From positions 14,479 through 78,478 of the forward strand of contig JAZDLN010000027.1 of assembly GCA_043801965.1 (NCBI GenBank): a stretch of DNA of 64,000 nucleotides, given 5' to 3'. The DNA comes from Candidatus Falkowbacteria bacterium (lineage in GTDB: Bacteria > Patescibacteriota > Patescibacteriia > Patescibacteriales > UBA12075). Every line of letters starts with the position of its first letter. Position 1 is the first letter of the stretch. The position numbers were made by a program, and so were the translations under genes. This document shows, piece by piece, positions 1-64,000 of the stretch. The notes under the pieces were generated by a model, which searched no databases, was not told the DNA's origin, and worked only from the letters and a program-made list of their open reading frames with translations.

Positions 1-45
1 GTGCTATTATTATGGCACGCAAAAAAGAATAGCCGTATAGAGTAA

Positions 46-396
46 CTACTTTTTGCCGGCAGCGGTTTTTTTAGCGGTCCTGGTTTTTTTCTTGGATATC
101 ACTTTCTTTTCCTCGGGCTTGACCTTAATTTCTTTTTTTGCCCTGACCTCGTCTCTGGCCTGGCGTTTAGCCTTTTTGCTTATTGCTTCCTTGGTAACAC
201 CGGTTACCTTGGCTTTGAATTTTTCGACGCGGCGGGCGGTATCTACGAGTTTTTGCTTGCCCGTATAAAACGGATGGCAGGCGGAACAAAGTTCGGTTTT
301 GGTCTCTTCCCGGGTAGAACCGGCAACGACGATATTGCCGCAAGCGCAGATTATTTTCGCTTTGGCGTAATATTTCGGATGGATGTCTTTCTTCAT
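46..396 (-). CDS. rpmE: 50S ribosomal protein L31 with Lys-rich C-terminal extension
   Basis: [11 protein letters not shown]-terminus, CxC and [10 protein letters not shown] Zn-type motifs typical of L31. The last ~45 aa are a K/A/E-rich tail. Confidence 0.93.
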
Positions 397-670
397 ATAG
401 TTAATGCGAGATGTAAATTTAATGCGGATAGCGAATATTTATTAAATTTTTATTGCATTAAATCTAAAAATAATACTAACATAAATAAAAAAATAAAGCA
501 AGTAAATGAAGGGCGGGCTGTCGCGAAATCGCGTTCGAGCGCCAGACTGATCGCTTTTCTTTATGTTTATTCATTTTTTTGGCCATTTTTGGTTTTTTGT
601 GTTATAATTTATATTAATTTAAATCTGGTGGAAAACTGGATTTATTTAGTTTATTGTTTAGAATTTCTAT

Positions 671-767
671 TTTTTCGTTAAATTTCGTGGGCATTCGTTG
701 TTTTCGTGTTTTCGGTTTAAGGACGCCAAACACGAAAATAACAAAAAAATACGAAATAAACGAAAAA
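671..767. repeat. Long imperfect hairpin built from TTTCGT / ACGAAA units
   Basis: Perfect 11-bp inner stem ttttcgtgttt (701-711) / aaacacgaaaa (728-738). Outer arms atttcgt/acgaaat and tttttcgtt/aacgaaaaa pair with bulges. Confidence 0.7.
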
Positions 768-804
768 GCTGAAAGCTTAATTTATTTCAAGAACTCGCTT
801 CCCC

Positions 805-1674
805 ATGCCAAAAGTCGATAAAAAAAATCAACAGACCGGATTTATTGATTTTTTAAATCAGAGTTTTAGCGACCGGGAAAAAAATACATCTTATCCGGGG
901 AGGATTATTGCGGAACGAAAAAATAATCAGTCGCGCCCACCCGCGGATCCTGAGCGGGACAAAAAAATTAGAGCTTTTTTGGCGGCCACTCTACCGGTAA
1001 AAAATGATAAATTAAAATTGGTTTTGGATAAAAAACTGCCCGACACAGACATCGAAGGGTGTTTAGTCGAAGAATGGTCGCGTAGAGCCGTAAGTTTTGA
1101 ACGACTATTGAGCGGTTCGGAACGAAAGAATCCGGAGGGGAGCGTCCGCGGGCCGGCGTCCCGTAAGAACGGCCGACACGCAAAACAAAAAATCGAAACC
1201 AGGATAAGCGCGTCTCGCTTGTCCGGGCTCTTGATTTTTGGGTTGATCGCGCTTTTATTTTCTTTCGTGTCGGTCGGTTTCGCGCCGGGGTCGGCGCGAA
1301 GCATAACGGATAAATTAGATAAACTGATCGTTTATCCGATTATATCTATTGCCAAAAGAACCAGTCCGGACGCCCGGGAATTTTACGCGGACGTAAAAGT
1401 CAGCCGGCCCGCCATTACCAAGGGAATTTTAGCCGCCTATATAATAAAAAACAGGCCTCAGGCAGCCGCTTATCCCGATGTCGGTCCCCGCACGATAGTT
1501 GTCACGGAAGAGGATTTGCGCGGTCGGGTAGCCGGAATAGACGAAGAATCCATACCCGCAAACCAGGCCTTGGAGCAGAGGACTCGAAGCGGCGGTAATT
1601 CGCTTTGGCGAAAGATTTTTACCGGTTTGGCCGAGCGATTGGCAGATTTATTGCCGGATAAACCGGATTTTTAA
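805..1674 (+). CDS. hypothetical single-pass membrane protein
   Basis: 289-aa ORF with one hydrophobic segment (LLIFGLIALLFSFVSVGF). No recognisable family motif. Confidence 0.6.
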   Translation: MPKVDKKNQQTGFIDFLNQSFSDREKNTSYPGRIIAERKNNQSRPPADPERDKKIRAFLAATLPVKNDKLKLVLDKKLPDTDIEGCLVEEWSRRAVSFERLLSGSERKNPEGSVRGPASRKNGRHAKQKIETRISASRLSGLLIFGLIALLFSFVSVGFAPGSARSITDKLDKLIVYPIISIAKRTSPDAREFYADVKVSRPAITKGILAAYIIKNRPQAAAYPDVGPRTIVVTEEDLRGRVAGIDEESIPANQALEQRTRSGGNSLWRKIFTGLAERLADLLPDKPDF

Positions 1675-1842
1675 GGATCAGACAGGTCTGACTGGATTTA
1701 TTTGGAAAAATATGATAAAATAAACCTATACCTAAGTTACCGGTATATATTTAGTCAGAAAAATAGCTGATATTAAATAAAATAATTAAAAATACATTTC
1801 GTTAAGATAGGTTTTTCTTATTTTTAGCGAAAAAATAAATTT

Positions 1843-2001
1843 ATGGAAGCATATTGCGTAAAATGTAAAGCTAAGCAGGAAATGGTTGATGGACAGGAAG
1901 TGGAAATGAAGGGTAAGGGCGGACAGGCAAGAAAGGCCATGAAGGGAAAATGCCCGGTTTGCGGCACCACCATGTTTCGGATCATGCCCAAGGCCATATA
2001 A
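1843..2001 (+). CDS. small C4 zinc-ribbon protein (DUF5679-like)
   Basis: 52-aa ORF found by hand, below the ORF-track cutoff: MEAYCVKCKAKQEMVDGQEVEMKGKGGQARKAMKGKCPVCGTTMFRIMPKAI. It has CxxC...CxxC and is followed by a hairpin+T terminator. The listed antisense ORF 1824-2009 is spurious. Confidence 0.72.
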   Translation: MEAYCVKCKAKQEMVDGQEVEMKGKGGQARKAMKGKCPVCGTTMFRIMPKAI

Positions 2002-2028
2002 CCAACCACAGGTTAAGATTAAAACCAG

Positions 2029-2052
2029 AAAACGCCTAAAAGGCGTTTTTTG
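2029..2052 (+). terminator. rho-independent terminator
   Basis: aaacgcc-taaaa-ggcgttt stem-loop followed by a T-run. Confidence 0.7.
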
Positions 2053-2125
2053 TTGACAGTTTTGGTTTTAGCTGTTAATTTAAATTAATATTAATTATTG
2101 AACCTTAAAATACTGGAAAATATTT

Positions 2126-2578
2126 ATGAAGCGAAAACAGATCATATTTTTTTTCGGCGCGCTGGCGCTATTGTCTTTTTTTCTTAATCTGGGCTGGGAG
2201 GCCGCACACAGCTTTTTATATAACTGGAATCAGCCGCCGCTTAAGCCTGATGCGGGGTTTTATATTTTAAGGATTTTGCAGTCCACTTTTTTTGACATGG
2301 TATGGATTGTCATAATTTCCGGCCTGGTTTTTTTTACTGCCGGTTTTAAATTAGACCGGCGCGGATACGCTTTTATTTTTGGCGGCTTGCTGGCATTTTC
2401 TTTCGGACTGGAATGGCATCGGATCTTAGAAGGCGCTTGGCATTATAAAAATTCCATGCCCACGCTAGAAGACCTGGGTCTGCGGTTTCCGGTGGGTCTT
2501 TCACCCTTGGTGCAATTAGCCATTACCGGTATTGTATCGGTTAACATAATTCAACGCCTTTCAGGGAGGGCCGAATAA
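2126..2578 (+). CDS. hypothetical polytopic membrane protein
   Basis: 150-aa ORF with about 4 hydrophobic segments. Its stop overlaps the next start (TAATGATG). Confidence 0.62.
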   Translation: MKRKQIIFFFGALALLSFFLNLGWEAAHSFLYNWNQPPLKPDAGFYILRILQSTFFDMVWIVIISGLVFFTAGFKLDRRGYAFIFGGLLAFSFGLEWHRILEGAWHYKNSMPTLEDLGLRFPVGLSPLVQLAITGIVSVNIIQRLSGRAE

Positions 2579-2811
2579 TGATGTTTTTTAGACAAGCTGA
2601 AGATTTATTAATGCCTTATTTACAGCACCCGGGTTTTGAAGAATTTGAGAGCAAAACTCCAAGGCTTCAGGAATTAACGAAGCAAATCCGGCAGGCGATG
2701 GAGAGTGTGGCCCAATACCACCTCTTTGGTCAGGGATGCACTCGGGTTGACGAAAAAATGGAAAAGATGTTTCGTGAATTTGCCGATATCTGCAAACAGG
2801 GCCTAGGATAA
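2578..2811 (+). CDS. hypothetical protein
   Basis: 77-aa ORF, start coupled to the upstream stop. No family recognised. Confidence 0.5.
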   Translation: MMFFRQAEDLLMPYLQHPGFEEFESKTPRLQELTKQIRQAMESVAQYHLFGQGCTRVDEKMEKMFREFADICKQGLG

Positions 2812-2843
2812 GTAAAACCAAGAGCGCGAAGAAGGGGGCACTT

Positions 2844-3245
2844 ATGTCCGAAAATGGCGATCAAGAAAAGTTGCGCCAGATCCTTGAAAAAACAAAAAAA
2901 CACCCGCTTGATAAGTGGCGATGGGAAGGCGGCCGTTCCACTTTGATTTCCGCGCAGGCAGGCATAATCCTGGTAGAAATTTTCATAGATTATAAAGCCA
3001 TGTGCTGGCCAATCATTCTCAGAGTCTCCAATGCCGCCAGGGAAGCGCTGTTCGAATACAAGGTCAATAATTATTACGGACTGCAAAGAGATGGCCTCGT
3101 TGATCAAAAAGATCATGAACTATATAAGTTTTATGAAAGAATATTGGCTGAATTAAAAATGCGCGTATTGGCCGCCGCGTTGGAAACCTCCCGGCAGGCG
3201 GAACAAAACAAAAAACAACAGCTGGAAGATTTTTTAAAAGAGTAA
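2844..3245 (+). CDS. hypothetical protein
   Basis: 133-aa ORF. A weak hairpin+T-run follows at about 3255-3284. Confidence 0.55.
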   Translation: MSENGDQEKLRQILEKTKKHPLDKWRWEGGRSTLISAQAGIILVEIFIDYKAMCWPIILRVSNAAREALFEYKVNNYYGLQRDGLVDQKDHELYKFYERILAELKMRVLAAALETSRQAEQNKKQQLEDFLKE

Positions 3246-3311
3246 ACAAACAAAATTCCCCCGAAAAAACAGGGGATTTTTTATTGGATTTAAGCCGTTT
3301 TTCAGTGTTAA

Positions 3312-3386
3312 ATCCGCGTAGCTATCAGCGTATTATCCGCGGATAAACTATTTTTCGCGGAATTAACGCGGATTAATACGCGGATT
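3312..3386. promoter_or_regulatory. Array of CGCGGAT/ATCCGCG motifs including perfect palindrome TTATCCGCGGATAA
   Basis: atccgcg at 3312-3318. Perfect 14-nt palindrome at 3333-3346. Direct cgcgga(a/t)t copies start at 3356, 3367 and 3379 (11-12 bp phasing). One further copy lies at 3478-3485. Confidence 0.6.
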
Positions 3387-3417
3387 GGGCGCTTAAAATA
3401 ATATTGAAATTAATTTA

Positions 3418-3446
3418 TTGACTTTCGTTTTTTGTTCGTGTATAAT
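3418..3446 (+). promoter_or_regulatory. near-consensus sigma70-type promoter upstream of lexA
   Basis: TTGACT (3418-3423), 17-nt spacer, TATAAT (3441-3446). Confidence 0.7.
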
Positions 3447-3516
3447 AAAATCATTAGGCATGCTTGTGGATAAGTTACGCGGATAGAATTTAGACGACTT
3501 ATCTATATTAAAACTT

Positions 3517-3544
3517 CCATCCCGCCGGTCTTCGGGCGGGATGG
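3517..3544 (+). promoter_or_regulatory. GC-rich 10-bp hairpin in the lexA leader
   Basis: ccatcccgcc / ggcgggatgg perfect stem with loop ggtcttcg. It lies 36 nt upstream of the preferred lexA ATG and has no adjacent T-run. Confidence 0.55.
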
Positions 3545-3579
3545 TCCATAAACAATTTTTTAATATAAAAACAAAAAAT

Positions 3580-4191
3580 ATGGGAAAAAATTTAACCAAA
3601 AGACAAAGACAGATCATGGATTTCATAACCGAATTTACCGCCGAGAACGGTTTCGCGCCCAGTCTGCGGGAAATCGGCGAGCGGTTCGATCTTAATAGTC
3701 CGGCCACGGTACACGTTCATATCGAAAACCTTAAAAAGCGCGGTATGTTGAGGTCCGGTTATAACGAACCCCGTTCGATCGAGATCGTACCGGTCGACCT
3801 TAGCTGGACCCGGGCTCTGGAACTGCCGCTGGCCGGTCTTATTACGGCCGGCGAGCCGATCGAGGCCCTGGAGGAGCGGGAAACTATCGGCGTGCCGGCT
3901 GATTTCGTCAGGGACGAAGCCAATAGTTACGTTTTAAGGGTCAAGGGACAATCGATGATAGAGGAGGGAATATTGGACGGTGATTACGTGATCGTGGAGC
4001 GCAATCCTTCGCCTGCAAACGGCGACGTGGTCGTGGCTCTTTTAAACAACGCGTACGCCACGCTTAAGAAATTTTATCGGGAAACCAGCCGGATCAGGCT
4101 TCAGCCGGCGAATTCCGCCATGAAACCGATTTATGCCAAAGATCCGTTGATCCAGGGGGTGGTCAGAGGGGTAATCAGAAAATTCGCCTGA
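3580..4191 (+). CDS. lexA: LexA repressor (S24 self-cleaving)
   Basis: N-terminal wHTH (LTKRQRQIMDFI...GFAPSLREIG) and C-terminal S24 domain with Ser (VKGQSM) and Lys (ATLKKF) dyad contexts. Start moved from 3541 to the M giving the canonical N-terminus. Confidence 0.9.
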   Translation: MGKNLTKRQRQIMDFITEFTAENGFAPSLREIGERFDLNSPATVHVHIENLKKRGMLRSGYNEPRSIEIVPVDLSWTRALELPLAGLITAGEPIEALEERETIGVPADFVRDEANSYVLRVKGQSMIEEGILDGDYVIVERNPSPANGDVVVALLNNAYATLKKFYRETSRIRLQPANSAMKPIYAKDPLIQGVVRGVIRKFA

Positions 4192-4221
4192 ATCAAATTA
4201 ATTATAATCAGGATTAATATA

Positions 4222-4250
4222 TTGCATTTTTTCCTGTTTTTTGCTATAAT
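4222..4250 (+). promoter_or_regulatory. sigma70-type promoter
   Basis: TTGCAT, 17-nt spacer, TATAAT. Confidence 0.6.
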
Positions 4251-4279
4251 TAAATCAGTGTTAAAATAATTTAAAACAC

Positions 4280-4675
4280 ATGATCAAAATATTTGCGATT
4301 TTTAGCATTTTTATTTTTATCGTCATGCCGATATTCGGCTTGGCGCCAGTTGCCAATGCCGATTCTAACAGCATGCTTTGGGGCGGTCACGAACAAAACG
4401 TTCAGGTAGCTACTGGGCTTGGCAATACCGACCCTCGGACCATGGCCGGTTCAGTTTTAAAGGTACTGCTTGGATTTTTGGGTATAATCGCGGTTTTGTT
4501 GATTCTTTACGGAGGTTTTAAATGGATGACTGCCGCTGGCGACGAAGGGGACGTAGATACCGCCAAAAAGATAATTTCAGCCGGCGTGATCGGCTTAGTC
4601 ATCATCTTGGCTTCTTTCGCCGTATCCCAATTCGTAATAAACGCGCTCTATAACGCAACCGGAGCTACCGGCTAA
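4280..4675 (+). CDS. TrbC/VirB2-like (T4SS-type) pilin family protein
   Basis: Signal peptide ending ANA, then two TM helices flanking KWMTAAGDEGDVDTAKKII. This layout is typical of conjugative-pilin-like proteins common in CPR (from memory). Confidence 0.68.
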   Translation: MIKIFAIFSIFIFIVMPIFGLAPVANADSNSMLWGGHEQNVQVATGLGNTDPRTMAGSVLKVLLGFLGIIAVLLILYGGFKWMTAAGDEGDVDTAKKIISAGVIGLVIILASFAVSQFVINALYNATGATG

Positions 4676-4703
4676 CATATTAAAAAATACTTCGATTTTT
4701 TAT

Positions 4704-4731
4704 AAAAATGGCCGCTAGACGGCCATTTTTA
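4704..4731 (+). terminator. rho-independent terminator
   Basis: atggccg-ctaga-cggccat stem-loop plus T-run. Confidence 0.75.
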
Positions 4732-4758
4732 GTGCGTAAAAAACAGCTTTTACAACGG

Positions 4759-4787
4759 TTGTTAAAAAAAGGCTTTTTTGGTATAAT
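4759..4787 (+). promoter_or_regulatory. extended -10 promoter ending 6 nt before the ATG (possible leaderless mRNA)
   Basis: TTGTTA, 17-nt spacer ending TGg, TATAAT (4782-4787). The ATG is at 4794. Confidence 0.5.
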
Positions 4788-4793
4788 ATCTTT

Positions 4794-5198
4794 ATGGATA
4801 AAGTCTTTATAATCGAGGACGATATTAACATATTAAGCGGCCTGGAGGCTAAATTCAGTTCCCTGGGCATGTCAGTATCGGTAAATAGCGGCGTTGAGGA
4901 GGCCTGGAAGATCATGCGATCTATAATATCCTTTAAACCGGATTATATTATCCTCGATTTTATATTGCCGTTGACGGACGCTTCAAAAATACTTCACGAC
5001 ATAAAATCAAACGAAGCGACATATAACATACCGGTGTTTGTTTTTTCCGACATAAGCGAGAATGACATAAAAAGCCAATGCCACAATTGGGGAGATATGT
5101 ATTATTTCGTAAAGAACGATTTCAGTCTTGACCAATTCATAGAAAAGGTTATAAAAATAATCAAAAACCGGAAAAAGAACCTAAAGAAGCGCGGGTAA
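4794..5198 (+). CDS. stand-alone response-regulator receiver (CheY-like) protein
   Basis: EDD acidic pocket, ILDFILP phospho-acceptor Asp context, conserved S (VFVFSD) and K (FVKN). No output domain. Its TAA overlaps the next ATG. Confidence 0.75.
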   Translation: MDKVFIIEDDINILSGLEAKFSSLGMSVSVNSGVEEAWKIMRSIISFKPDYIILDFILPLTDASKILHDIKSNEATYNIPVFVFSDISENDIKSQCHNWGDMYYFVKNDFSLDQFIEKVIKIIKNRKKNLKKRG

Positions 5199-7102
5199 TG
5201 CTAAAAAATATGTCTGTAAAAAAAGCGATAATAATTTTAGTGATATTGGCAGCGGCCGGCGGCGGCTTTGTTTATTTTGCTTTGGCTAAAAAACCGGCGG
5301 CGATCTATACGACCCAGGCCGTTACGCGCGGCAAGATCGTCCAGACGGTAAGTGAAACCGGCACGGTAAAATCGGTTAATGAGACAAAATTAGGATTTCT
5401 TAATGCCGGAAAGATCGAAAAGATAAATTTCAGGGTCGGCGATTCGGTTAAAAAAGAGGATATTTTGGCTGAGCTGGATTACAGCGGCCTCTTTACCAGG
5501 GCTCGGGAAGCGCAGGCCAATTTAGACGTGGCCAGAGAAAATTTAAACAAGCTTTTGGCTGGCGCGACCCGTGAAGAAATAGCCGTGACCAGTGCTGGCG
5601 TAGATCAGGCCAAAACCTCTTACAAAGCGGCTCAAAATGAACTTGAGAGAACCCGGGATATGGCTACTGAAAATATCTTCCAGGCCCAAAAAACCCTGGA
5701 TGATCTTTTAAATAAAGATGCCGGCAGTCTAACCACCTATGAACAATCCGTGACAAGCGCTCAAACCAATCTGAGCAACGCCAAGGCAACCCACCAAAGA
5801 TCCATCGATAATAATAAAGCTACGACCCTGGCGGCTATCGAAGATAAGCTAGCCGTGACCAATACCGCTCTCGATACGATCGATCGCACGGTAAAAGACG
5901 AAGACGCGGAGGACATGATCAGCGTTAAAAACTCTGTTTATCTGACAAATACGAATATCGCCTATGGCGAGGCTAAAAATCTTCTGGCGGCGGCTAAAAG
6001 CGGTTTGGCGGCCGCCAAAGCCGATAATGACGATAATACCGCCGTCTCAGCCGCTGAAGCCGGTTTGGCCGCGCTTAATAAAACTTTTTACGCGCTTCAA
6101 TTATGTTTTAGCGCCCTGGAAGCGAGCATCACTTCTTCCGCCTTCAGTCAGGCCGATCTTGATACCCTTAAATCCGGCATAAGCTCGCAGCAAACCCTGG
6201 TGGCGGCCGCTATTACGGCTCTACAAACAGCCAAACAAAACCTTGATAGCGCCATCCTGAATTACACCATTAACGTTTCCGCCTCGGAAGAAAGTCTGGC
6301 CGCCGCGGAGGCCGCGTATAGCAACGCCGTCCGTAACGCTGAAAACGCCTTGTCGTCGGCGAAATATTCCGGCAATCAGCAGATAACTCTGGCCGAATCA
6401 AAGGTCAATGCCGGCCGGGAGGCACTGGCAGTAGCCGAGGCGCAACTTAAAAAGATAACGGCGCCGGCCAATAAATACGACATTTCCCTCACTGAAGCTA
6501 AATTAAGGCAGGCTCAGGCCGCCCTGGACGATACTAATAAACAAATAGAGAATAGCAAGATAATTTCCCCCATGGACGGGTTGGTTACCAAAATAGAGTA
6601 CGAGGTGGGGGAGCAGTCGATGTCCGGTTCCCCGGTAATATACCTGTTGGGAGAGGATAAGTTTGACATTGAAGTCTTGATTTCGGAAGCGGATATATCT
6701 AAAATAAAAACAGGTAATAAAGCAGAGATCACTTTGGATGCTTACGGCGAAGATCGTAAGTTTTTCGGCCATATCGAATTTATCGAACCGGCCGAAACCG
6801 TGATCCAGGACGTTATTTACTATAAGATCGATATCGGTTTTGACGCCGGTAAAGAGGAAATTAAATCCGGCATGACCGCTAACGTGGTTATAATCGCGGC
6901 CGAAAAAGAGAACGCGCTTCTGATACCGGGCCGATCGATAGTGGACAAGAACGGAGACGGGAAGTTTGCCCGGATCCTGGTCGGAAATCAGGTTCAGGAA
7001 AAAAAGATCACCACCGGATTAAGGGGCGACGAGGGCATGGTGGAAATTTTAGCCGGAGTCAACGAAGGCGAGCCGGTAATTACCTATATCGAAGAAAATT
7101 AA
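5198..7102 (+). CDS. HlyD/MacA-family periplasmic adaptor with very long coiled coil
   Basis: N-terminal TM anchor, barrel-sandwich motifs (GKIEKINFRVGDSVKKEDILAELD; SPMDGLVTKIEYEVGE) and an Ala-rich coiled-coil insert of about 350 aa. Sits upstream of MacB-type ABC genes. Confidence 0.85.
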   Translation: MLKNMSVKKAIIILVILAAAGGGFVYFALAKKPAAIYTTQAVTRGKIVQTVSETGTVKSVNETKLGFLNAGKIEKINFRVGDSVKKEDILAELDYSGLFTRAREAQANLDVARENLNKLLAGATREEIAVTSAGVDQAKTSYKAAQNELERTRDMATENIFQAQKTLDDLLNKDAGSLTTYEQSVTSAQTNLSNAKATHQRSIDNNKATTLAAIEDKLAVTNTALDTIDRTVKDEDAEDMISVKNSVYLTNTNIAYGEAKNLLAAAKSGLAAAKADNDDNTAVSAAEAGLAALNKTFYALQLCFSALEASITSSAFSQADLDTLKSGISSQQTLVAAAITALQTAKQNLDSAILNYTINVSASEESLAAAEAAYSNAVRNAENALSSAKYSGNQQITLAESKVNAGREALAVAEAQLKKITAPANKYDISLTEAKLRQAQAALDDTNKQIENSKIISPMDGLVTKIEYEVGEQSMSGSPVIYLLGEDKFDIEVLISEADISKIKTGNKAEITLDAYGEDRKFFGHIEFIEPAETVIQDVIYYKIDIGFDAGKEEIKSGMTANVVIIAAEKENALLIPGRSIVDKNGDGKFARILVGNQVQEKKITTGLRGDEGMVEILAGVNEGEPVITYIEEN

Positions 7103-7131
7103 TAACAAAATAATAAAATAATAAAAAAAGT

Positions 7132-7269
7132 ATGTTTAGAGAAAAACCCATGCAACCAGAACAAACAAAATTAGAGGCCGGGAGGCGGGCCATAGATAGT
7201 GTATTTTCCCGGGATATCACTCCTGATGACGCGGATCAGTTCATGAAAAAGATACAGGAGGCGAAATAA
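7132..7269 (+). CDS. possible small ORF (45 aa)
   Basis: Hand-translated MFREKPMQPEQTKLEAGRRAIDSVFSRDITPDDADQFMKKIQEAK. No family recognised; weak evidence. Confidence 0.3.
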   Translation: MFREKPMQPEQTKLEAGRRAIDSVFSRDITPDDADQFMKKIQEAK

Positions 7270-7303
7270 GCCTGTTTTTAATTAATTCTGACTATTTATC
7301 CAT

Positions 7304-7564
7304 ATGAATTATAAAGAGAAATTGAGAAACCTTATCGCCTTTTCAGGCCTGGACGTAAACCAGAAGAATCTTTGGTCTTTATTTTTACAGATGTCTTTCC
7401 CGGAAGAGGACGAGGCGGTTTTCGAGGCCGTTAACGAAAGCGAGGATAACCTGAATCTCTTAACCGCGCATCTTAAGGACAAGCTGCGGGACATGAAAGA
7501 CACCAACCAGGACACCTGGGAAAGATTGGGCGACGACCAAAAAAGGTTCGCGGAAAGCGTTTAA
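7304..7564 (+). CDS. hypothetical acidic protein
   Basis: 86-aa ORF embedded in the efflux operon. No family recognised. Confidence 0.45.
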   Translation: MNYKEKLRNLIAFSGLDVNQKNLWSLFLQMSFPEEDEAVFEAVNESEDNLNLLTAHLKDKLRDMKDTNQDTWERLGDDQKRFAESV

Positions 7565-7620
7565 CAGTTTTTAGCTTAAAGATATATAAGCGCGTATGGC
7601 CGGATCGAACGGCTCATGAT

Positions 7621-8334
7621 ATGTTGATAGATATCCATAATCTTAAAAAGGAATTTAGAACCGGTGAGGTCGTGACAAAAGTGCTCCACGGCCTTTCTTT
7701 TGTTATTGGCGAAGGAGAATTCGTGGCTATCATGGGTCCGTCCGGCTCGGGAAAATCAACGCTCATGCATATTTTAGGGCTTTTGGACCGACCCTCTTCC
7801 GGGAGTTATAAACTCGCCGGCCGGGAGGTAAGCACCTTAAGCGATAATGAACTGGCCGGCTTCCGGAACGAGAAGATCGGTTTCGTTTTCCAGGCCTTTA
7901 ACCTGCTGCCGCGCACCACGGTTTTGGAAAACGTGAAACTGCCCCTGACTTACGCGGCGGCCAAAGTCGATATGGATAAACGGGCGAAGGAGGTTTTGTC
8001 GAGCGTCGGCCTTTCTCATCGACTGCATCATTTTACGAACCAGATTTCGGGCGGAGAAAAACAGCGGGTGGCGATCGCGCGGGCGCTGGTTAACCGCCCT
8101 TCCGTGATTTTTGCCGATGAACCCACCGGCAACCTTGATTCAAAATCAGGCATCCAGATTATGGAAATTCTGCAGAAACTTAACGATGCCGGCAATACGA
8201 TAATTTTGGTTACGCACGAAACTTATACCGCGGAGCACGCCAAAAGGATCATCGAGGTCAGGGACGGACTCATAACCCGTGACCATAAGATATTAAAAAG
8301 ACGTTTTGCGCACGAAGGAGAAATGCTAAAATAG
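7621..8334 (+). CDS. MacB/LolD-type ABC transporter ATP-binding protein
   Basis: Walker [10 protein letters not shown], signature [15 protein letters not shown], Walker [12 protein letters not shown]. Confidence 0.93.
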
Positions 8335-8392
8335 TTTTTAAAAGAAAATAGCGTCTCAGATTCTTACATAATATCGCCTTAATCCTCAAGTC

Positions 8393-9646
8393 ATGTTTAG
8401 TCACTACATCCAAAGCGTAAAAACCGCCCTAATCGCGCTCCTCTCTAACAAGGGCAGGAGTTTTTTGACAATGCTCGGGATTATTATCGGCGTCGGAGCC
8501 GTGATCGTTATTATGGCGGTCGGAGCAGGCGCGCAGAGCCTGATTCTTAACCAGGTAAAATCGCTGGGGACCAATCTTATCGGGATCATTCCCGGTTATT
8601 CGGAAGAAGACGGCCCGCCCGCTTCGGTCATGGGCATAGTAATCACAACCTTGACCTATGATGACGCTTTGGCGCTTAAGGAGAAAAAAAACGTTCCCAA
8701 TATAGAGGATGTAGTCGCGTATTATAAGGGCATAGGGACGCTCAATTGGAACTCAAACAGCTATGACACGAATCTGAACGGCTGTTCCTCCGGATACATA
8801 GCCGTTGAAGGCGGAGAGCTTGAATCCGGAAGGTTTTTTACGGAAGAGGAAAGCCGCAGTTTAGCCAAGGTTGTCGTTCTTGGCAGTACGGTCAAAGAAG
8901 AATTATTCGATGAATCCGAGGCGGTCGGCCAGCGGATAAAAATAAAAACCCACATGTTCGAGGTGATCGGAGTCATGGCTGAGCGGGGTACGGTCGCCAT
9001 GCAGGACTATGACGACCAGGTATTTATCCCGCTTAAGACCATGCAAAAAGTGATGTCGGGAGTAAACCATGTTTCCATGATCCGGGCGAAGATAGATCAC
9101 GAGGACAACACCGCCCGCGCGCTGGAGGATATGAAAATAACTTTGCGCGAAAGACATGAGATCAATGACCAGAGCGGCAAGAGCGATGATTTTACCGTCC
9201 GGAGCGCGGCTCAAGCGCTGGACATGATCACGACCGTCACTAACGCTTTGAAATATTTCCTGGCAGCCATGGCCGCCCTGTCGCTCCTGGTCGGCGGTAT
9301 CGGCATAATGAATATCATGCTTGTGGCGGTTACGGAACGGACCAGAGAGATCGGTCTCAGGAAGGCCGTCGGGGCGAAAACAGCCGATATTTTAAGTCAG
9401 TTTCTTTTTGAAGCGGTTACGGTCACTTCGATCGGTGGGCTTTTCGGTATCGTCGGCGGCACGCTGCTTTCTTATCTTATCGCCCTAGTGGCTAAATTTT
9501 TGGGGTATGATTGGGCCTTTGCGGTATCACTGTCATCAGTCATTCTGGCGGTTGGTGTATCGATGTTGGTGGGGCTCGTTTTCGGTCTGTATCCGGCGAG
9601 AAAAGCGAGCAGACTTGAACCGGTGGAGGCACTAAGGTATGAGTAA
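8393..9646 (+). CDS. MacB-type ABC transporter permease (FtsX/MacB_PCD family)
   Basis: N-terminal TM, large periplasmic domain and C-terminal FtsX-like 3-TM bundle (ERTREIGLRKAVGA...YPARKASRLEPVEALRYE). Confidence 0.9.
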   Translation: MFSHYIQSVKTALIALLSNKGRSFLTMLGIIIGVGAVIVIMAVGAGAQSLILNQVKSLGTNLIGIIPGYSEEDGPPASVMGIVITTLTYDDALALKEKKNVPNIEDVVAYYKGIGTLNWNSNSYDTNLNGCSSGYIAVEGGELESGRFFTEEESRSLAKVVVLGSTVKEELFDESEAVGQRIKIKTHMFEVIGVMAERGTVAMQDYDDQVFIPLKTMQKVMSGVNHVSMIRAKIDHEDNTARALEDMKITLRERHEINDQSGKSDDFTVRSAAQALDMITTVTNALKYFLAAMAALSLLVGGIGIMNIMLVAVTERTREIGLRKAVGAKTADILSQFLFEAVTVTSIGGLFGIVGGTLLSYLIALVAKFLGYDWAFAVSLSSVILAVGVSMLVGLVFGLYPARKASRLEPVEALRYE

Positions 9647-9652
9647 TAATAT

Positions 9653-10945
9653 TTGATGCATATAATTTCTCTGACAAAAACAGCCTTGAACGCCATGCGC
9701 GTGAATAAGGTCAGGACCAGCTTGACCGTTTTGGGCGTGGTGATCGGAATAGCGAGTGTTATCATAGTGTTTTCCGCTGGCGAAGGGATAAATAGACTGA
9801 TCATGGGCCAGATAGAGTCTTTCGGCGGTACGGACATGTTCGAGGTCGAAGTTAAGATCCCGAGCACGAAAAAAGGCGGGGCCAGCGAAACCCAAAGCGC
9901 TACGGCGATGGCCCAGGGCGTGCAGGTTACCACCCTTACTTTAGAGGACATGGAAGATATCATGAAACTTCCCAATGTAGCCGACGCCTATGGCGCCATA
10001 TTGAATCAGGAGCAGGTAAGTTATAATAATGAGATGAAGCAATCCATAATTTTCGGCGTAACGGAATCATTTATCCATCTCGATCGATCTGAAGTGGAAT
10101 TCGGCCGGTTTTTTACCGCAACCGAAGATAAGTCGCTCGCGCAGGTGGCTGTTCTGGGGTCGAAAATAACAGATAAATTATTCGGCGATTCCGATCCGAT
10201 CGGCAGGTCGGTTAAAATCGGAAAAACCAAATTCCGGATTATCGGCGTGATGGCGGAACGCGGGGCCATGATGGGTTTTGATTTTGACGATATCGTTTAT
10301 ATGCCGATCCGCACTCTGCAAAAGAAAGTCATGGGCATAAACCATATCCAGATGGCCATGTTTAAAGTCGACGATACGGACGAGATCGATGCTACCACCG
10401 AAGAAGCGCGTTATATTTTACGGGAAAACCATGACTTGCCTCATCCGGAAGGACCGCGCCAGGGATGGACCGACACCGGCCGAGACGATTTCCGGGTAAT
10501 AACAATGGTGGAATCCATGGAGATAATGTCTACCGTTACCGGGGCCATTACCCTGTTGCTATTGGCGATCGTGGCCATATCGTTGGTGGTCGGCGGCGTC
10601 GGTATCATGAATATAATGTATGTGGTCGTGACCGAAAGAACGGCCGAAATCGGCCTGCGTAAAGCCGTTGGTGCTAAATATTCGGATATTATGTGGCAAT
10701 TTCTGATCGAATCGATCACAATCACAATCGCCGGCGGCGTCATCGGTATCGCGGTCGGCGCCGCCATTTCCTATCTAATAGCCTATGGCGCTTCCGCCTA
10801 CGGTCTGGATTGGCATTTTGTCGTGCCGTTAAGAGGAATAATCACCGCTCTCGGGTTTGCCGCTTTCTTCGGCTTGGTTTTTGGTTTATATCCGGCGCGA
10901 AAAGCGGCTAGACTTACGCCAGTTGAAGCCTTGCGAGCGGAATAA
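9653..10945 (+). CDS. MacB-type ABC transporter permease (second paralog)
   Basis: Same architecture as the previous gene (ERTAEIGLRKAVGA...YPARKAARLTPVEALRAE). Confidence 0.9.
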   Translation: MMHIISLTKTALNAMRVNKVRTSLTVLGVVIGIASVIIVFSAGEGINRLIMGQIESFGGTDMFEVEVKIPSTKKGGASETQSATAMAQGVQVTTLTLEDMEDIMKLPNVADAYGAILNQEQVSYNNEMKQSIIFGVTESFIHLDRSEVEFGRFFTATEDKSLAQVAVLGSKITDKLFGDSDPIGRSVKIGKTKFRIIGVMAERGAMMGFDFDDIVYMPIRTLQKKVMGINHIQMAMFKVDDTDEIDATTEEARYILRENHDLPHPEGPRQGWTDTGRDDFRVITMVESMEIMSTVTGAITLLLLAIVAISLVVGGVGIMNIMYVVVTERTAEIGLRKAVGAKYSDIMWQFLIESITITIAGGVIGIAVGAAISYLIAYGASAYGLDWHFVVPLRGIITALGFAAFFGLVFGLYPARKAARLTPVEALRAE

Positions 10946-10965
10946 AGGATTGCCGATTGTCGATT

Positions 10966-11002
10966 AAATAAAAAAAGAACGGTGAATTTTTCACCGTTTT
11001 TA
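10966..11002. terminator. bidirectional rho-independent terminator between convergent genes
   Basis: A-run, aacggtga-atttt-tcaccgtt stem-loop, T-run. Confidence 0.75.
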
Positions 11003-11017
11003 GGTTGGTTTTTGTGG

Positions 11018-11248
11018 TTAACAAAGTTTCATAATTACATTTAAATCGACACTGGCGATAAGCGGCTCCTTCACGAGAACGTTGAGCCATTTAATTTCTT
11101 CTCCCGGGGGGACGCCGACCAAAAAGCCATGACATAAAGCATACTTTTCAAGAACAGTTAGTCCTTTGAATTTCAGTAGGTTCTCGGCGGCGGTTTCGCT
11201 GACACCATCTTTAAAGGCTACCAGTAATTCGCCCTTGGCATGGTCCAT
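11018..11248 (-). CDS. hypothetical protein
   Basis: 76-aa ORF with a divergent promoter region upstream. No family recognised. Confidence 0.5.
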   Translation of the reverse strand: MDHAKGELLVAFKDGVSETAAENLLKFKGLTVLEKYALCHGFLVGVPPGEEIKWLNVLVKEPLIASVDLNVIMKLC

Positions 11249-11311
11249 TATTTCCTCCTTCCCGTTTTTCTAGAATAAATATTAAAACAATATTATCACA
11301 ATATATTATTT

Positions 11312-11340
11312 TTGTCAATCAACGTGTTTTGTGGTATAAT
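11312..11340 (+). promoter_or_regulatory. sigma70-type promoter with extended -10
   Basis: TTGTCA, 17-nt spacer ending TGg, TATAAT. Confidence 0.65.
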
Positions 11341-11387
11341 TTGTTCATAAATATAAGTTAAATAATTCCAATTTAACAAAAACTTCA

Positions 11388-13337
11388 ATGTTCAAACTTT
11401 CCGGATCAAACCACGTAAATTTCGCCTCTATATTCAAAAAAGGTAAGAACATCTTAAACGAACTTCCGGCCGTAAAAAGACTGAATCGTTGGCAAAAAAT
11501 CAATAACTTTTTGAAATATTTAAGTATCGCGCTGATCTTGCTGTGCGCAATCGTTTTAATATTCTTTTCCGTCCATTTCGTCAATGTTAATTTAATATTA
11601 TCCCGGTATTTAACGGGCCATAAAAACGCCGTTAACGCGGCGTTGCTTTTGGGGAACGGTGATCACGAACAAGCTTTCCGGCTGGCTAAATTCGCGGCCA
11701 ATGATTTTAGCGAAAGCTTGGAAATAGCCGAGGAATATTCCGGTAGTTATCTTGTTAAAAAGACAAGATTTTTTTCCGGCCAACTAAACGATTTATTTTA
11801 TTTATTGGGCGCCGGAGAGCTTATGGCTCGGGCGATAGAGGGCGCGGCCGATTATCAGGCGATTTTGGGAGAGGCTCTGGGCGATCAAAAACTTTTCAGT
11901 ACGTCGGCTGTTATAGAGAGAACGGACATCCTTCAGCGTATCCATTCGTTCGAGCCCGACTTGAACGGCATCAGGGCCAATATCGATTTAGCCCTTTCTA
12001 AATTGGAAAAAATCGAATTTATCGGCGTTCTTTGGCTCATTAAGGATAAAACGGCCGACCTGGAAGTACGGCTGAAAGAGGTCCGGGATTATATTGACCG
12101 GGCCGCGCGGGTCTCCGGCACGATACCGCCGCTTCTTGGTTATCCGGAAGAAGCCAGATATCTTTTGGTTTTTGAGGACACCGGCGAGCTTTGGCCCACC
12201 GGAGGGCGGATGAAGAATTTCGGCGTATTAAGAATAAAGAACGGCGAAATTATAGATTTAAAGACTTATGGCGTTGAGGAGTTTAGCGCTTTGACAGATT
12301 CGCAAACCCCGGTTTCGGCGCCCGAATCTTTAAAACTCTACCGCCAGAACGGGCCCTGGACGATCAAGGACGCAAATTGGTCGCTTGATTGGCCTTCGGC
12401 CTCCGGCCAGATCATCGATTTTGTCGGAAATAATAAGTATTTGCGCGATCTTGGCTTTACTGGCGCGATAGCGGTTATGCCGCAGTTTTTATCGGACCTT
12501 CTGACCCTTAACGGCCCGATAAAAATAAATGATCGTGAATATGACGAAAGCGACATGGCGCTTCTGTTCAACCGGGAAAATAGTTACGATATCGGGCCGC
12601 TTGTCGTGTCACTGAGAAAGTCCATTGGAAACGGGTCTTTGGCCGGGATCAAGGAAGCTTATGACATTACCATTGAAAATCTGGAGAAAAAAAATATCCT
12701 GGTTAATTTTTTTAAAGAAGAGCTGGGGCGGGCGGTCGCGAGCAATAACTGGGACGGCGCGATCCAAAAAAACGCGTCTTCCGATTATTTGGCGGTAGTA
12801 GACACGAATTTGGGCGATGTCGGCGATCTAGTCATGAATCGCGGTATCGAATACCGGGTGGAAGAGAAAGAAAAAGGCCTTTATGCCGACTTATATTTAA
12901 ACTACGCGCATAACGGAAGCGAGGGGGAGTATGAAGGCTTAGTGCAGGTTTTTGTGCCCCTGGGAAGCCGATTTACGGAATTTACCGGTTTAGAGGACGG
13001 TACTGTCGTTACCCGCCAGGAAAGCAATTCCTGCGGTGGCGGTTTTGATAAAATGGTGCTGGCCGGTCTTTTTCGGGTTAAGCCGGGGGAGATAAAACAG
13101 GTGCATCTGTCTTATAAATTGCCCAGTTTTTTTAATTTGGAGCCGGGCGGCTATTATACCTTGCGGATACAAAAGCAACCGGGTAATCATACTAGACAAC
13201 TAACGGTTGACGTAAACCTGCTTAATAAGGTAAAATCATATAAACCAACGGGGTATGATAGTTATCGGGAAGGGGACGGCCGCATTAAGTGGCAAATGGA
13301 ATTTGATGCCGACAGGATATTCTTTGTCGGGTTATAA
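11388..13337 (+). CDS. DUF4012-like membrane-anchored envelope protein
   Basis: N-terminal TM plus a large extracytoplasmic domain. LLVFEDTGELWPTGGRMKNFGVLRIKNGEI resembles the DUF4012 signature (from memory). Confidence 0.72.
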   Translation: MFKLSGSNHVNFASIFKKGKNILNELPAVKRLNRWQKINNFLKYLSIALILLCAIVLIFFSVHFVNVNLILSRYLTGHKNAVNAALLLGNGDHEQAFRLAKFAANDFSESLEIAEEYSGSYLVKKTRFFSGQLNDLFYLLGAGELMARAIEGAADYQAILGEALGDQKLFSTSAVIERTDILQRIHSFEPDLNGIRANIDLALSKLEKIEFIGVLWLIKDKTADLEVRLKEVRDYIDRAARVSGTIPPLLGYPEEARYLLVFEDTGELWPTGGRMKNFGVLRIKNGEIIDLKTYGVEEFSALTDSQTPVSAPESLKLYRQNGPWTIKDANWSLDWPSASGQIIDFVGNNKYLRDLGFTGAIAVMPQFLSDLLTLNGPIKINDREYDESDMALLFNRENSYDIGPLVVSLRKSIGNGSLAGIKEAYDITIENLEKKNILVNFFKEELGRAVASNNWDGAIQKNASSDYLAVVDTNLGDVGDLVMNRGIEYRVEEKEKGLYADLYLNYAHNGSEGEYEGLVQVFVPLGSRFTEFTGLEDGTVVTRQESNSCGGGFDKMVLAGLFRVKPGEIKQVHLSYKLPSFFNLEPGGYYTLRIQKQPGNHTRQLTVDVNLLNKVKSYKPTGYDSYREGDGRIKWQMEFDADRIFFVGL

Positions 13338-13349
13338 TTACGCAATAAT

Positions 13350-14357
13350 ATGTTCATCAAGCGCATAGGAATCGATCTGGGAACAACCTATACTTTAGTG
13401 CATCTTCCGCGGCGTGGAATAGTTATTAACGAGCCAAGCGTGGTAGCGATATCAATGGCCGACAAGAAAATTCTGGCTGTCGGCAATGAGGCTAAGGACA
13501 TGCTGGGCCGGACGCCGGATTCGATCATCGCCATCAAACCGTTAAAAGATGGAGTGATAGCTGATTATCGGATCACGGAGGCGATGCTCAGGTATTTTAT
13601 CAATAAGGCCGTCGGCGGAGTACGTTTATTCCGACCGGAGGTAATGGTCGCCGTACCGGCCGGCATTTCTTCAACCGAACGGCGCGCAGTTATCGACGCC
13701 ACCATAGCTGCCGGGGCCAAGGCCGCTTATATCATCAAAGAACCGGTAGCGGCCGCGATCGGGGCCGATATTCCGATTGGTTCCGCGTCCGGCCACATGA
13801 TAATAGATATTGGCGGCGGTACGGCCGAAATGGCCGTAATATCTTTAGGTGGGATCGTATCCTCGACTTCGGTTCGGGTGGGCGGAAATAAATTTGATTC
13901 CGCCATCCTTGAATTTATCCGGCGGAAATACAACCTGGCTATCGGGGAGCGCACGTCCGAAGAAGTTAAAATAAATATCGGTTCAGCCCTTTTTCTGGAG
14001 AATAAACTGACCATGGAGATCCGCGGACGCGATATCCTGACCGGTCTTCCCCGGAGCATAACCGTTACGTCCAACGACGTTACCGAGGCCCTGCAGAACG
14101 AACTTGAAGCCATCATAAACGCGGCTAAAAGAGTCCTGCACGAAACCCCGCCTGAATTATCCGCCGATATCATGGATAAAGGCATTGTGCTTTCAGGGGG
14201 CAGTTCGCTACTTCGGAATATTGACCAGCTTCTTTCCCGTACCACCGGCGTACCGGTTTACGTGGCCGATGAAGCGCTTCTTTGCGTCGCCAAGGGAACG
14301 GGCATCGCGCTTGAGAATCTTGATAGCTACAAACGATCGATATTGGCGACTAAATGA
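13350..14357 (+). CDS. mreB: rod shape-determining actin homolog MreB
   Basis: GIDLGTTYTLV phosphate-1 motif, DIGGGTAEMAV, full-length MreB pattern. Confidence 0.93.
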   Translation: MFIKRIGIDLGTTYTLVHLPRRGIVINEPSVVAISMADKKILAVGNEAKDMLGRTPDSIIAIKPLKDGVIADYRITEAMLRYFINKAVGGVRLFRPEVMVAVPAGISSTERRAVIDATIAAGAKAAYIIKEPVAAAIGADIPIGSASGHMIIDIGGGTAEMAVISLGGIVSSTSVRVGGNKFDSAILEFIRRKYNLAIGERTSEEVKINIGSALFLENKLTMEIRGRDILTGLPRSITVTSNDVTEALQNELEAIINAAKRVLHETPPELSADIMDKGIVLSGGSSLLRNIDQLLSRTTGVPVYVADEALLCVAKGTGIALENLDSYKRSILATK

Positions 14358-14363
14358 ATTATC

Positions 14364-14449
14364 AATTAGGCATTAGGCTCTAGGGTGTTAGCTTAAGCAC
14401 TAAAACCCGATGCTAAAGCCTAGCTTCCTAACGCCTAAAGCCCTAAATT
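14364..14449. repeat. Imperfect hairpin built from TTAGGC / GCCTAA units
   Basis: Left arm ttaggc-a-ttaggc-t-ctagg-gt-gttagc. Right arm gctaa-ag-cctag...gcctaa-a-gccctaa. The element abuts the next ATG. Confidence 0.65.
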
Positions 14450-15733
14450 ATGATTATAGGCATAGACGCCAGTCGCGCCAATCGTGAGCACAAAAGCGGA
14501 GTTGAGTGGTACTCCTATTATTTGATCAGATGGTTGGCTAAGCTGGATAAAGACAACCAGTATATATTATACACGGACGCGCCGCTACGGGGAGGGTTGT
14601 TGGATTTACGTACCAAACAATATTATCCGGATCAAAACAGCGGCGAAGAGATTTACGACAGGAAGGGTTATCAGATCATAAAATCACCTTTTAATAACTT
14701 CAAGGCGAAAATTTTAAAATGGCCCTTTAAATATCTTTGGACCCAGGGCCGAATGTCCTTGGAGATGCTTTTTTGCCGGCCGGATATACTGTTCGTCCCG
14801 GCCCACACGCTGCCGGTCGTACATCCGAAAAAATCAATAGTTACCATTCATGACATCGGCTTTGAACGTGAGCGTCGCCTTTACCAAAAAGAAGAGATGG
14901 GCCCGGAAAGCACGCGGGCCCGTAAGTTGCTGAACATCTTCATAAAAATATTCACTCTGGGCAAATACCGGGCCGATACCATAGATTATTTCCGTTGGTC
15001 GACCGCATACGCGCTAAAAAAAGCTTTTAAGATTATTACCGTATCGAATTTTACCAAAAGAGAGCTAACCAGTTATTTTGGCGCTGATCCAGATAAGATC
15101 AGGGTTGTTTATAACGGATATAACAAGGAGGTGTATCGAAAGATCGATGATCAAGGGGGGATTCGGAACGTTTTAGAAAAATACGGCATCGAGAGGCCGT
15201 ATTTGCTTTATGTCGGGCGGATAGAAAAGAAAAAGAACATACCGACTTTGATCGAGGCATTTTCAATTTTAAGGGAAAATAAAGATATTAAACATAAATT
15301 GATATTGGTGGGCGACGCCAGTTACGGATATGACGAAACAAAATACATGATAAACGAATTTGATCTCACCAACGAAGTGATTATGCCGGGTTGGCTTCCT
15401 GAGCTTGATATGCCCTATCTTTATAACGGCGCCGATGCTTTTATTTTTCCCTCTGTTTATGAAGGTTTCGGCATACCGCCGCTCCAGGCCATAGCCTGCG
15501 GCATACCGGTAGCGGCCTCTAATTCATCCTCAATACCCGAAGTGGTGGGCAACGCGGCGCTTTTATTCAACCCTGATGATCCGGCTGATATAGCGGTCGT
15601 ATTGAAAAAAATAATAACCGATAAGAATATGAGGGGACTACTCCTCGCCGCGGGCGACGAACATATAAAAAATTTCAGCTGGGAAAAATGCGCCAGTGAA
15701 ACCCTAAAAGAAATTACTGACACGAACCCCTGA
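14450..15733 (+). CDS. glycosyltransferase family 4
   Basis: GT-B fold C-terminal motif (FIFPSVYEGFGIPPLQAIACGIPVAASNSSSIPEVVG). Confidence 0.85.
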   Translation: MIIGIDASRANREHKSGVEWYSYYLIRWLAKLDKDNQYILYTDAPLRGGLLDLRTKQYYPDQNSGEEIYDRKGYQIIKSPFNNFKAKILKWPFKYLWTQGRMSLEMLFCRPDILFVPAHTLPVVHPKKSIVTIHDIGFERERRLYQKEEMGPESTRARKLLNIFIKIFTLGKYRADTIDYFRWSTAYALKKAFKIITVSNFTKRELTSYFGADPDKIRVVYNGYNKEVYRKIDDQGGIRNVLEKYGIERPYLLYVGRIEKKKNIPTLIEAFSILRENKDIKHKLILVGDASYGYDETKYMINEFDLTNEVIMPGWLPELDMPYLYNGADAFIFPSVYEGFGIPPLQAIACGIPVAASNSSSIPEVVGNAALLFNPDDPADIAVVLKKIITDKNMRGLLLAAGDEHIKNFSWEKCASETLKEITDTNP

Positions 15734-15802
15734 TATATCGGCAGATTTAATCGGACTTAAGTGTTGTGCTTTTTCCCTGATTTATGTTATAATAATGATG
15801 TT

Positions 15803-17935
15803 ATGAGATTGATAATAACATCATTTTTATTTAGCGCGCGTTATTACGGCCTTATTTTTTTGTTTATTTTTCCGGCTATTGCCCTTGCTTCCGACGGTGG
15901 ATATGATACCGGATCAATCAGAAGAAAAGATGAGATCTTAGTAAAATACAGAGGTGATGACGAAATTTACGCGGTTAAGATAACCGTTGGGAGCGATCTG
16001 GACTCGATTTTGGAGAAATATAACCGCTATCCGTCGGTAGAATACGCGGAACCGAATTATCTTTATAATGCTTCAATCGTGCCCTCTGATTCCTATTACG
16101 CCAACCAATGGTATTTAAAGAAAATAAAAGCGCCGGAAGCATGGAATATTATTCGTGAAAGCCCGAAAGCCGTCATCGCCATAATAGATTCCGGCGTGCA
16201 GCTTAATCATCCCGATCTGGCTGATAATATTTGGAGCAATACCGGAGAAATCGCGGGCAATGGAATCGATGACGATCGGAACGGATTTATCGACGATATC
16301 CACGGATGGGATTTCGTCAACAACGTAGCTGATCCGGAGCCGAAATTCAACGATGGCTGGACGGAAGAAGGGGTGTCACACGGGACGATTGTGGCCGGAG
16401 TCGCGGCCGCTTCCGGCAATAACGCCACTGGAATCACCGGTGTTACATGGAGTATCGGGATAATGCCGCTTAAAGCATTGAATGATCGGGGAGAAGGGGA
16501 CACCAAGAACGTTATCAGGGCGATCGACTACGCGATAGCTAACGGCGCGGATATCATAAATTTCAGTTTTGCCGGTTCAGGCTTCAGCCGTAGCCTGGAA
16601 ACCGCTATTCGGCGCGCTCATAAAGCCGGTATAATCATGATAGCCGCGGCGGGCAATGAAGGCGGTCAGACGATAGCGTCGGAAATCGCCGCGGGCAAAA
16701 CGGGCGAAGGATATTTTTTAGACCAATCGCCGATGTACCCGGTTTGTCATGACGGTTCCGATAATATGGTTATTGGCGTAGCCGCCACCGACACGCTTGA
16801 TCAAAAAGCGAAATTTTCAGGTTACGGGTTTAAATGCGTTGATATTTCCGCTCCCGGAGTGAGTATATTCAGCACCACCTATTATTCGCCGGAGTATTCT
16901 TCGGGCGGCAGATCGTTCGATAAACATTATGACGGTTACTGGTCGGGCACCTCTATGGCCGTACCCATGGTCAGCGCGGCGGTTGCCCTCGTGGAAACAG
17001 CGAATCCGGCGCTATCTAAGGCCGAAGCGATTAATATCCTCCTAGACAGCAGTGATAACATCAACCGTTTAAATCCTGGATATCTGGGGCAATTGGGGAG
17101 AGGGCGACTTAACGTCAATGAAGCAGTCGCCAAAGCCCATGCGTTAAAAACCCGGCAGTTAAACAGGATCATAGCGGCTCCGCACGGGAATAGCAAGAGT
17201 TTTATAAAAATTTTCGGGCAAAACGGGCAGAAGGACGCCGAATTTACCGTTTATAACGAAGGTTTCCGCGGGGGAGTGAATATAGCCTCCGGAGACGTCG
17301 ACGGCGACGGACAAGACGAGATCATAACCGGCGCCGGAGCGGGCGGCGGGCCCCACGTAAAAATATTCGATTCAGACGGCAATCTTAAGGGGCAATTTTT
17401 CGCATACCGCGAAAGTTTCCGCGGGGGAGTGAATATAGCCTCCGGAGACGTCGACGGCGACGGACAAGACGAGATCATAACCGGCGCCGGAGCGGGCGGC
17501 GGGCCGCAAGTGCGGATTTTTCGGGCTCACGGTGAAATCGAGGGACAGTTCTTCGCCTATGACGAAAATTTCAGGGGAGGAGTCAGAGTGGCCACGATCG
17601 GCGCCGGTAACGGCACGAGAAGATCAAAAGAAGATATTATTACCGCTCCCGGAGCGGGCGGCGGGCCGCAAATCAAAGTATTTGATAATCACGCCAGGAT
17701 CCTGGCCCAATTTTTCGCCTATAATCAGAAATTCAAAGGCGGGGTCAGTATAGCGGCGATCGACATGAACATGGACGGTACTGACGACATAATAACCGGG
17801 GCTGGCGGCGGCGGGACGCCCCATATCCGCGTATTCAGTAAGCGGGGGATTATTCTGGGTTCTTTTTTTGGATTTGAAGAAGGTTTCAGCGATGGCGTCA
17901 ATGTCGGGACGGTAAGCATTAAAAACACGCATTGA
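15803..17935 (+). CDS. S8 (subtilisin-like) serine peptidase with C-terminal FG-GAP/VCBS-type repeats
   Basis: Triad contexts AIIDSGV / HGTIVAG / GTSMAVP, signal-anchor N-terminus, and 5-6 repeats of FRGGVN.A.GDVDGDGQDEIITGAGAGGGP. The ATG at 15803 is preferred over the GTG at 15761. Confidence 0.87.
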   Translation: MRLIITSFLFSARYYGLIFLFIFPAIALASDGGYDTGSIRRKDEILVKYRGDDEIYAVKITVGSDLDSILEKYNRYPSVEYAEPNYLYNASIVPSDSYYANQWYLKKIKAPEAWNIIRESPKAVIAIIDSGVQLNHPDLADNIWSNTGEIAGNGIDDDRNGFIDDIHGWDFVNNVADPEPKFNDGWTEEGVSHGTIVAGVAAASGNNATGITGVTWSIGIMPLKALNDRGEGDTKNVIRAIDYAIANGADIINFSFAGSGFSRSLETAIRRAHKAGIIMIAAAGNEGGQTIASEIAAGKTGEGYFLDQSPMYPVCHDGSDNMVIGVAATDTLDQKAKFSGYGFKCVDISAPGVSIFSTTYYSPEYSSGGRSFDKHYDGYWSGTSMAVPMVSAAVALVETANPALSKAEAINILLDSSDNINRLNPGYLGQLGRGRLNVNEAVAKAHALKTRQLNRIIAAPHGNSKSFIKIFGQNGQKDAEFTVYNEGFRGGVNIASGDVDGDGQDEIITGAGAGGGPHVKIFDSDGNLKGQFFAYRESFRGGVNIASGDVDGDGQDEIITGAGAGGGPQVRIFRAHGEIEGQFFAYDENFRGGVRVATIGAGNGTRRSKEDIITAPGAGGGPQIKVFDNHARILAQFFAYNQKFKGGVSIAAIDMNMDGTDDIITGAGGGGTPHIRVFSKRGIILGSFFGFEEGFSDGVNVGTVSIKNTH
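17262..17505 (+). repeat. Perfect 91-bp direct repeat (offset 153 bp) inside the FG-GAP region
   Basis: 17262-17352 is identical to 17415-17505 by base-by-base comparison. Confidence 0.9.
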
Positions 17936-17982
17936 ATTTTAAGGTTTATAATGAGATAAAATTTTTATCTATTTTGAAAAAT

Positions 17983-19053
17983 ATGCCCAAAAAAATCATT
18001 TTTGACAAGAAGAATATTCTGGTTACCGGCGGGGCCGGATTTATCGGATCACATTTATGCGATGAGTTGGTTAAAACCTCAAAGGTTATCTGCGTGGATA
18101 ACTTTTCTTCAGGCAGCGAAAAGAATATCGATCACCTTTTAGCTAATCCCGACTTTGAATTTATCCGTCACGATATCACGGAACCGCTCGACCTTGAAAG
18201 CTTGCCGGAATTGCAGAAATTCAAGATAGAGTTCCAGGGCGTGCAGGAAATATACAACCTGGCTTGCCCCACTTCTCCCAAGGATTTCCTAAAAAACCGC
18301 TTAGCGACGATTATGGCCAATTCTTACGGTCTCAAGAATATCCTGGATATCGCCTTGAAATATAAAGCCAGTTTGTTGCATTTTTCTTCATCCGTGGTTT
18401 ATGGTCCGAGAAGAAAGGAAAATTCGAAGGTCAAAGAAGGCGATATCGGCCAGGTAGACTTTCTGTCCCCTAGAAGTTCATTTGATGAAGGAAAGAGATT
18501 TGCCGAGACTATGGCGATGAATTATCGCCAAGTATACGGCCTTGACGCTAAAATCATGCGGTTATTCAGGATTTACGGCCCGCGCATGAAGCTTGACGAC
18601 GGCCAAATGTTGCCCGATTTCATAAGCAGTGCCTTGGACGGTAAAGATCTTAAAATATTCGGCGATAAGGATTTTTCCACGACTTATTGCTATATTAACG
18701 ATTGTATCGACGCGGCCATAAAGATCATGGAATCTGATCTGAGCGGACCCATAAACATCGGTTCCGATGTTGAGATCAATTTGACTGATTTGGCCAATAA
18801 AATTATTGCCACGATCGGTTCACGCTCTAAGATCGTATACGCGGACGAAATGCTTTTTATGACCTCCCTGTGTCCGCCGGACACTTCGATGGCCCGCAAT
18901 GAATTGGGCTGGATGCCCGTTATATCTTTGGAGCAAGGACTTGAAAAAACGATTTATGAATTGCGCGCGAGCAAAGGCTTAAAAGGCGTGGCCGAGGCCA
19001 TAAACACCGATCAGGAGGAAGGGGCTAACGATAAATTTATAGACCAATATTAA
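17983..19053 (+). CDS. UDP-glucuronate decarboxylase-like NAD-dependent epimerase/dehydratase
   Basis: ILVTGGAGFIGSHL Rossmann motif, VDNFSSGSEKNIDHL...FIRHDITEP and YDEGKRFAE (YxxxK) match the UXS pattern. The ATG at 17983 is preferred over the TTG at 17932. Confidence 0.85.
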   Translation: MPKKIIFDKKNILVTGGAGFIGSHLCDELVKTSKVICVDNFSSGSEKNIDHLLANPDFEFIRHDITEPLDLESLPELQKFKIEFQGVQEIYNLACPTSPKDFLKNRLATIMANSYGLKNILDIALKYKASLLHFSSSVVYGPRRKENSKVKEGDIGQVDFLSPRSSFDEGKRFAETMAMNYRQVYGLDAKIMRLFRIYGPRMKLDDGQMLPDFISSALDGKDLKIFGDKDFSTTYCYINDCIDAAIKIMESDLSGPINIGSDVEINLTDLANKIIATIGSRSKIVYADEMLFMTSLCPPDTSMARNELGWMPVISLEQGLEKTIYELRASKGLKGVAEAINTDQEEGANDKFIDQY

Positions 19054-19781
19054 TGGAAGAAGACATAAAAAAAATACCCAAGATATTTTGCGTAATACCG
19101 GCTTATAACGAAGAGGGCAAAATAGCTGAAACAGTAAAAGGCGTCAAGCCGTACGCGCGGGACATTATAGTGGTCGATGACGGATCGCGGGACCATACGT
19201 ATGAACAGGCTTTAAAAACGGGAGCGATCGTTTTGCGCCATATCGTTAATCGCGGGCAAGGAGCAGCTCTCCAGACCGGCGATGAATTCGCTTTAAGATC
19301 CGGCGCGGATATAATCGTGCACTTTGACGCGGATGGACAATTTTCGGCCGATGAGATTAAAGATATGATCGATCCGGTAATAAGAGGGGAATGCGATGTC
19401 GTTTTCGGGTCGAGATTTATGGGTAAAAAATCTAACTTGCCATGGTTCAAGAAAAACGTAATTTATCCGGTCAGCCGGATCGTTAATGATTATTTATTGT
19501 CGGGCAGTAAATTGTCTGATCCGCAAAACGGATTTCGTGCCCTATCCCGCCGAGCGGCGGAAAGAATAAATATACAGAATGACGGTATGGCGCATAACAG
19601 CGAAATTCAAAAAAAAACCGCGAAGAATTTCTCTTATCGGGAAGTCCCGGTAACGGTCAAATATTCCGCTTTTGGGCAAGGCGTTTTTTCCGGTAAGGGC
19701 AGGGGCGCCGGAGGTTTTAAAATATTAATAGATTTGTTTTTGTCGAAATTGACCGATCAGGGAGATTATGAAAATGATTAG
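19053..19781 (+). CDS. glycosyltransferase family 2 (polyprenyl-phosphate sugar transferase-like)
   Basis: VIPAYNEE...VVDDGSRD...DAD motifs of GT-A/GT2. Confidence 0.87.
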   Translation: MEEDIKKIPKIFCVIPAYNEEGKIAETVKGVKPYARDIIVVDDGSRDHTYEQALKTGAIVLRHIVNRGQGAALQTGDEFALRSGADIIVHFDADGQFSADEIKDMIDPVIRGECDVVFGSRFMGKKSNLPWFKKNVIYPVSRIVNDYLLSGSKLSDPQNGFRALSRRAAERINIQNDGMAHNSEIQKKTAKNFSYREVPVTVKYSAFGQGVFSGKGRGAGGFKILIDLFLSKLTDQGDYEND

Positions 19782-19829
19782 TTTTCGGACGCTTAAAAAT
19801 TCCAAATATTACTAAGTAATAAATAATAT

Positions 19830-20168
19830 ATGATCCAGCAAATATTAGCGCTTCTAGTTATAGCTTTTTTTGTTTCCAGGCTTTTTTGGCAAAAACGTAA
19901 AAAACAAATCAGCGGAGGCGAATTTTTGTTTTGGCTTATCTTCTGGATAATGGCCGCCATGAGCGTTTTGTTCCTAAGAAAGATCGACGCTCTGGTTGCC
20001 GGCCTGGGATTTTCCGGATCCGGCATCGAGGTTTTGCTTTATATGGCAGTGGCTATCTTGTTTTATTTTATTTTCCGCCTGCGCCTGCGCCTGGAAAAAA
20101 TAGAAAAAAACATCACTTTAATAATCAGGGAAATGGCCCACATTAACTATAAACAAAATGACCACTAG
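19830..20168 (+). CDS. DUF2304-like small membrane protein
   Basis: 112 aa, 3-4 TM, in the typical position after a GT2 gene (family call from memory). Confidence 0.65.
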   Translation: MIQQILALLVIAFFVSRLFWQKRKKQISGGEFLFWLIFWIMAAMSVLFLRKIDALVAGLGFSGSGIEVLLYMAVAILFYFIFRLRLRLEKIEKNITLIIREMAHINYKQNDH

Positions 20169-20568
20169 GGATTATATAATTGATTTCTTAAATTATATTT
20201 TTTTGTTGTTTACTATTCTTTTCGCTTTTGTGTATTTTTTCTTAGGAGATAGGTTGGGGGCGGTTTCCAGGGCGATGCAGGCGCTGGTGCCGTTGTCATA
20301 TTTCGCCACCTTTTTTCTGATACGCTTCAGATACACGAGGAAGACCATTAGAAGGATGGATGAGGAGGGAAGAAGCAGAGATGTTTCGTTGCAATTAACT
20401 TATCGCGATAAGATCATAGACGAGTTGCTTATTTTTTCTTTGCCGGTCATTATAATCTGGGTAGCCCACCTCAAGGGCGTGGTTGACGTTTATACTGTTT
20501 TCCAGGCCGCCCTGGTATTTATAATAATGTTCACTTGGCATAATATTTTATTCAAGAAAGAAGGGTAA
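20158..20568 (+). CDS. hypothetical membrane protein
   Basis: 136-aa ORF with about 4 hydrophobic segments. Overlaps the upstream gene by 11 nt. Confidence 0.55.
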   Translation: MTTRDYIIDFLNYIFLLFTILFAFVYFFLGDRLGAVSRAMQALVPLSYFATFFLIRFRYTRKTIRRMDEEGRSRDVSLQLTYRDKIIDELLIFSLPVIIIWVAHLKGVVDVYTVFQAALVFIIMFTWHNILFKKEG

Positions 20569-20575
20569 TAAGATT

Positions 20576-21700
20576 ATGAGAATAGCTCAGGTCGCGTGCG
20601 TGTTCCCGCCCTACAAAGGGGGTATCGGCAATGTCGCCGCTTCTTTTGCTGGCATGCTGTCAGATAAGGACCAGGTGACGGTTTTTACGCCGGATTACGG
20701 CTTTAAACAGGAACAGGAACACGGTGGTTTCGAGGTGGTAAAATTAAAACCGTTACTAAGATACGGCAATGGTGTTTTTACGCCGGAGCTGTTTTTTAAA
20801 TTGAAAGGATTCGATGTCGTGCACCTTCACTATCCATTTTTTGGCGGTGCGGAAGTTGTCTGGTTGGCGAAATTTTTATCGTTCGGAAATTTTAAACTGC
20901 TGATACATTATCATATGGACGCCGCTGATTTGCCGCTCGCGGCCAGGATTTTGCGGTTACCGGACAGACTGATACGGAATTCGCTGTTTTCCCTTGCCGC
21001 GGGCATAACTTGCGCCAGCCTGGATTACATAGAACTGAGCCAAATCGGACGTTTTTATAGCCGATACCCTGGCAAATTCCATGAAATACCGTTTGGCGTG
21101 GATACGACGAGATTCTGTCCAGGTCTAAAAAATTCTATAAAAAACAGATCATTAAAGATACTTTTTGTCGGCGGACTAGATAGAGCTCATTATTTCAAAG
21201 GCATAGACGTTTTACTTAAGGCAATATCCGAATTACGGATCCCGGATAAGGAGTATGAGCTGCAAATCGTGGGTGACGGCGATATGCGTCAGGAATATGA
21301 AAAATTAGCGGTTAGCCTGGGCGTGGCGGATAAAGTAAAGTTCATGGGGGGGCTAAGCGACAAGCGATTGGCCGAAGCTTACCGGACGGCCGACACGGTG
21401 GTTTTGCCATCGATAAACGGCCATGAGGCGTTTGGTTTGGTTTTGCTCGAAGCAATGGCCTCGGGGGTTCCGGTTATCGCTTCTGATCTGCCGGGGGTCA
21501 GAAGCGTGTTCCGTAACGGCGCGGAAGGATATTTTGCCGAACCCGGTAACGCGAAAGATCTGCGCGAAAAATTAGAGAAAATATTATCAGACGACGACAA
21601 GAGAGCGGAGATGGGCGCGGCCGGCAGGAAGTTGTCTGTAGAAAAATACGATCTGAAAATAATAAAAAAACGTCTGCGCGGTATTTATGCCGGATTGTAA
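20576..21700 (+). CDS. glycosyltransferase family 4
   Basis: GT-B C-terminal motif (VVLPSINGHEAFGLVLLEAMASGVPVIASDLPGVRSV). Confidence 0.85.
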   Translation: MRIAQVACVFPPYKGGIGNVAASFAGMLSDKDQVTVFTPDYGFKQEQEHGGFEVVKLKPLLRYGNGVFTPELFFKLKGFDVVHLHYPFFGGAEVVWLAKFLSFGNFKLLIHYHMDAADLPLAARILRLPDRLIRNSLFSLAAGITCASLDYIELSQIGRFYSRYPGKFHEIPFGVDTTRFCPGLKNSIKNRSLKILFVGGLDRAHYFKGIDVLLKAISELRIPDKEYELQIVGDGDMRQEYEKLAVSLGVADKVKFMGGLSDKRLAEAYRTADTVVLPSINGHEAFGLVLLEAMASGVPVIASDLPGVRSVFRNGAEGYFAEPGNAKDLREKLEKILSDDDKRAEMGAAGRKLSVEKYDLKIIKKRLRGIYAGL

Positions 21701-21717
21701 TATATTTTTAGGCGATT

Positions 21718-22881
21718 ATGAAAATTTGTCTGATAAACAATCTATACGAACCGTACGCGATCGGCGGCGCCGAGCAGGTGGTTAAAATGACATTCGAGGG
21801 TTTAAAAGAAGCCGGTCACGATGTTTTTATAATCACTACCCGACCAATATTTGAAAAAGCGGCCAAGGAACGGTCGGTTTATTATCTTCCGTCGTGGCAG
21901 TTCGTTTTTCGTAAAATGCCTAAATTTTTGCGTTTGATTTGGCACGTAGTTGATTTTGCCGATCCGGTTACCGGCTTTAGGATTAAAAAAATATTGGCCA
22001 GGGAAAAACCGGACGTGGTCATGACGCACAATCTGGTCGGTATCGGATTTTTACTTCCCCGCATTATTCGAAACCTGCGCATCAGACACGTTCATGTTCT
22101 GCACGATATTCAGATGCTTCACCCTTCCGGTTTGCTGATTTACGGTCGGGAAAACGTTATAAACGGCTTGGCCGCAAGAATTTACCAGTTTGCCTGCCGG
22201 AAACTGATCGCTTCCGCGGCTATAGTCGTTTCACCGTCGAATTGGCTTATTACGGAGCATACCAAGCGGGGATTTTTTAGAGATTCGCGTCGCGTGATAT
22301 TACCCAATCCGATTCCCCGATACGCGCCCATGACCGGGGAAAAGAGGGTCGACAATAAAGAATTTAAATTGCTTTTTGTCGGACAGATCGAGCCGCACAA
22401 GGGGATTCATTTTTTGATTGACGCGTTCGCTGAATTGACCGATAAATACAGGAATTTTTCCCTGACGTTTATCGGAAACGGCCTAAATGATTCTCGTTAC
22501 CTGTCCGCTATCAGCCGGCGAAACATCAGAAATATCGAGTTTAAGGGAAGAATCCCGAATGAGGAGGTAAAAAGATTAATGCCCGTCTTCGATTGTCTTG
22601 TAGTGCCGTCTCTTTGCCACGAGAATTCGCCTACGGTAATTTATGAAGCCGCCAGTCTCGGTTTAGCGGTCATAGCTTCCCGAATAGGCGGCATAAGCGA
22701 GCTGGTCCGGGATTTAGGGGGTATTTTATTCGTTCCCGGCAGCCGGACCGATCTTGCCCGAAAATTGATTTGGGCATCAAAAAATCCCCTTAAGCTTAAG
22801 GAGATGGTGAATAAAGCGAAAAGCCGATCCGAGCGTTATATTTTGCCTGTTTATATCGACAAACTCACGCGGTTATTGTGA
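21718..22881 (+). CDS. glycosyltransferase family 4
   Basis: GGAEQVV N-terminal motif and E-x7-E-like C-terminus (SLCHENSPTVIYEAASLGLAVIASRIGG). Confidence 0.85.
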   Translation: MKICLINNLYEPYAIGGAEQVVKMTFEGLKEAGHDVFIITTRPIFEKAAKERSVYYLPSWQFVFRKMPKFLRLIWHVVDFADPVTGFRIKKILAREKPDVVMTHNLVGIGFLLPRIIRNLRIRHVHVLHDIQMLHPSGLLIYGRENVINGLAARIYQFACRKLIASAAIVVSPSNWLITEHTKRGFFRDSRRVILPNPIPRYAPMTGEKRVDNKEFKLLFVGQIEPHKGIHFLIDAFAELTDKYRNFSLTFIGNGLNDSRYLSAISRRNIRNIEFKGRIPNEEVKRLMPVFDCLVVPSLCHENSPTVIYEAASLGLAVIASRIGGISELVRDLGGILFVPGSRTDLARKLIWASKNPLKLKEMVNKAKSRSERYILPVYIDKLTRLL

Positions 22882-23166
22882 AAAAATATTTTTTACGCCG
22901 TTGACATCATTTTTTTGCGATTTCTTTTCTATTTTTTCGATAACACTGTTGAAAATATTGATATTTAAGTCAGACGCGTTCGTTCGGTTGCCGAGGTAAT
23001 CCTCATCTATCACGAACGATCCATACAGGTTTTTGTTTAAAAAAGAATAAGTGAAAAAAAGAATGATGACGTTGACTGCCGCAATCAGGACGTAAATAGC
23101 TTTGAATATTCTTTTGTCAGTAAATTTGAGGCTAATTTTCATATTTTTTCGTGTTATTATTGCCAA
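22873..23166 (-). CDS. hypothetical single-TM protein, last gene of the pilus operon
   Basis: 97-aa ORF. Overlaps pilO-like by 10 nt and overlaps the convergent GT4 gene by 9 nt. Confidence 0.5.
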   Translation of the reverse strand: MAIITRKNMKISLKFTDKRIFKAIYVLIAAVNVIILFFTYSFLNKNLYGSFVIDEDYLGNRTNASDLNINIFNSVIEKIEKKSQKNDVNGVKNIFSQ

Positions 23167-23765
23167 TATGTTTCCCCTGAGATCCTTAACGATACGTTTC
23201 CGGCGACAGCCGGATTTTTTGTGTTCTCCTCCCCGCTTTCGATCGTGACGCGCCTGACGGGCGAATCGGAAGTCTGATAATTAAGATCAAGCAGATTTAT
23301 GTTAAAATAATAGTTTAAAGCCTCTAATTCGGCCAGGTAGTTCATGATGTCGGCAAATGAGCCCTGAGCGTCGATACTTAGGGCGGTTTTATCGTAAACA
23401 TCCTTTTTCTGTCCGGTCGGAGGGGTTAAATTTATTTTTTGCGTGACATTATTTTTGCCGGCCGCTTCCTCGAGGGTGGTAATGAATTCCAGTTCACGAT
23501 TCTTGTTTATGAAAATGTAATCCAGTTTTTCCATCTGCGGTTCGACGGTTTTAAGCTTTTCGCTTAGTACGGACAGGCTTTGGGCCGTATCGGCTTGCTT
23601 TTCAATGTCTAATTTTTGCGCCACGATTGCCAGGTGGAGGTTTTTTATGTCATTTACCGTAAACGCTATGAGAAAATAGATGATCAGGCAGGTCAAAACA
23701 GTGGCGCCCGCGCTCACGCCGATCATTCGCCCGATGCTTAAATTTTTAAATCCGGACAAATTCAT
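23157..23765 (-). CDS. PilO-like type IV pilus assembly protein
   Basis: One TM, coiled coil, small C-terminal domain. The call rests on its position after pilM-pilN. Confidence 0.6.
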   Translation of the reverse strand: MNLSGFKNLSIGRMIGVSAGATVLTCLIIYFLIAFTVNDIKNLHLAIVAQKLDIEKQADTAQSLSVLSEKLKTVEPQMEKLDYIFINKNRELEFITTLEEAAGKNNVTQKINLTPPTGQKKDVYDKTALSIDAQGSFADIMNYLAELEALNYYFNINLLDLNYQTSDSPVRRVTIESGEENTKNPAVAGNVSLRISGETYWQ

Positions 23766-24288
23766 AGTTTTTTATTTTTAAGCTGATGTCGAAATTTATG
23801 TTGGTTTTTTCCAGTAAATTCTTTAGAGGAAGATTGACCGATGAAAAATAGCCGGCATTTTCAAGGATTTCCTTGAGTTTAATAAGGTCATCCCTGTTCT
23901 CGGCGCGGCCGGATAGGTTCAATTCTTCTTTGTCTTTGTTGATGCTTAATTTCGCGTATTTTATCCCGTTTCCGGAATTATCGGCGATATACTCAATAAG
24001 ATAAGACCAAAGCACCGTATCTTTTTGGATTTTGTCGATAAAACTTATCTTGCCTTTGATATTTTTAATTTTTTCATCGTAATTTTCCCGGTTTTTCGCG
24101 GTTATGGCCGTTTCGTTCATGACTTCAATAAAACGGAGCTGAAGCACGAATTTGGCCGAGAGAAAAATAATGCCGTAAACGGCGAAGATCATAACGGAAA
24201 CGCCAAATAAAATTTTAAGCGATTTATATATCGACGCCAGTCTTTTTTCATTTTTCAATTCCTGCGGTATTATATTGAGTTTAAGCAT
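23746..24288 (-). CDS. PilN-like type IV pilus assembly protein
   Basis: N-terminal LNIIPQEL (INLLP-like PilM-binding motif), one TM, coiled coil. Confidence 0.68.
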   Translation of the reverse strand: MLKLNIIPQELKNEKRLASIYKSLKILFGVSVMIFAVYGIIFLSAKFVLQLRFIEVMNETAITAKNRENYDEKIKNIKGKISFIDKIQKDTVLWSYLIEYIADNSGNGIKYAKLSINKDKEELNLSGRAENRDDLIKLKEILENAGYFSSVNLPLKNLLEKTNINFDISLKIKNYEFVRI

Positions 24289-24295
24289 AGTCGGT

Positions 24296-25390
24296 TTAAT
24301 TGATTTTTTCTAAAAAAATAGAACGCAAGGCCAGTCCAATGGCCGTAACGTAAGTAAGGCTGGCGTTTTGGCTTATTGTCGGCGACTTATCGCCGGTTTT
24401 TTCGTCCGGTATTTTCAGGTTGGTAAAAGCGTTGCCGATAGTGGTTTTAACGGCGACCGCGTCGCTTATGATAGTATCCAGTTTTTTTATGTTAGCTCCG
24501 CCGCCGCACAATATTATTTCATCCACTTTCCCGCGTTCACTATAGTTTTCATTAAAAAAGCTTAAAGCCTCTTTAATGCGCAGGATCAGCTCATCGATCT
24601 TTTTAGCCAGTATATCGCTTATGATCCCCTTGGCCTTGCTTTTGTCCAGTCCGCAGACGACCTTGGCTTTTTCGGCCTGGGGCTTATCTAATTCGAGGGT
24701 TTTCGCTATATCAGCGGTAACGGCTTCTCCGGAGATAGGAAGACTAACTGACAAAGCTATGGTATTTTTCGAATATATTATCAAGCTGGAACGCTTGGCC
24801 CCGAAATCGATAAGGCAGTAATTGCTGTCGTACGCGCCGCCGTACCAAGGGGATTCGGTTTCGAGTAATCCCCGGCAAATTGCGGTTGACTCTATTTCAA
24901 GAGAGGATATTGAAAAGTTCGCCCCTTTCAGAACGCGGACATACTGATCAACGATATTCCTGGGCGCCGCTCCGACCAGGATCAGTTTTTTGTCGGGCAG
25001 ATTTTTAATAGTTTGCCAATCCAGGTACATGTCCTTAAGAGAGATCGGGATATATTTTTCCGTTTCCGCCCGAACCATATCCGCCAGGTCATTCAAGCTG
25101 TTTTCGACCTCGATCAATTTTACGAAGGTTTTCGTTTCCGGCAGACAGGCGGTAACCTCGATCTTCCCGCTCCCTGACAGGTTTTTGTTTTTGAGCAATT
25201 CTGTCATCGCGGAAATGACCGCTTTTTCGTCATTAATAACGCCGCCCTCAATGAGACTATTGGGCAGATCTATCCTCCCGAAGTTCTTTAAGCTGATATT
25301 GTTTTTGATTTCGTCAAGCTGCACGAATTTCAAGGACAGATCCGATATATCCAAACCCAGAGGATAATTTAAACCTTGGCTTAAACGCAT
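24296..25390 (-). CDS. pilM: type IV pilus assembly protein PilM (actin-like ATPase fold)
   Basis: GLDISDLSLKFV start, DFGAKRSSL and CGGGANI motifs. Directly upstream of pilN/pilO-like genes. Confidence 0.85.
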   Translation of the reverse strand: MRLSQGLNYPLGLDISDLSLKFVQLDEIKNNISLKNFGRIDLPNSLIEGGVINDEKAVISAMTELLKNKNLSGSGKIEVTACLPETKTFVKLIEVENSLNDLADMVRAETEKYIPISLKDMYLDWQTIKNLPDKKLILVGAAPRNIVDQYVRVLKGANFSISSLEIESTAICRGLLETESPWYGGAYDSNYCLIDFGAKRSSLIIYSKNTIALSVSLPISGEAVTADIAKTLELDKPQAEKAKVVCGLDKSKAKGIISDILAKKIDELILRIKEALSFFNENYSERGKVDEIILCGGGANIKKLDTIISDAVAVKTTIGNAFTNLKIPDEKTGDKSPTISQNASLTYVTAIGLALRSIFLEKIN

Positions 25391-25461
25391 AATGATGTGG
25401 CTATGTTTAACGGCAATATTAATATTATACCATAAATCAGTTTTTCGGAACAGGCTTGTTC

Positions 25462-27027
25462 TTATTCCTCCTTCCAGGAGATGAAGGTGTATTCGCCCGT
25501 TGTGGGGTAATGGGGCGGGGGAGCGAAGGTCAGATTATTGTCGTATATAAGGTTTCTGATGTCGTATCCCGAGCACCATGGATCGCTCACTCCGCAGGAC
25601 CAGCTGAAACCATACCGTTCATCGGTTGATAGCGATCCATATATCGTGATAGTGTCTCTTTTGTAGAATTCCGCCCCGCAGCTTGATATATAATATTCTC
25701 GGCCGATTCTTCCTTCTTTCGCGATCATCGCCGCGTCGATCCTTAGTTCGCCGTCGTCAGCGGCCCCCAACGATCCCTCGCTATAAAGTCCGGGACCGAT
25801 ATTGTGCTGGGCGATCAATCCGATTATGTCCGTGCCGTCGTAATTCGTGTATAGCAGATCATTGTTAACCACGATATTCGCGATATCGGAGGTAAACGGT
25901 TCGAAGAACGCCAATATGGTGACACGGCTGCCGTCTATCTGCCCATCGACCCAAACGTGGTTCTTAATGAATATTACGCCATTTGTGGGTATTGGGAAAT
26001 TCTGGGCGACAGCCTCTTCGGCCAGGATACTGAGGCTTGGGTTGTTGCAGTCAGGCTGCAGTGCGGAAACGCCTCGGATATCAAAGGTGTTGTCGGTTTT
26101 GAGAGTTATGTGGATTCCCTCGTCGCAAGCGCCGCTAATGCAGCCCCAGTAAGACGGTTCCGAATCCGGGTCGGCCGTGCCCGCGCTTCTGGGATCGATC
26201 ACGAATCCTGAAGTTGTGGCTTTTATATAAACGTTGTTGATGTAATTATTAAGCATGTCAAAGCTGACGACGGATACGGGAAACTGCCGGCCAGCCAGGA
26301 AAATATCATCCTGAAGAGGCGGATTAGGCGGATTGGCGCCGTTGCTTATCTCATTGGAGTCGTAAGAGCCCATTCCGCTGTCATCGTGCGTATGCACTCC
26401 GAATTCAATAACATCCGTTCCGACTTCGTTATGGTCCGGATCGTCATAGTCCAGAAGCGCGGAGGAGATCACGTTATGCGCTATGCCATCGAACCGTATG
26501 CCGCCGTTAGAATGGATTGGGCCCCAAACCTCAGTACCTTCGCCGAATCTCATCGTGTCGTTGGCCAGGGTCGAATAGGTTGACCAGGCGGGAATACCGC
26601 ATTGGACCTCGATTGTCCGTTTATTCCCCGGATGATTGGCTACCCAGCCTACTGATTTTATTTTAACTATAGTGGAGCCGTTGGGCGGGGGAGGAGTTAT
26701 ATAAAGCTCGTAGTAGCCGGTAATATTCTGTCCGCTCGAGTCTTTATATTCGTACGGACCGTACGGTCCGTATGGAGGAGCGCTGATGCAGGTTTCGTTA
26801 TTGCAGTATTCCTCGTGGTCATGATATAAAACCCAGCGGTAATAATTTACGCCGGCTTCCGCGATGTGGATGGCCTGGGTGCTAGCGACTTTCGATAAAT
26901 TGAGCTTTTGCTGCAGCAGGGCCAATCCGATGGCTCCCATGGCTATGATCGAAAATAATCCGGTGAGCACGAGAACGATTATGATCATCGAGCCCCGGTT
27001 ATCGTTTTTTAGGTTGGAGTGGTCCAT
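25462..27027 (-). CDS. PilX_N/GspK-like large minor-pilin-associated protein
   Basis: N-terminus RGSMIIIVLVLTGLFSIIAMGAIGLALLQQ...AIHIAEAGVNYY resembles the PilX N-terminal domain. 521 aa. Confidence 0.62.
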   Translation of the reverse strand: MDHSNLKNDNRGSMIIIVLVLTGLFSIIAMGAIGLALLQQKLNLSKVASTQAIHIAEAGVNYYRWVLYHDHEEYCNNETCISAPPYGPYGPYEYKDSSGQNITGYYELYITPPPPNGSTIVKIKSVGWVANHPGNKRTIEVQCGIPAWSTYSTLANDTMRFGEGTEVWGPIHSNGGIRFDGIAHNVISSALLDYDDPDHNEVGTDVIEFGVHTHDDSGMGSYDSNEISNGANPPNPPLQDDIFLAGRQFPVSVVSFDMLNNYINNVYIKATTSGFVIDPRSAGTADPDSEPSYWGCISGACDEGIHITLKTDNTFDIRGVSALQPDCNNPSLSILAEEAVAQNFPIPTNGVIFIKNHVWVDGQIDGSRVTILAFFEPFTSDIANIVVNNDLLYTNYDGTDIIGLIAQHNIGPGLYSEGSLGAADDGELRIDAAMIAKEGRIGREYYISSCGAEFYKRDTITIYGSLSTDERYGFSWSCGVSDPWCSGYDIRNLIYDNNLTFAPPPHYPTTGEYTFISWKEE

Positions 27028-27029
27028 GG

Positions 27030-27629
27030 TTATAAGTTTGATTTTAGATTCCTCAAAGTAACGTCAGATTCAACATAAACATCTTTAGGCGCGGTTTCCG
27101 GCGTGACGTTAATTTTTAAATTTATGTTTATGAGCCTGACCTCGTTCGTCGTCGAAGCGATATTATAGCTGGAATTATAAAAAGTGAAAATATTCTCTTC
27201 CTGATTATTGACGAATTGGGCTATGGTCGTGCTGGCGGGAGCTTCGCTGTAATCGTTAAGCGCGCCGGGTTCCGTGACTTCCCTGATAAGATCAAGATCG
27301 TCAAGGTAATACCTCACTTTTTCATACCGGTCATCGGCGTCGATATCGGCGTAAAACACGAATTCCTGCTCTTCGATAGAGTCGAGAGCGTAACTGCCCT
27401 GTTCGGACGAATTCGCCCCCCTGATCTCTTTTTTCATGACGCTAATGGCGTTTCTGGCGTGCGCTATGGCCTCCGCTTGTTCCGCTTCGAATCTGGTGGC
27501 CTTAAACCCCGTAACCACCAAGCTTAGGGTCAGAGCGGATATTGAAGAAAGAATGGCGACAACGACCAGCACCTCCACCAAGGTAAACCCCGGTTCTTTT
27601 GTTTTTTTTATGAATCGAGCGAAGTTCAT
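27030..27629 (-). CDS. prepilin-type minor pilin (PilW/GspJ-like)
   Basis: Class III signal KEPG|FTLVEVLVVVAIL with Glu at +5. C-terminus ends ...VTLRNLKSNL. Confidence 0.8.
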   Translation of the reverse strand: MNFARFIKKTKEPGFTLVEVLVVVAILSSISALTLSLVVTGFKATRFEAEQAEAIAHARNAISVMKKEIRGANSSEQGSYALDSIEEQEFVFYADIDADDRYEKVRYYLDDLDLIREVTEPGALNDYSEAPASTTIAQFVNNQEENIFTFYNSSYNIASTTNEVRLININLKINVTPETAPKDVYVESDVTLRNLKSNL

Positions 27630-27638
27630 GAAGTTAAT

Positions 27639-30600
27639 TTATTCAACGTATACGTTTACGGATTTAAATTCATCCGGATCTATGGCGACCGGGCACGGAT
27701 CCGGCTGGCAACCCTGCACCGTAAAAGCCGTTAACGTGCTCGAGGCGACTATGCTGTAAGCGCTATCCCACTCCAACTGGACGGTTATTTTCCCGTTTAT
27801 ATCAGAGGTATGCGTTTGGTCGAATTCGTACACGACCGGATTGTTATATATTTTTTTTGTACCGGTTATAACGAGGGGGATGTTCGCGATCGGAACCGCG
27901 GCGCCCGGGTTTTCGAAATGGGTGGCGTATATTTCGCCGACGCCCCATCTGCCGTCATACCAGGATGAGAAGAGGTGGGAATCGGAAGTTACAGCGATAC
28001 CGGGGGCACTCTGACTTGAACCCGAGGGAGCGTCGGATATTTTCTGGTCATCGGCCCACTGCGCGTTTCCGGAAAAATCATATTTTTGGGAGTAAATATC
28101 GTTATCCCCCAGGCGATCATCGGCCCAGACCAGGTAAATATCCGTGTTATCAGCGAAAATATCGGAAAATGCCTGATTTTCATTAGGTTCTTCGACGTTA
28201 GCGATCTTTTTCCAAAGCTCGACGCCGGCCGGATCGAAGCTTGCCAGATATATATCGTCCGATACGTCCTGGGATGTCCAGGTTACGATAATATTATCCG
28301 AGGCGTCAAAACTTATTTCCGGCGCCAGATCGGCGACAACGGAATTCGTCAGATTTTTATGACCGGCCCAAAGCTCATTGCCGGCCAGATCGAATTTTTG
28401 CATATAGATATCGTCTTGTTCCGTCCAGGCTATATAGACATTGTCGCCGGAATCGACAGCGACTACCGGGGCCGTTTCATCGGTCAATGAATTAGTTATC
28501 CGCAGATCATTCGTCCACTGCCTGGCGCCGTTTCCGTCAAAACATTGGGCATATATGTCCGTGTTGCCGTTTCTGTCGTCTTCCCAGACGATCGTCGTCG
28601 TGGCGTTTCCGAAGTTTTCGGTTATCGCGACGCGCGGATATCGCTGGTTGGCGTCGGACATGTCGGCATTCACTTTAACCGTACTCCAATTTTCCGTGCC
28701 ATCGCTATTTAAGCTTTTGAGATAGATATTATCATCCCCGATGATCGCGATTTCAGGGTATTCTTGATATGAAAACTCCGCGGTTGATCCCGCGTCCGTT
28801 AATCGGAAGCAGTAAGTCGATTCAAGCGCGTTAATGGTGGCCTCGATCGAATATTCAATTTCGGTGAATTGAGTCCCTGTTAACACGATCGCCGCAGTCT
28901 GGTTGCCGGCATCTTTTGTTTCCCCGGGGATAAAAACGATATTCTCATCCGATATCCCGGGGCTGTTCGTGGTCGGATCAGCATCGGTTAAGTTCGCGCT
29001 GGCCGAGATTTTCCAATGGAGACTATTATCCGTCGGCAAGGCCGTCCAGGCGGCGATAGCGTCACAGGTCGTATTTTTCACGCCGTATTCTATCCGGAAA
29101 TCGGACGGTGAAGAGTCGATACTGCCCTCGTTCGATATTTCGACGCGCAACCGGATTCGTGCATTCTGCCTTAATAATATTCCCGTATCCTGCGGCGCGC
29201 TCCACGTCGCGGAAGACTCGTCGCCGTCATCGTCTCTTAATCTATAATGCGTTTGCCGCAGGTCGGCGGAAGTAAGGAGGTTCGTGGTGCCGGGAATCGT
29301 TACTGCCGTATTCGGGATTACGGACCCGGAATTTATGATTATGTCGGTCGAGGGATCCGCAATTTCGATTTCTATGGTATCATCCTTGCCGGCCGTAGGT
29401 CCAACGTCAAATACGGGATAGGCGCACATGGTACTGGTCGTGTCGATATTCACTATGTCCGTAAAAGTCGATGTTCCGTCGGCCGAGTCGAAATTTTGCG
29501 CAACACCGAATTGAGCGTCCGTACCGGCGTCATAGGTTTCACCCGCGCAGTCGTAGGGGGCGGTCGCGTCTATATCGTAGAAAAGCTTAACGTTAGACAG
29601 GTCGTTCTGGGCGTCAACCGTGCCGTTCTCGCTTAGGGTGATACTCGTGATCGTATGAGCGCCGGTATTGTCAGTGAAAGCGAAGGCGCCGCCCGAGTAT
29701 TCGTTGATGTTCGGGATTATTATCGAGGCGGTTTGATTCCCGACTCCGGTAACGGTAATATTGTCAGGTACGATCTCGGGCCTTAGGACTAAGCACCAGT
29801 TAAAAGAATCGCTTGATACGTTCTTGTTCGCGTCATAATTACGCGCTCCGGTAGGGGAGTCGGCGATATCCACCTCCTCGTCGGCGCTGGCCGCGGTGAT
29901 ATAATCCGCGAAATTGTTTTCGGCGTTTAACATGCCGGCGGGAAAGGTCGGTCCGCCGTCACCTAGCGATCTGGTATCCGATCCCCAGCCGCATACGAGC
30001 ATCGAACCATCCGTCGTGACCGCGTGACTGGGGGCGGGGCGTAATTTATCGCCGTCATCGGTGTTTGCCTCGACAAGATTCCCATCGAACGGGCTTACCT
30101 GATCTACGCCCCTGTAAACCCTGATATGTCCGGCTTTTTCGTCGCTGCCGTCCCTCATCGTAAATGTATAGTTAGCGGGTTCGGAATTACCGGCGATTTT
30201 ATAAAAAATCCCTCCCCGGTGGTCGTCTTCCGCGCCGTTGGGATGAATATCGTCATCAAGCGTGCTCCAGCCGGCTGGAGGCAGTATCGGTCCGTCGGTC
30301 CATCGGTCGTGATGCACATAGGCGAAGAGGAGATCATTCTCCTGGGTAAGGGCCGGTACGTTAAGGGTGATGTTCCAGGTGTTTCCGGTCGCGGTCCCCC
30401 AAATATCCACGAAAGTAACGTTGCCGGTCGCCGCCCTGGCTCTTCGCGCGGGGAGATCGTTTATGAACTCGAATATAATATTTTTATTAAATTTAAAATC
30501 GTTGAAAATACCGGAAAATTTTTGCATTATATTTTCGTAAATATTCGCGGTCTTATGGTTTGCGATCACAAGGTTTACCGGACTTATGTTTTTCGCGTAC

Positions 30601-31703
30601 CTTTTCGACGGTTTATTCAGGGTGGTTTGTTTTAATACGACGGAACTGTCCTGCCAGACGACAAAAGAGGTGCCGTCGTTCGCGACCGCTATATCGGGAC
30701 GGCTCTGATTAGACGTATCGCTTATTTCGATCTTGTCTGCCCATTGCCTTATATTGCCGGAATTGAATTTTTGCGCGTACACGCTGGAAGTGGAAACATC
30801 CGATTCCTGCCAAACGAAAAAAATATTGTCTGATCCGTCAGCTCCCATTTTCGAGCCGGTTTTTTCGATCGTGGATGTTGCCGAATATATTAGCCAATTA
30901 GCCGGAGTCACGTCTGAATATGTGGTTATATCAAGAAGGGCAAGCTTGTCTATTGAAAAACTTTCTTCGGTCTTGTCGCCTTCCGTCACGGATAAATGCA
31001 GCGGCGTTAATCCGGAAAGAAGGTCAAAAGAATAATCCATGCCGTAGCCGGCTTTCGATACCGTGATCTCATAATCCTGGAACGATTCTGGCGCGGGCAA
31101 ATATAAAATACCGGTAGAATCCGTCACGTTAGTTACGTCAATGCCCAGACCAGCGTTTACGACCCTTATATCCGCGGCTGTTACCGGAAGAGCGTTAGAA
31201 TCCACGACATAGAGTTTTAACAATCCGTAACCCGCGGAGGTTTCTTCCGTTCTCGGGATGATCTTCGAAAATACGGTTATATCCTTATGGCCGTAGTTGC
31301 TGTCCCAGGAAACTTTGACAGTCGCGATCTTATAGTCGTTAGGGATCGTGTCCGGGGTAGTTGATCCGGCCAGGCCGTCATAATCGTCGTCGTAAAAAGT
31401 GACGTACGTGTTTACAGTAAAATTTTTATCCCTTACGACTGTTTCAACCTGCGGGATCGTTCCCGGGGGTATTCCGGAAACAACCCCGACATCGGAAAAG
31501 GGCATGTTCCTTATCCGTTCCATTTTTTGATCGGCAATTTCCATGGCGCTGACGTAATTCTTGTTATCGGCGGTAATACGCAAGGATATGATAATAAGGC
31601 TGTAGACGCCAAGCGTCAGGATCGATATAACCCCGATAGTTATTATAAGCTCCATGAGAGTGAAACCGTTTTGCGTTTTTTCTTGTTTGTGCGCGTGAAG
31701 CAT
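27639..31703 (-). CDS. giant (1354 aa) prepilin-type minor pilin (PilV/GspI-like N-terminus) fused to adhesin-like domains
   Basis: QNG|FTLMELIITIGVISIL prepilin motif, a carboxypeptidase-regulatory-like beta-sandwich (LKLYVVDSNALPV...ITVSKAGYG), and a C-terminal block of about 50-aa repeats with DIYxQxFDxxGxxxW cores. Confidence 0.8.
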   Translation of the reverse strand: MLHAHKQEKTQNGFTLMELIITIGVISILTLGVYSLIIISLRITADNKNYVSAMEIADQKMERIRNMPFSDVGVVSGIPPGTIPQVETVVRDKNFTVNTYVTFYDDDYDGLAGSTTPDTIPNDYKIATVKVSWDSNYGHKDITVFSKIIPRTEETSAGYGLLKLYVVDSNALPVTAADIRVVNAGLGIDVTNVTDSTGILYLPAPESFQDYEITVSKAGYGMDYSFDLLSGLTPLHLSVTEGDKTEESFSIDKLALLDITTYSDVTPANWLIYSATSTIEKTGSKMGADGSDNIFFVWQESDVSTSSVYAQKFNSGNIRQWADKIEISDTSNQSRPDIAVANDGTSFVVWQDSSVVLKQTTLNKPSKRYAKNISPVNLVIANHKTANIYENIMQKFSGIFNDFKFNKNIIFEFINDLPARRARAATGNVTFVDIWGTATGNTWNITLNVPALTQENDLLFAYVHHDRWTDGPILPPAGWSTLDDDIHPNGAEDDHRGGIFYKIAGNSEPANYTFTMRDGSDEKAGHIRVYRGVDQVSPFDGNLVEANTDDGDKLRPAPSHAVTTDGSMLVCGWGSDTRSLGDGGPTFPAGMLNAENNFADYITAASADEEVDIADSPTGARNYDANKNVSSDSFNWCLVLRPEIVPDNITVTGVGNQTASIIIPNINEYSGGAFAFTDNTGAHTITSITLSENGTVDAQNDLSNVKLFYDIDATAPYDCAGETYDAGTDAQFGVAQNFDSADGTSTFTDIVNIDTTSTMCAYPVFDVGPTAGKDDTIEIEIADPSTDIIINSGSVIPNTAVTIPGTTNLLTSADLRQTHYRLRDDDGDESSATWSAPQDTGILLRQNARIRLRVEISNEGSIDSSPSDFRIEYGVKNTTCDAIAAWTALPTDNSLHWKISASANLTDADPTTNSPGISDENIVFIPGETKDAGNQTAAIVLTGTQFTEIEYSIEATINALESTYCFRLTDAGSTAEFSYQEYPEIAIIGDDNIYLKSLNSDGTENWSTVKVNADMSDANQRYPRVAITENFGNATTTIVWEDDRNGNTDIYAQCFDGNGARQWTNDLRITNSLTDETAPVVAVDSGDNVYIAWTEQDDIYMQKFDLAGNELWAGHKNLTNSVVADLAPEISFDASDNIIVTWTSQDVSDDIYLASFDPAGVELWKKIANVEEPNENQAFSDIFADNTDIYLVWADDRLGDNDIYSQKYDFSGNAQWADDQKISDAPSGSSQSAPGIAVTSDSHLFSSWYDGRWGVGEIYATHFENPGAAVPIANIPLVITGTKKIYNNPVVYEFDQTHTSDINGKITVQLEWDSAYSIVASSTLTAFTVQGCQPDPCPVAIDPDEFKSVNVYVE

Positions 31704-31744
31704 AGAATGGCGCGGGATACATGAACCGCGCTTTTATTACGAGC

Positions 31745-32917
31745 TTAAATACTTTCCGTGATCGAGTACATCGGCATGATGATCGCGACCGCCACCCCGC
31801 CCACGCCCGTGCCCAGGAAAAGTATAAGCAAGGGCTCGATGATCGAGGGAAGATTGTCCATGATAAGATCAACCTCCTCTTCATAAAAAGAAGCTAATTC
31901 CATCAGGATATTATCAAGTTCTCCGGTCTCTTCGCCGACCGCGATCATGGTCGTGACGACCGGCGTGAATAATTTCGGATAAGCCGCCACGGTTTCAGAG
32001 AGCTTTCCGCCCTTTTTTATTTTCTGACTCATCTCCATGAGGGCGGTCCGATAATGCAGATTCCCCAGGACGTTGGCCGTGATCTGGAAAGCTTTTATTA
32101 TCATTATATCCGTTTTTAAAAGCGAGCTTATATTACGGGCGAAACGGGCCAGGTTTATTTTTTTGACGATTGGGGATATGATGGGCGCGTTTAAAAGGAT
32201 GGCTTGAAAGATATATTTGCCCCTTTGCGTTTTAAGGGCATAGAAAAGCGCGATAACGAAAGCGACGAACACGACCGCTGATACAAGGCCGTTCTTCGCT
32301 ATGGCGTTGCTGACGCCTATGAGTATTTTCGTGGGCAGGGGCAATTCCGTGTTCATCTCCGTGAACATCGCGGTCATTTTCGGTATGATCATGACCATCA
32401 TAAAAGCGCCGATGCCGAGCATGGCCAAAAGGATGATCGCCGGATAAGTCAGGGCGCCTTTAACCTTGGAAATAAGCGTGTTTTCCTTTTTCATCTGGAT
32501 GAAAAGCTGCGCCAAAACGTTCTCAAGCTTGCCGGAGATCTCACCGGCTTCCACCATGCTGACGAAAAGCTCCCCGAATATATTTTTGTGGGCCCCCAGG
32601 CTTTCGGCAAAGCTCGAGCCTTTTTCGACGCGGGAAGCGACGTCATTTAATACCGAGATGAAGTTTTTGTTTTTTGTCTGCTGCGACAGCGTTTTCAGGG
32701 CGGTGGAAAGGGATATTCCCGATTTAAGCATCAATCCGAGGTGTTGGACGAAAAATAATTTTTCCTTAAGCGGAATACGGGTAAACCGCAGGAGATAATT
32801 ATTGATTTTGTCCATCGTCGACAAGGGCTTTTCCCCGGTTTGTGAAGCATCCGCTTTTTCCGCGTCGTCCGGTGCGTTTGAATCTAAGGTTAAATTAACA
32901 GCCATGGTTTTGACCAT
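31745..32917 (-). CDS. pilC: type IV pilus platform protein PilC (GspF family)
   Basis: Two GspF repeats, 3 TM, typical ...GEETGELDNIL motif. An alternative start lies at 32905. Confidence 0.9.
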   Translation of the reverse strand: MVKTMAVNLTLDSNAPDDAEKADASQTGEKPLSTMDKINNYLLRFTRIPLKEKLFFVQHLGLMLKSGISLSTALKTLSQQTKNKNFISVLNDVASRVEKGSSFAESLGAHKNIFGELFVSMVEAGEISGKLENVLAQLFIQMKKENTLISKVKGALTYPAIILLAMLGIGAFMMVMIIPKMTAMFTEMNTELPLPTKILIGVSNAIAKNGLVSAVVFVAFVIALFYALKTQRGKYIFQAILLNAPIISPIVKKINLARFARNISSLLKTDIMIIKAFQITANVLGNLHYRTALMEMSQKIKKGGKLSETVAAYPKLFTPVVTTMIAVGEETGELDNILMELASFYEEEVDLIMDNLPSIIEPLLILFLGTGVGGVAVAIIMPMYSITESI

Positions 32918-32985
32918 TGACCTTTGACCTTTGACCTTTGACCGGTCAAATGTTAAATGCCAAATGTTAAATGTAAATATTTCTT
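32906..32985. repeat. Intercistronic (pilB-pilC) imperfect hairpin of 7-nt units TTTGACC / GGTCAAA-TGTTAAA
   Basis: tttgacc-attgacc-tttgacc-tttgacc-tttgacc | ggtcaaatgttaaatgccaaatgttaaatgtaaat. The central 14-nt tttgaccggtcaaa is a perfect palindrome. Confidence 0.8.
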
Positions 32986-34705
32986 ATTCTTTGGTAACCC
33001 GCATGATCTCTTCGATCGTGGTAATGCCGTTTTTAGCTTTGATGAATCCGTCCTCAACCATGGTTATCATGCCGCCCTTGATCGCCTGGGTGTTTATTTC
33101 GCGGGCACTGGCTCCCTTCAAAATCAAAGACGCGATATCGGCATTGTTCTCCATTACCTCATAAATTCCGATGCGTCCCTTGTATCCGGTATTGTTGCAG
33201 CGTTTGCAGCCTTTGCCGCGGTAAAAAAGCAGGGAACCAAGACCTTTTTTGGCGTCCAAAATGCTTTTTTCTTTTTCCATGGTTTTAAGGATATTTTCCA
33301 TGTTCATTTGTTTTTCGAGCTCCCGGACGTTATCCGCGCTTAAATTGAAACTCTGGATGCAATTGGGGCATATCTTCCTGACAAGCCGCTGAGCGATAAT
33401 AATATTGACCGTCGTGGATATTAAAAAGGCCGGCACGCCCATCTCCGAGAGGCGGGGCATGGTCGTAGCCGCGTCATTGGTGTGTATGGTGGTTAAAACC
33501 AGGTGGCCGGTCATGGCGGCGTGGATGGCGATCTCGGCGGTTTCCTGGTCGCGGATCTCGCCGACCATGATAATATCCGGATCCTGCCTTAAGAAGGCGC
33601 GCAATCCGGAGGCGAAAGTGTACCCGATCTTGGAGTTGGTTTGCGATTGGTTGATATGGGGCATGCGGTATTCGATCGGGTCTTCGATCGTGGAGATGTT
33701 GACTTCCGGCTTATTAAGAATATTCAGAACCGTATATAGAGTGGTGGTTTTACCGCTTCCGGTAGGACCCGTGACGAATATGATCCCGTGCGGTTTGTCT
33801 ATGTTGCTTTTCAGGATGCCCAAGGGGCCGGATTGAAGCCCAAGTTGCTCCAGGGAGAGGACCTGGGCGCTTTCCTTGAGCAGACGAAGCACGATTTTTT
33901 CACCGTCGAAGGTGGGAATAATGGAAACGCGAAAGGAAACTTTGTATTCCTCGTTGGCGATCTTAAAGCGGCCGTCCTGGGGCAGGCGATGTTCATCAAC
34001 TTTCAGGTTGGCCAATATTTTTATTCTGGCGACTATGCCCGACTGGACGGTTTTGGGGAGCACCATTACCCGGTGCATGATGCCGTCAATGCGGTACCGT
34101 ACCAAAACATTCTTTTCCTCCGGTTCGATATGGATATCGCTGGCCCCTTCGATGATGGAGTATTCAAGCAGAGTGTCGACGATTCTCACGACCGGCAGAT
34201 CTTCGGCCAACTGCTTAAGATTACTCCCTTCTTTAGCGGTTTTTTCCGTCGACAAATAATCAAATTCAGCTTTTAAGCTTTTGTGGTATTGTTTTAAGGC
34301 GTCTTTGATATTTTCCGGCGTTGTCAGATGGATCTTTAAGGTCAAGCCGGTCTTTTTCTTCAGGAATTCTAAAATGTCGAGAGCATCCGGATTGATGACG
34401 GCCAGCTTCAATTCCTTGTCGTTGGAATCAAAAGCGATGATCTTGTGGGTAACGGCGATCGGTTCCGGAATCGAGAACAGCACGTCTTTACGGATAGTCT
34501 GGTTTTTTAGATCAATAAAGGGGATTTTATAAAAATTCGCGGCATTCTCGAACAGAGCGACGGGAGAAATTATTTTCTTTTCGGTCAGATAATCGGCAGT
34601 ATCCATATTGGCCGCTTCGGCTTCATGTTGGTATTTATCGAAATCGGCCGCGGTTAAAACTTCGGTTTTTAAGAGGATATCCTTTAATTTGGAGTTCGAA
34701 AACAT
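32984..34705 (-). CDS. pilB: type IV pilus assembly ATPase PilB (GspE family)
   Basis: Walker A GPTGSGKTTT, Asp/His boxes, tetracysteine CPNC...CKRC, N-terminal GSPII_E_N-like domain. Confidence 0.93.
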   Translation of the reverse strand: MFSNSKLKDILLKTEVLTAADFDKYQHEAEAANMDTADYLTEKKIISPVALFENAANFYKIPFIDLKNQTIRKDVLFSIPEPIAVTHKIIAFDSNDKELKLAVINPDALDILEFLKKKTGLTLKIHLTTPENIKDALKQYHKSLKAEFDYLSTEKTAKEGSNLKQLAEDLPVVRIVDTLLEYSIIEGASDIHIEPEEKNVLVRYRIDGIMHRVMVLPKTVQSGIVARIKILANLKVDEHRLPQDGRFKIANEEYKVSFRVSIIPTFDGEKIVLRLLKESAQVLSLEQLGLQSGPLGILKSNIDKPHGIIFVTGPTGSGKTTTLYTVLNILNKPEVNISTIEDPIEYRMPHINQSQTNSKIGYTFASGLRAFLRQDPDIIMVGEIRDQETAEIAIHAAMTGHLVLTTIHTNDAATTMPRLSEMGVPAFLISTTVNIIIAQRLVRKICPNCIQSFNLSADNVRELEKQMNMENILKTMEKEKSILDAKKGLGSLLFYRGKGCKRCNNTGYKGRIGIYEVMENNADIASLILKGASAREINTQAIKGGMITMVEDGFIKAKNGITTIEEIMRVTKE

Positions 34706-34811
34706 ATATTATGCATAAACAGAAAACAGACGATAGATTTTTTTTAACACGCTCGCCTGTTATCTGATTTTTTGATATCGATTAAAATTTTGTATTTACC
34801 TTACTCTTTTT

Positions 34812-34840
34812 ATTATAACATAAAACGGCTATTGTTGAAA
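34812..34840 (-). promoter_or_regulatory. candidate extended -10 promoter of the pilus operon
   Basis: Minus strand reads TGtTATAAT (plus-strand attataaca at 34812-34820) with a weak -35. Confidence 0.45.
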
Positions 34841-34917
34841 AGCGAATATTCACCCCGTTAAAATTGTTTCTAGATTAACAATATCGCGTAAATGTGGTAA
34901 AGTTATAACAGAGCGAT

Positions 34918-35337
34918 ATGAAATACAAAATATTCAGTTTATTTTACGGCCAGGAACACATTTTTTCCGGCATGAAGGATAATTTTTTACGTTCTTTTTA
35001 TTACCGGCACGTAAAAATATATTCTTTCGTTCTGCTGGCGGTTAACGCGATTATCTGGTTGATCGCGCGTTTTATCGGTTCTAATATCGATACCGACCAG
35101 ATAGCTTTGCATTATAACGTGGATTTCGGAATCGATTATTACGGCGATACCGAAAAAATATACATTATTCCCTTACTGGGGCTTATTATTATTGTTGTTA
35201 ATTTTTTCCTGTACGTAAACCTAAGCCCGCGCAAGGACCGTAAATTTATTTCCCACATACTATTGGCCGCGGCCGGAATCGCCAATATTATATTATTAAC
35301 GGCCATTGTGTCGATCTATCTGGTAAATTTCAGGTAA
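34918..35337 (+). CDS. hypothetical membrane protein
   Basis: 139-aa ORF with 3 hydrophobic segments. Confidence 0.55.
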   Translation: MKYKIFSLFYGQEHIFSGMKDNFLRSFYYRHVKIYSFVLLAVNAIIWLIARFIGSNIDTDQIALHYNVDFGIDYYGDTEKIYIIPLLGLIIIVVNFFLYVNLSPRKDRKFISHILLAAAGIANIILLTAIVSIYLVNFR

Positions 35338-35425
35338 TTTTGGTCGAAGGCGCCGCCCGCGCCCCACGTAAGGCTATTATTGAAATTAACATAATTGGCG
35401 GATTTTAAGGCGCTTGCCCCGGCTG

Positions 35426-35444
35426 CGCGGATATCCGCGGATAT
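35426..35444. promoter_or_regulatory. Overlapping perfect palindromes CGCGGATATCCGCG / ATATCCGCGGATAT, 16 nt upstream of the mraY ATG
   Basis: Read directly from the sequence. The core TATCCGCGGATA (35432-35443) is identical to the core at 3334-3345 upstream of lexA. Confidence 0.6.
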
Positions 35445-35459
35445 TATCGAACTAAAACT

Positions 35460-36509
35460 ATGCAGGATTTTTACATCATTAAGATCCTTTTTTTTACCAC
35501 CATGGCGTTTGTTTTTACTATCGCCTGGACGCCGCTTCTCACTCATTTTCTGTATAAATACAAGCTTGGAAAGCAGATCAGGGATGACGGTACGACGCCT
35601 CTTTTCAGTAAGTTGCACGCTCACAAGGCCGGTACGCCGACAATGGGAGGCCTCTTGGTCTGGGTAACGACCCTGGTTTTTAGCCTGGTATTTTTCTATC
35701 TGGCTAAATTTTTTCCCTGGAGCATCTTCCATGATCTTGATTTCTTATCGCGCCGGGAAACGCTTTTGCCCTTGGGTTGCCTGGTATCTTCGGCTTTAGT
35801 GGGGCTGATCGATGATTATTTGGACGTAAGAAGGATGGGTTATAAAAAAAGAGGGATAAAATTCAGCCACAAGCTCCTTATTTATACCTTTATTGCTCTT
35901 ATCGGGGCCTGGTGGTTTTATTTTAAATTGGATTGGGATATTATCCATATCCCTTTCCTGGGCACGGTATATGTCGGCTGGGGTTACATATTATTCTTCG
36001 TTGCCATCGTGGTAGGGACGGCGTTCGCGGTCAATCAAACCGACGGGCTGGACGGGTTGGCGGGCGGAACCCTTCTGATCGCTTTTGCCGCTTACAGCGT
36101 GATCGCTTTTTCAACCGGCCGATATGATCTGGCCGCGTTTTGCGGGGTTATCGTCGGCGCTCTTCTGGCCTTTCTGTGGTTTAATATTAATCCAGCCCGT
36201 TTTATAATGGGGGATACGGGTTCGATATCTTTGGGAGTTACCCTGGCTTTAGTGGCGCTTTATACGAATACCGCGTTTATCCTGCCATTTTTAGGCATCA
36301 TTTTCGTGGTGGAAGCGGTTTCGACGGTTGTGCAGATACTCTCGAAAAAACTTCGCGCCGGAAAAAAGGTTTTCCGGTCGGCGCCCATACATCATCATTT
36401 TGAAGCCTTGGGTTGGCCGGAACCGAAGATAGTCATGCGATTTTGGGTAATCGCGGGGGTGTTCGCGGTCATGGGACTGATCATATTTTTACTGGATAAG
36501 ACTATTTAG
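35460..36509 (+). CDS. mraY: phospho-N-acetylmuramoyl-pentapeptide transferase
   Basis: Full-length MraY pattern (KxGTPTMGG, DDxxD, NQTDGLDGLA, HHHFE). Confidence 0.93.
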   Translation: MQDFYIIKILFFTTMAFVFTIAWTPLLTHFLYKYKLGKQIRDDGTTPLFSKLHAHKAGTPTMGGLLVWVTTLVFSLVFFYLAKFFPWSIFHDLDFLSRRETLLPLGCLVSSALVGLIDDYLDVRRMGYKKRGIKFSHKLLIYTFIALIGAWWFYFKLDWDIIHIPFLGTVYVGWGYILFFVAIVVGTAFAVNQTDGLDGLAGGTLLIAFAAYSVIAFSTGRYDLAAFCGVIVGALLAFLWFNINPARFIMGDTGSISLGVTLALVALYTNTAFILPFLGIIFVVEAVSTVVQILSKKLRAGKKVFRSAPIHHHFEALGWPEPKIVMRFWVIAGVFAVMGLIIFLLDKTI

Positions 36510-36510
36510 G

Positions 36511-36572
36511 ATTTTAGGCGCTAGGCCTTAAGCATTAGTTTGACGGCTGGTTAAAGCCTAAAACCTCAATGC
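36511..36572. repeat. Imperfect hairpin with TTAGGC / GCCTAA units (mraY-ftsW spacer)
   Basis: ttaggc (36515-36520) pairs with gcctaa (36556-36561). Same unit as the 14364-14449 element. Confidence 0.55.
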
Positions 36573-36587
36573 CCGGATAATTAATAA

Positions 36588-37736
36588 ATGTCAAAACTGA
36601 AAAGAAATCTAAAAAGGCTTTTGAACTCCGGAAACACCGGACACGAACCGGATAAAAGTTTGCTCGCGGTTATCTTTATAATACTTATTTTCGGCCTGAT
36701 CTCGTTATCAAGCGCTTCTTCGGTGGTAGCCTACGCGAAGTTCGGGGACGCTTATCATTATTTTAAAAACCAGCTTTTCGGTCTTGCGCTTGGATTGGGG
36801 GCGTTTTGGTTTTTTTCCCGGGTGGATTATCATTTATGGCGCAAATACGCTTTCGGCTTTCTGGTATCATCGATCGTTTTACTGCTTCTCGTTTTTATCC
36901 CCGGTCTGGCCGTCGATTACGGCACGGCCTCCAGCTGGATAACCGTTTTCGGGCATTCACTGCAACCTTCCGAGCTCGTGAAAATATCCTTTCTTCTTTA
37001 CCTGGCCGCCTGGCTCGAAACCAGAAAAGAGGAACTGGGAGACGTTTCCCGCGGCATCGGTCCCTTTCTGGTGGTTTTAGGGATTATTACCTTTTTGATG
37101 ATAAAACAGCCCGATATCGGTACGCTGTCGATCATAGCGATTACCTCATTGATCGTTTATTTCGTCGGCGGGGGGCAATTAAAGCATATATTACTGATTT
37201 TTCTCATTGGCGCCGTCGGCTTCGCCGTTATGGTGCAGTTACGGCCATATCAGTTGCAACGTTTCCAGTGCATGTTCGATCCCGGTTTTGATAAAGTCAA
37301 AACCTGCTATCAGGTTAACCAATCCCTGATCGCGGTCGGTTCGGGCGGTGTTTTCGGCCGGGGGTTGGGCGAGTCGCGGCAGAAATTCATGTACCTGCCG
37401 GAGATCCAGGGCGATTCTATTTTTGCGGTTATCGCCGAGGAAACCGGATTGATAGTAAGTTCTCTTTTTATAGCCTGCTATTTGTATTTTTTTTATCGCG
37501 GATTGCTTGTCGCCCGGTCCGCGCCCGACGATTTCGGACGGATCCTGGCGATCGGCATAGTGAGCTGGATCGTTATCCAGGCGCTTATCAATATCGGCGG
37601 AATAGTGAATCTTTTGCCTATGACCGGCGTTCCCTTGCCCCTGGTAAGCTACGGCGGCTCGGCTTTGCTGGCGGCTTTGTCGGCCTGCGGGATACTGGTT
37701 AATATTTCAAAGCAAACCAAAACCCGTAATATGTAA
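36588..37736 (+). CDS. ftsW: SEDS-family peptidoglycan polymerase FtsW
   Basis: FtsW/RodA 10-TM pattern (QPSELVK, PDIGT, LPMTGVPLPLVSYGGS). mraY-ftsW-murG context. Confidence 0.88.
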   Translation: MSKLKRNLKRLLNSGNTGHEPDKSLLAVIFIILIFGLISLSSASSVVAYAKFGDAYHYFKNQLFGLALGLGAFWFFSRVDYHLWRKYAFGFLVSSIVLLLLVFIPGLAVDYGTASSWITVFGHSLQPSELVKISFLLYLAAWLETRKEELGDVSRGIGPFLVVLGIITFLMIKQPDIGTLSIIAITSLIVYFVGGGQLKHILLIFLIGAVGFAVMVQLRPYQLQRFQCMFDPGFDKVKTCYQVNQSLIAVGSGGVFGRGLGESRQKFMYLPEIQGDSIFAVIAEETGLIVSSLFIACYLYFFYRGLLVARSAPDDFGRILAIGIVSWIVIQALINIGGIVNLLPMTGVPLPLVSYGGSALLAALSACGILVNISKQTKTRNM

Positions 37737-37746
37737 TTATAAAAAT

Positions 37747-38862
37747 ATGCCAAACAGGAATAAAAGGATAATTTTTAGCGGCGGCGGGACAGGGGGGTCG
37801 GTAACGCCTCTTTTGGCGATCGCCGAAGAGCTCAGAGAACGGGAGATCGGGGGTAACGCGGCTTTTCTTTATGAATTTTTGTGGCTGGGCACGAAAAAGG
37901 GGCCGGAAAAAGCCATGGTGGAGCCGGTTGGCATCGAATTCAAAGCGATCGCGAGCGGCAAATTGCGGCGTTATTTCAGCTGGAAGAATTTTATCGATCC
38001 GTTTTTCGTGGGTTGGGGCTTTTTGCAGTCGCTTTTCATATTGGCGCGCTGGCGGCCGGATCTCATAATCGCCGCCGGCGGATTCGTCTGCGCGCCGGTA
38101 GTTTGGGCGACGTACTTCCTCCGGATCCCGGTCATAATACACCAGCAGGACGCCCGGCCCGGCATGGCTAATAAACTTATGGCCCCGTTCGCGAGAGTCG
38201 TTACGGTTACCATGGAGACATCGCTTGAAGATTACGGAAAAAAGGCCGTCTGGATAGGAAATCCGGTGCGCCGGGAGATAATCCGCTCTAAATACGGAGT
38301 GCATGACACGGCCGGGAAATTTACCTTAAGCGAAGATCTGCCCGTTATCCTGGTTTTGGGCGGCGGTACCGGCGCCGAAGCCATTAACCGGCTGATAGAA
38401 GCTAATATCGAAAAACTGATCACCTTCGCGCAGGTGATCCACCTGACCGGACCGGGCAAATCTCAGGTTTTATGGAAAGTGGATGAGCGATACGCCAAGC
38501 ACTACCGGCGCTTCGAGTTTTTAAGCGTCGAAAGGATGGCCATGGCCTACGCGGTCGCCGATATCGTGGTTTCGCGTTGCGGCATGGGCGTCCTGACCGA
38601 ACTTTCTTATTTAGGCAAGGCTTCGATCTTGATCCCGATGCCTGATTCGCACCAGGAAGACAACGCCCGGGTCTTCGCGGAAAAAGAAGCGGCGGTCGCG
38701 CTTGATCAAAACGGTCTTACCGGCGAGATTCTCCTCGCGAACATAAGGAAACTGCTTTTATACTCGGATTTGCGCGATAAATTGCGCAACAATATCCGGC
38801 AGGTGATCAAAAGAGGCGCTAACGAGAGAATGGTTGAAATAATTGAGGGGATTTTGAAGTAA
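37747..38862 (+). CDS. murG: UDP-GlcNAc:lipid I N-acetylglucosaminyltransferase MurG
   Basis: GGGTGGSVTPLLAIAEEL N-terminal motif, HQQDARPG, C-terminal GT28 domain. Confidence 0.92.
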   Translation: MPNRNKRIIFSGGGTGGSVTPLLAIAEELREREIGGNAAFLYEFLWLGTKKGPEKAMVEPVGIEFKAIASGKLRRYFSWKNFIDPFFVGWGFLQSLFILARWRPDLIIAAGGFVCAPVVWATYFLRIPVIIHQQDARPGMANKLMAPFARVVTVTMETSLEDYGKKAVWIGNPVRREIIRSKYGVHDTAGKFTLSEDLPVILVLGGGTGAEAINRLIEANIEKLITFAQVIHLTGPGKSQVLWKVDERYAKHYRRFEFLSVERMAMAYAVADIVVSRCGMGVLTELSYLGKASILIPMPDSHQEDNARVFAEKEAAVALDQNGLTGEILLANIRKLLLYSDLRDKLRNNIRQVIKRGANERMVEIIEGILK

Positions 38863-38875
38863 GAAGTCAGATCAA

Positions 38876-38927
38876 CCCTCTCCCGCGCGGATGCGGGGGA
38901 GAGGGTGGCCGAAGGCCGGGTGAGGGC
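38876..38927. repeat. REP-like GC-rich element: CCCTCTCC...GGAGAGGG hairpin plus conserved 31-mer
   Basis: gggagagggtggccgaaggccgggtgagggc (38897-38927) is identical to 53108-53138. Confidence 0.85.
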
Positions 38928-38930
38928 AAG

Positions 38931-38963
38931 AAAACAAAAAAAGCCCGCGTATTTTACGCGGGC
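38931..38963 (-). terminator. rho-independent terminator of the small minus-strand gene
   Basis: gcccgcgt-atttt-acgcgggc stem-loop. The plus-strand A-run reads as a T-run on the minus strand. Confidence 0.75.
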
Positions 38964-38999
38964 GGCAGGACACTTATTGTCCCAGTAACCATTTTTCTA

Positions 39000-39176
39000 T
39001 TATTTTTTTTCTTTTAAAAATTTTATTATTGGCGAGATCACTGTTAGCGCCGCAAGTAGTACACCGATGGCCATCGGCACGTACCCGACGGTCAGGTAGC
39101 AGATAGTCCAGAAAAGCGTTGTAACACAGACCGCGGCCACTGTCCAGCCGATCATTCTTTTCTGTAAAGCAGTCAT
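39000..39176 (-). CDS. small 2-TM membrane protein (58 aa)
   Basis: Hand-translated MTALQKRMIGWTVAAVCVTTLFWTICYLTVGYVPMAIGVLLAALTVISPIIKFLKEKK. AGGAGG lies 6 nt upstream of the ATG and a terminator follows. Below the ORF-track cutoff. Confidence 0.6.
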   Translation of the reverse strand: MTALQKRMIGWTVAAVCVTTLFWTICYLTVGYVPMAIGVLLAALTVISPIIKFLKEKK

Positions 39177-39266
39177 GTTTTCCCTCCTATTTGGCTAATG
39201 ATGGATTGGTTTTCAAGGTTCCGTAAAATAATTTTATATATTATCATGAAATAGTTTATTTGTCAA

Positions 39267-40580
39267 ATGAATTGCGATCTCATAATAAAAGCCAAATATG
39301 TTTTACCGATGGATGAAAAACAGTCCGTGATCAGGGACGGCATGGTTGTTGTCGACAAGAATAAGATCGCGGCGGTCGGGACCGAGGCTGAGCTTAAGGA
39401 TAAATATGAAGCCGGAGAAACGATCGACGCGGGAAACGGCATAACCATGCCGGGAATGATAAATACGCATACGCACGCGGCCATGAGTTATTTTCGCGGC
39501 CTGGCCGACGACCTGCCCCTCTCCGATTGGCTAGAGGAACATATCTGGCCGGCAGAGGCGAAATTCGTCAACGCGGATTTTGTCAGGCGGGCCTCGGAAT
39601 TAGCCATACTAGAGATGATCAAATCCGGCATTACCTGCTTTAATGATATGTATTTTTTCGAAGAGGCGGTCGCGTCCGTGGCTAAAACAGCCGGCATCAG
39701 GGCCGTAATCGGAGAGGGTATACTGGACTTTCCGTCGCCCAGCGCGAAAACTCCGGCGGAAGCCATAAAAAAAACCGCCGAGCTTATAAGTGAGTTTAAA
39801 AACGAAGAATTGATCACGGCCGCCTTCGCGCCGCATTCTGTTTACGCCTGCGGCGAAGAATGTCTGGTAAAAATAAAAGAGCTGGCTGAAAAATACAACG
39901 CATTGATCCATATTCATGTCGCCGAAACAAAAAAAGAAGCCGATGATTGCCGGGAAAAATACGGCCGATCGCCGGTTGAATATTTAAACAGTTTAGGATT
40001 TTTATCTCCCCGCGTGATCGCGGCCCACAGCGTCTGGCTTGACGAAAACGATCTTTGTATTTATAAAGAGAGGGGAGTAAAAGTCAGCCATAATCCGGTC
40101 AGCAACATGAAATTGGCTTCCGGGGTAGCGCCGATTCCGGCTATGTTAAAGAAGGGAATAATCGTCGGCTTGGGAACGGACGGCGCGGCCAGCAATAACA
40201 CGCTTGATATGTTTTCGGAAATGCGCGCGGCCTCCCTGCTCCACAAGACCGTTAATATGGACCCGACTGTCCTAAGCGCGAGAGAAACCGTAAAAATGGC
40301 CACTATCGACGCGGCCCGGGTCTTGGGCTTAGACGGTAAAACCGGTTCACTTGAGGCAGGCAAACGGGCCGATTTTATTACGATCAATTTGGATAAACCT
40401 CATCTGGCCCCGATGTATGATCCGTATTCCCACTTAGTGTACTGCGCTAACGCCGCTGATGTGGACAATGTCGTTATTAATGGTAAAATAATAATGCGTA
40501 ATCGGGTAGTTAAGACTATGGAGGAGGAGAGGATTTTGGCCGAAGCCAATGAATTTAGTGAAGATAAAGTAAAAATTTAA
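39267..40580 (+). CDS. mtaD: amidohydrolase, 5-methylthioadenosine/S-adenosylhomocysteine deaminase-like
   Basis: MPGMINTHTHAAMSYFRGLADDLPLSDWLEEHIWPAE metal-binding HxH motif and the overall MtaD/TM0936-like pattern. Confidence 0.78.
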   Translation: MNCDLIIKAKYVLPMDEKQSVIRDGMVVVDKNKIAAVGTEAELKDKYEAGETIDAGNGITMPGMINTHTHAAMSYFRGLADDLPLSDWLEEHIWPAEAKFVNADFVRRASELAILEMIKSGITCFNDMYFFEEAVASVAKTAGIRAVIGEGILDFPSPSAKTPAEAIKKTAELISEFKNEELITAAFAPHSVYACGEECLVKIKELAEKYNALIHIHVAETKKEADDCREKYGRSPVEYLNSLGFLSPRVIAAHSVWLDENDLCIYKERGVKVSHNPVSNMKLASGVAPIPAMLKKGIIVGLGTDGAASNNTLDMFSEMRAASLLHKTVNMDPTVLSARETVKMATIDAARVLGLDGKTGSLEAGKRADFITINLDKPHLAPMYDPYSHLVYCANAADVDNVVINGKIIMRNRVVKTMEEERILAEANEFSEDKVKI

Positions 40581-40735
40581 AATGTAAATCTCAAAATTAA
40601 AAATGACAATGTAAAATTCAAAATTAATGCCGTAAAAGTATTTTGAGCGTTATCTGGTCTAAGACAAAAAATTTTACACTTTGATTTGCCATTTTACATT
40701 TTGAGATTTGATTTTTGCATTTTTGAAAAGCGCCT
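40581..40735. repeat. AT-rich long imperfect inverted repeat (units AATGTAAAAT / ATTTTACATT)
   Basis: For example attttgagattt on the right arm is the exact complement of aaatctcaaaat on the left arm. attttacatt / aatgtaaaat modules occur on both arms. Confidence 0.65.
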
Positions 40736-40768
40736 TTAGTCCCGACTAAATATTACAAATCTATAAAT

Positions 40769-42172
40769 ATGCCAGATAAATCCAAGAAAATACATATCAT
40801 CGGCATCGAGGGCGCGGGGACCTCGGCTTTGGCGCGAATGTACCATAAGCTGGGGCATGCTGTTTCCGGCTCGGATGAGGGCGACCATTTTTATTACGAC
40901 CTGCTTAAGGGCGAAGGAATAGAGGTATTCCATGAATTTAGCGCGGGCAATATCCCAAAGAACGTTGATTTAATAATATATTCCAGCGCTTTCAAGCCGG
41001 AAACGAACGGAGAACTTAAGGCCGCTTTGGCGAGCGGCAAAAAGACCATAACATACGCCGAAGCATTAGGAAATCTTTTGAACGAAAAATTCGGCATCGC
41101 GGTCGCGGGTTCACACGGCAAGACCACGACCACGGCCTGGCTCGCCTTCGTTATGGAAAGATCCGGTTTGTCGCCCTCCGCCATCATCGGCGCGAAAGTG
41201 CCGCAGTTAGGCGGCAGTTCTTTGGCGGGATATTCGGATTATTTCGTTATCGAAGCGGACGAATACCAGAATAAATTCCGGTTCTACAATCCGAAAGCCA
41301 TACTGCTTAATAATATCGATTATGACCACCCGGATTTTTTTCCAACCCCCGAAGATTACGAAAAAGCTTTTATCGAATTCATAAAAAGAATACCGACCAA
41401 AGGATTTCTGATCGCTAACTACGACGATCCGATAATCCGGAAGACGGCTTACGTCAACTGCCGCGGACGCGTGATCACTTACGGCCTAACGGCCGCGGCC
41501 GATTACGTGGCTTACGACATAAGGCAGAGCGAAGAGGGTAAGCAATATTTCCGGGTAAAACTCGGATCGGAGAATCTTACCCTCGAAGACGATGAGGACG
41601 CGGGACCCGATGAATTAGGGGAATTTTCCATCAAGCTGTCCGGGCGGCACAATATTTCAAACGCCCTGGCCGTGATCGCCGCTTCCGTTGAACTTAACAT
41701 CGAACTGGTTAAGATCAGGACCTATCTCGAAGAATTTACGGGCACTAATAGGCGGATGGAGATAATGGGAAAATTCCGGGGCGCGGTCATTATCGACGAT
41801 TACGCCCATCATCCGGCCGAGATCAGGGCCACTCTGGCCGGAGCGCGGGAAGTTTACCGGAACAAAAGACTGATCGTCGTCTTCCATCCTCATACATTCA
41901 CCCGCACCAAGGCGCTGTTGGACGGTTTCGCCGGCAGTTTCGGAGCCGCCGACGAGGTCATAATACTCGATATCTTCGGTTCGGCCCGGGAGAAGCAAGG
42001 CGGCGTCCACTCGCTCGATCTTGTAAAAAAGATTAAAAACCAGCCGGCTAAGCATATCTCCACGCTGGAAGAATGCGAAAAATATCTGCGAGAAAATATC
42101 GGCGCCGGCGACGCGGTAATACTCATGGGCGCGGGCGACGTTTATAAGATAGGGGAGAGATTGGTGAAATAA
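40769..42172 (+). CDS. murC: UDP-N-acetylmuramate--L-alanine ligase
   Basis: IHIIGIEGAGTSALA, GSHGKTTTT P-loop, Mur ligase middle and C-terminal domains. Confidence 0.92.
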   Translation: MPDKSKKIHIIGIEGAGTSALARMYHKLGHAVSGSDEGDHFYYDLLKGEGIEVFHEFSAGNIPKNVDLIIYSSAFKPETNGELKAALASGKKTITYAEALGNLLNEKFGIAVAGSHGKTTTTAWLAFVMERSGLSPSAIIGAKVPQLGGSSLAGYSDYFVIEADEYQNKFRFYNPKAILLNNIDYDHPDFFPTPEDYEKAFIEFIKRIPTKGFLIANYDDPIIRKTAYVNCRGRVITYGLTAAADYVAYDIRQSEEGKQYFRVKLGSENLTLEDDEDAGPDELGEFSIKLSGRHNISNALAVIAASVELNIELVKIRTYLEEFTGTNRRMEIMGKFRGAVIIDDYAHHPAEIRATLAGAREVYRNKRLIVVFHPHTFTRTKALLDGFAGSFGAADEVIILDIFGSAREKQGGVHSLDLVKKIKNQPAKHISTLEECEKYLRENIGAGDAVILMGAGDVYKIGERLVK

Positions 42173-42257
42173 TTTTTAAATTTTATAATTTTTAATTTTT
42201 AAACAAGACGGCTAATCACGATTTTTTAAAAATTACAAAATTTAAAAATTTGTCAGT
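42173..42257. repeat. AT-rich imperfect inverted repeat (murC-murB spacer)
   Basis: aatttttaaattttataatttttaatttttaaa versus tttaaaaattacaaaatttaaaaattt. Confidence 0.6.
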
Positions 42258-43205
42258 ATGTCTATTACGGACAAAATAAAAACCAAAGTGCCTCTGGCGC
42301 CGTATACCACCTTTAAGATCGGCGGTCCGGCGGATTTTTTCGTTGAAATAGAAGCCAAGGACGAGCTCGAAGAAGCTTTCGGCTGGGCCAAAGAAAAAAA
42401 CCTGCCTTTTTATTTTCTGGGCGGTGGCAGTAATATGCTCATAAGCGACAAAGGACTTCGCGGTCTGACCATAAAGCTTTGCAACAAAGGGATTGACGTT
42501 CGCGGAGAGCGGCTTTATTGCGGGGCGGGGGCGAGTCTGGCCCAGGCGGCTCAAGCGGCCACCGGCCATAAATTTTCCGGATTGGAATGGGCCTATGGCA
42601 TTCCCCGGGCGACCGTGGGCGGCGCCATCCGCGGCAATGCCGAAGCCTTCGGTACCAATATGTCGGATCTGACCGAAACTGTGGAGGTTTATAACGCGAA
42701 GAAAAAACGATTCGAAATGTACAGCAAAAAAGACTGCAAATTCGAATATCGGGGAAGCATATTCAAAAAGAACAGCCACCTTCTTATCTGGCAGGGAACG
42801 TTAAAGCTTTTCCCCGCGGACGGAGCGGAAATAGATAATAAAGTCGAAAAGGTATTGGGATTCAGGAACGCCAAACAGCCTAAGCTTCCCAGCGCCGGCT
42901 GCATTTTTAAGAACGTATCCGCCGATTATCTTAAAGAAAGCAACCCTGAACTATATTCCCGGGCAGACCGGGCGATAAGCCCCAGGGGAGAAGTGAGCGC
43001 CGGCTGGCTTATAGATTCGGCGGGTCTTAAAGGCAAGACGATCGGTGGGGCGAAAATCAGCCTTGAGCACGCTAATTTCATAATCAACATCGGCAAAGCC
43101 ACCGCCGAAGATATCGTAACTCTTATTAGCTATACCAAACAGCAGGTTCGGGATAAATTCCGGATACAGCTTGCGGAGGAAATCGGGTATCTGGGGTTCG
43201 AATAG
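42258..43205 (+). CDS. murB: UDP-N-acetylenolpyruvoylglucosamine reductase
   Basis: LAPYTTFKIGGPADFFVE FAD-binding start, GGGSNML, C-terminal MurB domain. Confidence 0.92.
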   Translation: MSITDKIKTKVPLAPYTTFKIGGPADFFVEIEAKDELEEAFGWAKEKNLPFYFLGGGSNMLISDKGLRGLTIKLCNKGIDVRGERLYCGAGASLAQAAQAATGHKFSGLEWAYGIPRATVGGAIRGNAEAFGTNMSDLTETVEVYNAKKKRFEMYSKKDCKFEYRGSIFKKNSHLLIWQGTLKLFPADGAEIDNKVEKVLGFRNAKQPKLPSAGCIFKNVSADYLKESNPELYSRADRAISPRGEVSAGWLIDSAGLKGKTIGGAKISLEHANFIINIGKATAEDIVTLISYTKQQVRDKFRIQLAEEIGYLGFE

Positions 43206-43389
43206 ATTATCGGACAAGTCTGTTTTTTTTAATTTAAGATTATTTTTTCAAATATCCGAATTAAAATAAGATTAGAAAAACCCGTTTTTTGTCAAAAAGG
43301 GTTTTTTTGTTTTTATGGCTGATATTAAATATATTATTATGTTTATTTAATTGTTTTTTGTCAATAAAATAATTTAACTGATTGCATAC

Positions 43390-43418
43390 TTGACTAATAT
43401 AAAAATTCGTGCTATATT
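43390..43418 (+). promoter_or_regulatory. sigma70-type promoter
   Basis: TTGACT, 17-nt spacer, TATATT. Predicted leader of about 100 nt. Confidence 0.62.
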
Positions 43419-43525
43419 AGTAGCAACAAAATAAATTTATAAAAAAAGTATAATAATTTCATGACAAACTACGTGAATTAAATGCGTAACAAGTCGGCCC
43501 ATGTCTTGAGCGCGCGTATAAAAAT

Positions 43526-44746
43526 ATGGATAATATCTCTATTCTTGATCAAATCATCAACAACCAGAAAGCCGAAGAGGTGGCTAATCTGGATGCTGTC
43601 ATGATCATCAACAATTTATTCGGTGAATTATCCGACCGGGAACGCGACGTATTAATAAGAAGGCATGGATTGCACGGGGACACGAAAGAAACGCTTGAGA
43701 GCATCGGCAGTGCTCACAATTTAACGCGGGAGAGGATCAGGCAAATTGAAACCTCAAGCGTTAAAAAACTGCAATCGCTCGACAATCTTGATGAATATGT
43801 CAGCGGTCTTAAAAAAGTTATCTATCAGCTCATGGAAGAACACGGCGGTTTGATGGAAAAGGAGTACCTGCTTGAACTATTGGTTTCTTTTTCCGCCAGC
43901 AACATCAACACCGAGGATGAAAATAGGGACAAACACAAGAATTACCTGAATTTTCTGATCACGAAACTGTTGCATCAGGAATTTGAAGAAGTTAACAACC
44001 TGAAACATTTTAAGGAATCTTATAAATTAAAGCATCAGACTCTTGAGCACATGGAGGAATTGGCCGAAGAACTGCTTAACGGCATAAAAGAAGCCAAAAA
44101 GATCCATACTACGGAAAATATCATCAAATTTATAACGGAATTGGAGTCTTATGATAAGCATAAAGAAAAACTTAACAGGGAAAACACCATCGATATTTCC
44201 CATGTTTTGGGCTCCGAGCATTTTACGGAAGCGGCCGACCTGGTTAACGACAACAAGCCCCTCTACTCGATGTTAAAAGCTTTTCGCAGGATAGAACAGA
44301 ATAATTTCGGTCACTGGGGGATAAACAATTGGCGGGAAATCAAGCCTAAGACCATTAACGATAAGATCTACCTGGTCCTAAAACACTCGGGCAAGCCGAT
44401 GCATTTTTCAAAAATCGCCGATCGGATCAACGAGGTTAGTTTCGACAATAAGATCGCTAACGCGGCCACGGTACACAACGAACTTATCCTGGACGGCAAG
44501 TACGTTTTAGTCGGCAGAGGGTTATACGGACTTAAAGACTGGGGTTATAAAAGCGGCAACGTATTGGATGTTATCGAAGAAATACTGGAAGAAGCGGGGG
44601 GGCCGTTAACCCGTGATGAATTGATCGACCGCGTACTTAAAAGGCGTCTGGTCAAAAAGGCCACTATTATACTGGCCCTGATGAACAAGGATAAATTCAG
44701 TAAAATTGACGGCCGGTATTTTGTCAGCAAGAAGGAAAATATGTAA
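43526..44746 (+). CDS. sigma-70 region-4-only domain fused to HARE-HTH-like C-terminal domains
   Basis: LSDRERDVLIRRHGL...ETLESIGSAHNLTRERIRQIETSSVKKLQ matches RpoD region 4.2. No region 2 is present. C-terminus has KIYLVLKHSGKPMHFSKIADRI...VLVGRGLYGLKDW (HARE-HTH pattern). Confidence 0.7.
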   Translation: MDNISILDQIINNQKAEEVANLDAVMIINNLFGELSDRERDVLIRRHGLHGDTKETLESIGSAHNLTRERIRQIETSSVKKLQSLDNLDEYVSGLKKVIYQLMEEHGGLMEKEYLLELLVSFSASNINTEDENRDKHKNYLNFLITKLLHQEFEEVNNLKHFKESYKLKHQTLEHMEELAEELLNGIKEAKKIHTTENIIKFITELESYDKHKEKLNRENTIDISHVLGSEHFTEAADLVNDNKPLYSMLKAFRRIEQNNFGHWGINNWREIKPKTINDKIYLVLKHSGKPMHFSKIADRINEVSFDNKIANAATVHNELILDGKYVLVGRGLYGLKDWGYKSGNVLDVIEEILEEAGGPLTRDELIDRVLKRRLVKKATIILALMNKDKFSKIDGRYFVSKKENM

Positions 44747-44770
44747 ATATCAAATTGACATAAAAGAGCG

Positions 44771-44802
44771 ATACGACCCTTACGTGGGTCGTATTGTTTT
44801 TT
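44771..44802 (+). terminator. rho-independent terminator
   Basis: atacgaccc-ttacgt-gggtcgtat stem-loop plus T-run. Confidence 0.75.
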
Positions 44803-44840
44803 GCGTAGGGAATATGGTATAATATAAATCAGGTAATATT

Positions 44841-46388
44841 ATGATTTCTCTCGATTTATCTCCAATTTACGATTTTTTGAGCTTACCGGCCGACGTATTC
44901 CTCCTAAGGCTCATTATTCTTTTCGGATGGATACCGATATGCGTCATTATTCTCTTTAGCATAAAAGAGATTTGGATGCACTATATCAATATAAAGTGGG
45001 GTTCCGAACAGAAGTTCACTTTGCTGGCGATAGACATACCAAGGGGCAACGCCCAGTCGCCAAAAGCCGTGGAAAATATTTTTACTTATCTGGCCGGCGC
45101 CCAGCAAAGTCTTAATCTTATTGAAAAATATTGGATCGGTAAATTCCAGCTTTCGTTCAGCCTGGAAATAGTCGGCATTGACGGTTATACGCAATTTTTG
45201 ATATATACGCCGGTGATCTTTCGGGACCTGGTCGAATCCGCTATTTACTCGCAATATCCCGACGCTGAGATCACGGAAGTCAACGATTATACCCAGGAAG
45301 CGCCCAAAAGGTTTCCGGATGAAGAATACGATATTTGGGGCGCGGAGTTCATCCAGGTCAAAAGTCCGGCGTATCCGATAAAATTATACGAAGAATTCAT
45401 CCATTTATTCGGCGAACCCGAGGAGCAGTTCAAGGATCCGATGGCTTCGTTGATGGACCTTTATTCAAGCCTTAAGTCCGGAGAGCAGATCTGGTTCCAG
45501 ATAATAATCACCCCGATAGATTTTTCCTGGACCGCGATGTCCGACGGCGAGGTCGGAAAAATATTAGGAGAAAAAAAGAAGGCGGACGGGCTCATCGATA
45601 AAACCATAAAGCTCTTAACCGATTCTCTCTGGTCGATGGGTGAAATAATATATAAAACCGGAGCGACGGAGGTCAAGAAGAAGGAGGACGAATCCCTGAA
45701 AATGTTCAATCTGAAACCGAAAGAAAGAAAGCAGATAGAATCCATCCAGCTTAAATCCGCCAAAGTGGGGTTCGGTTCTAAAATGAGGTTTATTTATTTA
45801 AGCAAGAAAGAGATCATGAACAAGCCGAAGGCCTTAAACGGCTTTGTCGGTTATATGAAGCAATTCGCGGCCCTGGATCTTAATAATTTAAAACCGGATA
45901 CGAAAGTGACCGGCACCTCCGCCCAATATTTTTTTACCGGCCTGCGGCTTAAATGGAAGAAAAACAAGATCATGAGCTATTATGTCAGCCGGGACGGATT
46001 TTCCGGTAAAAGTCCCGGTATTTTAAATATTGAGGAATTGGCGACTATTTGGCACTTTCCGGTTGAGGCGGTCGTAAAGGCGCCCTTGATCCAGAAAACC
46101 CCGGGCCGTAAAGCCGAGCCGCCCATGTCCTTGCCGCTGGTTGAGGAGGGGGCAAGTAACGAAGAGATCTTCAGCCGTCCCGCCAAAGCGAGAGGGATAA
46201 GGCCGCGGCCGGACCAGTTTTCGCAGGATGCTCCGGAGGAGGGGGACCGAAAATTAAAAACCGTCGAATATGGCCGCCGCGATAACGGCCTGGCCGATGA
46301 TATCTTCGGTGAACCCGAAGAAAAACCGGTTAAAAAGGAACCGCCTAACGTAAAAGGCTCCCCGCCGGAAAATTTACCAGTCAGTTAA
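44841..46388 (+). CDS. hypothetical membrane-anchored protein, upstream partner of the TraD/VirD4-like ATPase
   Basis: 515 aa. N-terminal hydrophobic segment(s) (LLRLIILFGWIPICVIILF), then a large soluble domain and a charged tail. No family recognised. Confidence 0.6.
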   Translation: MISLDLSPIYDFLSLPADVFLLRLIILFGWIPICVIILFSIKEIWMHYINIKWGSEQKFTLLAIDIPRGNAQSPKAVENIFTYLAGAQQSLNLIEKYWIGKFQLSFSLEIVGIDGYTQFLIYTPVIFRDLVESAIYSQYPDAEITEVNDYTQEAPKRFPDEEYDIWGAEFIQVKSPAYPIKLYEEFIHLFGEPEEQFKDPMASLMDLYSSLKSGEQIWFQIIITPIDFSWTAMSDGEVGKILGEKKKADGLIDKTIKLLTDSLWSMGEIIYKTGATEVKKKEDESLKMFNLKPKERKQIESIQLKSAKVGFGSKMRFIYLSKKEIMNKPKALNGFVGYMKQFAALDLNNLKPDTKVTGTSAQYFFTGLRLKWKKNKIMSYYVSRDGFSGKSPGILNIEELATIWHFPVEAVVKAPLIQKTPGRKAEPPMSLPLVEEGASNEEIFSRPAKARGIRPRPDQFSQDAPEEGDRKLKTVEYGRRDNGLADDIFGEPEEKPVKKEPPNVKGSPPENLPVS

Positions 46389-46473
46389 AATCCTGATGCG
46401 CTTTTTTAGAATAATTTAATTTTTGCGTGATATAAAGAGTAAAACCGGAGACTTTAAATTCAATCCAAAAAAT

Positions 46474-48564
46474 ATGTCCGATAACGAAGTAACAATTTTC
46501 GCCGAAACCACTTTCAGGAACAAACGCCAGAAATTCGGCATTAAAAAAGATGACCGCCGCCGCCATATGTACCTGATCGGCAAAACCGGCATGGGAAAAT
46601 CCACTATCCTTGAGAATATGATCGTGGAAGATATACGCGCCGGCCGGGGAGTGGCCGTGGTCGACCCGCACGGCGATCTGGCGGAAAAAGTGATCCAGTA
46701 CATTCCTAATAATCGGATCAATGACGTAATTTATTTTAATCCGTCGGACTTTGATTATCCGATCGCCTTTAACGTCGTCGAGCATGTCGAACCGCAGTTC
46801 CGTCATCTTGTGGCCTCGGGTCTTATCGGGGTCTTTAAGAAGCTGTGGGCCGATTCCTGGGGCCCCAGGCTTGAGTATATCCTTCGCAATACTATTTTGG
46901 CTATTTTGGACTATCCGGGCTCGACCCTGTTGGCCGTTATCCGGATGCTATCGGATAAGAAATTCCGCAAAAAAGTCATCGAAAAGATTCAGGATCCGGT
47001 CGTTAAATCATTCTGGGTGAACGAATTCGCCGGTTACGCGGATAAGTTCGCCTCGGAAGCGGTTTCGCCAATACAAAACAAGGTCGGTCAATTCCTCTCC
47101 ACTTCGCTCATAAGAAACATTATCGGTCAGGTAAAATCGACCATAGACATGCGCAAGATCATGGACGAAGGCAAGATATTGATACTTAACCTTTCTAAGG
47201 GCCGGATCGGAGAAGACAGCTCTTCCCTGCTTGGCTCGATGATGATCACGAAGATCCAGCTGGCCGCCATGAGCCGGGTGGATATACCGGAAAATGAGAG
47301 GCGCGATTTCTACCTTTACATCGACGAGTTCCAGAATTTTACGACGGAAAGTTTCGCCAATATCCTGTCCGAAGCCCGGAAATATCGTCTTAACCTTATT
47401 ATGGCCCACCAATACATCGAACAATTGGGTGAAATCGTCAAACCGGCTGTTTTCGGCAATGTCGGCACGCTTATCGTACACCGGGTGGGCGCGGCGGATG
47501 CCGAGGAGCTGGTACAGGAGTTCGCGCCGGTTTTTACCGAAGAGGATATTGTTAATTTGCCCAAATACGAAATATATCTTAAATTGATGATCGATGGGAT
47601 CGCGTCCGAGCCGTTTTCCGCCCGCGGACTGGCGCCGTTATCCAAGGAAGAGGTTGAGGGCAATCTGGAAAAGGTGATAAGCGTCAGCCGGGAAAGATAC
47701 GCCCGGGAAAGAGCGGCCGTGGAAGAGAAGATCGCGCGTTGGCACAGTAACGACGAAGATGAAGAGCGGGAAGAGGGCAATGGCGGAAGGAATATCGCGA
47801 ACAGCGCTCCGGCGGCGCATTTTCACGCTAAAAACGAAAAAACGGACGATGATGACGTTTATAAATTCGCTACCGCTTGTTCGCGCTGCGGCCGGGAAAC
47901 GAAAACTTCATTCAAACCCGACGGCATCCGCCCGGTTTACTGCAAAGACTGTTTATCGCTCGCCCGGGAAGAAAAAAAACGGGAAATAGAAGACAGGAAA
48001 AAGGCCAAAGACGAGGAATTGAGCAGATTGGAAGCCGTATCCGTTCCCGCCCCCGTATATCCCGATCCCGGCGAACGAAGCGGACCGAAGGCGCCCTTTG
48101 TCCGTAATGAACCGGTACGTCCCTCCCCGCTTCCGCCGCCGCGGCCGGATGATCAGAAACCGGAAGAAAACGGCCTGTCGTTACGCGAAGTCTTAAAAAT
48201 AGAGCCGGTAAAGTTCAGTCAGGCCGTAAAGGAAGCCGGGCGCGCGCCCGTAAATTTAAGCCCCGAGCGGAAAAACGTTTTCCCCGCCCGACCCGAAACG
48301 AATTACCGCCAAGACCATCAGCCGCAACCTCGGTACGCGTCCAATAACAGGGGTTACGGACAAAGACCTTACGTTAACCGCGAAGAACCCAGGCGGGATA
48401 ACCGCGCGACCGGCTATAATCAGCGACCGAGACAGAATAATCCTGAGCCTAAACGTGAAAATTACGTCCCGACAAATCGTAATTACCGCGCCGAGAATGA
48501 CCGGAAAGGGGCCGGTAACAACGGAGAGGGAGAGCTAAAGGAGGGAGAGAACATCGAAATGTAA
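46474..48564 (+). CDS. TraD/VirD4-like (T4SS coupling-protein family) ATPase with C-terminal CxxC-x17-CxxC zinc ribbon and disordered tail
   Basis: Walker A GKTGMGKST, Walker B YLYIDEFQNF, ARKYRLNLIMAHQ. CSRC-17 residues-CKDC at 47878-47952. The last ~200 aa are R/P/N/Y-rich. No TM segment. The ATG at 46474 is preferred over the TTG at 46423. Confidence 0.78.
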   Translation: MSDNEVTIFAETTFRNKRQKFGIKKDDRRRHMYLIGKTGMGKSTILENMIVEDIRAGRGVAVVDPHGDLAEKVIQYIPNNRINDVIYFNPSDFDYPIAFNVVEHVEPQFRHLVASGLIGVFKKLWADSWGPRLEYILRNTILAILDYPGSTLLAVIRMLSDKKFRKKVIEKIQDPVVKSFWVNEFAGYADKFASEAVSPIQNKVGQFLSTSLIRNIIGQVKSTIDMRKIMDEGKILILNLSKGRIGEDSSSLLGSMMITKIQLAAMSRVDIPENERRDFYLYIDEFQNFTTESFANILSEARKYRLNLIMAHQYIEQLGEIVKPAVFGNVGTLIVHRVGAADAEELVQEFAPVFTEEDIVNLPKYEIYLKLMIDGIASEPFSARGLAPLSKEEVEGNLEKVISVSRERYARERAAVEEKIARWHSNDEDEEREEGNGGRNIANSAPAAHFHAKNEKTDDDDVYKFATACSRCGRETKTSFKPDGIRPVYCKDCLSLAREEKKREIEDRKKAKDEELSRLEAVSVPAPVYPDPGERSGPKAPFVRNEPVRPSPLPPPRPDDQKPEENGLSLREVLKIEPVKFSQAVKEAGRAPVNLSPERKNVFPARPETNYRQDHQPQPRYASNNRGYGQRPYVNREEPRRDNRATGYNQRPRQNNPEPKRENYVPTNRNYRAENDRKGAGNNGEGELKEGENIEM

Positions 48565-48701
48565 ATCATAGATTTTAGATACCTGATCATCGCGGAATAG
48601 GGGAGTTCCGGAGGATTTTTTTTATTTATGCAAAATTTATATTCCATAAGCACGTTTCCCGTTTTTTATTTTTTTGGAATTTATTCCTGCTTATAGTCCC
48701 T

Positions 48702-49238
48702 TTGTTGGCTTATTTGGCATTGCGCCGGTTCTGGGAAAAGTACGGATTCGGCGGGATTTACAAAAAGATCATAGCCGGAATATTGTTTTTAATCTGGCTT
48801 TTATTCATGCCGAATGCCGCGTACGTGATCACGGATATTAAACACCTGTTTTCCGGATGCGGATTGAATTATTACCAGATCTGTCCGGAAAGCGTCTGGA
48901 CGATTTTTTTCCTTTTCGCTTACGCCTCTTTCGGCTGGGTAGCTTTCGTTTTACTCCTTGATAGCATGAAGAATCTGATCGAAAAGTTCGCGGGCGGGAA
49001 AACCGCCGTGTTTTTTGTTTTTGCCGTTATACCGCTGCTGTCTTTAGGAATTCTTCTTGGCCTGATCGAGCGCTGGAACAGCTGGGATTTTTTTGTCAGT
49101 CCCGGAATAATATTTGCCCATATTTGGGCTTATGGAACGGACCTGAATCGATTCTTAAACTGGCTTCTAACCGCGGTTTTTTTGTATATTTTATACTTTG
49201 GGGGAAATTATCTCTTTGGCGGCAAGAATAAACCCTAG
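48702..49238 (+). CDS. DUF1361-like membrane protein (5' end uncertain)
   Basis: MPNAAYVITDIKHL and a multi-TM pattern. The same frame is open upstream to 48579 and encodes a TM (FLFFWNLFLLIVPLLAY), but it has no ATG/GTG/TTG start before 48702. Confidence 0.6.
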   Translation: MLAYLALRRFWEKYGFGGIYKKIIAGILFLIWLLFMPNAAYVITDIKHLFSGCGLNYYQICPESVWTIFFLFAYASFGWVAFVLLLDSMKNLIEKFAGGKTAVFFVFAVIPLLSLGILLGLIERWNSWDFFVSPGIIFAHIWAYGTDLNRFLNWLLTAVFLYILYFGGNYLFGGKNKP

Positions 49239-49256
49239 AAAAAACTATATATATCT

Positions 49257-50834
49257 ATGGATTATTTAAAAATCGGGCAAGCTGGCGAACTTAAGGGTAG
49301 GGACAGGAAACTTTACCGGGCTTTCGAGATATTGCCGGGAATTTTGTCGTGGACAACGCTTATCGGTTTGACCGTTTTATCGTATTTTCAACCGATATTC
49401 GTCGCCTTTTTTATTATCGCTTTTGATGTTTACTGGCTTCTCCTGGTGCTCTTCCTGGGTATCCATCTTCTGGTTTCTTATTACCGCATGAAGAACGGAT
49501 TATCCGCCGACTGGCGTTTGCTTTGCGAGAATCTGCCGGTACGCGCCATCAGGATCAATGACGCGAGATCGGGACAAGCCGCGGAAAAAGAAATGGTCTG
49601 GACGGACATTCTGCATCTGGTGATCTTTCCCTTCAGCTTCGAAGAGTACGAAGTGATCGCCCAAAGCCTTAAAGCCATTACGGAGAGCGGCTATCCTTTA
49701 AATAAGATCATTCTCGTTCTAGGCGCCGAAGAACGGGCCGGAGCTGACGGCCTCGAACGGGCGGAGAGGGCCAGAAAGGAATTCGGGCCGCTTTTCCGTA
49801 ATTTTCTCGTAACCGTGCATCCGGACGGCCGAGAGGGCGAGATCAAAGGCAAGGGGCCGAATCAGGCCTGGGCCGCGAAAGAGGCTAAAGCCAGGATAAT
49901 CGACCCGGAGGGGATCGATCAGGATAAGATATTGGTAAGCGTTTTCGATATCGACACCGTGATCTATAAGGATTATTTTTACTGCCTGACGCACAGGTTC
50001 CTGACCGCCGACGAACCGCATCGGTCGAGCTATCAGCCGATCCCGGTTTATCACAACAATCTTTGGCAAGCTCCTTTCTTCGCGCGGGTGGCGGCTTCTT
50101 CGAATACTTTCTGGCAGATGATGCAGCAGATCAGGCAGGAAAAACTGGCGACCTACTCATCGCACGCCATGACCTGGCGGACGCTTAATGATATCGGCTT
50201 CTGGTCGACTTCGATGGTCAGCGAGGATTCCAGGATCTTCTGGCACAGTTTTTGCTACTACAACGGCGATTACCGGGTGGTGCCCCTGCACTATCCGGTG
50301 TCGATGGACGTCTGCATGGATGAAACCATGTTCGAGAGCGCCCGGAATCTATATAAGCAGCAGCGCCGCTGGGGGTGGGGGGTGGAGAACGTGCCGTATC
50401 TCCTTTTTAACGCCCTGAAAAACCGGAAAACAATACCGAAAGGAAAATTCTTAAGCCGGATATTCGTGCAGGTTTACGGCTTTCATTCCTGGGCCACTAA
50501 CGCGCTTATTATCGGCGTGATCGGCTGGCTGCCTATGCTATTGGGAGGCGACCGTTTTAACGCGACCGTGCTTTCGACGAATCTGCCGGTGGTCACGAGA
50601 ACGCTTATGATGATCGCCATGTCCGGCTTGATCCTTTCGGCGATCATTTCCACTTTGCTTTTGCCTCCAAGGCCGAAAAATTACGGAGCGGTCAGGAACG
50701 CGGTCATGGTTCTGCAGTGGCTGATCCTGCCGGTAAGCATTATTATTTTCGGCGCGGTTCCGGGACTGGACGCGCAAACCCGGCTCATGTTCGGGAAATA
50801 TCTGGGTTTCTGGGTAACGCCGAAGAGGCGGTAG
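49257..50834 (+). CDS. membrane-embedded family-2 glycosyltransferase (processive type, QxxRW)
   Basis: N- and C-terminal TM bundles around a GT-A domain. DID (VFDIDTV) and QQRRWGWG motifs. Confidence 0.75.
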   Translation: MDYLKIGQAGELKGRDRKLYRAFEILPGILSWTTLIGLTVLSYFQPIFVAFFIIAFDVYWLLLVLFLGIHLLVSYYRMKNGLSADWRLLCENLPVRAIRINDARSGQAAEKEMVWTDILHLVIFPFSFEEYEVIAQSLKAITESGYPLNKIILVLGAEERAGADGLERAERARKEFGPLFRNFLVTVHPDGREGEIKGKGPNQAWAAKEAKARIIDPEGIDQDKILVSVFDIDTVIYKDYFYCLTHRFLTADEPHRSSYQPIPVYHNNLWQAPFFARVAASSNTFWQMMQQIRQEKLATYSSHAMTWRTLNDIGFWSTSMVSEDSRIFWHSFCYYNGDYRVVPLHYPVSMDVCMDETMFESARNLYKQQRRWGWGVENVPYLLFNALKNRKTIPKGKFLSRIFVQVYGFHSWATNALIIGVIGWLPMLLGGDRFNATVLSTNLPVVTRTLMMIAMSGLILSAIISTLLLPPRPKNYGAVRNAVMVLQWLILPVSIIIFGAVPGLDAQTRLMFGKYLGFWVTPKRR

Positions 50835-50920
50835 TATTAAGTATTTAGTATTAAGCAATCCGTCTTTTGGCGGGTTTTTTTATTGCCCTCACTCCAACTC
50901 TCCCGAAACGTCGGGATCAG

Positions 50921-51025
50921 CACCCCTCTCCGGTACCAAACCCTCTCCCCGCCTCGCTACGCTCAGCACCCCTCTCCGGTACCGGAGAGGGGTCGACGAA
51001 CGAAGAGAGCCGGGGGAGAGGGCGG
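50921..51025. repeat. Nested GC-rich palindromes (CCCCTCTCCGGTACCGGAGAGGGG) at the left edge of the GC-rich island
   Basis: cacccctctccggtacc occurs twice (50921-50937, 50967-50983). Perfect 24-nt palindrome at 50969-50992. Outer arms are ccctctccccgcc (50941-50953) and gccgggggagagggcgg (51009-51025). Confidence 0.85.
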
Positions 51026-51078
51026 TAAACTTATTTTTTGTTTTATTTTAGCCTAAATAAAATGTACTCCGCTTGTTC

Positions 51079-51107
51079 TTGACAAAAATATATAAATATG
51101 CTATATT
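51079..51107 (+). promoter_or_regulatory. near-consensus sigma70 promoter of island ORF A
   Basis: TTGACA, 17-nt spacer, TATATT. Predicted leader of about 195 nt before the ATG at 51310. Confidence 0.65.
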
Positions 51108-51309
51108 TATATATTGTACCTTACAATGATATTCCGTTGTCTAACCTGGATTCTTGTAAATTCGGCTTATGTAAACAGCAAAAAGAAGTAATAAGTTTAT
51201 AAGGCACCGCAGCGTTTAAGATTTGCGAGAAATTGAATTACGAGAATTCGGGTGAGGCAACGGGATCTATATATACATAACATAAATTATTTTTTGAAGG
51301 GAGAGCGTC

Positions 51310-52764
51310 ATGAAAAAAGAAGATTTGTCGGTAAAGACGGTTGAGACCCTGCGTGTGATGGCCACTGAGGCCAAAATCACCGGACGTTCCAAGATGAACA
51401 AGGCGGCCCTCGTGGAGGCTCTGGCGGCATACTGCGCCAGTATGGCCCCTGAGACCCCCGCACCGACCGAAACCACGGCCCGGATCATTACCAAGCCGGA
51501 AGCGCCGATCGCGCCGCCGGCACCGAAGCCTGCTCTCCCCACTCCTTGGCATGAACTGCTCGCGCAGGCGAGCCGGATCGTACGGGAAAACCCCGGACGG
51601 GAACGGGAGGACTTGGTCGATGCTCTGCACTACGCCCCAGGCGTAGTGGGGCAAATCCCGGAATTGACCAAGGCCGTGGCCACCGCCCTCTCTTACGAGC
51701 GGGCCTTGGAAGCGGCCCGAAATCGGATCGGAAACAACCTCCTGTCGAATAATATTGAGCAGGAGGCGGCCAACATCTCCAAAAGCGTTTTCTGCTCTCC
51801 GGCCCAAGCCAAGAAGGCCATTTTCGAGGTTCAGAATGAAAATGCGGAGAGCAAGAAGGCCAAGGCGGAGGATTTCGATGATCTGTTGAAGCTGACCAGA
51901 AAGTACATTACCGTCAGAATTGCCGGTAATTTCAATCCGGACGTCAAGAACGAGGTTTTCCGGGCCACCCAGCAGGTCGTTGAAGAGTTTTACGGAAGAA
52001 AGCGTCTTGGAAATGAAGAATTCCGCGCCTTCATGGCCGCAGTCCGGAATGTTCTTAAAGAGGTCAGAGCAAAGCTCGCGGCCGATCGTGAACAGGCGGC
52101 CAAAGATAAGGCTGCCCGGGAGGCCGAAGAAAAGGCCAAGGTCGTCGCCCGGGAGAAATCCCGGCAGGAGCGTCTTGCCCTGATCAAGGACCGGATGGTC
52201 TTCGTCCGGCCCATCGGCAGTACCATGAACGGCTTCCCGGTTTTTACGGTCGAGTCCAAGGACGAAGCCGGAATGATCTTTTCCGATCAGGAGAAGAGCC
52301 ACGGCAAGGACCGGGTAACGGTCATGATCGGTGACGAATACTACACCGTCACTCGCGACGGTAAAGGCGGACGGCTGGATTTCGCGCCCACTTCCAACCT
52401 GGAAGCGGCCACCCGCAAACCAGCCCCGGCCCGCAATGCCACCGCCGCTACCCCGGCCCCGGCCCCGGCAATCACTCTGCCGCCGCTCCAGACCCAGATG
52501 TGGGTCACGGCCGCTGACCGGAAAGTCGGCACCATCCGCGCCCATGTTCTTATGGGCGTAAACGGCACCGACGCGAACACCTTGTTCGCGGGTCTCGCCG
52601 GCAAGATCAAAGTCGGCGACTATCTGGCCTGCGTCAACGGCAAAGCCGTTTCCATGCTTTACCGCATGGACGAAAAGGCCTTAGCCGCTATCGGCAACGG
52701 CCGCCAGGCGACCCTGGAGGAGAAAAGGGCCGCCAAAGCCGCTCAGTGTCATTCTGGAGCGTAG
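51310..52764 (+). CDS. hypothetical protein (GC-rich island ORF A) with Rho_N/HeH-like N-terminus
   Basis: 484 aa. AAGGGAG lies upstream of the ATG and third positions are GC-rich. N-terminus LSVKTVETLRVMATEAKITGRSKMNKAALVEAL resembles the Rho_N/SAP-like fold. P/A/T-rich linkers. Otherwise unrecognised. Confidence 0.7.
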   Translation: MKKEDLSVKTVETLRVMATEAKITGRSKMNKAALVEALAAYCASMAPETPAPTETTARIITKPEAPIAPPAPKPALPTPWHELLAQASRIVRENPGREREDLVDALHYAPGVVGQIPELTKAVATALSYERALEAARNRIGNNLLSNNIEQEAANISKSVFCSPAQAKKAIFEVQNENAESKKAKAEDFDDLLKLTRKYITVRIAGNFNPDVKNEVFRATQQVVEEFYGRKRLGNEEFRAFMAAVRNVLKEVRAKLAADREQAAKDKAAREAEEKAKVVAREKSRQERLALIKDRMVFVRPIGSTMNGFPVFTVESKDEAGMIFSDQEKSHGKDRVTVMIGDEYYTVTRDGKGGRLDFAPTSNLEAATRKPAPARNATAATPAPAPAITLPPLQTQMWVTAADRKVGTIRAHVLMGVNGTDANTLFAGLAGKIKVGDYLACVNGKAVSMLYRMDEKALAAIGNGRQATLEEKRAAKAAQCHSGA

Positions 52765-52855
52765 CGAAGCGGAGCGATAGAATCTCGTTAAGATTTTACG
52801 GGATGCTATCAGTCGCTCCTTTCGTCGCTCCTTCCAGCATGACAAACAACTAACC

Positions 52856-52902
52856 CGCCCCGGCATACGCAAAATACGCGTATGACCGGGGCGATTTTTT
52901 TT
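52856..52902 (+). terminator. strong rho-independent terminator
   Basis: cgccccggcatacgc / gcgtatgaccggggcg stem (one bulge) followed by T8. Confidence 0.85.
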
Positions 52903-52918
52903 GCCCTTTACCCCCGGA

Positions 52919-52954
52919 CCCCTCTCCCGCGCCTGCGGCGGCGTGGGAGAGGGG
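52919..52954. repeat. CCCCTCTCCC...GGGAGAGGGG hairpin (REP-like family)
   Basis: 10-bp arms at 52919-52928 and 52945-52954. Confidence 0.75.
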
Positions 52955-53081
52955 AGCTTGCCAAAAAAGCGCAAGGCGGGAGGAGTTGTTTCGGCTTCAC
53001 AGGCTTAAATATTATTAAGTGAACGAGCGGTCAAATACGCGATTAACACTATTTATATACCTTTAACGTTTTACTCTAGTT

Positions 53082-53138
53082 CCCTCTCCCTGGACACCGC
53101 TAGTCAAGGGAGAGGGTGGCCGAAGGCCGGGTGAGGGC
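53082..53138. repeat. REP-like element: CCCTCTCCCT...AGGGAGAGGG hairpin plus conserved 31-mer
   Basis: Arms at 53082-53091 and 53107-53116. The 31-mer 53108-53138 is identical to 38897-38927. Confidence 0.85.
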
Positions 53139-53182
53139 TAATATTAAATAAAAAATAATATTAAAATTATATTAAAAATTTC

Positions 53183-53211
53183 TTGACAGTACCTATGAAA
53201 TATGTTATGAT
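53183..53211 (+). promoter_or_regulatory. near-consensus sigma70 promoter (extended -10) of island ORF B unit
   Basis: TTGACA, 17-nt spacer ending TGt, TATGAT. Confidence 0.65.
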
Positions 53212-53343
53212 GTGGGATAAACCATTTCCCTGTAATTTGTATTCATGTTTTACTTCGGTAAATTTTATTGCAGTAAAACATGGATGCAAACTATCCATTA
53301 TCAATAAAAATAAAAACAAGAAGAAAAAGTGAAGGAGAAAAAG

Positions 53344-53472
53344 ATGAAGCCACAGGAAGAAAAGAAATCGCAAAAAAAAGAAACACCGCGGCAATCGTGC
53401 CTTGATTGCCCTCTCACGAAGAACTCCAAAGGGGAATGCAATCCGACCTATTGCCCCAACATCAACCAGTAA
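53344..53472 (+). CDS. candidate Cys-rich micro-protein (42 aa)
   Basis: Hand-translated MKPQEEKKSQKKETPRQSCLDCPLTKNSKGECNPTYCPNINQ. Strong AAGGAG lies 7 nt upstream of the ATG. CxxC...Cx5C pattern. Below the ORF-track cutoff. Confidence 0.45.
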   Translation: MKPQEEKKSQKKETPRQSCLDCPLTKNSKGECNPTYCPNINQ

Positions 53473-53532
53473 GATCTTTACAATCAAAAACCCAACAACA
53501 CAACGATTTTTTAAAAAGAAAGGAAGTGTCTT

Positions 53533-54837
53533 ATGACACAAACCGAATCGGCTGAAAAACGTCTGGAAGAGTTGTCGGCCATGGATCATGGCCAATTGGT
53601 GGCCCTGTTGTGCGAAATACAAAAAGCATGCGATGATCCGGATGATGTGGCTGTCTTGGATCAGTTGAGCGACGATGATATTATGGGCCACATTATGGAA
53701 TCCGAGGGGTTTGAGGTTGTTGTCGTCGATGAAGACGACGAAACCGCTATTACCCCCATTACCCCGACTGCCACCGTGGCTCCAAGCCCCGCGCCTCTCG
53801 AAGCCGCCCCCACCGCCAACCCCACGCCTGCTCCGGCGAAGTCCGCTCCCGCTCGCAAACCCAAACTTTGGGTTGACGAAAAGGCCCTGGCAGACCCCAA
53901 GCTTTGCCCGCTCATCGTTGACGGCCAGGCCTGCGGCGCCGAAAAGCTGGAGAAGCACGATCTGTGCCCCCCCTGCCACAAGGCCTATGGCTGGTACGGC
54001 CGCAAAAAGGTGGCCGAGGCCAAGAATCGGGTGGCCAATCGTATTCCCACGGAGAGATTTGACGATCTCGTTGACACGATACTCCCGTTGGTGCGAACCG
54101 ACGACGGTGATGATGACCTGGCCGCTTTGGCCCGGGTCATCGCCAAGAAGCCGGCAGATCGGCCCGAAACTTCCTGGCAGGACTTTTCGGACGTGGCCAT
54201 GAGCGTCATTATGGCCGCCGCTCGGAAAGCAAGATACGGCCTTGTGAAAAAGGCGGAAGTCAACAGCGAGCGGATGAAGTGGACGATTGACAAGATCCGC
54301 TCTATCCAGCCCGAGGGCCCGCTCGACCCGGGAAGTTTCAAACTAGTCCACAAGACCGGACCGATCACTCCGGGCATGATCCAGAGAGCCTGCCAGACGA
54401 TCTGGAGTGGGGACGAGAAACTCGGGATCGAACCCCGGTGGAAAGAATGGGCTAAGGGAGCCGGCGAACTTTGCCGGCAGGAAGTAGGCAAAACCTGGCC
54501 CGAAGAGGACGACCCCACCGGCCGTTCGATCGAAGCCGATTTCTTCAGTGAAGAGGAGATCCGTCGCCGCGGCCTCGCCTGGCAAGGCAAACTCGTTACC
54601 GCCCGGATGATGGAGATCGCCTGTAAAAACGAGCGGTGGCGGCGCAAGGAAGCCGCTAAACGCGCGCAGGAAGAGAAGTTCCTGGAACGCGCAAAAACCG
54701 CCAAAACCGGCGGCAACGGCAACGGCCAAAAACGCCGGGATAACGGCGGCCGTAACCGGTCTTACGAAGGCAAGGGTTCGCATCAAAGTCCTCCCCTGAA
54801 AAACGGGATAAGGGGACTCGAGAACCTTCCCAACTAG
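53533..54837 (+). CDS. hypothetical protein (GC-rich island ORF B)
   Basis: 434 aa with AAAGGAAG upstream of the ATG. Very acidic N-terminus, P/A/T linker, 4-Cys cluster CPLIVDGQACGAEKLEKHDLCPPC, basic G/N/R-rich C-terminus. No family recognised. Confidence 0.7.
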   Translation: MTQTESAEKRLEELSAMDHGQLVALLCEIQKACDDPDDVAVLDQLSDDDIMGHIMESEGFEVVVVDEDDETAITPITPTATVAPSPAPLEAAPTANPTPAPAKSAPARKPKLWVDEKALADPKLCPLIVDGQACGAEKLEKHDLCPPCHKAYGWYGRKKVAEAKNRVANRIPTERFDDLVDTILPLVRTDDGDDDLAALARVIAKKPADRPETSWQDFSDVAMSVIMAAARKARYGLVKKAEVNSERMKWTIDKIRSIQPEGPLDPGSFKLVHKTGPITPGMIQRACQTIWSGDEKLGIEPRWKEWAKGAGELCRQEVGKTWPEEDDPTGRSIEADFFSEEEIRRRGLAWQGKLVTARMMEIACKNERWRRKEAAKRAQEEKFLERAKTAKTGGNGNGQKRRDNGGRNRSYEGKGSHQSPPLKNGIRGLENLPN

Positions 54838-54850
54838 CCTAGAACCCTAA

Positions 54851-54907
54851 CCCCGTTCCCGGGAATCTGCCAAAGCAGATTTCTCGGGAACGGGTTTTTG
54901 TTTTTTA
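54851..54907 (+). terminator. strong rho-independent terminator
   Basis: About 20-bp arms ccccgttcccgggaatctgc / gcagatttctcgggaacggg, loop caaa, long T-run. Confidence 0.85.
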
Positions 54908-54926
54908 GATCCCTTTATGTTATAAT
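54898..54926 (+). promoter_or_regulatory. extended -10 promoter of the P-type ATPase gene
   Basis: TTGTTT, 17-nt spacer ending TGt, TATAAT (54921-54926). Confidence 0.5.
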
Positions 54927-54979
54927 AATATAGTTGTTATTTATTAATTTTTACCATATTCAAACAAAAAAACTAAACC

Positions 54980-57688
54980 ATGATAACCTGCCATCATCTT
55001 AAAATAAAAACCTGCCTGACCGAACTTAAGACGGAAGCTACCGGTTTAACCTGGGAGGAGGCGGAAAAACGGCTTAATAAATACGGTTTTAACGAATTGG
55101 CCAAGGAAAAGCCGATCAGCCGCTTTAACGTATTTGTCTCCCAATTCAAAAATCCTTTAGCTTATGTTCTTGTGATAGCCGGAACCCTATCCGTGGTTTT
55201 GGGCAGTTATATAGACTCAGCGGTCATATTCGGAGCCGTGATCTTAAACTCGATCATCGGCTTTATCCAGGAGGATAAAGCCAATCAGGCCATCGCGAAA
55301 TTGAAGAATCTGGTCGAACACAAAGCCGTAGTATTGCGGGACGGACGCGATATAACGATAAACAGCCGGCGAGTGACTATAGGCGATATAGTGCTCATAA
55401 AGGCCGGTAACAAGATACCGGCGGACGCGCGCCTGATCGAAGCGATAGACCTTAAGGTCAATGAAGCCTCTTTGACCGGAGAATCATTGCCATCGTCGAA
55501 AAAGACCGAGGCGATACCCGAAGGAGCGGCTTTAGCCGACCGGGAAAACATGGTTTATGCCGGCACTTTAGCCGTGGAAGGCCTGGGGAAAGCGGTCGTT
55601 ACCGGCGTAGGAAAGACAACTGAGATCGGCAAGATAGCCGAACTGGTGGCGGCAACAGGAGAAGGAAAAACCCCCTTGCAGCTCCGTCTGGATAAATTCA
55701 GTCGTTTTTTAGGGATGATTTTCGGTGTTATTTGCGTTTTAGTGGTAATAGTCGGACTTCTCCAAAAGCGGGGATTCCTCGAGATGGTCGAGACCGGCGT
55801 GGCGATAGGCGTAGCCTCGATCCCGGAAGGATTGACAATGTCCGTTACTTTTATTCTGGCTCTGGGTATGCAGCGGATACTTAAAAAGAGGGCCTTGACC
55901 AGAAAGCTTATCGCCGCGGAAACCTTAGGCTCGACCACGGTTATCTGCACGGATAAAACCGGCACCTTAACCGAAGGTAATATGCACGTGGCGCATATAG
56001 TTATTGGCGAAAAAGAATTTGAAATGGACAATCCCGGCACGCGCCAGGAGACCCAGGAAGCGAAAACCGTCAGTCTCGCCCTTCAGACGGCCATGATGTG
56101 CAACGATTCGATAATCGAGAATCCCGACGACGAGCTGGCCAGCTGGCGTTTTATCGGCACGCCGACCGAGAACGCCCTTCTTTCCGCCGCTATCCAGTCG
56201 GGCCTCCGGCGGGAAGAGCTTTTAAAGATTGAGCCCCAGGTAGACGAATTGCCTTTCAGCAGTGAAAAAAAATTCATGCTCAGCCTGCATCGGAAAGAAG
56301 ACGGCGAATACGTACTTTATGAAAAAGGAGCGCCGGAAAAATTATTGGACAAGTCCGTTAAATATTACCACCACGGCGGCGTCCGTTCCCTTGATAAAGC
56401 CGCCCGGGAAAACCTTGACCGGACTTATGAGGGCTTGACCCGCCGCGGCTTAAGGGTTGTCGGATTGGCTGTCAGGGAATTTAAAGAAGAAGCGGAATTA
56501 AAGGCGGGCGGTATCGATTGGGGAGAAATCGACCGTGATCTGACCTTTATCGGTTTTATCGCCATAAAGGATCCTCTCCGAAAGGAGGCCAAAGAAACGA
56601 TTAAGCTTTGCATCCGGGCGGGGATCAGGCCGGTGATCATAACCGGCGACCACAAGCTTACCGCCAAGGCCATAGCCCAGGAGGTCGGGCTTAAAGCTAA
56701 AGAGGAAAACGTCGTTACCGGCGAGGAATTAGACAGGTTAAGCGACGAAAAATTCGCAAAATTGATAAAAAAGATCGATGTTTACGCCCGAGTAAGCCCG
56801 CACCATAAGCTCAGGATCGTAACCGCCCTGCAGGCGAAAGGGGAGGTAGTGGCCATGACCGGAGACGGAATAAACGATTCTCCCGCACTCAAGGCGGCTG
56901 ATATCGGCATATCTCTTGGTACGGGCACGGATATCGCGAAGGAAACTTCCGACATCGTCCTTTTGGACAATAATTTTAAAACGATCGTGGCCGCCGTGGA
57001 ACAAGGCCGGGTTATCTTTGAAAATATCAGGAAGGTCATAACCTATCTTATTTCCGACAGCTTTTCCGAGGTAACGGTCATTATCGGCACGATTCTCGCG
57101 GCGGCGCTTTTAAACCGCGATATTCCTCTGGCCCTTCTGCCTACGCAAATACTGTGGATAAACATAGTCAATGACAGCCTGCCGCATTTTTCGTTGGCAT
57201 TTGAAAAAGGGGATGAACTTATAATGCGGGAAAAACCCATAAAAAAGCAGGAACCCGTGATGAACGACATAATGAAAATAATAATCTTCGGAGCGGGACC
57301 GATCCGCGCCGTCATAATTTTTTCCGTTTTTCTCATGATGTTTTTTATAATGCCTTTGGGAGAAATCGATTATATGCGCACCGTAATTTTCGCCATCCTC
57401 GGGATAAGCAGTCTCGTGTCTATATTCAGTTTGCGCGATCTTAAGAACCCGATCTGGAAAACAAATCCTTTTTCGAATTCGTATCTTTTAATATCTGTCT
57501 CCCTAAGCGCGGTCCTGCTGCTTTTAGGAATATATTGGGGTCCCCTGCAGATGGTTTTGGGCACCGCCCCCCTGAAAGTCGGCGGATGGTATATAGTTAT
57601 CGTGATCAGTTTATTGACGATGCTCATCATAGAAATGGTCAAATTCAGCTTTGTGCCCGATAAAAAATGGCGTAAAATAAATGATTGA
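54980..57688 (+). CDS. P-type cation-transporting ATPase (P2, Ca2+/SERCA-PMCA-like)
   Basis: TGES, DKTGTLT phosphorylation site, KGAPE, MTGDGINDSPALKAADIG, 10-TM layout. Confidence 0.93.
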   Translation: MITCHHLKIKTCLTELKTEATGLTWEEAEKRLNKYGFNELAKEKPISRFNVFVSQFKNPLAYVLVIAGTLSVVLGSYIDSAVIFGAVILNSIIGFIQEDKANQAIAKLKNLVEHKAVVLRDGRDITINSRRVTIGDIVLIKAGNKIPADARLIEAIDLKVNEASLTGESLPSSKKTEAIPEGAALADRENMVYAGTLAVEGLGKAVVTGVGKTTEIGKIAELVAATGEGKTPLQLRLDKFSRFLGMIFGVICVLVVIVGLLQKRGFLEMVETGVAIGVASIPEGLTMSVTFILALGMQRILKKRALTRKLIAAETLGSTTVICTDKTGTLTEGNMHVAHIVIGEKEFEMDNPGTRQETQEAKTVSLALQTAMMCNDSIIENPDDELASWRFIGTPTENALLSAAIQSGLRREELLKIEPQVDELPFSSEKKFMLSLHRKEDGEYVLYEKGAPEKLLDKSVKYYHHGGVRSLDKAARENLDRTYEGLTRRGLRVVGLAVREFKEEAELKAGGIDWGEIDRDLTFIGFIAIKDPLRKEAKETIKLCIRAGIRPVIITGDHKLTAKAIAQEVGLKAKEENVVTGEELDRLSDEKFAKLIKKIDVYARVSPHHKLRIVTALQAKGEVVAMTGDGINDSPALKAADIGISLGTGTDIAKETSDIVLLDNNFKTIVAAVEQGRVIFENIRKVITYLISDSFSEVTVIIGTILAAALLNRDIPLALLPTQILWINIVNDSLPHFSLAFEKGDELIMREKPIKKQEPVMNDIMKIIIFGAGPIRAVIIFSVFLMMFFIMPLGEIDYMRTVIFAILGISSLVSIFSLRDLKNPIWKTNPFSNSYLLISVSLSAVLLLLGIYWGPLQMVLGTAPLKVGGWYIVIVISLLTMLIIEMVKFSFVPDKKWRKIND

Positions 57689-57696
57689 TCCTGAAT

Positions 57697-58110
57697 ATGA
57701 TCAAAGATAAAAAAAATTTTTTAAGGTCCGTATTTTCAAGCCAGATCGCGCTGACCGTCGTCGGCTTTCTTATTGTTATCGGCATCAGCATACCGTTGGC
57801 GAAAAACGTCAGCAAACAATACAGGATCGGAAAGGAAATAAAAGAACTGGAAAAGGAGATTTTATATCTTGAAGACAGCAATTCAGAATTGCAGCAATTG
57901 GTGAAATATCTGGAATCGGACCAGTTCGCTCTACAGCAGGCAAGATCAAACCTGAATTACAAGCAGCCGGGAGAAGAGGTGGTGGTCATAAAAAATGACG
58001 ATAGCCGTGACGGCGAAAAGCCGGCGGATACCAGGGCCGGCGGGACAAAAAACAAAAATGTCGAAGCGAAGAGCAACCCCGGGAAATGGTGGTATTATTT
58101 TTTTAAATAG
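57697..58110 (+). CDS. ftsB: septum formation initiator (FtsB/DivIC family)
   Basis: Short cytoplasmic N-terminus, one TM, leucine-zipper-like coiled coil (KEIKELEKEILYLEDSNSELQQLVKYL), then ARSNLNYKQPGEEVVVI. An alternative TTG start at 57685 overlaps the ATPase stop. Confidence 0.72.
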   Translation: MIKDKKNFLRSVFSSQIALTVVGFLIVIGISIPLAKNVSKQYRIGKEIKELEKEILYLEDSNSELQQLVKYLESDQFALQQARSNLNYKQPGEEVVVIKNDDSRDGEKPADTRAGGTKNKNVEAKSNPGKWWYYFFK

Positions 58111-58127
58111 CCAAAAAAAGAATTATT

Positions 58128-59573
58128 ATGCCCAATAAGCAGATTGACGGTATAACTAAATTAAGCAGGGAAGAAATGGAGAAATCCAGGAAGATTGTTT
58201 TGGATTTTGTTGAAGAGGAAATGAGATCGAAAAAAGAAGCCGCCCCGATGCCGGCGAAAGAGAAAAACAAGCTCGTAGACGGGCTTTTTAACCGCGTTTC
58301 CAGGGTAAAAAGCAAAGAAACGCCCAAGCCGGCCGTTATAGAGCGCCAAGAAGCACCCGCGGAAGAAACGAATAAACCGATAACTTCATCCAGGCGGTTT
58401 ATGGATATCGCTAAAGCGCCGGCTAAAAAGCCGGAGATCTCCCGGGAATCAAAAGCGGAAACCGAGAAAAGGAATCAGTTGAAGAAAATCTGGAAAAATG
58501 AAATGTCTGAGGTTTTAGGGGAAGAGAGCGAAGCCGCTCCGGCTATAGTTGACGAGACCGCGCGGACAAAGGAAACAATCGAAAAAGAAAAGAAGGAAAA
58601 GGCGGAGAGAGAGAGGAGGGAGAAAGAAGAGATAAAGCGAAGCCAAAAAGAAAAAGAGGAAGAGGAGGACAGGATCAGGCGGGCGAAAAAAGCAGCCGCT
58701 GAGAAGGCGCGCGAAGAAGAGGAAGGAAAAAAGCGAAGGGCGAGCGAAGAATATGAAAAGAAAAAACGAAACAGGCGCGCTGAAGCAAAAAGGAACAGGC
58801 GGGAAAAGATAATGCGTTTCAGGAAAAGCCTGTCCGGATACAGCCGCTATCTTTTAAGGTCTTTCTTTGTGGCGGGTAAAACCGCATTGTATCGGTTTTT
58901 GCTTATTTTTCTGGTTTTTATTTTTCTTTATTCCGTTTTTGCCGTCATGCTTTTAAAATTCGGGGCGGATAACGCGTTTACCAGATATATTGCCGGTTAT
59001 GTGCCGGTTCCGGCTTTGGTCGCTAACGGCGATGTCATTGAATATTATAAATACGTCGATATAAAGAACGGTTTAAAAGATAAGGCGTCAGATCAGAAAA
59101 AACTTGACGAGATAACCAGGGTGGCGGTAATAAAAGAGATCATAGTGGGAAATCTTATGCGCGAGTACGGCATCGCCGGGACCGATAATTTGACGGACAG
59201 GATAAACGGGAGCATAGTTTTCGACAGCACCAAGAATATGGTGGCCCTTAACCGTATAATGAAGATAAAAAAGCTAATAGATTCCGGAGAGGATTTTATC
59301 CGTACTGCCACGCGTTACGGCGATGACCTGGGACCGCTGACCATTGACGGAAACAACCGGTACGACCGCGATTATTACGATAAACTGGCCGGCCTGGAAA
59401 CGAACGAGACGAGCGACATGGTTGTCGATAAAGACGGTTATTACATATTCCATGTTTTCGGAAAAACAGCGGATAAAACAGACTTAAGCTACGTGGTGGT
59501 ACGGCCGGTATTATTCGACGAATACGTGGAAGAGGCTGTCATGGGATACCATGTTTGGAGCCTGGTGGACTGA
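58128..59573 (+). CDS. membrane-anchored protein with K/E-rich N-terminal region and degenerate parvulin (PpiC/PrsA)-like C-terminus
   Basis: Long KE-rich low-complexity segment, one TM (FLLIFLVFIFLYSVFAVMLL), then EDFIRTATRYGDD...DKDGYYIFHV resembling a PPIC-type rotamase pattern. Confidence 0.55.
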   Translation: MPNKQIDGITKLSREEMEKSRKIVLDFVEEEMRSKKEAAPMPAKEKNKLVDGLFNRVSRVKSKETPKPAVIERQEAPAEETNKPITSSRRFMDIAKAPAKKPEISRESKAETEKRNQLKKIWKNEMSEVLGEESEAAPAIVDETARTKETIEKEKKEKAERERREKEEIKRSQKEKEEEEDRIRRAKKAAAEKAREEEEGKKRRASEEYEKKKRNRRAEAKRNRREKIMRFRKSLSGYSRYLLRSFFVAGKTALYRFLLIFLVFIFLYSVFAVMLLKFGADNAFTRYIAGYVPVPALVANGDVIEYYKYVDIKNGLKDKASDQKKLDEITRVAVIKEIIVGNLMREYGIAGTDNLTDRINGSIVFDSTKNMVALNRIMKIKKLIDSGEDFIRTATRYGDDLGPLTIDGNNRYDRDYYDKLAGLETNETSDMVVDKDGYYIFHVFGKTADKTDLSYVVVRPVLFDEYVEEAVMGYHVWSLVD

Positions 59574-59600
59574 GACGGCGCGTTATATTTATCCTTATTT

Positions 59601-59630
59601 AAAAAAGAATGTCAAAGGACATTCTTTTTA
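59601..59630. terminator. bidirectional rho-independent terminator
   Basis: A-run, aagaatgtc-aaag-gacattctt stem-loop, T-run. Lies between the convergent CDS and the tRNA genes. Confidence 0.75.
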
Positions 59631-59665
59631 TAAACAATCGACTGAGCGGAAACCCGATAAATTTG

Positions 59666-59738
59666 AGCCGGAGACGAGACTTGAACTCGTGACCTCTGCT
59701 TTACGAAAGCATTGCTCTACCAACTGAGCTACTCCGGC
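59666..59738 (-). tRNA. tRNA-Thr (anticodon CGU)
   Basis: Hand-folded 73-nt cloverleaf: acceptor gccggag/ctccggc, D arm gctc-agttggta-gagc, anticodon loop ttCGTaa, T arm acgag-ttcaagt-ctcgt. CCA is not encoded. Confidence 0.9.
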
Positions 59739-59821
59739 CTTGATTTACATTTGACCTTTGACATTTATCCTTTAACCAGGTCAAATGTCAGGTGTCAAAT
59801 GTTAAGTGTCTAGTAATAATG
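59739..59821. repeat. Inter-tRNA spacer hairpin of TTTGAC / GTCAAA(TGT) units
   Basis: acatttgacctttgacattt ... ggtcaaatgtcaggtgtcaaatgt. Same unit family as the pilB-pilC spacer. Confidence 0.7.
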
Positions 59822-59893
59822 AGCGGGTAACGGGAATCGAACCCGTCTCTTCAGCTTGGGAAGCTAACATAATAGCCACTATACGATACCCGC
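59822..59893 (-). tRNA. tRNA-Gly (anticodon CCC)
   Basis: Hand-folded 72-nt cloverleaf: acceptor gcgggta/tacccgc, anticodon stem ttagc/gctga, loop ttCCCaa, T arm acggg-ttcgatt-cccgt. CCA is not encoded. Confidence 0.9.
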
Positions 59894-60120
59894 CTTCGTC
59901 GCGTCGTAGCTTCAGCGAAGGCGGACTTCATGAAGATACGTTTAGCGTGGTTGATTGGTTTTAGTTTGTAATGACTTCGGCGGGCAAGCCCGCCACTTTG
60001 GGCTTTATTTAATAATAGTAATAATTTTAAAAAAATGCAAGTTTATTTAATCCCTTATCTTAAAATCGGATTTGTGTTATAATATTTTTATTGGTTTATG
60101 AATATTAATTATCATTTTTA

Positions 60121-61713
60121 ATGTTAAAAATAGGTAAAAAATCGATTAAAACTGCGATAGCTTCCGTTTTGGCGGTTTTTTGTTTGTCCGGACCATTTAT
60201 GGCGCGTTCCGATGAGCGCTCGAACGAATATTATTCGATCCGGCTTGATAAGCCGACAATCGCCAGGGGTTATACCGTGGCCGGATTTGACGCTGAAATT
60301 AAATTATCGCTCGTTCCGGGTATTTTAAGCGACGCGACGGGGGTCGAGCTTATAAAACTCGACGAATCGCTTCCTATGCCCTGGCAGCTTGACCGCTTAA
60401 GTCCGGTCTATCAGTTCGAATTTAAGAATAAAGCCGCGTACGACAACCATAAACCCTTTTATATCCAGCTCTCTTACGGCGAAAAAAACAATGATTATAA
60501 GCAGGTATTTTTTTATGACAAAAATTTTTCCGCCTGGCGGCCTTTGCCCACGACCGACCACCCGGAAATCAAATCCGTCCGTTCGCTGATCCATCTTCCT
60601 TTCGCCCGGATCGCGGTTTTTTCCTATCCCGACGTCATGACCGTCGGCCGGACCAGCTGGTACGCGTACAAGGGAGGTGATTTCGCGGCTTCTCCGGATT
60701 TTCCGAAGAATTCCCGGCTTCGCGTTTTTAACCGCGACCGCAGTAAATTCGTGGACGTGACCATTAACGATTACGGTCCGGACCGCGGTCTTTTCCCTGA
60801 TCGCGTGATCGATCTTGACCGGGCGGCTTTCGCGAAAATAGCGCCTCTGGGCGCGGGAGTGGTCGATGTTTCCGTGGAACCGCTTTATATTCCTCCCGAC
60901 GGAGAGGGGCGGGTTTTGGGAATACCGAAAAACGGTTCAGGGGAAAGTCCGTCCGTCGATTTGGGATCGGCGGTGGTCATGGACGAATCAACCGGCCGTA
61001 TCTTATGGTCGAAGAACGCCGAAACGGTGCGGCCGCTGGCCAGCTTAACCAAACTCGTGGCCGTAAAGGTATTTCTCGATACGAAGCCGACATTAAGCCG
61101 GGTAGTCGCGTACGAGAAGCGGGATGAAGAATATAATTACGAATACTGCAAGCCCTGGGAATCCGCCAAGCTGAGCTTAAGCGCCGGAGAAACGCTTACG
61201 GTCGAAGACCTCCTCTACGCCTCCCTCGTCGGATCGGCGAATAATACGATCGAAACCCTGGTTCGCGCCAGCGGTCTTAAACGGGAAGATTTTATTTTGA
61301 AAATGAACGATTGGGTGGATAGCCTGGGGGCCACTTCCACGCGTTTTCAGGAACCGACCGGTTTATCCCCTGAAAACGTGAGTTCCGCCCTGGATTATGC
61401 TATAATAACTAAAGAGGTGTTAGTAAACCCCATGATCCAAAAAGCGAGCACTATGCCGGAATACCGATTTACGGCCATAAGTACGGGTAAAGCTTACCGC
61501 ATTAAAAATACGGACCATCTCATCAGGGCGAATAATTACGATATTACCGGGTCAAAGACCGGTTATCTCGACGAAGCCGGCTATTGCCTGATGGTCCGAG
61601 TCGCCGGTTCAGACGGCCGGAACGTGATCGTCGTTACCATGGGAGCGGGGGACAGGGCCACGAGTTTTTACGAGACGGAAGAGCTTATGAAATATGGTTT
61701 AAGAAAAAATTGA
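60121..61713 (+). CDS. fusion protein: N-terminal unknown domain, RlpA-like DPBB domain and S11 D-alanyl-D-alanine carboxypeptidase
   Basis: Signal peptide. SWYAYKGGDFAASPDFPKNSRLRVFN...VDVTINDYGP (RlpA double-psi beta-barrel). SxxK (ASLTKL), SxN (SANN) and KTG (SKTGY) motifs of PBP5/DacB-type peptidases. Confidence 0.85.
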   Translation: MLKIGKKSIKTAIASVLAVFCLSGPFMARSDERSNEYYSIRLDKPTIARGYTVAGFDAEIKLSLVPGILSDATGVELIKLDESLPMPWQLDRLSPVYQFEFKNKAAYDNHKPFYIQLSYGEKNNDYKQVFFYDKNFSAWRPLPTTDHPEIKSVRSLIHLPFARIAVFSYPDVMTVGRTSWYAYKGGDFAASPDFPKNSRLRVFNRDRSKFVDVTINDYGPDRGLFPDRVIDLDRAAFAKIAPLGAGVVDVSVEPLYIPPDGEGRVLGIPKNGSGESPSVDLGSAVVMDESTGRILWSKNAETVRPLASLTKLVAVKVFLDTKPTLSRVVAYEKRDEEYNYEYCKPWESAKLSLSAGETLTVEDLLYASLVGSANNTIETLVRASGLKREDFILKMNDWVDSLGATSTRFQEPTGLSPENVSSALDYAIITKEVLVNPMIQKASTMPEYRFTAISTGKAYRIKNTDHLIRANNYDITGSKTGYLDEAGYCLMVRVAGSDGRNVIVVTMGAGDRATSFYETEELMKYGLRKN

Positions 61714-61744
61714 TATTTAATATTAAATATCGTACGTCGTGATT

Positions 61745-62425
61745 ATGATTCGTTTTCAAAATGTTTACAAACTATACCCCAAGAACGTAGCGGCTTTGAA
61801 TAATTTAAGCACGCATATATTGCCGGGAGAATTCGTCTCGATCGTCGGCCAGTCCGGAACCGGCAAGACCACTATGGTCAAAGCTCTGATCGGCGAAGAA
61901 AAAGTGGATAAAGGCCGGATTATCGTGGGCGGTTGGGATATCACCAATATCGGCCAGCGGGAAATCCCGGTGCTTCGGCGCCAGATCGGCGTAATATTCC
62001 AGGATTTCAAGCTTCTGCCCAAAAAGACGTTATTCGAAAACGTCGCTTTCGCCATGCAGGTTTGCGGCGGCCATCCGAAAAAGATAAAAAAGATCATCCC
62101 GCACGTCATGAAGATCGTGGGTCTCGAAACCAAGGCGGACCGTTATCCCCAGGAAGTGTCCGGCGGCGAACAGCAAAGGACGGCCATTGCCCGGGCACTG
62201 GTACATCGTCCCAAAATACTTCTGGCTGACGAGCCGACCGGAAATCTTGATTCTTTAAACGCCAATGAGATCATAGAACTTCTGCTTCGCATCAATAAAT
62301 TCGGCACCACGATAATTTTAGTCACCCACAACCGGGAAATAGTCAATCGCCTGAAAAGACGGGTCATTACCCTTGAAAACGGCACGATCATAAGCGATCA
62401 GTCCATAGGCAAATATGTTTTGTAA
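61745..62425 (+). CDS. ftsE: cell division ATP-binding protein FtsE
   Basis: MIRFQNVYKLY start, Walker A GQSGTGKTT, signature VSGGEQQRTAIARAL. Followed by ftsX. Confidence 0.92.
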   Translation: MIRFQNVYKLYPKNVAALNNLSTHILPGEFVSIVGQSGTGKTTMVKALIGEEKVDKGRIIVGGWDITNIGQREIPVLRRQIGVIFQDFKLLPKKTLFENVAFAMQVCGGHPKKIKKIIPHVMKIVGLETKADRYPQEVSGGEQQRTAIARALVHRPKILLADEPTGNLDSLNANEIIELLLRINKFGTTIILVTHNREIVNRLKRRVITLENGTIISDQSIGKYVL

Positions 62426-62443
62426 TTAATTTATTATTTTGAT

Positions 62444-63355
62444 ATGTTTCTATCCCTGGCGCGAATCATAAAATTCAGTATCGAGGATATTTACCGCAAT
62501 GTCTGGCTCTCTCTCGTGACGGTCATACTTTTGATTCTGGCTCTTTTTTCCATTAACATGCTTCTGGTGGTTAAGGTAATCGGCCAGGCCGCCGTAGAAG
62601 CCGTCAAGGAAAAGATCGATATCAACCTATTCCTTAAAAACGAATCGAAAGAAGACGAGATCCTCGCGCTTAAAGCTGAGATCAGCGAGCTCAAAGAGGT
62701 TAAAAGCGTCACCTATATCTCCAAAGAGGAGGCGATGGCGAATTTTATCGACAAGCACAAGGATAATCCGGAAATACTGCAGGCTCTGCGGGAATTAGGC
62801 AATAATCCGCTGGCGCCGATACTCGTGATAAAACCGGCCAACCTTGATATCCTGGATAACCTGATCAATCGCCTTAATACTATCTCTAACGATATCATCG
62901 AATCGCGCAATTTCACGAATTATAAGATGCTTTTAAACAAGATAAACGATATTACGAATAAAGTCAGCGACGCAGGCCTGGTTTTAAGTGCTATTTTCGT
63001 CCTTATTACCGTTCTGGTGGTCTTTAACTCTATCCGGGTAGCGATCTATACCCATCGGCGCGAGATTATGATCATGCGCCTGGTCGGAGCTTCGCATTGG
63101 TTCATACAGATGCCGTATCTTTTATCGGGAGTTTTTTACACCCTGATCGGCGTTTTATCGATCATGGGTATTTTCTATCTTTTCCTGACTTTGCTTCAAC
63201 CTTACCTGGAAGCTTTTTTTGTGGGCTATAACGTTAACCTGCTTGAGTATTTTTACGGCAACGTTTTCACGATTTTCGGCGCGCAATTCCTCGGGGTGGC
63301 TTTGATAAATATTCTGGCCAGCCTCCTCGCTGTCAGGAAATATTCGAGGGTTTAA
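62444..63355 (+). CDS. ftsX: cell division permease-like protein FtsX
   Basis: N-terminal TM, periplasmic domain (ISKEEAMANFIDKH), C-terminal 3-TM FtsX domain (REIMIMRLVGAS). Confidence 0.9.
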   Translation: MFLSLARIIKFSIEDIYRNVWLSLVTVILLILALFSINMLLVVKVIGQAAVEAVKEKIDINLFLKNESKEDEILALKAEISELKEVKSVTYISKEEAMANFIDKHKDNPEILQALRELGNNPLAPILVIKPANLDILDNLINRLNTISNDIIESRNFTNYKMLLNKINDITNKVSDAGLVLSAIFVLITVLVVFNSIRVAIYTHRREIMIMRLVGASHWFIQMPYLLSGVFYTLIGVLSIMGIFYLFLTLLQPYLEAFFVGYNVNLLEYFYGNVFTIFGAQFLGVALINILASLLAVRKYSRV

Positions 63356-63410
63356 AATTGACAAATTTAATATTATAATGTAATATGCAGATAGAATTAA
63401 TCGTAAAATA

Positions 63411-63644
63411 ATGACTTTAACCCCGGAACAATTCAATAAAATAGTTACCAAAGATGAGCATCGTGAATTATCACGAAAAGTCGAAGAGATCAGCAATGAC
63501 GTGAAAAAAATTCTAACAGCTGTTGATGGCATCGCTAAAAAACACCGGGATTTTGAAGAAGAACTAACCTCAAATCAGGCTGCTCATGACCGGTTTCAAT
63601 CTGATATGATAAAAATAAAGGAGCAAGTAAAGCTGGGAATGTAA
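63411..63644 (+). CDS. hypothetical coiled-coil protein
   Basis: 77-aa ORF. No family recognised. Confidence 0.45.
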   Translation: MTLTPEQFNKIVTKDEHRELSRKVEEISNDVKKILTAVDGIAKKHRDFEEELTSNQAAHDRFQSDMIKIKEQVKLGM

Positions 63645-63779
63645 TTTTTAAACTTTAGATATGTTCGCGCAACTCATTCCGGCCAGAGTTGTTTTTTAAA
63701 CAAAAATTATAATCGTTATTTTTAACCCGACCGCTGGCGGTGCAAGTTCGTAACTTGTAATTTTATACATTCGGGGATC

Positions 63780-63972
63780 GGCCCAGTCATCCGACGGGCC
63801 AGGTCTAATGGCCCGCCTTCGTTAAAACTTCGGCGAGGCAGGCCCGCCTTCGTTAAAACTTCGGCGAGGCAAGTAGGACAGCAGGTTTTTCCCGTCATCC
63901 GACGGGACAAGGGTCCTGGCTATCGGGGTTCGCACCGCCATCCGGCGGGGCGCCATGTCGGATGACATGGCG
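63780..63972. repeat. Cluster of GTC-ATCC-GAC type hairpins plus a perfect 2 x 31-nt tandem repeat
   Basis: Hairpins at 63780-63800, 63890-63907 and 63935-63948 (ATCC loops) and 63951-63972 (9-bp stem, GGAT loop). The tandem ggcccgccttcgttaaaacttcggcgaggca occupies 63810-63840 and 63841-63871. Confidence 0.8.
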
Positions 63973-64000
63973 AATCCCAACCAATGTATGTTTTACGTTT

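Follow-up and report, generated by a model that had tools for sequence, protein, structure and literature searches.

The lexA gene in the stretch of Candidatus Falkowbacteria DNA analysed here (64,000 nucleotides, hereafter the window) is preceded by a dense cluster of the heptamer CGCGGAT and its inverted form ATCCGCG. This raises the question whether the array is an operator through which LexA would regulate its own gene, the site of some other protein, or DNA that takes no part in the control of lexA. The coordinates given for the cluster in a preliminary description of this DNA all proved correct when checked on the letters of the window. The main features, including an insert whose delimitation is explained below, are as follows.

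3257-3285, plus strand: terminator (stem-loop and T-run) of the upstream gene of 133 aa; it forms the left flank of the insert and is kept in the sister species
3286-3412: insert of about 125-129 bp, forming one long imperfect hairpin, dyad centre near 3349
3312-3341, plus strand: left arm, three direct heptamers (ATCCGCG 3312, ATCAGCG 3324, ATCCGCG 3335; spacing 12 and 11 bp)
3312-3318: ATCCGCG
3333-3346: perfect 14-nt palindrome TTATCCGCGGATAA, in which the innermost heptamer of the left arm overlaps with an inverted copy
3356-3386, minus strand: right arm, three inverted heptamers (CGCGGAA 3356, CGCGGAT 3367, CGCGGAT 3379; spacing 11 and 12 bp)
3418-3446, plus strand: lexA promoter, TTGACT-17-TATAAT, nearly base-for-base conserved in relatives
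3580-4191, plus strand: lexA gene, with LexA_DNA_bind and Peptidase_S24 domains (Pfam)

The near-consensus promoter previously described at 3418-3446 agrees with the consensus at 11 of 12 positions, and neither a GAAC-N4-GTTC nor a CTGT-N8-ACAG box was found within 3246-3580, as had been claimed. The direct copies of CGCGGA(A/T)T reported at 3356, 3367 and 3379 are indeed present. Three features had been overlooked, namely the degenerate heptamer ATCAGCG at 3324, a direct repeat TTCG-N7-TTCG within the promoter spacer, and the fact that the spacing of the left arm (12, 11) mirrors that of the right arm (11, 12), the whole forming a 3+3 dyad. The 7-mer core is kept across the array; the 4-5 nt between the cores are A/T-rich and differ from one another. 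Tandem Repeats Finder reported the right arm as a repeat of period 12 with 2.8 copies (score 35). Over the whole window, the heptamer (ATCCGCG/CGCGGAT) occurs 29 times for 20.9 expected, an enrichment that is not significant. As for its clustering, six copies lie within 175 bp, for a maximum of three in 200 first-order Markov simulations, and neither the rest of the 64-kb window nor related loci totalling about 575 kb contained a second CGCGGAT cluster.

Relatives were retrieved by a LexA protein scan retaining one genome per species, which yielded 80 loci, all from the candidate phyla radiation (Patescibacteria). The nearest locus (L001) comes from a different genome, that of the sister species Candidatus Falkowbacteria RIFOXYA2_FULL_47_19. 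Identity to the window is 83-89% in the flanking DNA (BLAST), 92.5% in the lexA coding sequence, and 94.5% over the promoter together with the leader (127 nt, 3453-3580). The two LexA proteins differ solely at A186V, in the C-terminal domain, and their DNA-binding domains are identical. Both flanks of the array align well between the two species; the sister species lacks the whole array (about 129 bp, window positions ~3286-3412), its terminator abutting the -35 box, and the BLAST alignment is broken at 3285/3410. The sister LexA is present on 18 contigs, with the short spacer in three further aligned contigs and 13 more listed as similar.

The insert is likewise absent in L099-L101 and L104. 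In the latter (84% LexA identity), the promoter comes directly after the terminator, with no array, and the same terminator-then-promoter layout was recovered in relatives at 77-80% LexA identity. None of the 80 lexA upstream regions of relatives (400 bp each) contains a CGCGGAT array; CGCGGAT/ATCCGCG occurs in two of these 400-bp regions, each time as one copy more than 300 bp upstream. Since relatives have the terminator directly before the promoter, the state observed in the window is the derived one and corresponds to an insertion. The array represents a self-complementary insert, young and specific to this lineage, and lies outside the conserved control of lexA, which would rest on the direct-repeat box of the promoter spacer and a DnaA-box 9-mer, both described below. 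The preliminary description had suggested a lineage-specific LexA box, and had held that a lack of conservation upstream of lexA orthologues would speak against this. The array is absent at the 80 loci and, because it is wholly missing from a species whose LexA has the same DNA-binding domain, it is not the operator of LexA autoregulation. It is unsuited to defining the LexA motif or regulon in these bacteria, and the value of the finding is corrective.

The promoter and leader of lexA hold the following further features.

3423-3438, plus strand: candidate LexA operator TTTCG-N6-GTTCG, 11-bp period, in the promoter spacer between -35 and -10
3465-3473, minus strand: DnaA-box 9-mer, TTATCCACA on the minus strand, that is TGTGGATAA on the plus strand, in the lexA leader
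3478-3485, plus strand: leader copy CGCGGATA of the array motif; TGCGGATA in the sister species, absent in L104
3517-3544, plus strand: leader hairpin, with one compensatory change, C-G to T-A, relative to the sister species

The direct repeat at 3423-3438 belongs to a consensus, (G/T)TTCG-N6-GTTCG, that lies between -35 and -10 across loci. TTCG-N7-TTCG is present in 46 of the 80 lexA upstream regions (400 bp each) and GAAC-N4-GTTC in one of the 80. The copy at 3423-3438 is the sole exact match in the 64-kb window, and 13 further instances were found in 478 kb of loci, 11 of them also at lexA promoters and several of these being second, inverted copies (see below). No further SOS gene (recA, uvrA, translesion polymerases) was detected among the window ORFs scanned with Pfam. 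The direct-repeat box behaves at lexA promoters as expected of an autoregulatory LexA operator, which makes it a probable LexA box. According to a passage in PMC7739468, which cites Sanchez-Osuna 2017, the LexA of Patescibacteria is one of those that have come to recognise a direct-repeat motif. Judging from these sequence comparisons, (G/T)TTCG-N6-GTTCG in the promoter spacer is a candidate for, and probably represents, the LexA operator of Patescibacteria. The box at 3423-3438 is similar to known direct-repeat LexA boxes (GTTC-N7-GTTC of Alphaproteobacteria and the motif reported for Patescibacteria) in its 11-bp period and its overlap with the promoter, whereas the CGCGGAT array differs from them in sequence, position and conservation. 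A second, inverted copy of the direct repeat was observed just 3' of the -10 box in L052, L055, L058-L060, L064 and L066.

The perfect DnaA-box 9-mer (TTATCCACA/TGTGGATAA) was found in 57 of the 80 lexA upstream regions (400 bp each), with 64 copies in these 32 kb (0.24 expected) vs 18 in the other 445 kb. It occurs in two fixed arrangements, either as TGTGGATAA located 32-46 nt 3' of the start of the LexA box or as TTATCCACA located 20-24 nt 5' of it, and the flanks beyond the 9-mer are not conserved. The window contains two exact 9-mers, at 3465 and 57153. In the literature that we found, no DnaA box at a lexA promoter was reported. If the 9-mer is bound by DnaA, replication status would be linked to the SOS repressor in the reduced genomes of Patescibacteria.

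Between the window and the sister species, the lexA leader (3453-3580) shows a degree of conservation equal to or above that of the coding sequence. It folds as two hairpins (z = -3.4); in the first stem, the DnaA box is paired with ACTTATCTATA, an inverted and degenerate version of itself. The further copy of the array motif announced in the transcribed leader, CGCGGATA at 3478-3485, was recovered; a single transition (T-to-C vs the sister species) separates it from being no copy. Other long palindromic inserts were observed in the lexA leaders of L002, L006, L007 and L027 (for example GTCATTGCGAG...CTCGCAATGAC), and a run of GTAGGCTT tandem repeats takes the place of a palindromic insert in the leader of L004. 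The interval between promoter and lexA seems to be a hotspot of repeat insertion in these relatives.

The core of the palindrome recurs at a second locus of the window.

35426-35443: second locus, CGCGGATATCCGCGGATA, two 10-nt tandem units with three overlapping half-sites, 17 bp before the mraY ATG (35460)

As previously described, the window contains two copies of the 12-mer TATCCGCGGATA and no more, one at 3334 and the other at 35432, the latter directly upstream of mraY. The single recurrence stands; the chance expectation attached to it has to be corrected from 0.008 to about 0.004 (64000/4^12), because the 12-mer is a palindrome. The tandem units at mraY are GCGCGGATAT and CCGCGGATAT, and the palindrome arises at their junction. 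The gene order pilC, pilB, 139-aa ORF, mraY is kept in relatives. The spacer preceding mraY (35338-35459) measures 122 bp and is partly GC-rich in the window, vs 38 or 85 bp of A/T-rich sequence without the motif in relatives; L092, L093 and L095 have neither the motif nor the 122-bp GC-rich spacer. Since the spacers of relatives lack the motif, the mraY site is also lineage-specific. The folding of the mraY spacer was not significantly better than that of shuffled sequence (z = -0.4). The lexA insert and the mraY spacer have in common two separate 15-mers, TAWTATCCGCGGATA and TAWTATTGAAATTAA, each identical at 14 of 15 positions, and only one of 300 shuffles attained even one such score. These two modules differ in order between the two loci, so that the two segments are related without being collinear.

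The nature of the insert was considered in the light of its structure. Folded as RNA, 3286-3415 reaches -46.3 kcal/mol (z = -5.2; 0/200 shuffles as stable) and, folded as DNA, -24.9 kcal/mol (z = -3.4; 0/200 shuffles as stable). The hairpin pairs every heptamer of the left arm with one heptamer of the right arm, and the ends of the insert are symmetric about the hairpin centre, the outermost 10-15 nt pairing weakly. A possible target-site duplication, TTTATT/TTAATT, is 3-6 nt long, A/T-rich and imperfect. On account of its size, its hairpin form, its location between terminator and promoter and its presence/absence pattern, the best explanation appears to be that the array is a small palindromic intergenic repeat element, of the MITE/REPIN type, or a remnant of such an element, a reading to which we would give about an even chance.

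According to this explanation, a self-complementary element of about 125 bp would have entered the interval that separates the upstream gene's terminator from the -35 box of lexA. Its arms each carry three heptamers 11-12 bp apart, ATC(C/A)GCG on the left and inverted copies on the right, and the heptamers may be sites for its own transposase or recombinase, or for another protein distinct from LexA. A shorter, two-unit version of the motif would be present in the second lineage-specific spacer, before mraY. The effect of the insert on lexA expression would probably be small, because the sequence now located 5' of the -35 box is again A/T-rich; we infer both the mobility of the element and the near-neutrality of its insertion. 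The heptamers are probably recognition sites of a sequence-specific protein other than LexA, since the core is kept six to seven times with differing spacers and recurs in the second insert. The earlier idea of an operator array for an oligomerising DNA-binding protein may hold in its general form, for a protein other than LexA, given that the core is kept with differing spacers and recurs at mraY.

The insert resembles MITEs, REPINs and ERIC-like elements in its length (about 125 bp), in forming a hairpin as a whole unit, in its terminator-promoter site and in its absence from close relatives. Two of the properties expected of MITEs and REPINs, self-complementarity of the whole unit and presence/absence with an intact empty site, are observed. 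A third, the existence of several copies per genome, is not: no second full copy was found in the 64-kb window of the source genome or in about 575 kb of related loci. The insert further differs from these elements by its weak terminal inverted repeats and its ambiguous target duplication. The weakly pairing termini, the imperfect duplication and the lack of collinearity between the lexA and mraY segments speak against the reading as a palindromic element, and a Pfam scan of window ORFs revealed no transposase gene. The ends of Mu and Tn7, which carry several transposase sites, are nearer to the insert than a typical MITE, each arm of the insert consisting of three phased heptamers.

Further copies were searched for in other collections, the IMG/VR and JGI metagenome scans for the insert being based on restrictive patterns. 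The pattern TTATCCGCGGATAA-N5-15-CGCGGAWT gave one match in IMG/VR, inside a coding ORF, and one in the JGI metagenomes, on an unrelated GC-rich contig; we judged both to be due to chance. A triple-repeat pattern gave four matches in IMG/VR, all of them perfect 11-12 nt tandem repeats on unrelated contigs, which we considered coincidental. One viral repeat (L105, 2540-2600, IMG/VR contig 3300009183_003053) consists of four copies of TATAATCCGCG, one every 11 nt, and lies some 40 nt before the start of a gene. It combines the same heptamer and period as the lexA array on an unrelated contig and was judged a coincidence among tandem repeats. The 14-mer palindrome TTATCCGCGGATAA was found at 37 single sites, never more than one per contig, and the 18-mer of the mraY site had no viral match. 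BLAST of the whole insert against phage and plasmid collections gave no match. Rfam returned nothing at the gathering threshold and, at a permissive E-value, weak matches alone, all well below gathering thresholds.

Among the alternatives to a palindromic element, the one that survives best is that the array could be an operator at which some chromosomal regulator distinct from LexA, such as a response regulator binding 7+4 direct repeats or heptamers of either orientation, was newly recruited to co-control lexA and the cell-wall and division genes mraY-ftsW-murG. We consider this unlikely, albeit a serious contender. The short cores with a period of about 10-11 bp expected of a response-regulator operator are seen here, the heptamer cores being one helical turn apart (12, 11, 11, 12 bp) and separated by A/T-rich spacers of 4-5 nt. 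In addition, the identical 12-mer with an extra half-site is located directly 5' of mraY (chance about 0.004), the second module, TAWTATTGAAATTAA, is common to the lexA and mraY loci, and the T-to-C change makes an additional copy in the leader. However, neither the lexA site nor the mraY site is conserved in any relative, and they are placed differently, at about -35 to -140 from the inferred lexA transcription start vs 17 bp before the ATG of mraY. Just two loci were found in 64 kb. The Pfam scan of window ORFs detected no classical regulator, and none of the neighbouring genes is a candidate for a DNA-binding one, the response regulator next to the array having a receiver domain only. Like the array, the pho box (7+4 units) and the NarL heptamers combine a 7-nt core with 4-5 nt of A/T-rich spacer, repeat every 11-12 bp and occur in both orientations; the array differs from these operators in its full 3+3 dyad symmetry, in its lack of conservation and in that no cognate regulator was found.

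It is rather improbable that the insert is neutral DNA without binding function, derived from an 11-12 nt unit through slippage and inverted duplication, with a coincidental match at mraY. Such an origin would agree with the period-12 array reported by Tandem Repeats Finder, with the fact that the array is conserved nowhere, and with the unrelated viral contigs whose perfect 11-12 nt tandem repeats happen to include CGCGGAT. A recent duplication would nevertheless have kept the spacers as well as the 7-mer, and only the latter is kept. The clustering is also far above the Markov expectation, and the same 12-mer and a second common 15-mer are present in another intergenic insert.

In another alternative, favoured by the canonical DnaA box conserved at lexA promoters, the heptamers would be variant DnaA boxes forming two opposed arrays, and these would serve to bind DnaA, or a protein like it, or to titrate it. 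We regard this as very unlikely. The geometry and part of the sequence (xGxGGATAA) recall the DnaA-box arrays of origins, in which two opposed arrays of 9-mers are 2 bp apart: considered as 9-mers, the copies upstream of lexA are 2-3 bp apart in two facing arrays, CGCGGATAA is two transitions away from TGTGGATAA, and a true box is nearby, the leader copy lying 13 bp (start to start) from it in the same orientation. The best copy, TTATCCGCG, matches TTATCCACA at 7 of 9 positions, but the other copies match at 4-6 of 9 only, and the comparison of the array 9-mers with TTATNCACA gave the same values (best 7/9, others 4-6/9). The ACA positions are nearly universal in DnaA boxes. In the lexA array, GCG replaces ACA in every copy. 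Moreover, some relatives keep the canonical box without any array, and the locus does not correspond to an origin: GC skew, positive over nearly the whole window, shows no switch at the array, the Pfam scan of window ORFs revealed no dnaA gene, and the context of an origin (GC-skew switch, dnaA/dnaN nearby) was not observed. The related proposal that the opposed heptamer arrays, at lexA and at mraY, might serve as an oligomerisation platform for DnaA or a DnaA-like initiator reading a transition variant of the DnaA box, YGYGGATAA, has a very slight probability. If it were true, the SOS repressor and the genes of cell wall and division would both be coupled to the status of the replication initiator in this lineage of the candidate phyla radiation.

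The weakest alternative, a lineage-specific LexA operator, may be invoked because the array lies upstream of lexA and neither classical type of SOS box is present, but it is largely refuted and has hardly any probability left, since the array (3312-3386) is entirely upstream of the -35 box (which starts at 3418) and neither overlaps nor abuts the core promoter, is missing in the sister species with its identical LexA DNA-binding domain and at the 79 other lexA loci, and leaves the promoter spacer to the conserved direct repeat, which fits the passage in PMC7739468.

A further difference from relatives was observed elsewhere in the window, at 10945-11388, between an FtsX-like permease gene and a DUF4012 gene, where relatives with an identical MreB (L081, 2983-8039) have, in contrast to the window, a lipase-like gene of 1248 aa and two small ORFs.

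Follow-up and report, generated by a model that had tools for sequence, protein, structure and literature searches.

Introduction

A pilus tip complex with adhesive modular pilins has been described for S. sanguinis, in which PilA, PilB, and PilC take part, PilB with a vWA module and PilC with an Ig and a ConA-like lectin module (PMC8179133, PMC9934059). In the CPR/Patescibacteria, the minor pilin PilX2 of the Saccharibacteria episymbiont Nanosynbacter lyticus TM7x contains a C-terminal seven-bladed beta-propeller and is needed for efficient host binding (PMC11623550). PilY1/PilC of the diderm T4aP is also a large beta-propeller protein that is presumed to be displayed, along with the core minor pilins, at the tip of the pilus; PilY1 has a PilC/PilY1-type propeller domain, IPR008707 (PMC8179133). 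In addition, CofB/TcpB of T4bP and ComZ of Thermus are large minor pilins, whose pilin modules have added beta-rich domains and which act at the tip (PMC8179133).

Here we describe a giant minor pilin that is encoded in a 64,000 nucleotide stretch of Candidatus Falkowbacteria (Parcubacteria, CPR) DNA ("the window"). It shares with the S. sanguinis system a T4P operon of the monoderm type, a short pilin module that bears a class III signal and adhesive or, in the giant, putatively adhesive non-pilin modules, three minor-pilin genes of which one product lacks Glu5, and a cargo bulk for which a location at the tip has been proposed. An architecture class "IPR012902 - PF13620" with 66 proteins is listed in Dataset S1 of PMC8179133. 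In contrast to S. sanguinis, where the cargo comprises about 300-350 residues, that of the giant pilin has about 1200 residues and 6-7 domains and consists of a propeller, one blade of which harbors a nested domain cassette. The Glu5-less subunit is a bulky 521-aa protein instead of the small PilA, and sequence similarity is confined to the N-terminal motif. Common features with PilX2 are the CPR lineage, the pilin-like N-terminus followed by a seven-bladed propeller, the status as the largest pilin gene of the locus, and Photorhabdus PLL-type lectins among the fold matches (PMC11623550). However, the repeats are of the RCC1 type in PilX2 and PD40/SBBP-like in the giant pilin, a PilD signal is not predicted for PilX2 while the giant pilin carries the canonical G|FTLxE signal, and according to its published description PilX2 lacks both the S and T sandwiches and the nested A-B-C arm. 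PilY1 is a non-pilin that docks onto PilVWX, while the giant has its own pilin module, and Pfam scans of the giant and its family yielded no match to the PilC/PilY1-type family at E <= 1. The extra domains of CofB (beta-repeat and beta-sandwich) and ComZ (beta-solenoid) are much smaller and of other folds, and CofB/TcpB and ComZ contain neither a propeller nor nested domains.

Results

The gene of the giant pilin (27639-31703, minus strand) has an ATG start and encodes 1354 aa with zero internal stops; the exact protein is NCBI entry MFH0891993.1. About 50 full-length homologs from independent assemblies have 37-56% identity and lengths of 1310-1491 aa, and the long form is present in 14 species-level genomes. 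In a comparison with a 90%-identical strain, dN/dS was 0.11 for the whole gene and 0.02-0.20 for the individual domains, and thus every domain is under purifying selection. The giant ORF is therefore a real, conserved pilus-subunit gene. The mature protein has 146 kDa, a pI of 4.2, and an Asp content of 9.9%.

The leader peptide MLHAHKQEKTQNG (residues 1-13, 31665..31703, minus strand) has a Gly at position -1 of the predicted prepilin-peptidase site. The N-terminus MLHAHKQEKTQNG|FTLMELIITIGVISIL scored 25.7 bits with Pfam N_methyl (gathering cut-off 21.2) and 24.7 bits with TIGR02532 (cut-off 16.3), and F+1 and E+5 are present, so that the class III signal recognized in the preliminary description is genuine. 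The motif G|F(T/S)LxE, the loss of which in orthologs had been named as a counter-argument, is conserved among the orthologs. The label PilV/GspI-like could not be upheld, because PilV TIGR02523 reached 21.5 bits versus a cut-off of 52.2. The pilin module (residues 14-154, 31242..31664, minus strand; AF2 model m9b28c289eeb5, pLDDT 83.5) is predicted to consist of the alpha1 helix up to residue 65 and an antiparallel four-stranded sheet at residues 86-148; a type IV pilin was absent among the 50 Foldseek matches listed for the N-terminal AF2 model. Glu5 and alpha1 are strongly conserved in the family, as is an acidic loop, FYDDDYDG...D..DYK (residues 103-125), with invariant residues D106, D109, G110, D118, and D123. 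The dN/dS values are 0.19 for the leader plus helix and 0.02 for the remainder of the module.

The pilin module is followed by a prealbumin/CarboxypepD_reg-like beta-sandwich (S, residues 155-265, 30909..31241, minus strand). The CarboxypepD_reg match of the giant pilin itself (residues 165-222) is sub-threshold, with 19.5 versus 32.3 bits. However, PF13620 is matched by 23 of the 35 family members at E <= 0.01 (best E 7e-10), and the fold, which had been noted before, was confirmed by AF2 and by Foldseek matches to the C-terminal domains of carboxypeptidase N/D, the SusC NTE domain, and CnaB-type domains. A second, C-terminal beta-sandwich (T, residues 1271-1354, 27642..27893, minus strand; AF2) is also present in propeller-less relatives, and the T-domain HMM hits the ~440-aa forms right behind sandwich S.

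Between S and T lies a seven-bladed, PD40/SBBP-like propeller, for which the matches to NCBIfam SBBP and Pfam BNR_4/PD40 are weak. A blade HMM of 53 positions, made from blades 3-6 in 35 homologs, yielded eight matches in the giant pilin with i-Evalues from 1e-23 to 1e-5, which is far beyond chance. Together with the propeller matches in Foldseek this substantiates the propeller that had been suggested from the repeats. The repeat cores are located as described, i.e., VYAQKFNSGNIRQW at residues 308-321, DIYAQCF at 1049, DIYMQKF at 1098, DIYLASF at 1150, DIYSQKY at 1202, and EIYATHF at 1257, and nucleotides 27915-28736 encode residues 990-1263. The "earlier copy" does exist, but it is not separate from the C-terminal repeats, because both belong to one propeller that is split by a 634-residue insertion. 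The N-terminal piece (residues 266-354, 30642..30908, minus strand; pLDDT about 90 in AF2) comprises blade 1 and strands A and B of blade 2 and ends with FVVWQDSS. The C-terminal piece (residues 989-1270, 27894..28739, minus strand) comprises strands C and D of blade 2 (GDDNIYLKSLNSDGTENW) and blades 3-7. The blade HMM matches residues 283-322 (E 9e-11), its positions 6-32 align to residues 328-354 (E 9e-8) and positions 34-52 to residues 989-1007, and it also covers residues 1011-1269. The HMM and the colinearity of the short forms suggest that the N-terminal blades close the propeller. The Foldseek matches are propellers of sialidases, glycoside hydrolases, and PLL/PHL (fucose/rhamnose) lectins; the similarity to lectin folds, with 8-13% identity, does not pinpoint a binding site.

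The insertion interrupts blade 2 in the loop that connects its second strand to its third. The central region that the preliminary description could not assign and had placed ahead of the repeats is thus an insert of the propeller and not a separate preceding segment, because one propeller is split by it. It starts with a disordered linker (residues 355-425, 30429..30641, minus strand; pLDDT <50 at residues 359-425), which has the lowest conservation in the family and is gapped in part. Three beta-sandwiches follow. Domain A (residues 426-645, 29769..30428, minus strand; AF2 pLDDT about 75-94) is the most divergent folded domain of the giant pilin; it is absent from P0042, P0078, and P0082, and in some relatives it is replaced by a different domain. 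It matched phrog_3329 with E 1.2e-6 across 193 residues, and a structural search in BFVD retrieved minor tail proteins and phage proteins of about 200 aa with about 20% identity, for which the aligned query region was unreported. Domain B (residues 646-810, 29274..29768, minus strand; AF2) has an invariant Cys pair, C719/C760. Domain C (residues 811-988, 28740..29273, minus strand; AF2) contains the motif HYRxRNDDGDE..ATW and the invariant Cys pair C880/C965, and runs directly back into the propeller. Domains B and C also occur widely as modules of arrays: up to 24 tandem copies of B and up to 21 of C are found in giant proteins that are not pilins, and (B-C)n arrays occur as well. In the AF2 body model (mean pLDDT 86.3) disorder is confined to residues 359-425, and about 1200 residues beyond the pilin module form all-beta extracellular domains; the relative placement of the domains is uncertain, because the pTM is only 0.58.

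The preliminary description had proposed to compare size and repeat number between relatives. The number of propeller repeats turned out to be constant, while the size varies by the presence or absence of whole modules (about 440, 740, or 1350-1400 aa). The relatives of about 740 aa (745-778) are colinear with the giant without the insertion; for example, residues 8-354 and 989-1354 of the giant correspond to residues 37-390 and 392-758 of the short homolog P0052. In the relatives of about 440 aa, both the insertion and the propeller are missing.

The gene order of the operon, which is entirely on the minus strand, is pilB-pilC-giant-199-aa pilin-521-aa protein-pilMNO. Upstream are pilB (32984-34705; T2SSE ATPase, Pfam T2SSE E 3e-129) and pilC (31745-32917; T2SSF platform, Pfam T2SSF E 3e-50). 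The two downstream genes are present as described. Nine nucleotides behind the giant gene a minor prepilin of 199 aa with KEPG|FTLVE is encoded (27030..27629; N_methyl 26.5 bits), which NCBI names "type II secretion system protein"; such a partner was seen in all complete loci that were inspected manually, and a pattern scan found it behind most complete genes. It is followed by the PilX_N-type protein of 521 aa (25462..27027; weak HMM matches), in which RG|S is followed by an N-terminal hydrophobic helix and which has no Glu5 and no PDB match by sequence. The best 120 of its 2235 homologs are 51-100% identical, and thus it is more conserved than the giant; it is a candidate for a bulky, K-like cap subunit. 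Further downstream are pilM (24296-25390; PilM_2 E 5e-43), pilN (23746-24288) and pilO (23157-23765), both with weak matches, and a small ORF (22873-23166; about 90-97 aa) that is conserved; the order of these four genes is identical in L001 and L003.

The giant gene thus heads a three-gene minor-pilin cassette within a CPR T4P operon, as had been proposed, and the cassette is syntenic across Parcubacteria, also in rearranged operons. Like GspH/I/J/K (FimU-PilVWX), it has the order small pilin module, pilin of about 200 aa, and bulky Glu5-less subunit, it adjoins assembly genes, and the K-like protein is its most conserved member. However, an H/FimU equivalent is lacking, GspK is much smaller than the 521-aa protein, and all three proteins remain below the curated cut-offs for PilV/GspI, GspJ/PilW, or GspK/PilX. 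Consequently, the labels PilW/GspJ-like for the 199-aa protein (GspJ 20.7 bits, cut-off 64.85) and PilX_N/GspK-like for the 521-aa protein (GspK 13.8 versus 130 bits, PilX_N 20.6 versus 25.5) are not supported. In agreement with the preliminary description, the window contains no gene for a separate PilY1/PilC-type protein, and genes for a major pilin, PilD, and PilT are also absent from the 64 kb. In other CPR lineages the same operon slot is occupied by pilins with a right-handed beta-helix, a ConA-like lectin, or a pentraxin module.

Discussion

The giant protein is probably a modular type IV minor pilin with the architecture pilin-S-propeller-T and a nested linker-A-B-C, which is displayed at the pilus tip and binds glycans. 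A prepilin peptidase, encoded outside of the window, would cut after Gly13, and the mature subunit would join the pilus by means of its alpha1 helix. With the 199-aa pilin and the Glu5-less 521-aa subunit, which would be incorporated as well, it may form a priming or tip complex, and the bulky extension would fit solely at or near the pilus tip. Since the propeller serves as the anchor of domain C, the A-B-C arm would project outward, presumably with domain A as its distal "head", and the 70-residue linker would tie the arm back. The propeller and domain A would bind a surface ligand of a host or partner cell, most likely a glycan.

Alternatively, the extension might be an enzyme, i.e., a glycoside hydrolase or a depolymerase of polysaccharides that is carried by the pilus and acts, like a phage tailspike, on capsule or cell-wall glycans of the host. 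The top PDB fold matches are indeed sialidases (E 1.4e-8) and the glycoside hydrolases BT3686 and GH159, Pfam BNR_4 is matched in three family members, domain A has relatives among phage proteins, and the beta-helix pilin in the same slot of another CPR lineage is of the pectate-lyase/NosD type. Nevertheless, we regard catalysis as unlikely: the hydrolases share 8-12% identity with the giant pilin at TM-scores of 0.2-0.5, the non-catalytic PLL/PHL lectin propellers match about equally well, the Asp-box (SxDxGxTW) and FRIP motifs were not found in the giant pilin, and the conserved positions mainly belong to the repeated blade motif W.D.R.GN.DIY and are apparently structural.

Archaeal substrate-binding proteins with class III signals are a precedent for proteins that are anchored and not polymerized. 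The huge cargo and the absence of a major pilin gene from the operon and the window would fit to a similar fate of the giant, as a cell-surface adhesin or binding protein that uses the prepilin signal for export and anchoring only. Similarly designed modular pilins are, however, incorporated into S. sanguinis pili (PMC8179133). Glu5 and the alpha1 helix are under selection together with the rest of the pilin module, and the strict synteny with two pilin-like genes and pilB/C/M/N/O persists despite operon rearrangement, which makes this possibility quite improbable.

CPR bacteria are generally assumed to rely on the import of building blocks, and on this basis the tip complex might take up DNA for natural transformation or nucleotide scavenging, as ComZ or a Com pilus would. 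Minor pilins like ComZ do bind DNA (PMC8179133). This DNA-capture function had been put forward as one option in the preliminary description, but the very acidic pI of the mature protein argues against it, HMM scans of the giant pilin detected no DNA-binding domain, and the fold matches are glycan-binding or glycan-processing propellers; we therefore consider it very improbable. In principle, an assembly or frameshift error could have joined a pilin gene to a separate surface-protein gene, and a fusion of two genes was a concern of the preliminary description. Such an artefact is refuted by the same architecture in the independently assembled homologs and species-level genomes, the colinear short forms, the low dN/dS in all domains, and the insertion edges exactly within a single propeller blade, and has practically no likelihood left.

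For a pilin with an adhesin of its own, as proposed in the preliminary description, precedents are already established in S. sanguinis (PMC8179133, PMC9934059) and, in the CPR, with PilX2 (PMC11623550). The giant pilin is a large example among these known modular pilins, and not a new type of system. The family probably grew by nested accretion of modules onto a conserved P-S-T scaffold: forms of about 440 aa would first have gained the propeller (about 740 aa) and then the arm within it (about 1350-1400 aa). By analogy to PilB and PilC of S. sanguinis and to PilX2 of the Saccharibacteria, the giant pilin is most likely a pilus-tip adhesin.

A prepilin signal and a pilin module at the N-terminus

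The ORF at 27639-31703 on the minus strand is intact, with an ATG start, 1354 codons and no internal stop. It was confirmed together with the repeat cores and the two downstream genes that the preliminary description had reported, and all cores were found in the places assigned to them. The encoded protein, from here on the giant pilin, starts with a class III prepilin signal, i.e., a short polar leader ending in Gly, F or M at position +1, Glu at position +5, and about 20 hydrophobic residues (junction KTQNG|FTLMELIITIGVISILTLGVYSLII). The N-terminus, MLHAHKQEKTQNG|FTLMELIITIGVISIL, scores above the curated thresholds of Pfam N_methyl (PF07963; 25.7 bits, cut-off 21.2) and of TIGR02532 (24.7 bits, cut-off 16.3). 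Lack of the G|F(T/S)LxE motif in orthologs had been named as a finding that would speak against a pilin, and the motif is present in orthologs wherever the gene call extends far enough upstream. The PilV/GspI subtype is not supported, because TIGR02523 (PilV) reaches 21.5 bits versus a cut-off of 52.2 and covers only the helix (residues 11-67), and the GspI model (TIGR01707) gave no match to the giant pilin.

The leader (residues 1-13) is followed by the pilin module (residues 14-154), which comprises the alpha1 helix up to residue 65, a four-stranded sheet and an invariant acidic loop. In an AF2 model of residues 1-300 (mean pLDDT 83.5), residues 16-65 form a helix and residues 86-148 contain four strands, mostly at pLDDT values between 83 and 95, and thus the predicted structure has the long alpha1 helix on an antiparallel beta-sheet that characterizes the pilin fold. 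The 50 Foldseek matches listed for the N-terminal 300 residues include no type IV pilin, only prealbumin/CnaB-like sandwiches, and therefore the assignment of the pilin fold rests on topology. The acidic loop (residues 105-125, 31329-31391) follows the pattern FYDD(D/P)YDG..GS..D.I..DYK, with D106, D109, G110, D118 and D123 invariant in 35-61 homologs, and has a low pLDDT of 57-72. Some pseudopilins are stabilized by Ca2+-binding loops, and the acidic loop of the giant pilin could be such a loop. An HMM of the pilin module weakly matches the 199-aa pilin encoded downstream (E 4.6e-4, 119 positions), and the two pilin modules of the cassette (27033-27629 and 31242-31664) may be distant paralogs.

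The body contains a split beta-propeller

The body of the giant pilin (residues 155-1354) was modeled by AF2 with the family alignment, which yielded a mean pLDDT of 86.3 and a pTM of 0.58, and only residues 359-425 are disordered. It starts with a beta-sandwich (S, residues 155-265), which was identified with Foldseek and Pfam. Foldseek matched it to the C-terminal domains of carboxypeptidases N and D, the SusC NTE domain and CnaB-type domains, and Pfam CarboxypepD_reg matches 23 of the 35 family members. Another beta-sandwich (T, residues 1271-1354) is the final domain. Between the two lies a discontinuous propeller, the seven blades of which were located in two pieces of the protein using a blade HMM of 53 positions, built from blades 3-6 of 35 homologs. 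Residues 283-322 form blade 1 and residues 1011-1269 form blades 3-7, while residues 328-354 match only positions 6-32 of the HMM, and residues 989-1007 only positions 34-52. These partial matches indicate that one blade is split (...FVVWQDSS(354) / (989)GDDNIYLKSLNSDGTENW) and that the total is seven. Independent proof of the split, at the level of sequence, comes from shorter homologs of 745-778 aa, which are colinear with the giant pilin and lack residues 355-988. For example, residues 8-354 of the giant pilin correspond to residues 37-390 of the homolog P0052 (54% identity), and residues 989-1354 to residues 392-758 (43% identity). The central region, which the preliminary description could not assign, is thus an insertion inside the propeller, and the number of repeats, which it had suggested checking for variation between relatives, is constant, with an occupancy of about 1.0 across all blades.

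The repeat has the consensus sPsIaid..dniyiaWtDdRsGnkDIYlqkfDlsGnklW, the first part of which (sPsIa.d..dniyiaWtDdRsGnkDIY) we take to resemble the PD40 pattern. The SBBP LipL53 family model matches with an E-value of 9e-9, yet its 34.5 bits stay below the cut-off of 400. Weak matches were also obtained with the PDIAV lipoprotein model and with TIGR04275, and PD40 was found in one and BNR_4 in three of the 35 members. These weak, sub-threshold matches suggest that the repeats are of the PD40/SBBP/PDIAV type.

A three-domain cassette within blade 2

The insert in blade 2 comprises 634 residues and has four parts, i.e., a disordered and poorly conserved linker (residues 355-425), the beta-sandwich domain A (residues 426-645), which diverges more between family members than any other folded part, and domains B (residues 646-810) and C (residues 811-988), each with an invariant cysteine pair. 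No Pfam family was found for residues 355-985, neither in the giant pilin nor in 35 homologs. Domain A matches phrog_3329 (E 1.2e-6), and a structural search of viral proteins returned actinophage minor tail proteins as well as small phage proteins with about 20% identity, in an output that does not report the aligned query region. A word-index homolog search with domain A alone (426-651; 29751-30428) had no match and missed even the homolog P0001, which is about 92% identical in this region. The full-length query found dozens of homologs, and we regard the zero result as a false negative of the word-index search, not as evidence about domain A.

A HMMER search of 1.84 billion representatives yielded 10,898 matches at E <= 1e-3, and the matches listed were re-scanned with the domain HMMs to obtain module counts and orders. 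Among them, domain B occurs in 24 copies in one protein of 3924 aa, domain C in 21 copies in a protein of 6179 aa, and many proteins have a (B-C)n organization. Domains B and C are thus widespread array modules. The listed B/C array proteins are devoid of the prepilin motif, the sole exception being a 288-aa protein with two B domains. The long pilins among the listed matches share the common order P-S-W-A-B-C-W-T (P, pilin module; W, propeller). In three long pilins (P0042, P0078 and P0082) a different domain, which is without assignment, replaces domain A. Because domain C continues straight into the blade and domain A is attached to the flexible linker, domain C is probably proximal and domain A the distal head of an arm, a predicted geometry from a model with low pTM.

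Family distribution and selection

A search of 5.8 billion proteins retrieved 50 homologs of 1310-1491 aa with 37-56% identity, and one more with 90%. Among GTDB species representatives the long form is present in 14 species. The exact protein is deposited as NCBI MFH0891993.1, a 'prepilin-type N-terminal cleavage/methylation domain-containing protein' from a Candidatus Falkowbacteria MAG, and Falkowbacteria belong to the Parcubacteria/Patescibacteria group. The GTDB loci contain a nested series of architectures, namely, P-S-T(-S') with about 435-495 aa in Moranbacteria, Andersenbacteria and others, P-S-x-T-S' with about 565 aa, P-S-W-T with about 710-750 aa in Komeilibacteria and some Falkowbacteria, and P-S-W(A-B-C)-T with about 1354-1401 aa in Falkowbacteria and related Parcubacteria. 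Comparison with a 90%-identical strain (locus L005) gave a dN/dS of 0.11 overall and of 0.02-0.20 in every domain. The constraint is strongest in the pilin module and the first sandwich, and the maximum of 0.20 (domain B) gives no indication of diversifying selection at the domain scale. CPR-type pilin cassettes were also present in loci L006, L012, L015, L018, L022-L024, L026, L042, L057, L059 and others, the records of which (TPA_asm MAGs) are titled 'uncultured Gammaproteobacteria' or 'uncultured Bdellovibrionales'; these are probably mislabeled Patescibacteria bins.

The pilus operon and the slot of the giant pilin

The order of genes on the minus strand is pilB (T2SSE), pilC (T2SSF), the giant pilin gene, the genes for the 199-aa pilin (27030-27629) and the 521-aa protein (25462-27027), pilM, pilN, pilO and a 97-aa ORF. 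The spacers around the giant pilin gene and its two followers are 41, 9 and 2 nt. A GC-rich hairpin at about 31710-31731, in the spacer that separates pilC from the giant pilin gene, was dropped, because it does not stand out from shuffled sequence (z = -1.1). A six-frame motif scan of the 64-kb window identified the giant and the 199-aa pilin as the only canonical prepilins, and genes for a major pilin, PilD and PilT were not found in this window. The 199-aa pilin has the junction KEPG|FTLVE and is named 'type II secretion system protein' by NCBI. The label GspJ/PilW is not supported for it, because it reaches 20.7 bits versus a cut-off of 64.85 with GspJ (TIGR01711), and ComGE, GspG and ComGF are equally weak. 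The 521-aa protein has an N-terminal hydrophobic helix after RG|S and no Glu at +5. Its matches to PilX_N (20.6 versus 25.5 bits) and GspK (13.8 versus 130 bits) are both sub-threshold, and NCBI PGAP names it 'pilus assembly PilX N-terminal domain-containing protein'. PDB profile searches with the families of the giant pilin, the 521-aa protein and the 199-aa pilin returned only N-terminal pilin helices or noise, and in the case of the 199-aa family helices only. The best 120 matches of the 521-aa protein are 51-100% identical, in contrast to 37-56% for the full-length relatives of the giant pilin, and this far higher conservation fits a core assembly role of the partner and an effector role of the giant pilin.

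In the loci inspected by hand, a gene in the slot of the giant pilin precedes one for a pilin of about 190-200 aa and, next to that, one for a protein of about 490-570 aa, even in rearranged operons, and a pattern scan detected a small pilin after most complete genes in this slot. In other lineages the pilin in this slot carries another module, namely, a right-handed beta-helix in P0060, two ConA-like Laminin_G_3 domains in P0182 and a pentraxin-type domain in P0063. The presence of different modules in one operon slot indicates that the slot is for a carrier pilin with exchangeable cargo.

Several further features of the region were observed. The 97-aa ORF directly after pilO (22873-23166, minus strand) has one predicted TM helix and no Pfam family, ORFs of 90-91 aa are at its position in loci L001 and L003, and it may be an unrecognized component of the CPR pilus machinery. 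The operon divergently adjoins mraY-ftsW-murG, with murC-like and murB-like genes beyond (35460-38862 and 40769-43205, plus strand), and it likewise adjoins mraY-ftsW-murG in L001, a distant Parcubacteria genome. On a 1.27-Mb Parcubacteria contig (L002, 1-9360, minus strand) the cassette adjoins a gene called at 8033 residues, which has no Pfam match, and the part of which within L002 contains no A, B, C or propeller modules. A 713-aa TrwB/VirD4-like coupling-protein/HerA-type ATPase with a treble-clef zinc finger (46423-48564, plus strand; Pfam E 1e-11) is preceded by a 515-aa ORF without family, and the region may be what is left of a system for conjugation or DNA translocation. At 51238-52764 two ORFs of 435 aa (minus strand) and 484 aa (plus strand), both without Pfam match, overlap almost completely, in the part where the GC content of the window is highest (0.52-0.53). 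A 724-aa subtilase (Peptidase_S8) with FG-GAP repeats (15761-17935, plus strand), encoded amid glycosyltransferase, epimerase and MreB genes, is probably another surface or secreted protein.

Discussion

Modular pilins are defined by an N-terminal pilin module (IPR012902) and at least one module that is not specific to T4P (Raynaud et al., 2021; PMC8179133). Both the idea and the experiments behind it stem from PilA/B/C of S. sanguinis, and modular pilins of CPR were already mentioned in that work (PMC8179133, PMC9934059). 'IPR012902 - PF13620' is the third most frequent modular-pilin architecture, with 66 proteins (Dataset S1, PMC8179133). The giant pilin carries S, the propeller, domains A, B and C, and T beside the pilin module, and is thus a real, conserved and unusually large member of this known class of modular minor pilins; its mature form of 146 kDa exceeds the largest modular pilin noted in the 2021 survey, which has 860 residues (PMC8179133). 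Efficient binding of Saccharibacteria to the host requires PilX2, which consists of a pilin and a seven-bladed propeller (PMC11623550). The three-domain cassette in a propeller blade and the nested series of module accretion were not described in the papers found. In contrast to the tip adhesins PilY1/PilC, non-pilin proteins with a PilC/PilY1-type C-terminal propeller domain (IPR008707), the giant pilin has its own prepilin N-terminus, and the respective Pfam family was not found at E <= 1 in it or in 35 homologs.

The best-supported reading is that the giant pilin is a modular type IV minor pilin that acts as an adhesin at or near the pilus tip. After cleavage it would take part in priming with its partners, the 199-aa pilin and the 521-aa protein, be incorporated, and be displayed at or near the tip, where it would bind a glycan. 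The signal, the folds, the nested architecture, the synteny and the selective constraint are shown by the data, and cleavage, incorporation, position at the tip, geometry of the arm and binding of glycans are inferred from them. The proposal of a trio with the adhesin on the pilin itself, made in the preliminary description, is consistent with the data, but the subtype labels attached to it (PilV/GspI, PilW/GspJ, PilX/GspK) all fail the curated cut-offs.

A more specific idea is that the A-B-C arm and the propeller form a host-recognition device at the tip that resembles phage receptor-binding proteins, with domain A as an exchangeable distal head that sets the host range. The phage-protein relatives of domain A and its replacement by another domain in some relatives argue for this idea, which we nevertheless regard as tentative and rather doubtful. 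The domain-A head would be tethered to the propeller by the flexible linker of 70 residues, the series P-S-T, P-S-W-T, P-S-W(A-B-C)-T would record a stepwise gain of host-range modules, and phages and the giant surface proteins of CPR would be the reservoir of these modules.

That the giant pilin is a glycan-degrading enzyme at the tip is unlikely. The Foldseek matches of the body in the PDB are led by sialidase propellers (E 1.4e-8), the glycoside hydrolases BT3686 and GH159, and PLL and PHL of Photorhabdus, seven-bladed fucose/rhamnose lectins (TM-score about 0.5 on the target), all at 8-13% identity; we ascribe these matches to the propeller in an output that gives no aligned query region. 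Sialidases of GH33 have a six-bladed propeller, Asp-box repeats, a FRIP motif and a catalytic Arg triad. The giant pilin has seven repeats, and Asp-box, FRIP and RGD motifs were not found in it; the sialidase/GH33 assignment is therefore not supported, the likeness being one of fold only (8-10% identity). Even less probable is a surface-anchored protein outside the polymerized pilus, and capture of DNA by the tip, also suggested in the preliminary description, is highly improbable given the pI of 4.2 of the mature protein. An assembly artefact or fusion is refuted by the 50 long homologs, their presence in 14 GTDB species, the conserved motif, and the low dN/dS overall and in every domain.

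The adhesin reading leaves the concept of modular pilins unchanged, and the giant pilin adds to it a clear case of a beta-propeller blade that houses a cassette of three domains. Most domains of the giant pilin are not covered by any database signature, and surveys that depend on signatures therefore detect CarboxypepD_reg at most. Outside Saccharibacteria, little is known of how CPR/Patescibacteria locate and retain their hosts, and the family of the giant pilin provides a specific, conserved candidate for the tip by which the type IV pili of Parcubacteria attach. The cargo of its slot varies by lineage and includes a propeller, a propeller with an arm, a beta-helix, a ConA-like lectin and a pentraxin. 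If the arm and the propeller were indeed a host-recognition device, the module content of the slot would predict CPR-host pairings from metagenomes.

Follow-up and report, generated by a model that had tools for sequence, protein, structure and literature searches.

Some type IV secretion coupling proteins (T4CPs) have no transmembrane domain (TMD) and work with a separate membrane partner. They form a known subclass, exemplified by TraJ/TraI of pIP501, where the membrane protein beside the TMD-less T4CP is thought to recruit the ATPase (PMC7434980). Taken as a class, T4CP-like genes are present in 2,918 of 3,035 Patescibacteria genomes, and orphan genes of this kind have already been published (PMC12102498). 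Clusters encoding a type IV secretion system (T4SS) with a T4CP nearby are rare in Patescibacteria (148 of 5,713), in S. epibionticum the t4cp homologue was reported to be non-essential and the T4SS genes essential, and exaptation of Patescibacteria t4cp genes has been suggested in print (PMC12102498). About 80% of Patescibacteria genomes carry VirB4 elsewhere.

The locus considered here lies on the chromosome of a Candidatus Falkowbacteria bacterium, an ultra-small member of the Patescibacteria, within a window of 64,000 nucleotides (the whole stretch of DNA that was analysed), directly downstream of mraY-ftsW-murG-murC-murB. Two co-directional genes, A and B, resemble one two-gene unit, and both open reading frames (ORFs) were recovered at the same positions as in a preliminary description of the locus.

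43526..44746, + strand: upstream neighbour of 406 aa with Sigma70 region 4 (aa 33-83) and HARE-HTH (aa 277-339) domains (Pfam)
44771..44805, + strand: terminator-like hairpin ATACGACCC-loop-GGGTCGTAT, then a T-run, between the sigma/HARE gene and A, read from the sequence
44815..44823, + strand: extended -10 promoter-like TGgTATAAT, read from the sequence as a consensus match only
44841..46388, + strand: gene A, an ORF for a 515-aa DUF8128 (PF26449) protein, 100% identical to a database protein with PF26449
46474..48564, + strand: gene B, a 696-aa soluble ATPase (Pfam; homologue alignments and NCBI model)
48593..48625, + strand: terminator-like hairpin and T-run 3' of B, a weak consensus-scan match, the overall count being at chance level

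It is reasonably likely that A and B together make up a single ATPase of the VirB4/VirD4 (type IV secretion) lineage, now split between two polypeptides. The start of B is ATG 46474 according to homologue alignments and the 696-aa NCBI model, as against TTG 46423 in the mechanical ORF. The sigma/HARE gene is its own transcription unit in the window. The -10-like element sits 18 nt 5' of the ATG of A, the 85-nt spacer between A and B contains no terminator, and terminator-like hairpins flank the pair, one before A and one after B. These local signals, with hairpins outside the pair and none in the spacer, argue for the split-ATPase reading. The hairpin at 44771..44805, a palindrome also flagged on the minus strand by the consensus scan, is suggestive only, because the overall count of that scan is at chance level.

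Judged by its sequence, A would be the N-terminal half of the split ATPase and hold its membrane anchor. Database searches gave over 2,000 homologues at 52-60% identity and 1,683 clusters at 50% identity; the AF2 model of A has a mean pLDDT of 73.

44898..44978, + strand: single transmembrane helix of A, about aa 20-46, hydropathy peak 2.7
45015..46055, + strand: folded cytoplasmic DUF8128 domain of A, aa 59-405 (hhalign, PHROG profile, Foldseek)
46029..46136, + strand: junction motif of A, IEELATIWHFPvEaVVKAPLIQKtPGRKAEPPMSLP (homologue alignment)
46353..46385, + strand: short C-terminal motif of A, KGxPPxNLP[FV] (homologue conservation)

The preliminary description had given A several N-terminal hydrophobic helices and an unassigned soluble domain. 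A membrane helix is indeed present, but there is one (at 17-56 in the AF2 model), and the domain is DUF8128, the family assigned to the identical database protein. Net charge is -3 before the helix and +1 after it, a pattern shared by 33 of 38 A homologues (means -1.9 and +1.0). Because of these flanking charges A is predicted to be N-out/C-in, and the large domain would therefore be cytoplasmic. The top 14 Foldseek matches of A in the PDB were all TrwK/VirB4 (E 2.6e-4 to 5e-3), with no other P-loop ATPase among these top matches, and the similarity therefore falls in the VirB4-specific N-terminal part; it is a likeness at fold level only (TM-score ~0.3, E ~3e-4). Invariant columns of the junction motif are E399, A401, W404, H405, P407, V412, A414, P415, K419 and P428. 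A variable disordered linker (aa 411-505, pLDDT <50) then leads to the C-terminal motif, in which P509 and P513 are invariant and N511 and L512 at least 90% conserved, and which may be a docking peptide. Of the two functions first proposed for A, anchor or channel, that of anchor holds, although A appears to be more than an anchor, namely the N-terminal domain of the same ATPase family; with a single helix per subunit there is no sign of a channel.

B, for its part, is the putative C-terminal half.

46579..46605, + strand: Walker A (P-loop) GKTGMGKST, B aa 36-44 (32 homologues)
47311..47328, + strand: Walker B YLYIDE, B aa 280-285 (32 homologues)
47878..47952, + strand: treble-clef zinc finger CxxC-x17-CxxC, B aa 469-493 (PF23477, TIGR04272)
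48175..48216, + strand: tail motif LSLxEaLkxxPVxF, B aa 568-581, L570 and F581 at least 90% conserved
48532..48561, + strand: acidic C-terminal motif ELkEGEeIxF/M of B (homologue consensus ExELxEGEEIxF at the extreme C terminus)

In Pfam, B scores 44.6 bits against TrwB_AAD_bind (cut-off 20.5) and 30.4 bits against DUF87 (cut-off 23.2), and it also matches T4SS-DNA_transf and TraG-D_C. The best PDB match by sequence is TrwB (E 1.6e-6). Foldseek returned HerA, Cagbeta, DotL and TrwB at E 1e-8 to 1e-7, which puts HerA and T4CPs level, from a model of low confidence (pLDDT 62). A Kyte-Doolittle scan with a 19-residue window found no segment of membrane-helix strength in B, and together with the TrwB_AAD_bind match this agrees with the preliminary view of a coupling-protein-like ATPase without a membrane domain. 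The motifs named there, GKTGMGKST, YLYIDEFQNF and ARKYRLNLIMAHQ (aa 301-313, downstream of Walker B), are present and invariant or nearly so in 32 homologues: G36, K37, T38, G39, G41, K42 and T44 of Walker A and D284, E285, R302, K303 and Q313 of the Walker B/ARKYRLNLIMAHQ region do not vary. With its catalytic motifs intact, B looks like an active T4CP/HerA-type motor. B homologues are ~70-78% identical over their full length, and the ATPase domain is 82% identical across species where A is 57% identical. The zinc finger (PF23477, zf_Tbcl_2, 42.3 bits; TIGR04272, 43.2 bits) has all four cysteines invariant in the homologue alignment and is duplicated in some homologues (P0136, P0170). It is followed by a charged helix and then by an R/N/P/Y-rich disordered tail, variable except for LSLxEaLkxxPVxF. 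The acidic C-terminal tail of F-plasmid TraD binds TraM, and the acidic C-terminal motif of B resembles it. The presence of a helix in A and of none in B, together with the VirB4-like fold of A beside an active-looking T4CP/HerA-type motor in B, argues for a split ATPase.

Further evidence for a split ATPase came from single proteins of 825-913 aa, to whose N- and C-terminal halves A and B are homologous, with the A-to-B gene order colinear with the domain order. Members of this fused family, with the Pfam architecture DUF8128+DUF87, include Bacillus phage G gp156, a pBM69 protein and phrog_5156. In phrog_5156 (824 positions), A matches 64-291 (E 5.7e-9) and B matches 407-812 (E 8.6e-68). In gp156 (825 aa), hhalign aligns A 62-411 to 17-313 (Prob 89%, E 2.4e-6), and phmmer places B at aa 379-754 (E 1e-47). 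The 833-aa pBM69 protein likewise covers both halves, A N-terminal (hhalign, E 2.3e-6) and B C-terminal, and a fragment identical to it carries DUF8128+DUF87 in Pfam. A Foldseek search of BFVD with A returned gp156 (7.6e-17), phage JL (5e-13) and gp155 (4.7e-6), the last a VirB4-type protein of phage G with Pfam AAA_10 and P-loop_TraG. The junctions between N-terminal domain and ATPase in the fused proteins (EMSQFIHLP, EEMAAIMRLP, EELSGIVRFP) are in register with the junction motif of A. In Bacillus plasmids, the genes for the fused proteins stand in the position of a coupling-protein gene, with a Replic_Relax gene and conjugation genes of the Tcp/VirB4 type as neighbours, and the phage G fused gene adjoins TrbL_4 and a VirB4-like gene. 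The fused homologues, this conjugation-type gene context and the conserved A-B linkage described below all favour the split-ATPase reading, and the earlier idea of a split coupling-protein module gains support from fusion proteins that carry both halves.

The gene-neighbourhood statistics put forward in the preliminary description were run. In 58 of 76 evaluable Patescibacteria loci from different species, the gene directly after A, on its strand, is B; the other 18 (24%) have no B within 8 kb of A and count against the split-ATPase reading. This pairing is far above chance. A homologues at 35-37% identity keep this linkage, it is recovered starting from B homologues, and the adjacency is kept while the outer gene neighbourhood changes, with SecDF or ribosomal genes adjoining the pair elsewhere in Patescibacteria. 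Of 72 evaluable loci, 59 have the sigma/HARE gene directly 5' of the DUF8128 gene in the same orientation, some of them with B unlinked. Across Patescibacteria, A-B is a strongly conserved core pair and not a rare minimal device of one genome; gene A is, as anticipated, the conserved partner of B, and by hydropathy it carries the only membrane anchor of the pair. The nearly universal "orphan" ATPase of Patescibacteria thereby gains a partner, and both the DUF8128 partner and the split architecture are new relative to the published orphan T4CP-like genes.

A and B are very probably physical partners, and the complex that they would form is probably a membrane-anchored hexameric translocase. A would supply the single membrane anchor and the cytoplasmic, VirB4-N-terminal-like DUF8128 domain, and B the RecA-like motor domain, the zinc finger and the disordered charged tail. 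By analogy with the fused homologues, TrwB, VirB4 and HerA, six A and six B subunits would form a ring on the cytoplasmic face of the membrane, where ATP hydrolysis would move a polymer towards or across the membrane. That polymer would most probably be nucleic acid, captured by the zinc-finger tail; family behaviour and the zinc finger put the chances of a nucleic-acid substrate at about even.

The role weakly favoured for the pair, and a tentative one, is that of the coupling or translocation ATPase of a Patescibacteria T4SS encoded elsewhere in the genome. The rarity of T4CPs near Patescibacteria T4SS clusters is in keeping with a split ATPase of this lineage. Several observations argue against T4SS coupling. 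No VirB4 was found within +/-8 kb in 87 loci, and Pfam scans of part of the gene-like ORFs of at least 150 aa in the window found no VirB4, VirB6 or relaxase family, in agreement with the preliminary statement that other T4SS genes are not nearby; the pilin-like ORF reported at 4280-4675 does match T4SS_pilin (PF18895). The conservation of the B ATPase domain is far above that of usual T4SS parts, the S. epibionticum t4cp homologue is reported to be non-essential where the T4SS genes are essential, and the context is one of housekeeping genes (dcw/mur, SecDF, ribosomal genes). A competence role had also been suggested, but nothing ties the pair to it, the type IV pilus cluster lying ~10 kb away on the opposite strand.

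The observations against T4SS coupling also support a T4SS-independent housekeeping role, a somewhat less likely alternative that ranks close behind. Here the same two-subunit machine would have been exapted as a membrane-anchored nucleic-acid translocase without a VirB4 channel, with chromosome or DNA handling at division, or DNA/RNA import or export, as possible jobs. The published exaptation suggestion fits such a role, as do the zinc finger and R/N/Y-rich tail, which are absent from every T4CP compared. Against it, every fused relative whose gene context is informative belongs to a conjugation-type cluster, the VirB4-based T4SSs of ~80% of Patescibacteria genomes are mostly without a neighbouring T4CP, and one membrane helix per subunit provides no obvious channel of its own. 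Moreover, at least one Saccharibacterium has an annotated ftsK gene (TM7x_00370; PMC10768705), and an FtsK substitute is therefore not obviously needed. The prevalences of T4CP-like genes (96%) and VirB4 (80%) do not discriminate, because about two copies per genome and incomplete MAGs can explain them.

It is highly improbable that A and B are mere syntenic neighbours working separately, a soluble HerA/T4CP-like ATPase beside an unrelated membrane protein. The 24% of loci in which A lacks a nearby B would suit this explanation, as would the synteny that streamlined Patescibacteria genomes often keep by descent, the sigma/HARE gene being another conserved neighbour. Against it, PHROG profile, hhalign, Foldseek and Pfam architecture, as four independent methods, find both halves in the same order in single polypeptides, and A-B adjacency outlasts full turnover of the surrounding genes. 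Least probable of all is a HerA/MADS-type anti-phage or conflict system, or what is left of an integrated conjugative element or prophage: B scores 61 bits against PADLOC mad8 and 43 bits against HerA models, its top structural matches include HerA defence complexes, and the closest fused relatives are carried by phages and plasmids, but there is no adjacent nuclease, SIR2, methyltransferase, integrase, relaxase or other mobile-element gene, composition at 44-48.5 kb is not anomalous, the genes are not decayed since all catalytic motifs are intact, and the spread of the pair across Patescibacteria at very high identity, in a T4CP-like class found almost throughout the phylum, is the opposite of patchy defence islands or mobile elements.

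Compared with known systems, the split ATPase proposed here shares with TraJ/TraI of pIP501 a T4CP-type ATPase without its own TMD beside a membrane protein. In the two-partner coupling proteins named (TraJ/TraI of pIP501 and TraG-TraJ pairs), however, the membrane partners are small and mostly membrane helices, and the systems lie within conjugation operons, unlike the pair in the window; A has 515 aa with a single helix, and its large cytoplasmic domain is probably an ancestral part of the ATPase. VirB4 (R388 TrwK, for example) has an N-terminal domain and a RecA-like ATPase in the same two-tier layout as A and B, the fold of A matches R388 TrwK and phage G gp155, and in pGO1 a protein of its own, TrsD, resembles the VirB4 N-terminal domain and is encoded just 5' of the pGO1 VirB4, a precedent for the split. 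A nonetheless lacks sequence-profile similarity to VirB4, TrsD and TrsE (hhalign against Agrobacterium VirB4, pGO1 TrsD and TrsE and a TcpF-like protein gave no match), and B is nearer TrwB and HerA than VirB4, with no VirB4 among its top 50 Foldseek matches and 17 bits against TIGR00929 (cut-off 643). B resembles VirD4/TrwB in its above-threshold TrwB_AAD_bind match, Walker A and B motifs and helical insertion; it differs in having no N-terminal TMD, no link to a relaxase or T4SS, and an extra zinc finger and disordered tail. Its scores against NCBIfam T4CP models are 35-42 bits (cut-offs 250-647), and tblastn with pGO1 TrsK did not retrieve it. HerA is like B in its above-threshold DUF87 match and in supplying some of the best fold matches, but B is without an N-terminal domain of HAS-barrel size and without a NurA, SIR2 or DUF4297 partner gene, and by sequence the TrwB family outscores HerA. 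The fused ATPases (gp156, phage JL, CP-51 gp91-type, pBM69 BMMGA3_RS16220 and PHROG 5156) have the same two domains in the same order, A corresponding to their N-terminal ~300 aa and B to their C-terminal ATPase, and share the ELAxxxHxP junction motif with A, although their ATPase halves are only 25-30% identical to B. They are one polypeptide without a membrane helix or zinc finger and ride mobile elements near Replic_Relax, Tcp/VirB4 or TrbL genes, whereas the pair in the window is split, membrane-anchored, chromosomal and distant from T4SS genes.

Evidence that the DUF8128 membrane protein (A) and the ATPase (B) are homologous to the two halves of single proteins came from fused relatives, in which an A-like N-terminal half and a B-like C-terminal half share one chain. 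In phrog_5156 of PHROGs (824 positions), A matches positions 64-291 (E 5.7e-9) and B matches positions 407-812 (E 8.6e-68). Residues 17-313 of Bacillus phage G gp156 (825 aa) align with the A family (hhalign Prob 89%, E 2.4e-6), and residues 379-754 align with B (phmmer E 1e-47). An 833-aa protein of Bacillus methanolicus pBM69 is likewise matched by both A (E 2.3e-6) and B (E 4e-45), and a fragment identical to its N-terminus carries the Pfam domains DUF8128 and DUF87 on one chain. Comparison of the A model with predicted viral structures recovered gp156 (E 7.6e-17), a protein of phage Slash (9e-14) and a 913-aa protein of phage JL (5e-13). The junction EELATIWHFP of A lines up with EMSQFIHLP, EEMAAIMRLP and EELSGIVRFP in the fused proteins, whose strands ahead of the P-loop have their counterpart in the N-terminus of B, so the break point is clean and the gene order is the domain order. 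For phage CP-51 gp91, the C-terminal half matches B, and hhalign of the N-terminus against A was not significant. These data demonstrate that A and B correspond to two halves of single proteins. The preliminary description had suggested a split coupling-protein module made of a transmembrane-less TraD/VirD4-like ATPase and the membrane protein encoded upstream; that suggestion is partly supported and can now be put more sharply.

NCBI contains 100% identical entries for A and B, which derive from a contig of 81,271 bp. The genes and their surroundings are as follows.

Features of the window, in window coordinates
3541-4675, + strand: LexA gene (Peptidase_S24 + LexA_DNA_bind), then an isolated T4SS_pilin gene (131 aa, PF18895, 35.8 bits)
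Between the LexA/T4SS_pilin pair and the type IV pilus cluster: MacAB-like ABC system, MreB, glycosyltransferases
23157-34705, - strand: type IV pilus cluster
27639-31703, - strand: giant pilin-like protein (1,354 aa) with an N-terminal prepilin methylation motif, inside the pilus cluster
35460-43205, + strand: mraY, ftsW, murG, murC and murB, running straight into the sigma/HARE gene and then the A-B pair
43526-44746, + strand: sigma/HARE gene (406 aa; Sigma70 region 4 at aa 33-83, HARE-HTH at aa 277-339)
44771-44805: hairpin with T-run between the sigma/HARE gene and A, read by eye
44815-44823: extended -10 element TGgTATAAT upstream of A, consensus match read by eye
44841-46388, + strand: A, 515 aa
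46474-48564, + strand: B, 696 aa in the NCBI model; start corrected to ATG 46474 from the listed TTG 46423
48593: terminator-like site downstream of B, from a consensus scan
48702-50834, + strand: DUF1361 gene and GT2 gene, downstream of B

The corrected start of B follows from the NCBI model and the N-termini of 31 homologues. No hairpin occurs in the 85 nt that separate A from B. Promoter and terminator consensus scans gave match counts at chance level, so the operon boundaries rest on sequence read by eye, and a single bicistronic A-B unit is plausible rather than proven.

The window is chromosomal and comes from a metagenome-assembled genome of Candidatus Falkowbacteria (Patescibacteria/CPR), the surroundings of the pair are housekeeping genes and not a mobile element, and the composition profile of the window has no anomaly at the pair. 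The position of the sigma/HARE gene and the pair after the mur genes is the usual place of ftsQ-ftsA-ftsZ in many bacteria. Pfam scans of gene-like window ORFs (chiefly those of at least 150 aa) found no relaxase, VirB4 or VirB6 gene, as had been stated from the sequence, and the T4SS_pilin gene is indeed isolated, with no other T4SS gene in the 64 kb by these family scans. Several further features of the window were noted. The pilus cluster includes PilO-like, PilM, PilC (T2SSF) and PilB (T2SSE+MshEN) proteins, and a 521-aa protein with a PilX_N domain. A 437-aa ORF between murG and murC (39267-40580) appears amidohydrolase-like by eye. At 51238-52764, a 484-aa Ala/Lys/Glu-rich ORF (+), with a weak Rho_N match below threshold, is overlapped nearly wholly by a 435-aa ORF (-); GC there is 0.52-0.53, against ~0.43-0.50 across the A-B region.

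The pair is conserved beyond this genome. Among 83 loci (80 GTDB species representatives and three fetched by protein identity), A is followed by B on the same strand in 58 of the 76 that could be evaluated, the other 18 (JAQUWT01, JAQUPG01 and PHAI01 among them) having no B within 8 kb. The linkage is kept for A homologues of only 35-37% identity, where SecDF lies upstream, and searches that began with B homologues recovered it as well, in markedly different surroundings (YceG with ribosomal genes, for example, or hydrogenase genes). These observations establish that the linkage is conserved. No VirB4 was found within +/-7-10 kb in 87 related loci (tblastn or precomputed Pfam). The most constant neighbour of DUF8128 is the sigma/HARE gene, directly upstream of A in 59/72 loci, even where B is unlinked; its HARE-HTH domain we liken to the RNA polymerase delta subunit. 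The sigma/HARE protein may serve the module as a DNA-binding accessory, or the arrangement may simply be conserved synteny. In the window, the hairpin and promoter-like element separate its gene from A. A DUF1361 membrane protein gene follows B in 43/81 loci and a multi-pass Glyco_trans_2_3 gene in 23/81 (tblastn; loci L001 and L092 included), and this recurrence suggests that the conserved block may extend beyond the pair. DUF4012 proteins beside GT4 glycosyltransferases also recur, in the window at 11388-13337 (+), beside MreB, and at 10582-13131 of locus L044; in loci of the L044 type, which lack the ATPase gene at that place, they immediately follow the DUF8128 gene.

A belongs to DUF8128 (PF26449.1) by precomputed annotation of the 100% identical protein P0001 and of nearly all listed homologues; our local Pfam copy, which is older than this model, gave no match, nor did the local NCBIfam copy, and a permissive Pfam scan of 38 A homologues returned only noise. 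The family is large (>2,000 matches; 1,683 clusters at 50% identity), and its named members are all Patescibacteria, bar some obviously mislabelled bins. A has one transmembrane helix (~aa 20-46), preceded by an acidic and followed by a basic segment, which places the N-terminus outside and the C-terminus, with the bulk of the protein, in the cytoplasm. The observation of a membrane protein paired with an ATPase stands, and the family of A, its helix count and the start codon of B have been corrected. Residues 59-405 form a folded alpha/beta region (AF2 pLDDT 73 overall, mostly 80-94 within the fold), followed by a conserved junction motif, EELATxWHFP...KAPLIQK..GRKAEPP, and a disordered linker; a PPxNLP[FV] motif is conserved at the C-terminus in the homologue alignment.

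Comparison of the A model with the PDB gave TrwK/VirB4 of R388 for all of the best 14 matches (E 2.6e-4 to 5e-3, probability ~1, TM ~0.3). Since no other P-loop ATPase is among A's PDB fold matches, the match must be to the VirB4-specific N-terminal domain. An independent structure search matched the A model to phage G gp155 (E 4.7e-6), a VirB4-type protein with AAA_10 and P-loop_TraG in its C-terminal part. Sequence-profile comparisons were negative: hhalign found nothing when the A family was compared with Agrobacterium VirB4, pGO1 TrsD, pGO1 TrsE, a TcpF-like VirB4 and phage G gp155, and hmmsearch of PDB sequences also gave no match. The link to VirB4 therefore rests on fold comparison, and A, as modelled, resembles the VirB4 N-terminal domain at the level of fold, with homology not demonstrated. 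The proposal that A is a degenerate paralogue of B was rejected, given the absence of other P-loop ATPases among its fold hits and a blank hhalign comparison of the A family with B.

B carries Walker A (GKTGMGKST), Walker B (YLYIDE) and ARKYRLNLIMAHQ, all invariant in homologues. It has no hydrophobic segment, and one is present in just 1 of 32 homologues, which bears out the initial view of an ATPase with coupling-protein motifs and without transmembrane helices; the anchor of the pair lies on A. Pfam matches to the 713-aa ORF include TrwB_AAD_bind (44.6 bits, cut-off 20.5, aa 40-356), T4SS-DNA_transf (23.4 bits, cut-off 20.1), TraG-D_C (23.4), DUF87/HerA (30.4 bits, cut-off 23.2) and zf_Tbcl_2 (42.3). 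TrwB was the sole match in a profile search of PDB sequences (E 1.6e-6). B falls below the curated NCBIfam cut-offs for coupling proteins (SXT_TraD, 42.5 vs 366; conju_CD1115, 35.5 vs 250; TOL TraD, 30.1 vs 647). Confidence is low (pLDDT 62) for an AF2 model of aa 1-440; HerA, Cagbeta, DotL and TrwB fit its fold about equally well (E 1e-8 to 1e-7), and VirB4 is not among the best 50 matches of this low-confidence model. Beyond the motor lie a linker and a treble-clef zinc finger (CxxC-x17-CxxC), which some homologues have twice; a charged helix then leads to 200 aa of disordered tail, rich in Arg/Asn/Pro/Tyr, with two conserved short motifs. The catalytic motifs are intact. Full-length identity among B homologues is ~70-78%, rising to 82% in the ATPase domain, against 57% for A across the same species. 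B also scores 61 bits (aa 24-369) against PADLOC mad8 of the MADS defence system, more than against TrwB_AAD_bind, which suggests that its ATPase clade has also been recruited into defence systems.

Additional evidence on function came from the gene neighbours of the fused and plasmid relatives. Downstream of the fused gene, both pBM69 and a 63.6-kb plasmid of B. subtilis carry a replication-relaxation (PF13814) gene, and beyond it TcpD/TcpE-family genes and a large VirB4/TcpF-like ATPase gene; the fused gene of these Bacillus plasmids occupies the coupling-protein position of a Gram-positive conjugation locus. In phage G (locus L086, 86975-98123), gp153 (TrbL_4/VirB6-like), gp155 (VirB4-like) and gp156 lie in a row, and in phage CP-51 a fused-type gene precedes a Replic_Relax gene. 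Such a small T4SS-like gene set is unexpected in a phage. B-like ATPases occur on 336 plasmids, chiefly of Streptomyces, Bacillus, Staphylococcus, Sulfolobus and haloarchaea. Outside Patescibacteria, B is most closely related to a 395-aa protein that consists of the ATPase only (42% identity, E ~1e-105), encoded on alphaproteobacterial plasmid NZ_CP081110.1 of Sulfitobacter mediterraneus (locus L088, 6992-8179); its gene lies next to transposases and is accompanied by no DUF8128 gene, T4SS gene or zinc finger.

By analogy with the fused proteins, A and B would bind each other like two domains of one chain. As in TrwB, VirB4 and HerA, they would form a hexameric ring at the inner face of the membrane, held by six A helices, that would translocate nucleic acid recognised by the zinc-finger tail of B; the conserved C-terminal peptides of A and B would dock further partners.

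Patescibacteria account for a large part of bacterial diversity. They lack nucleotide synthesis and live attached to other microbes, and their relaxase-less T4SS is essential in the sole genetically tractable species. A 2025 survey found 5,713 VirD4-type T4CP homologues in 2,918 of 3,035 Patescibacteria genomes, only 148 of them near virB4; VirB4 was present in 2,417 genomes, and relaxases were rare (PMC12102498). Because the fused relatives sit among conjugation-type genes and T4SS clusters of Patescibacteria lack a T4CP, we tentatively favour a T4SS-coupled role for the pair, at a probability somewhat short of even. The same two observations weigh against a T4SS-independent role, to which the extreme conservation of B, the housekeeping gene context, the novel zinc-finger/disordered tail and the reported non-essentiality of the S. 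epibionticum homologue point; the survey noted this non-essentiality, held that exaptation of Patescibacteria T4CPs could not be excluded and left the role of these ATPases open (PMC12102498). On balance, such an independent role seems somewhat less likely than a coupled one. An argument from prevalence (T4CP-like ATPases in 96% of genomes, VirB4 in 80%) was rejected as non-discriminating, since ~1.9 copies per genome and ~80% detection per copy in incomplete MAGs give 1-0.2^2 = 0.96, making the gap uninformative.

A bolder proposal, which we consider improbable, is that the pair is the motor of a Patescibacteria-specific nucleic-acid uptake system, a membrane-anchored ring gripping host-derived DNA or RNA by the zinc-finger/disordered tail and drawing it into the cell, whether via a pilus-bearing relaxase-less T4SS or independently of a T4SS. 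If true, this would help explain how bacteria without nucleotide synthesis feed on their hosts, and the pair would stand between VirB4 and VirD4 as a surviving split or intermediate form. A defence system, for which the PADLOC mad8 and HerA matches might speak, was rejected in view of the universal distribution and the lack of partner genes. The idea that B substitutes for FtsK is weakened by the annotation of ftsK in TM7x and by the lack of any FtsK_SpoIIIE or Ftsk_gamma match in B at E<=0.01 (Pfam, NCBIfam).

The main value of the pair is a structural and genetic handle on a near-universal, unexplained Patescibacteria ATPase and an uncharacterised DUF. The orphan ATPase gains a partner, the two being halves of one ancestral protein, and with it a membrane anchor, a topology, conserved putative docking motifs and a candidate nucleic-acid-binding module. 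An annotation oddity thereby yields testable predictions: A and B should form a complex, A should recruit B to the membrane, and the zinc-finger tail should bind nucleic acid. DUF8128, also present in Bacillus plasmids and phages, gains a structural context as the VirB4-like N-terminal domain of ATPases in the T4CP position. The orphan ATPase was already known; as far as we can tell, its DUF8128 partner, the split architecture, the fused relatives and the partner's VirB4-like fold are undescribed. Our literature search found no paper mentioning DUF8128 or PF26449, and the main text of the Southlakia paper (Cell 2023) mentions neither VirD4 nor T4CP.

Among known families, B shares with VirD4/TrwB-type coupling proteins the nucleotide-binding domain with its Walker A/B motifs, recognised by the family profile. 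Candidates for the all-alpha insertion of T4CPs are helices that AF2 predicts, at pLDDT <50, in the stretch of aa 107-217 that separates the two Walker motifs. In contrast to T4CPs, B has no N-terminal transmembrane domain on the same polypeptide, the sole anchor being on A, and no genetic link to a relaxase or T4SS in the window or the 87 related loci. B does not match the VirB4 C-terminal ATPase type (no AAA_10; TIGR00929 17 bits vs cut-off 643). HerA is among the best fold matches of the low-confidence model and the DUF87 score is above cut-off; only ~35 residues, three short strands, precede the P-loop where HerA has its HAS-barrel, and Pfam found no NurA, SIR2 or DUF4297 neighbour genes. 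For a split of the A type there is a precedent in pGO1, where TrsD, a separately encoded VirB4-NTD-like protein, lies upstream of TrsE. The arrangement of A and B, an ATPase gene without a transmembrane domain beside the gene of a co-occurring membrane protein, is that of a two-partner T4CP, and coupling proteins that lack the transmembrane domain and depend on another protein in the membrane form a recognised subclass, exemplified by TraJ/TraI of pIP501 (PMC7434980).
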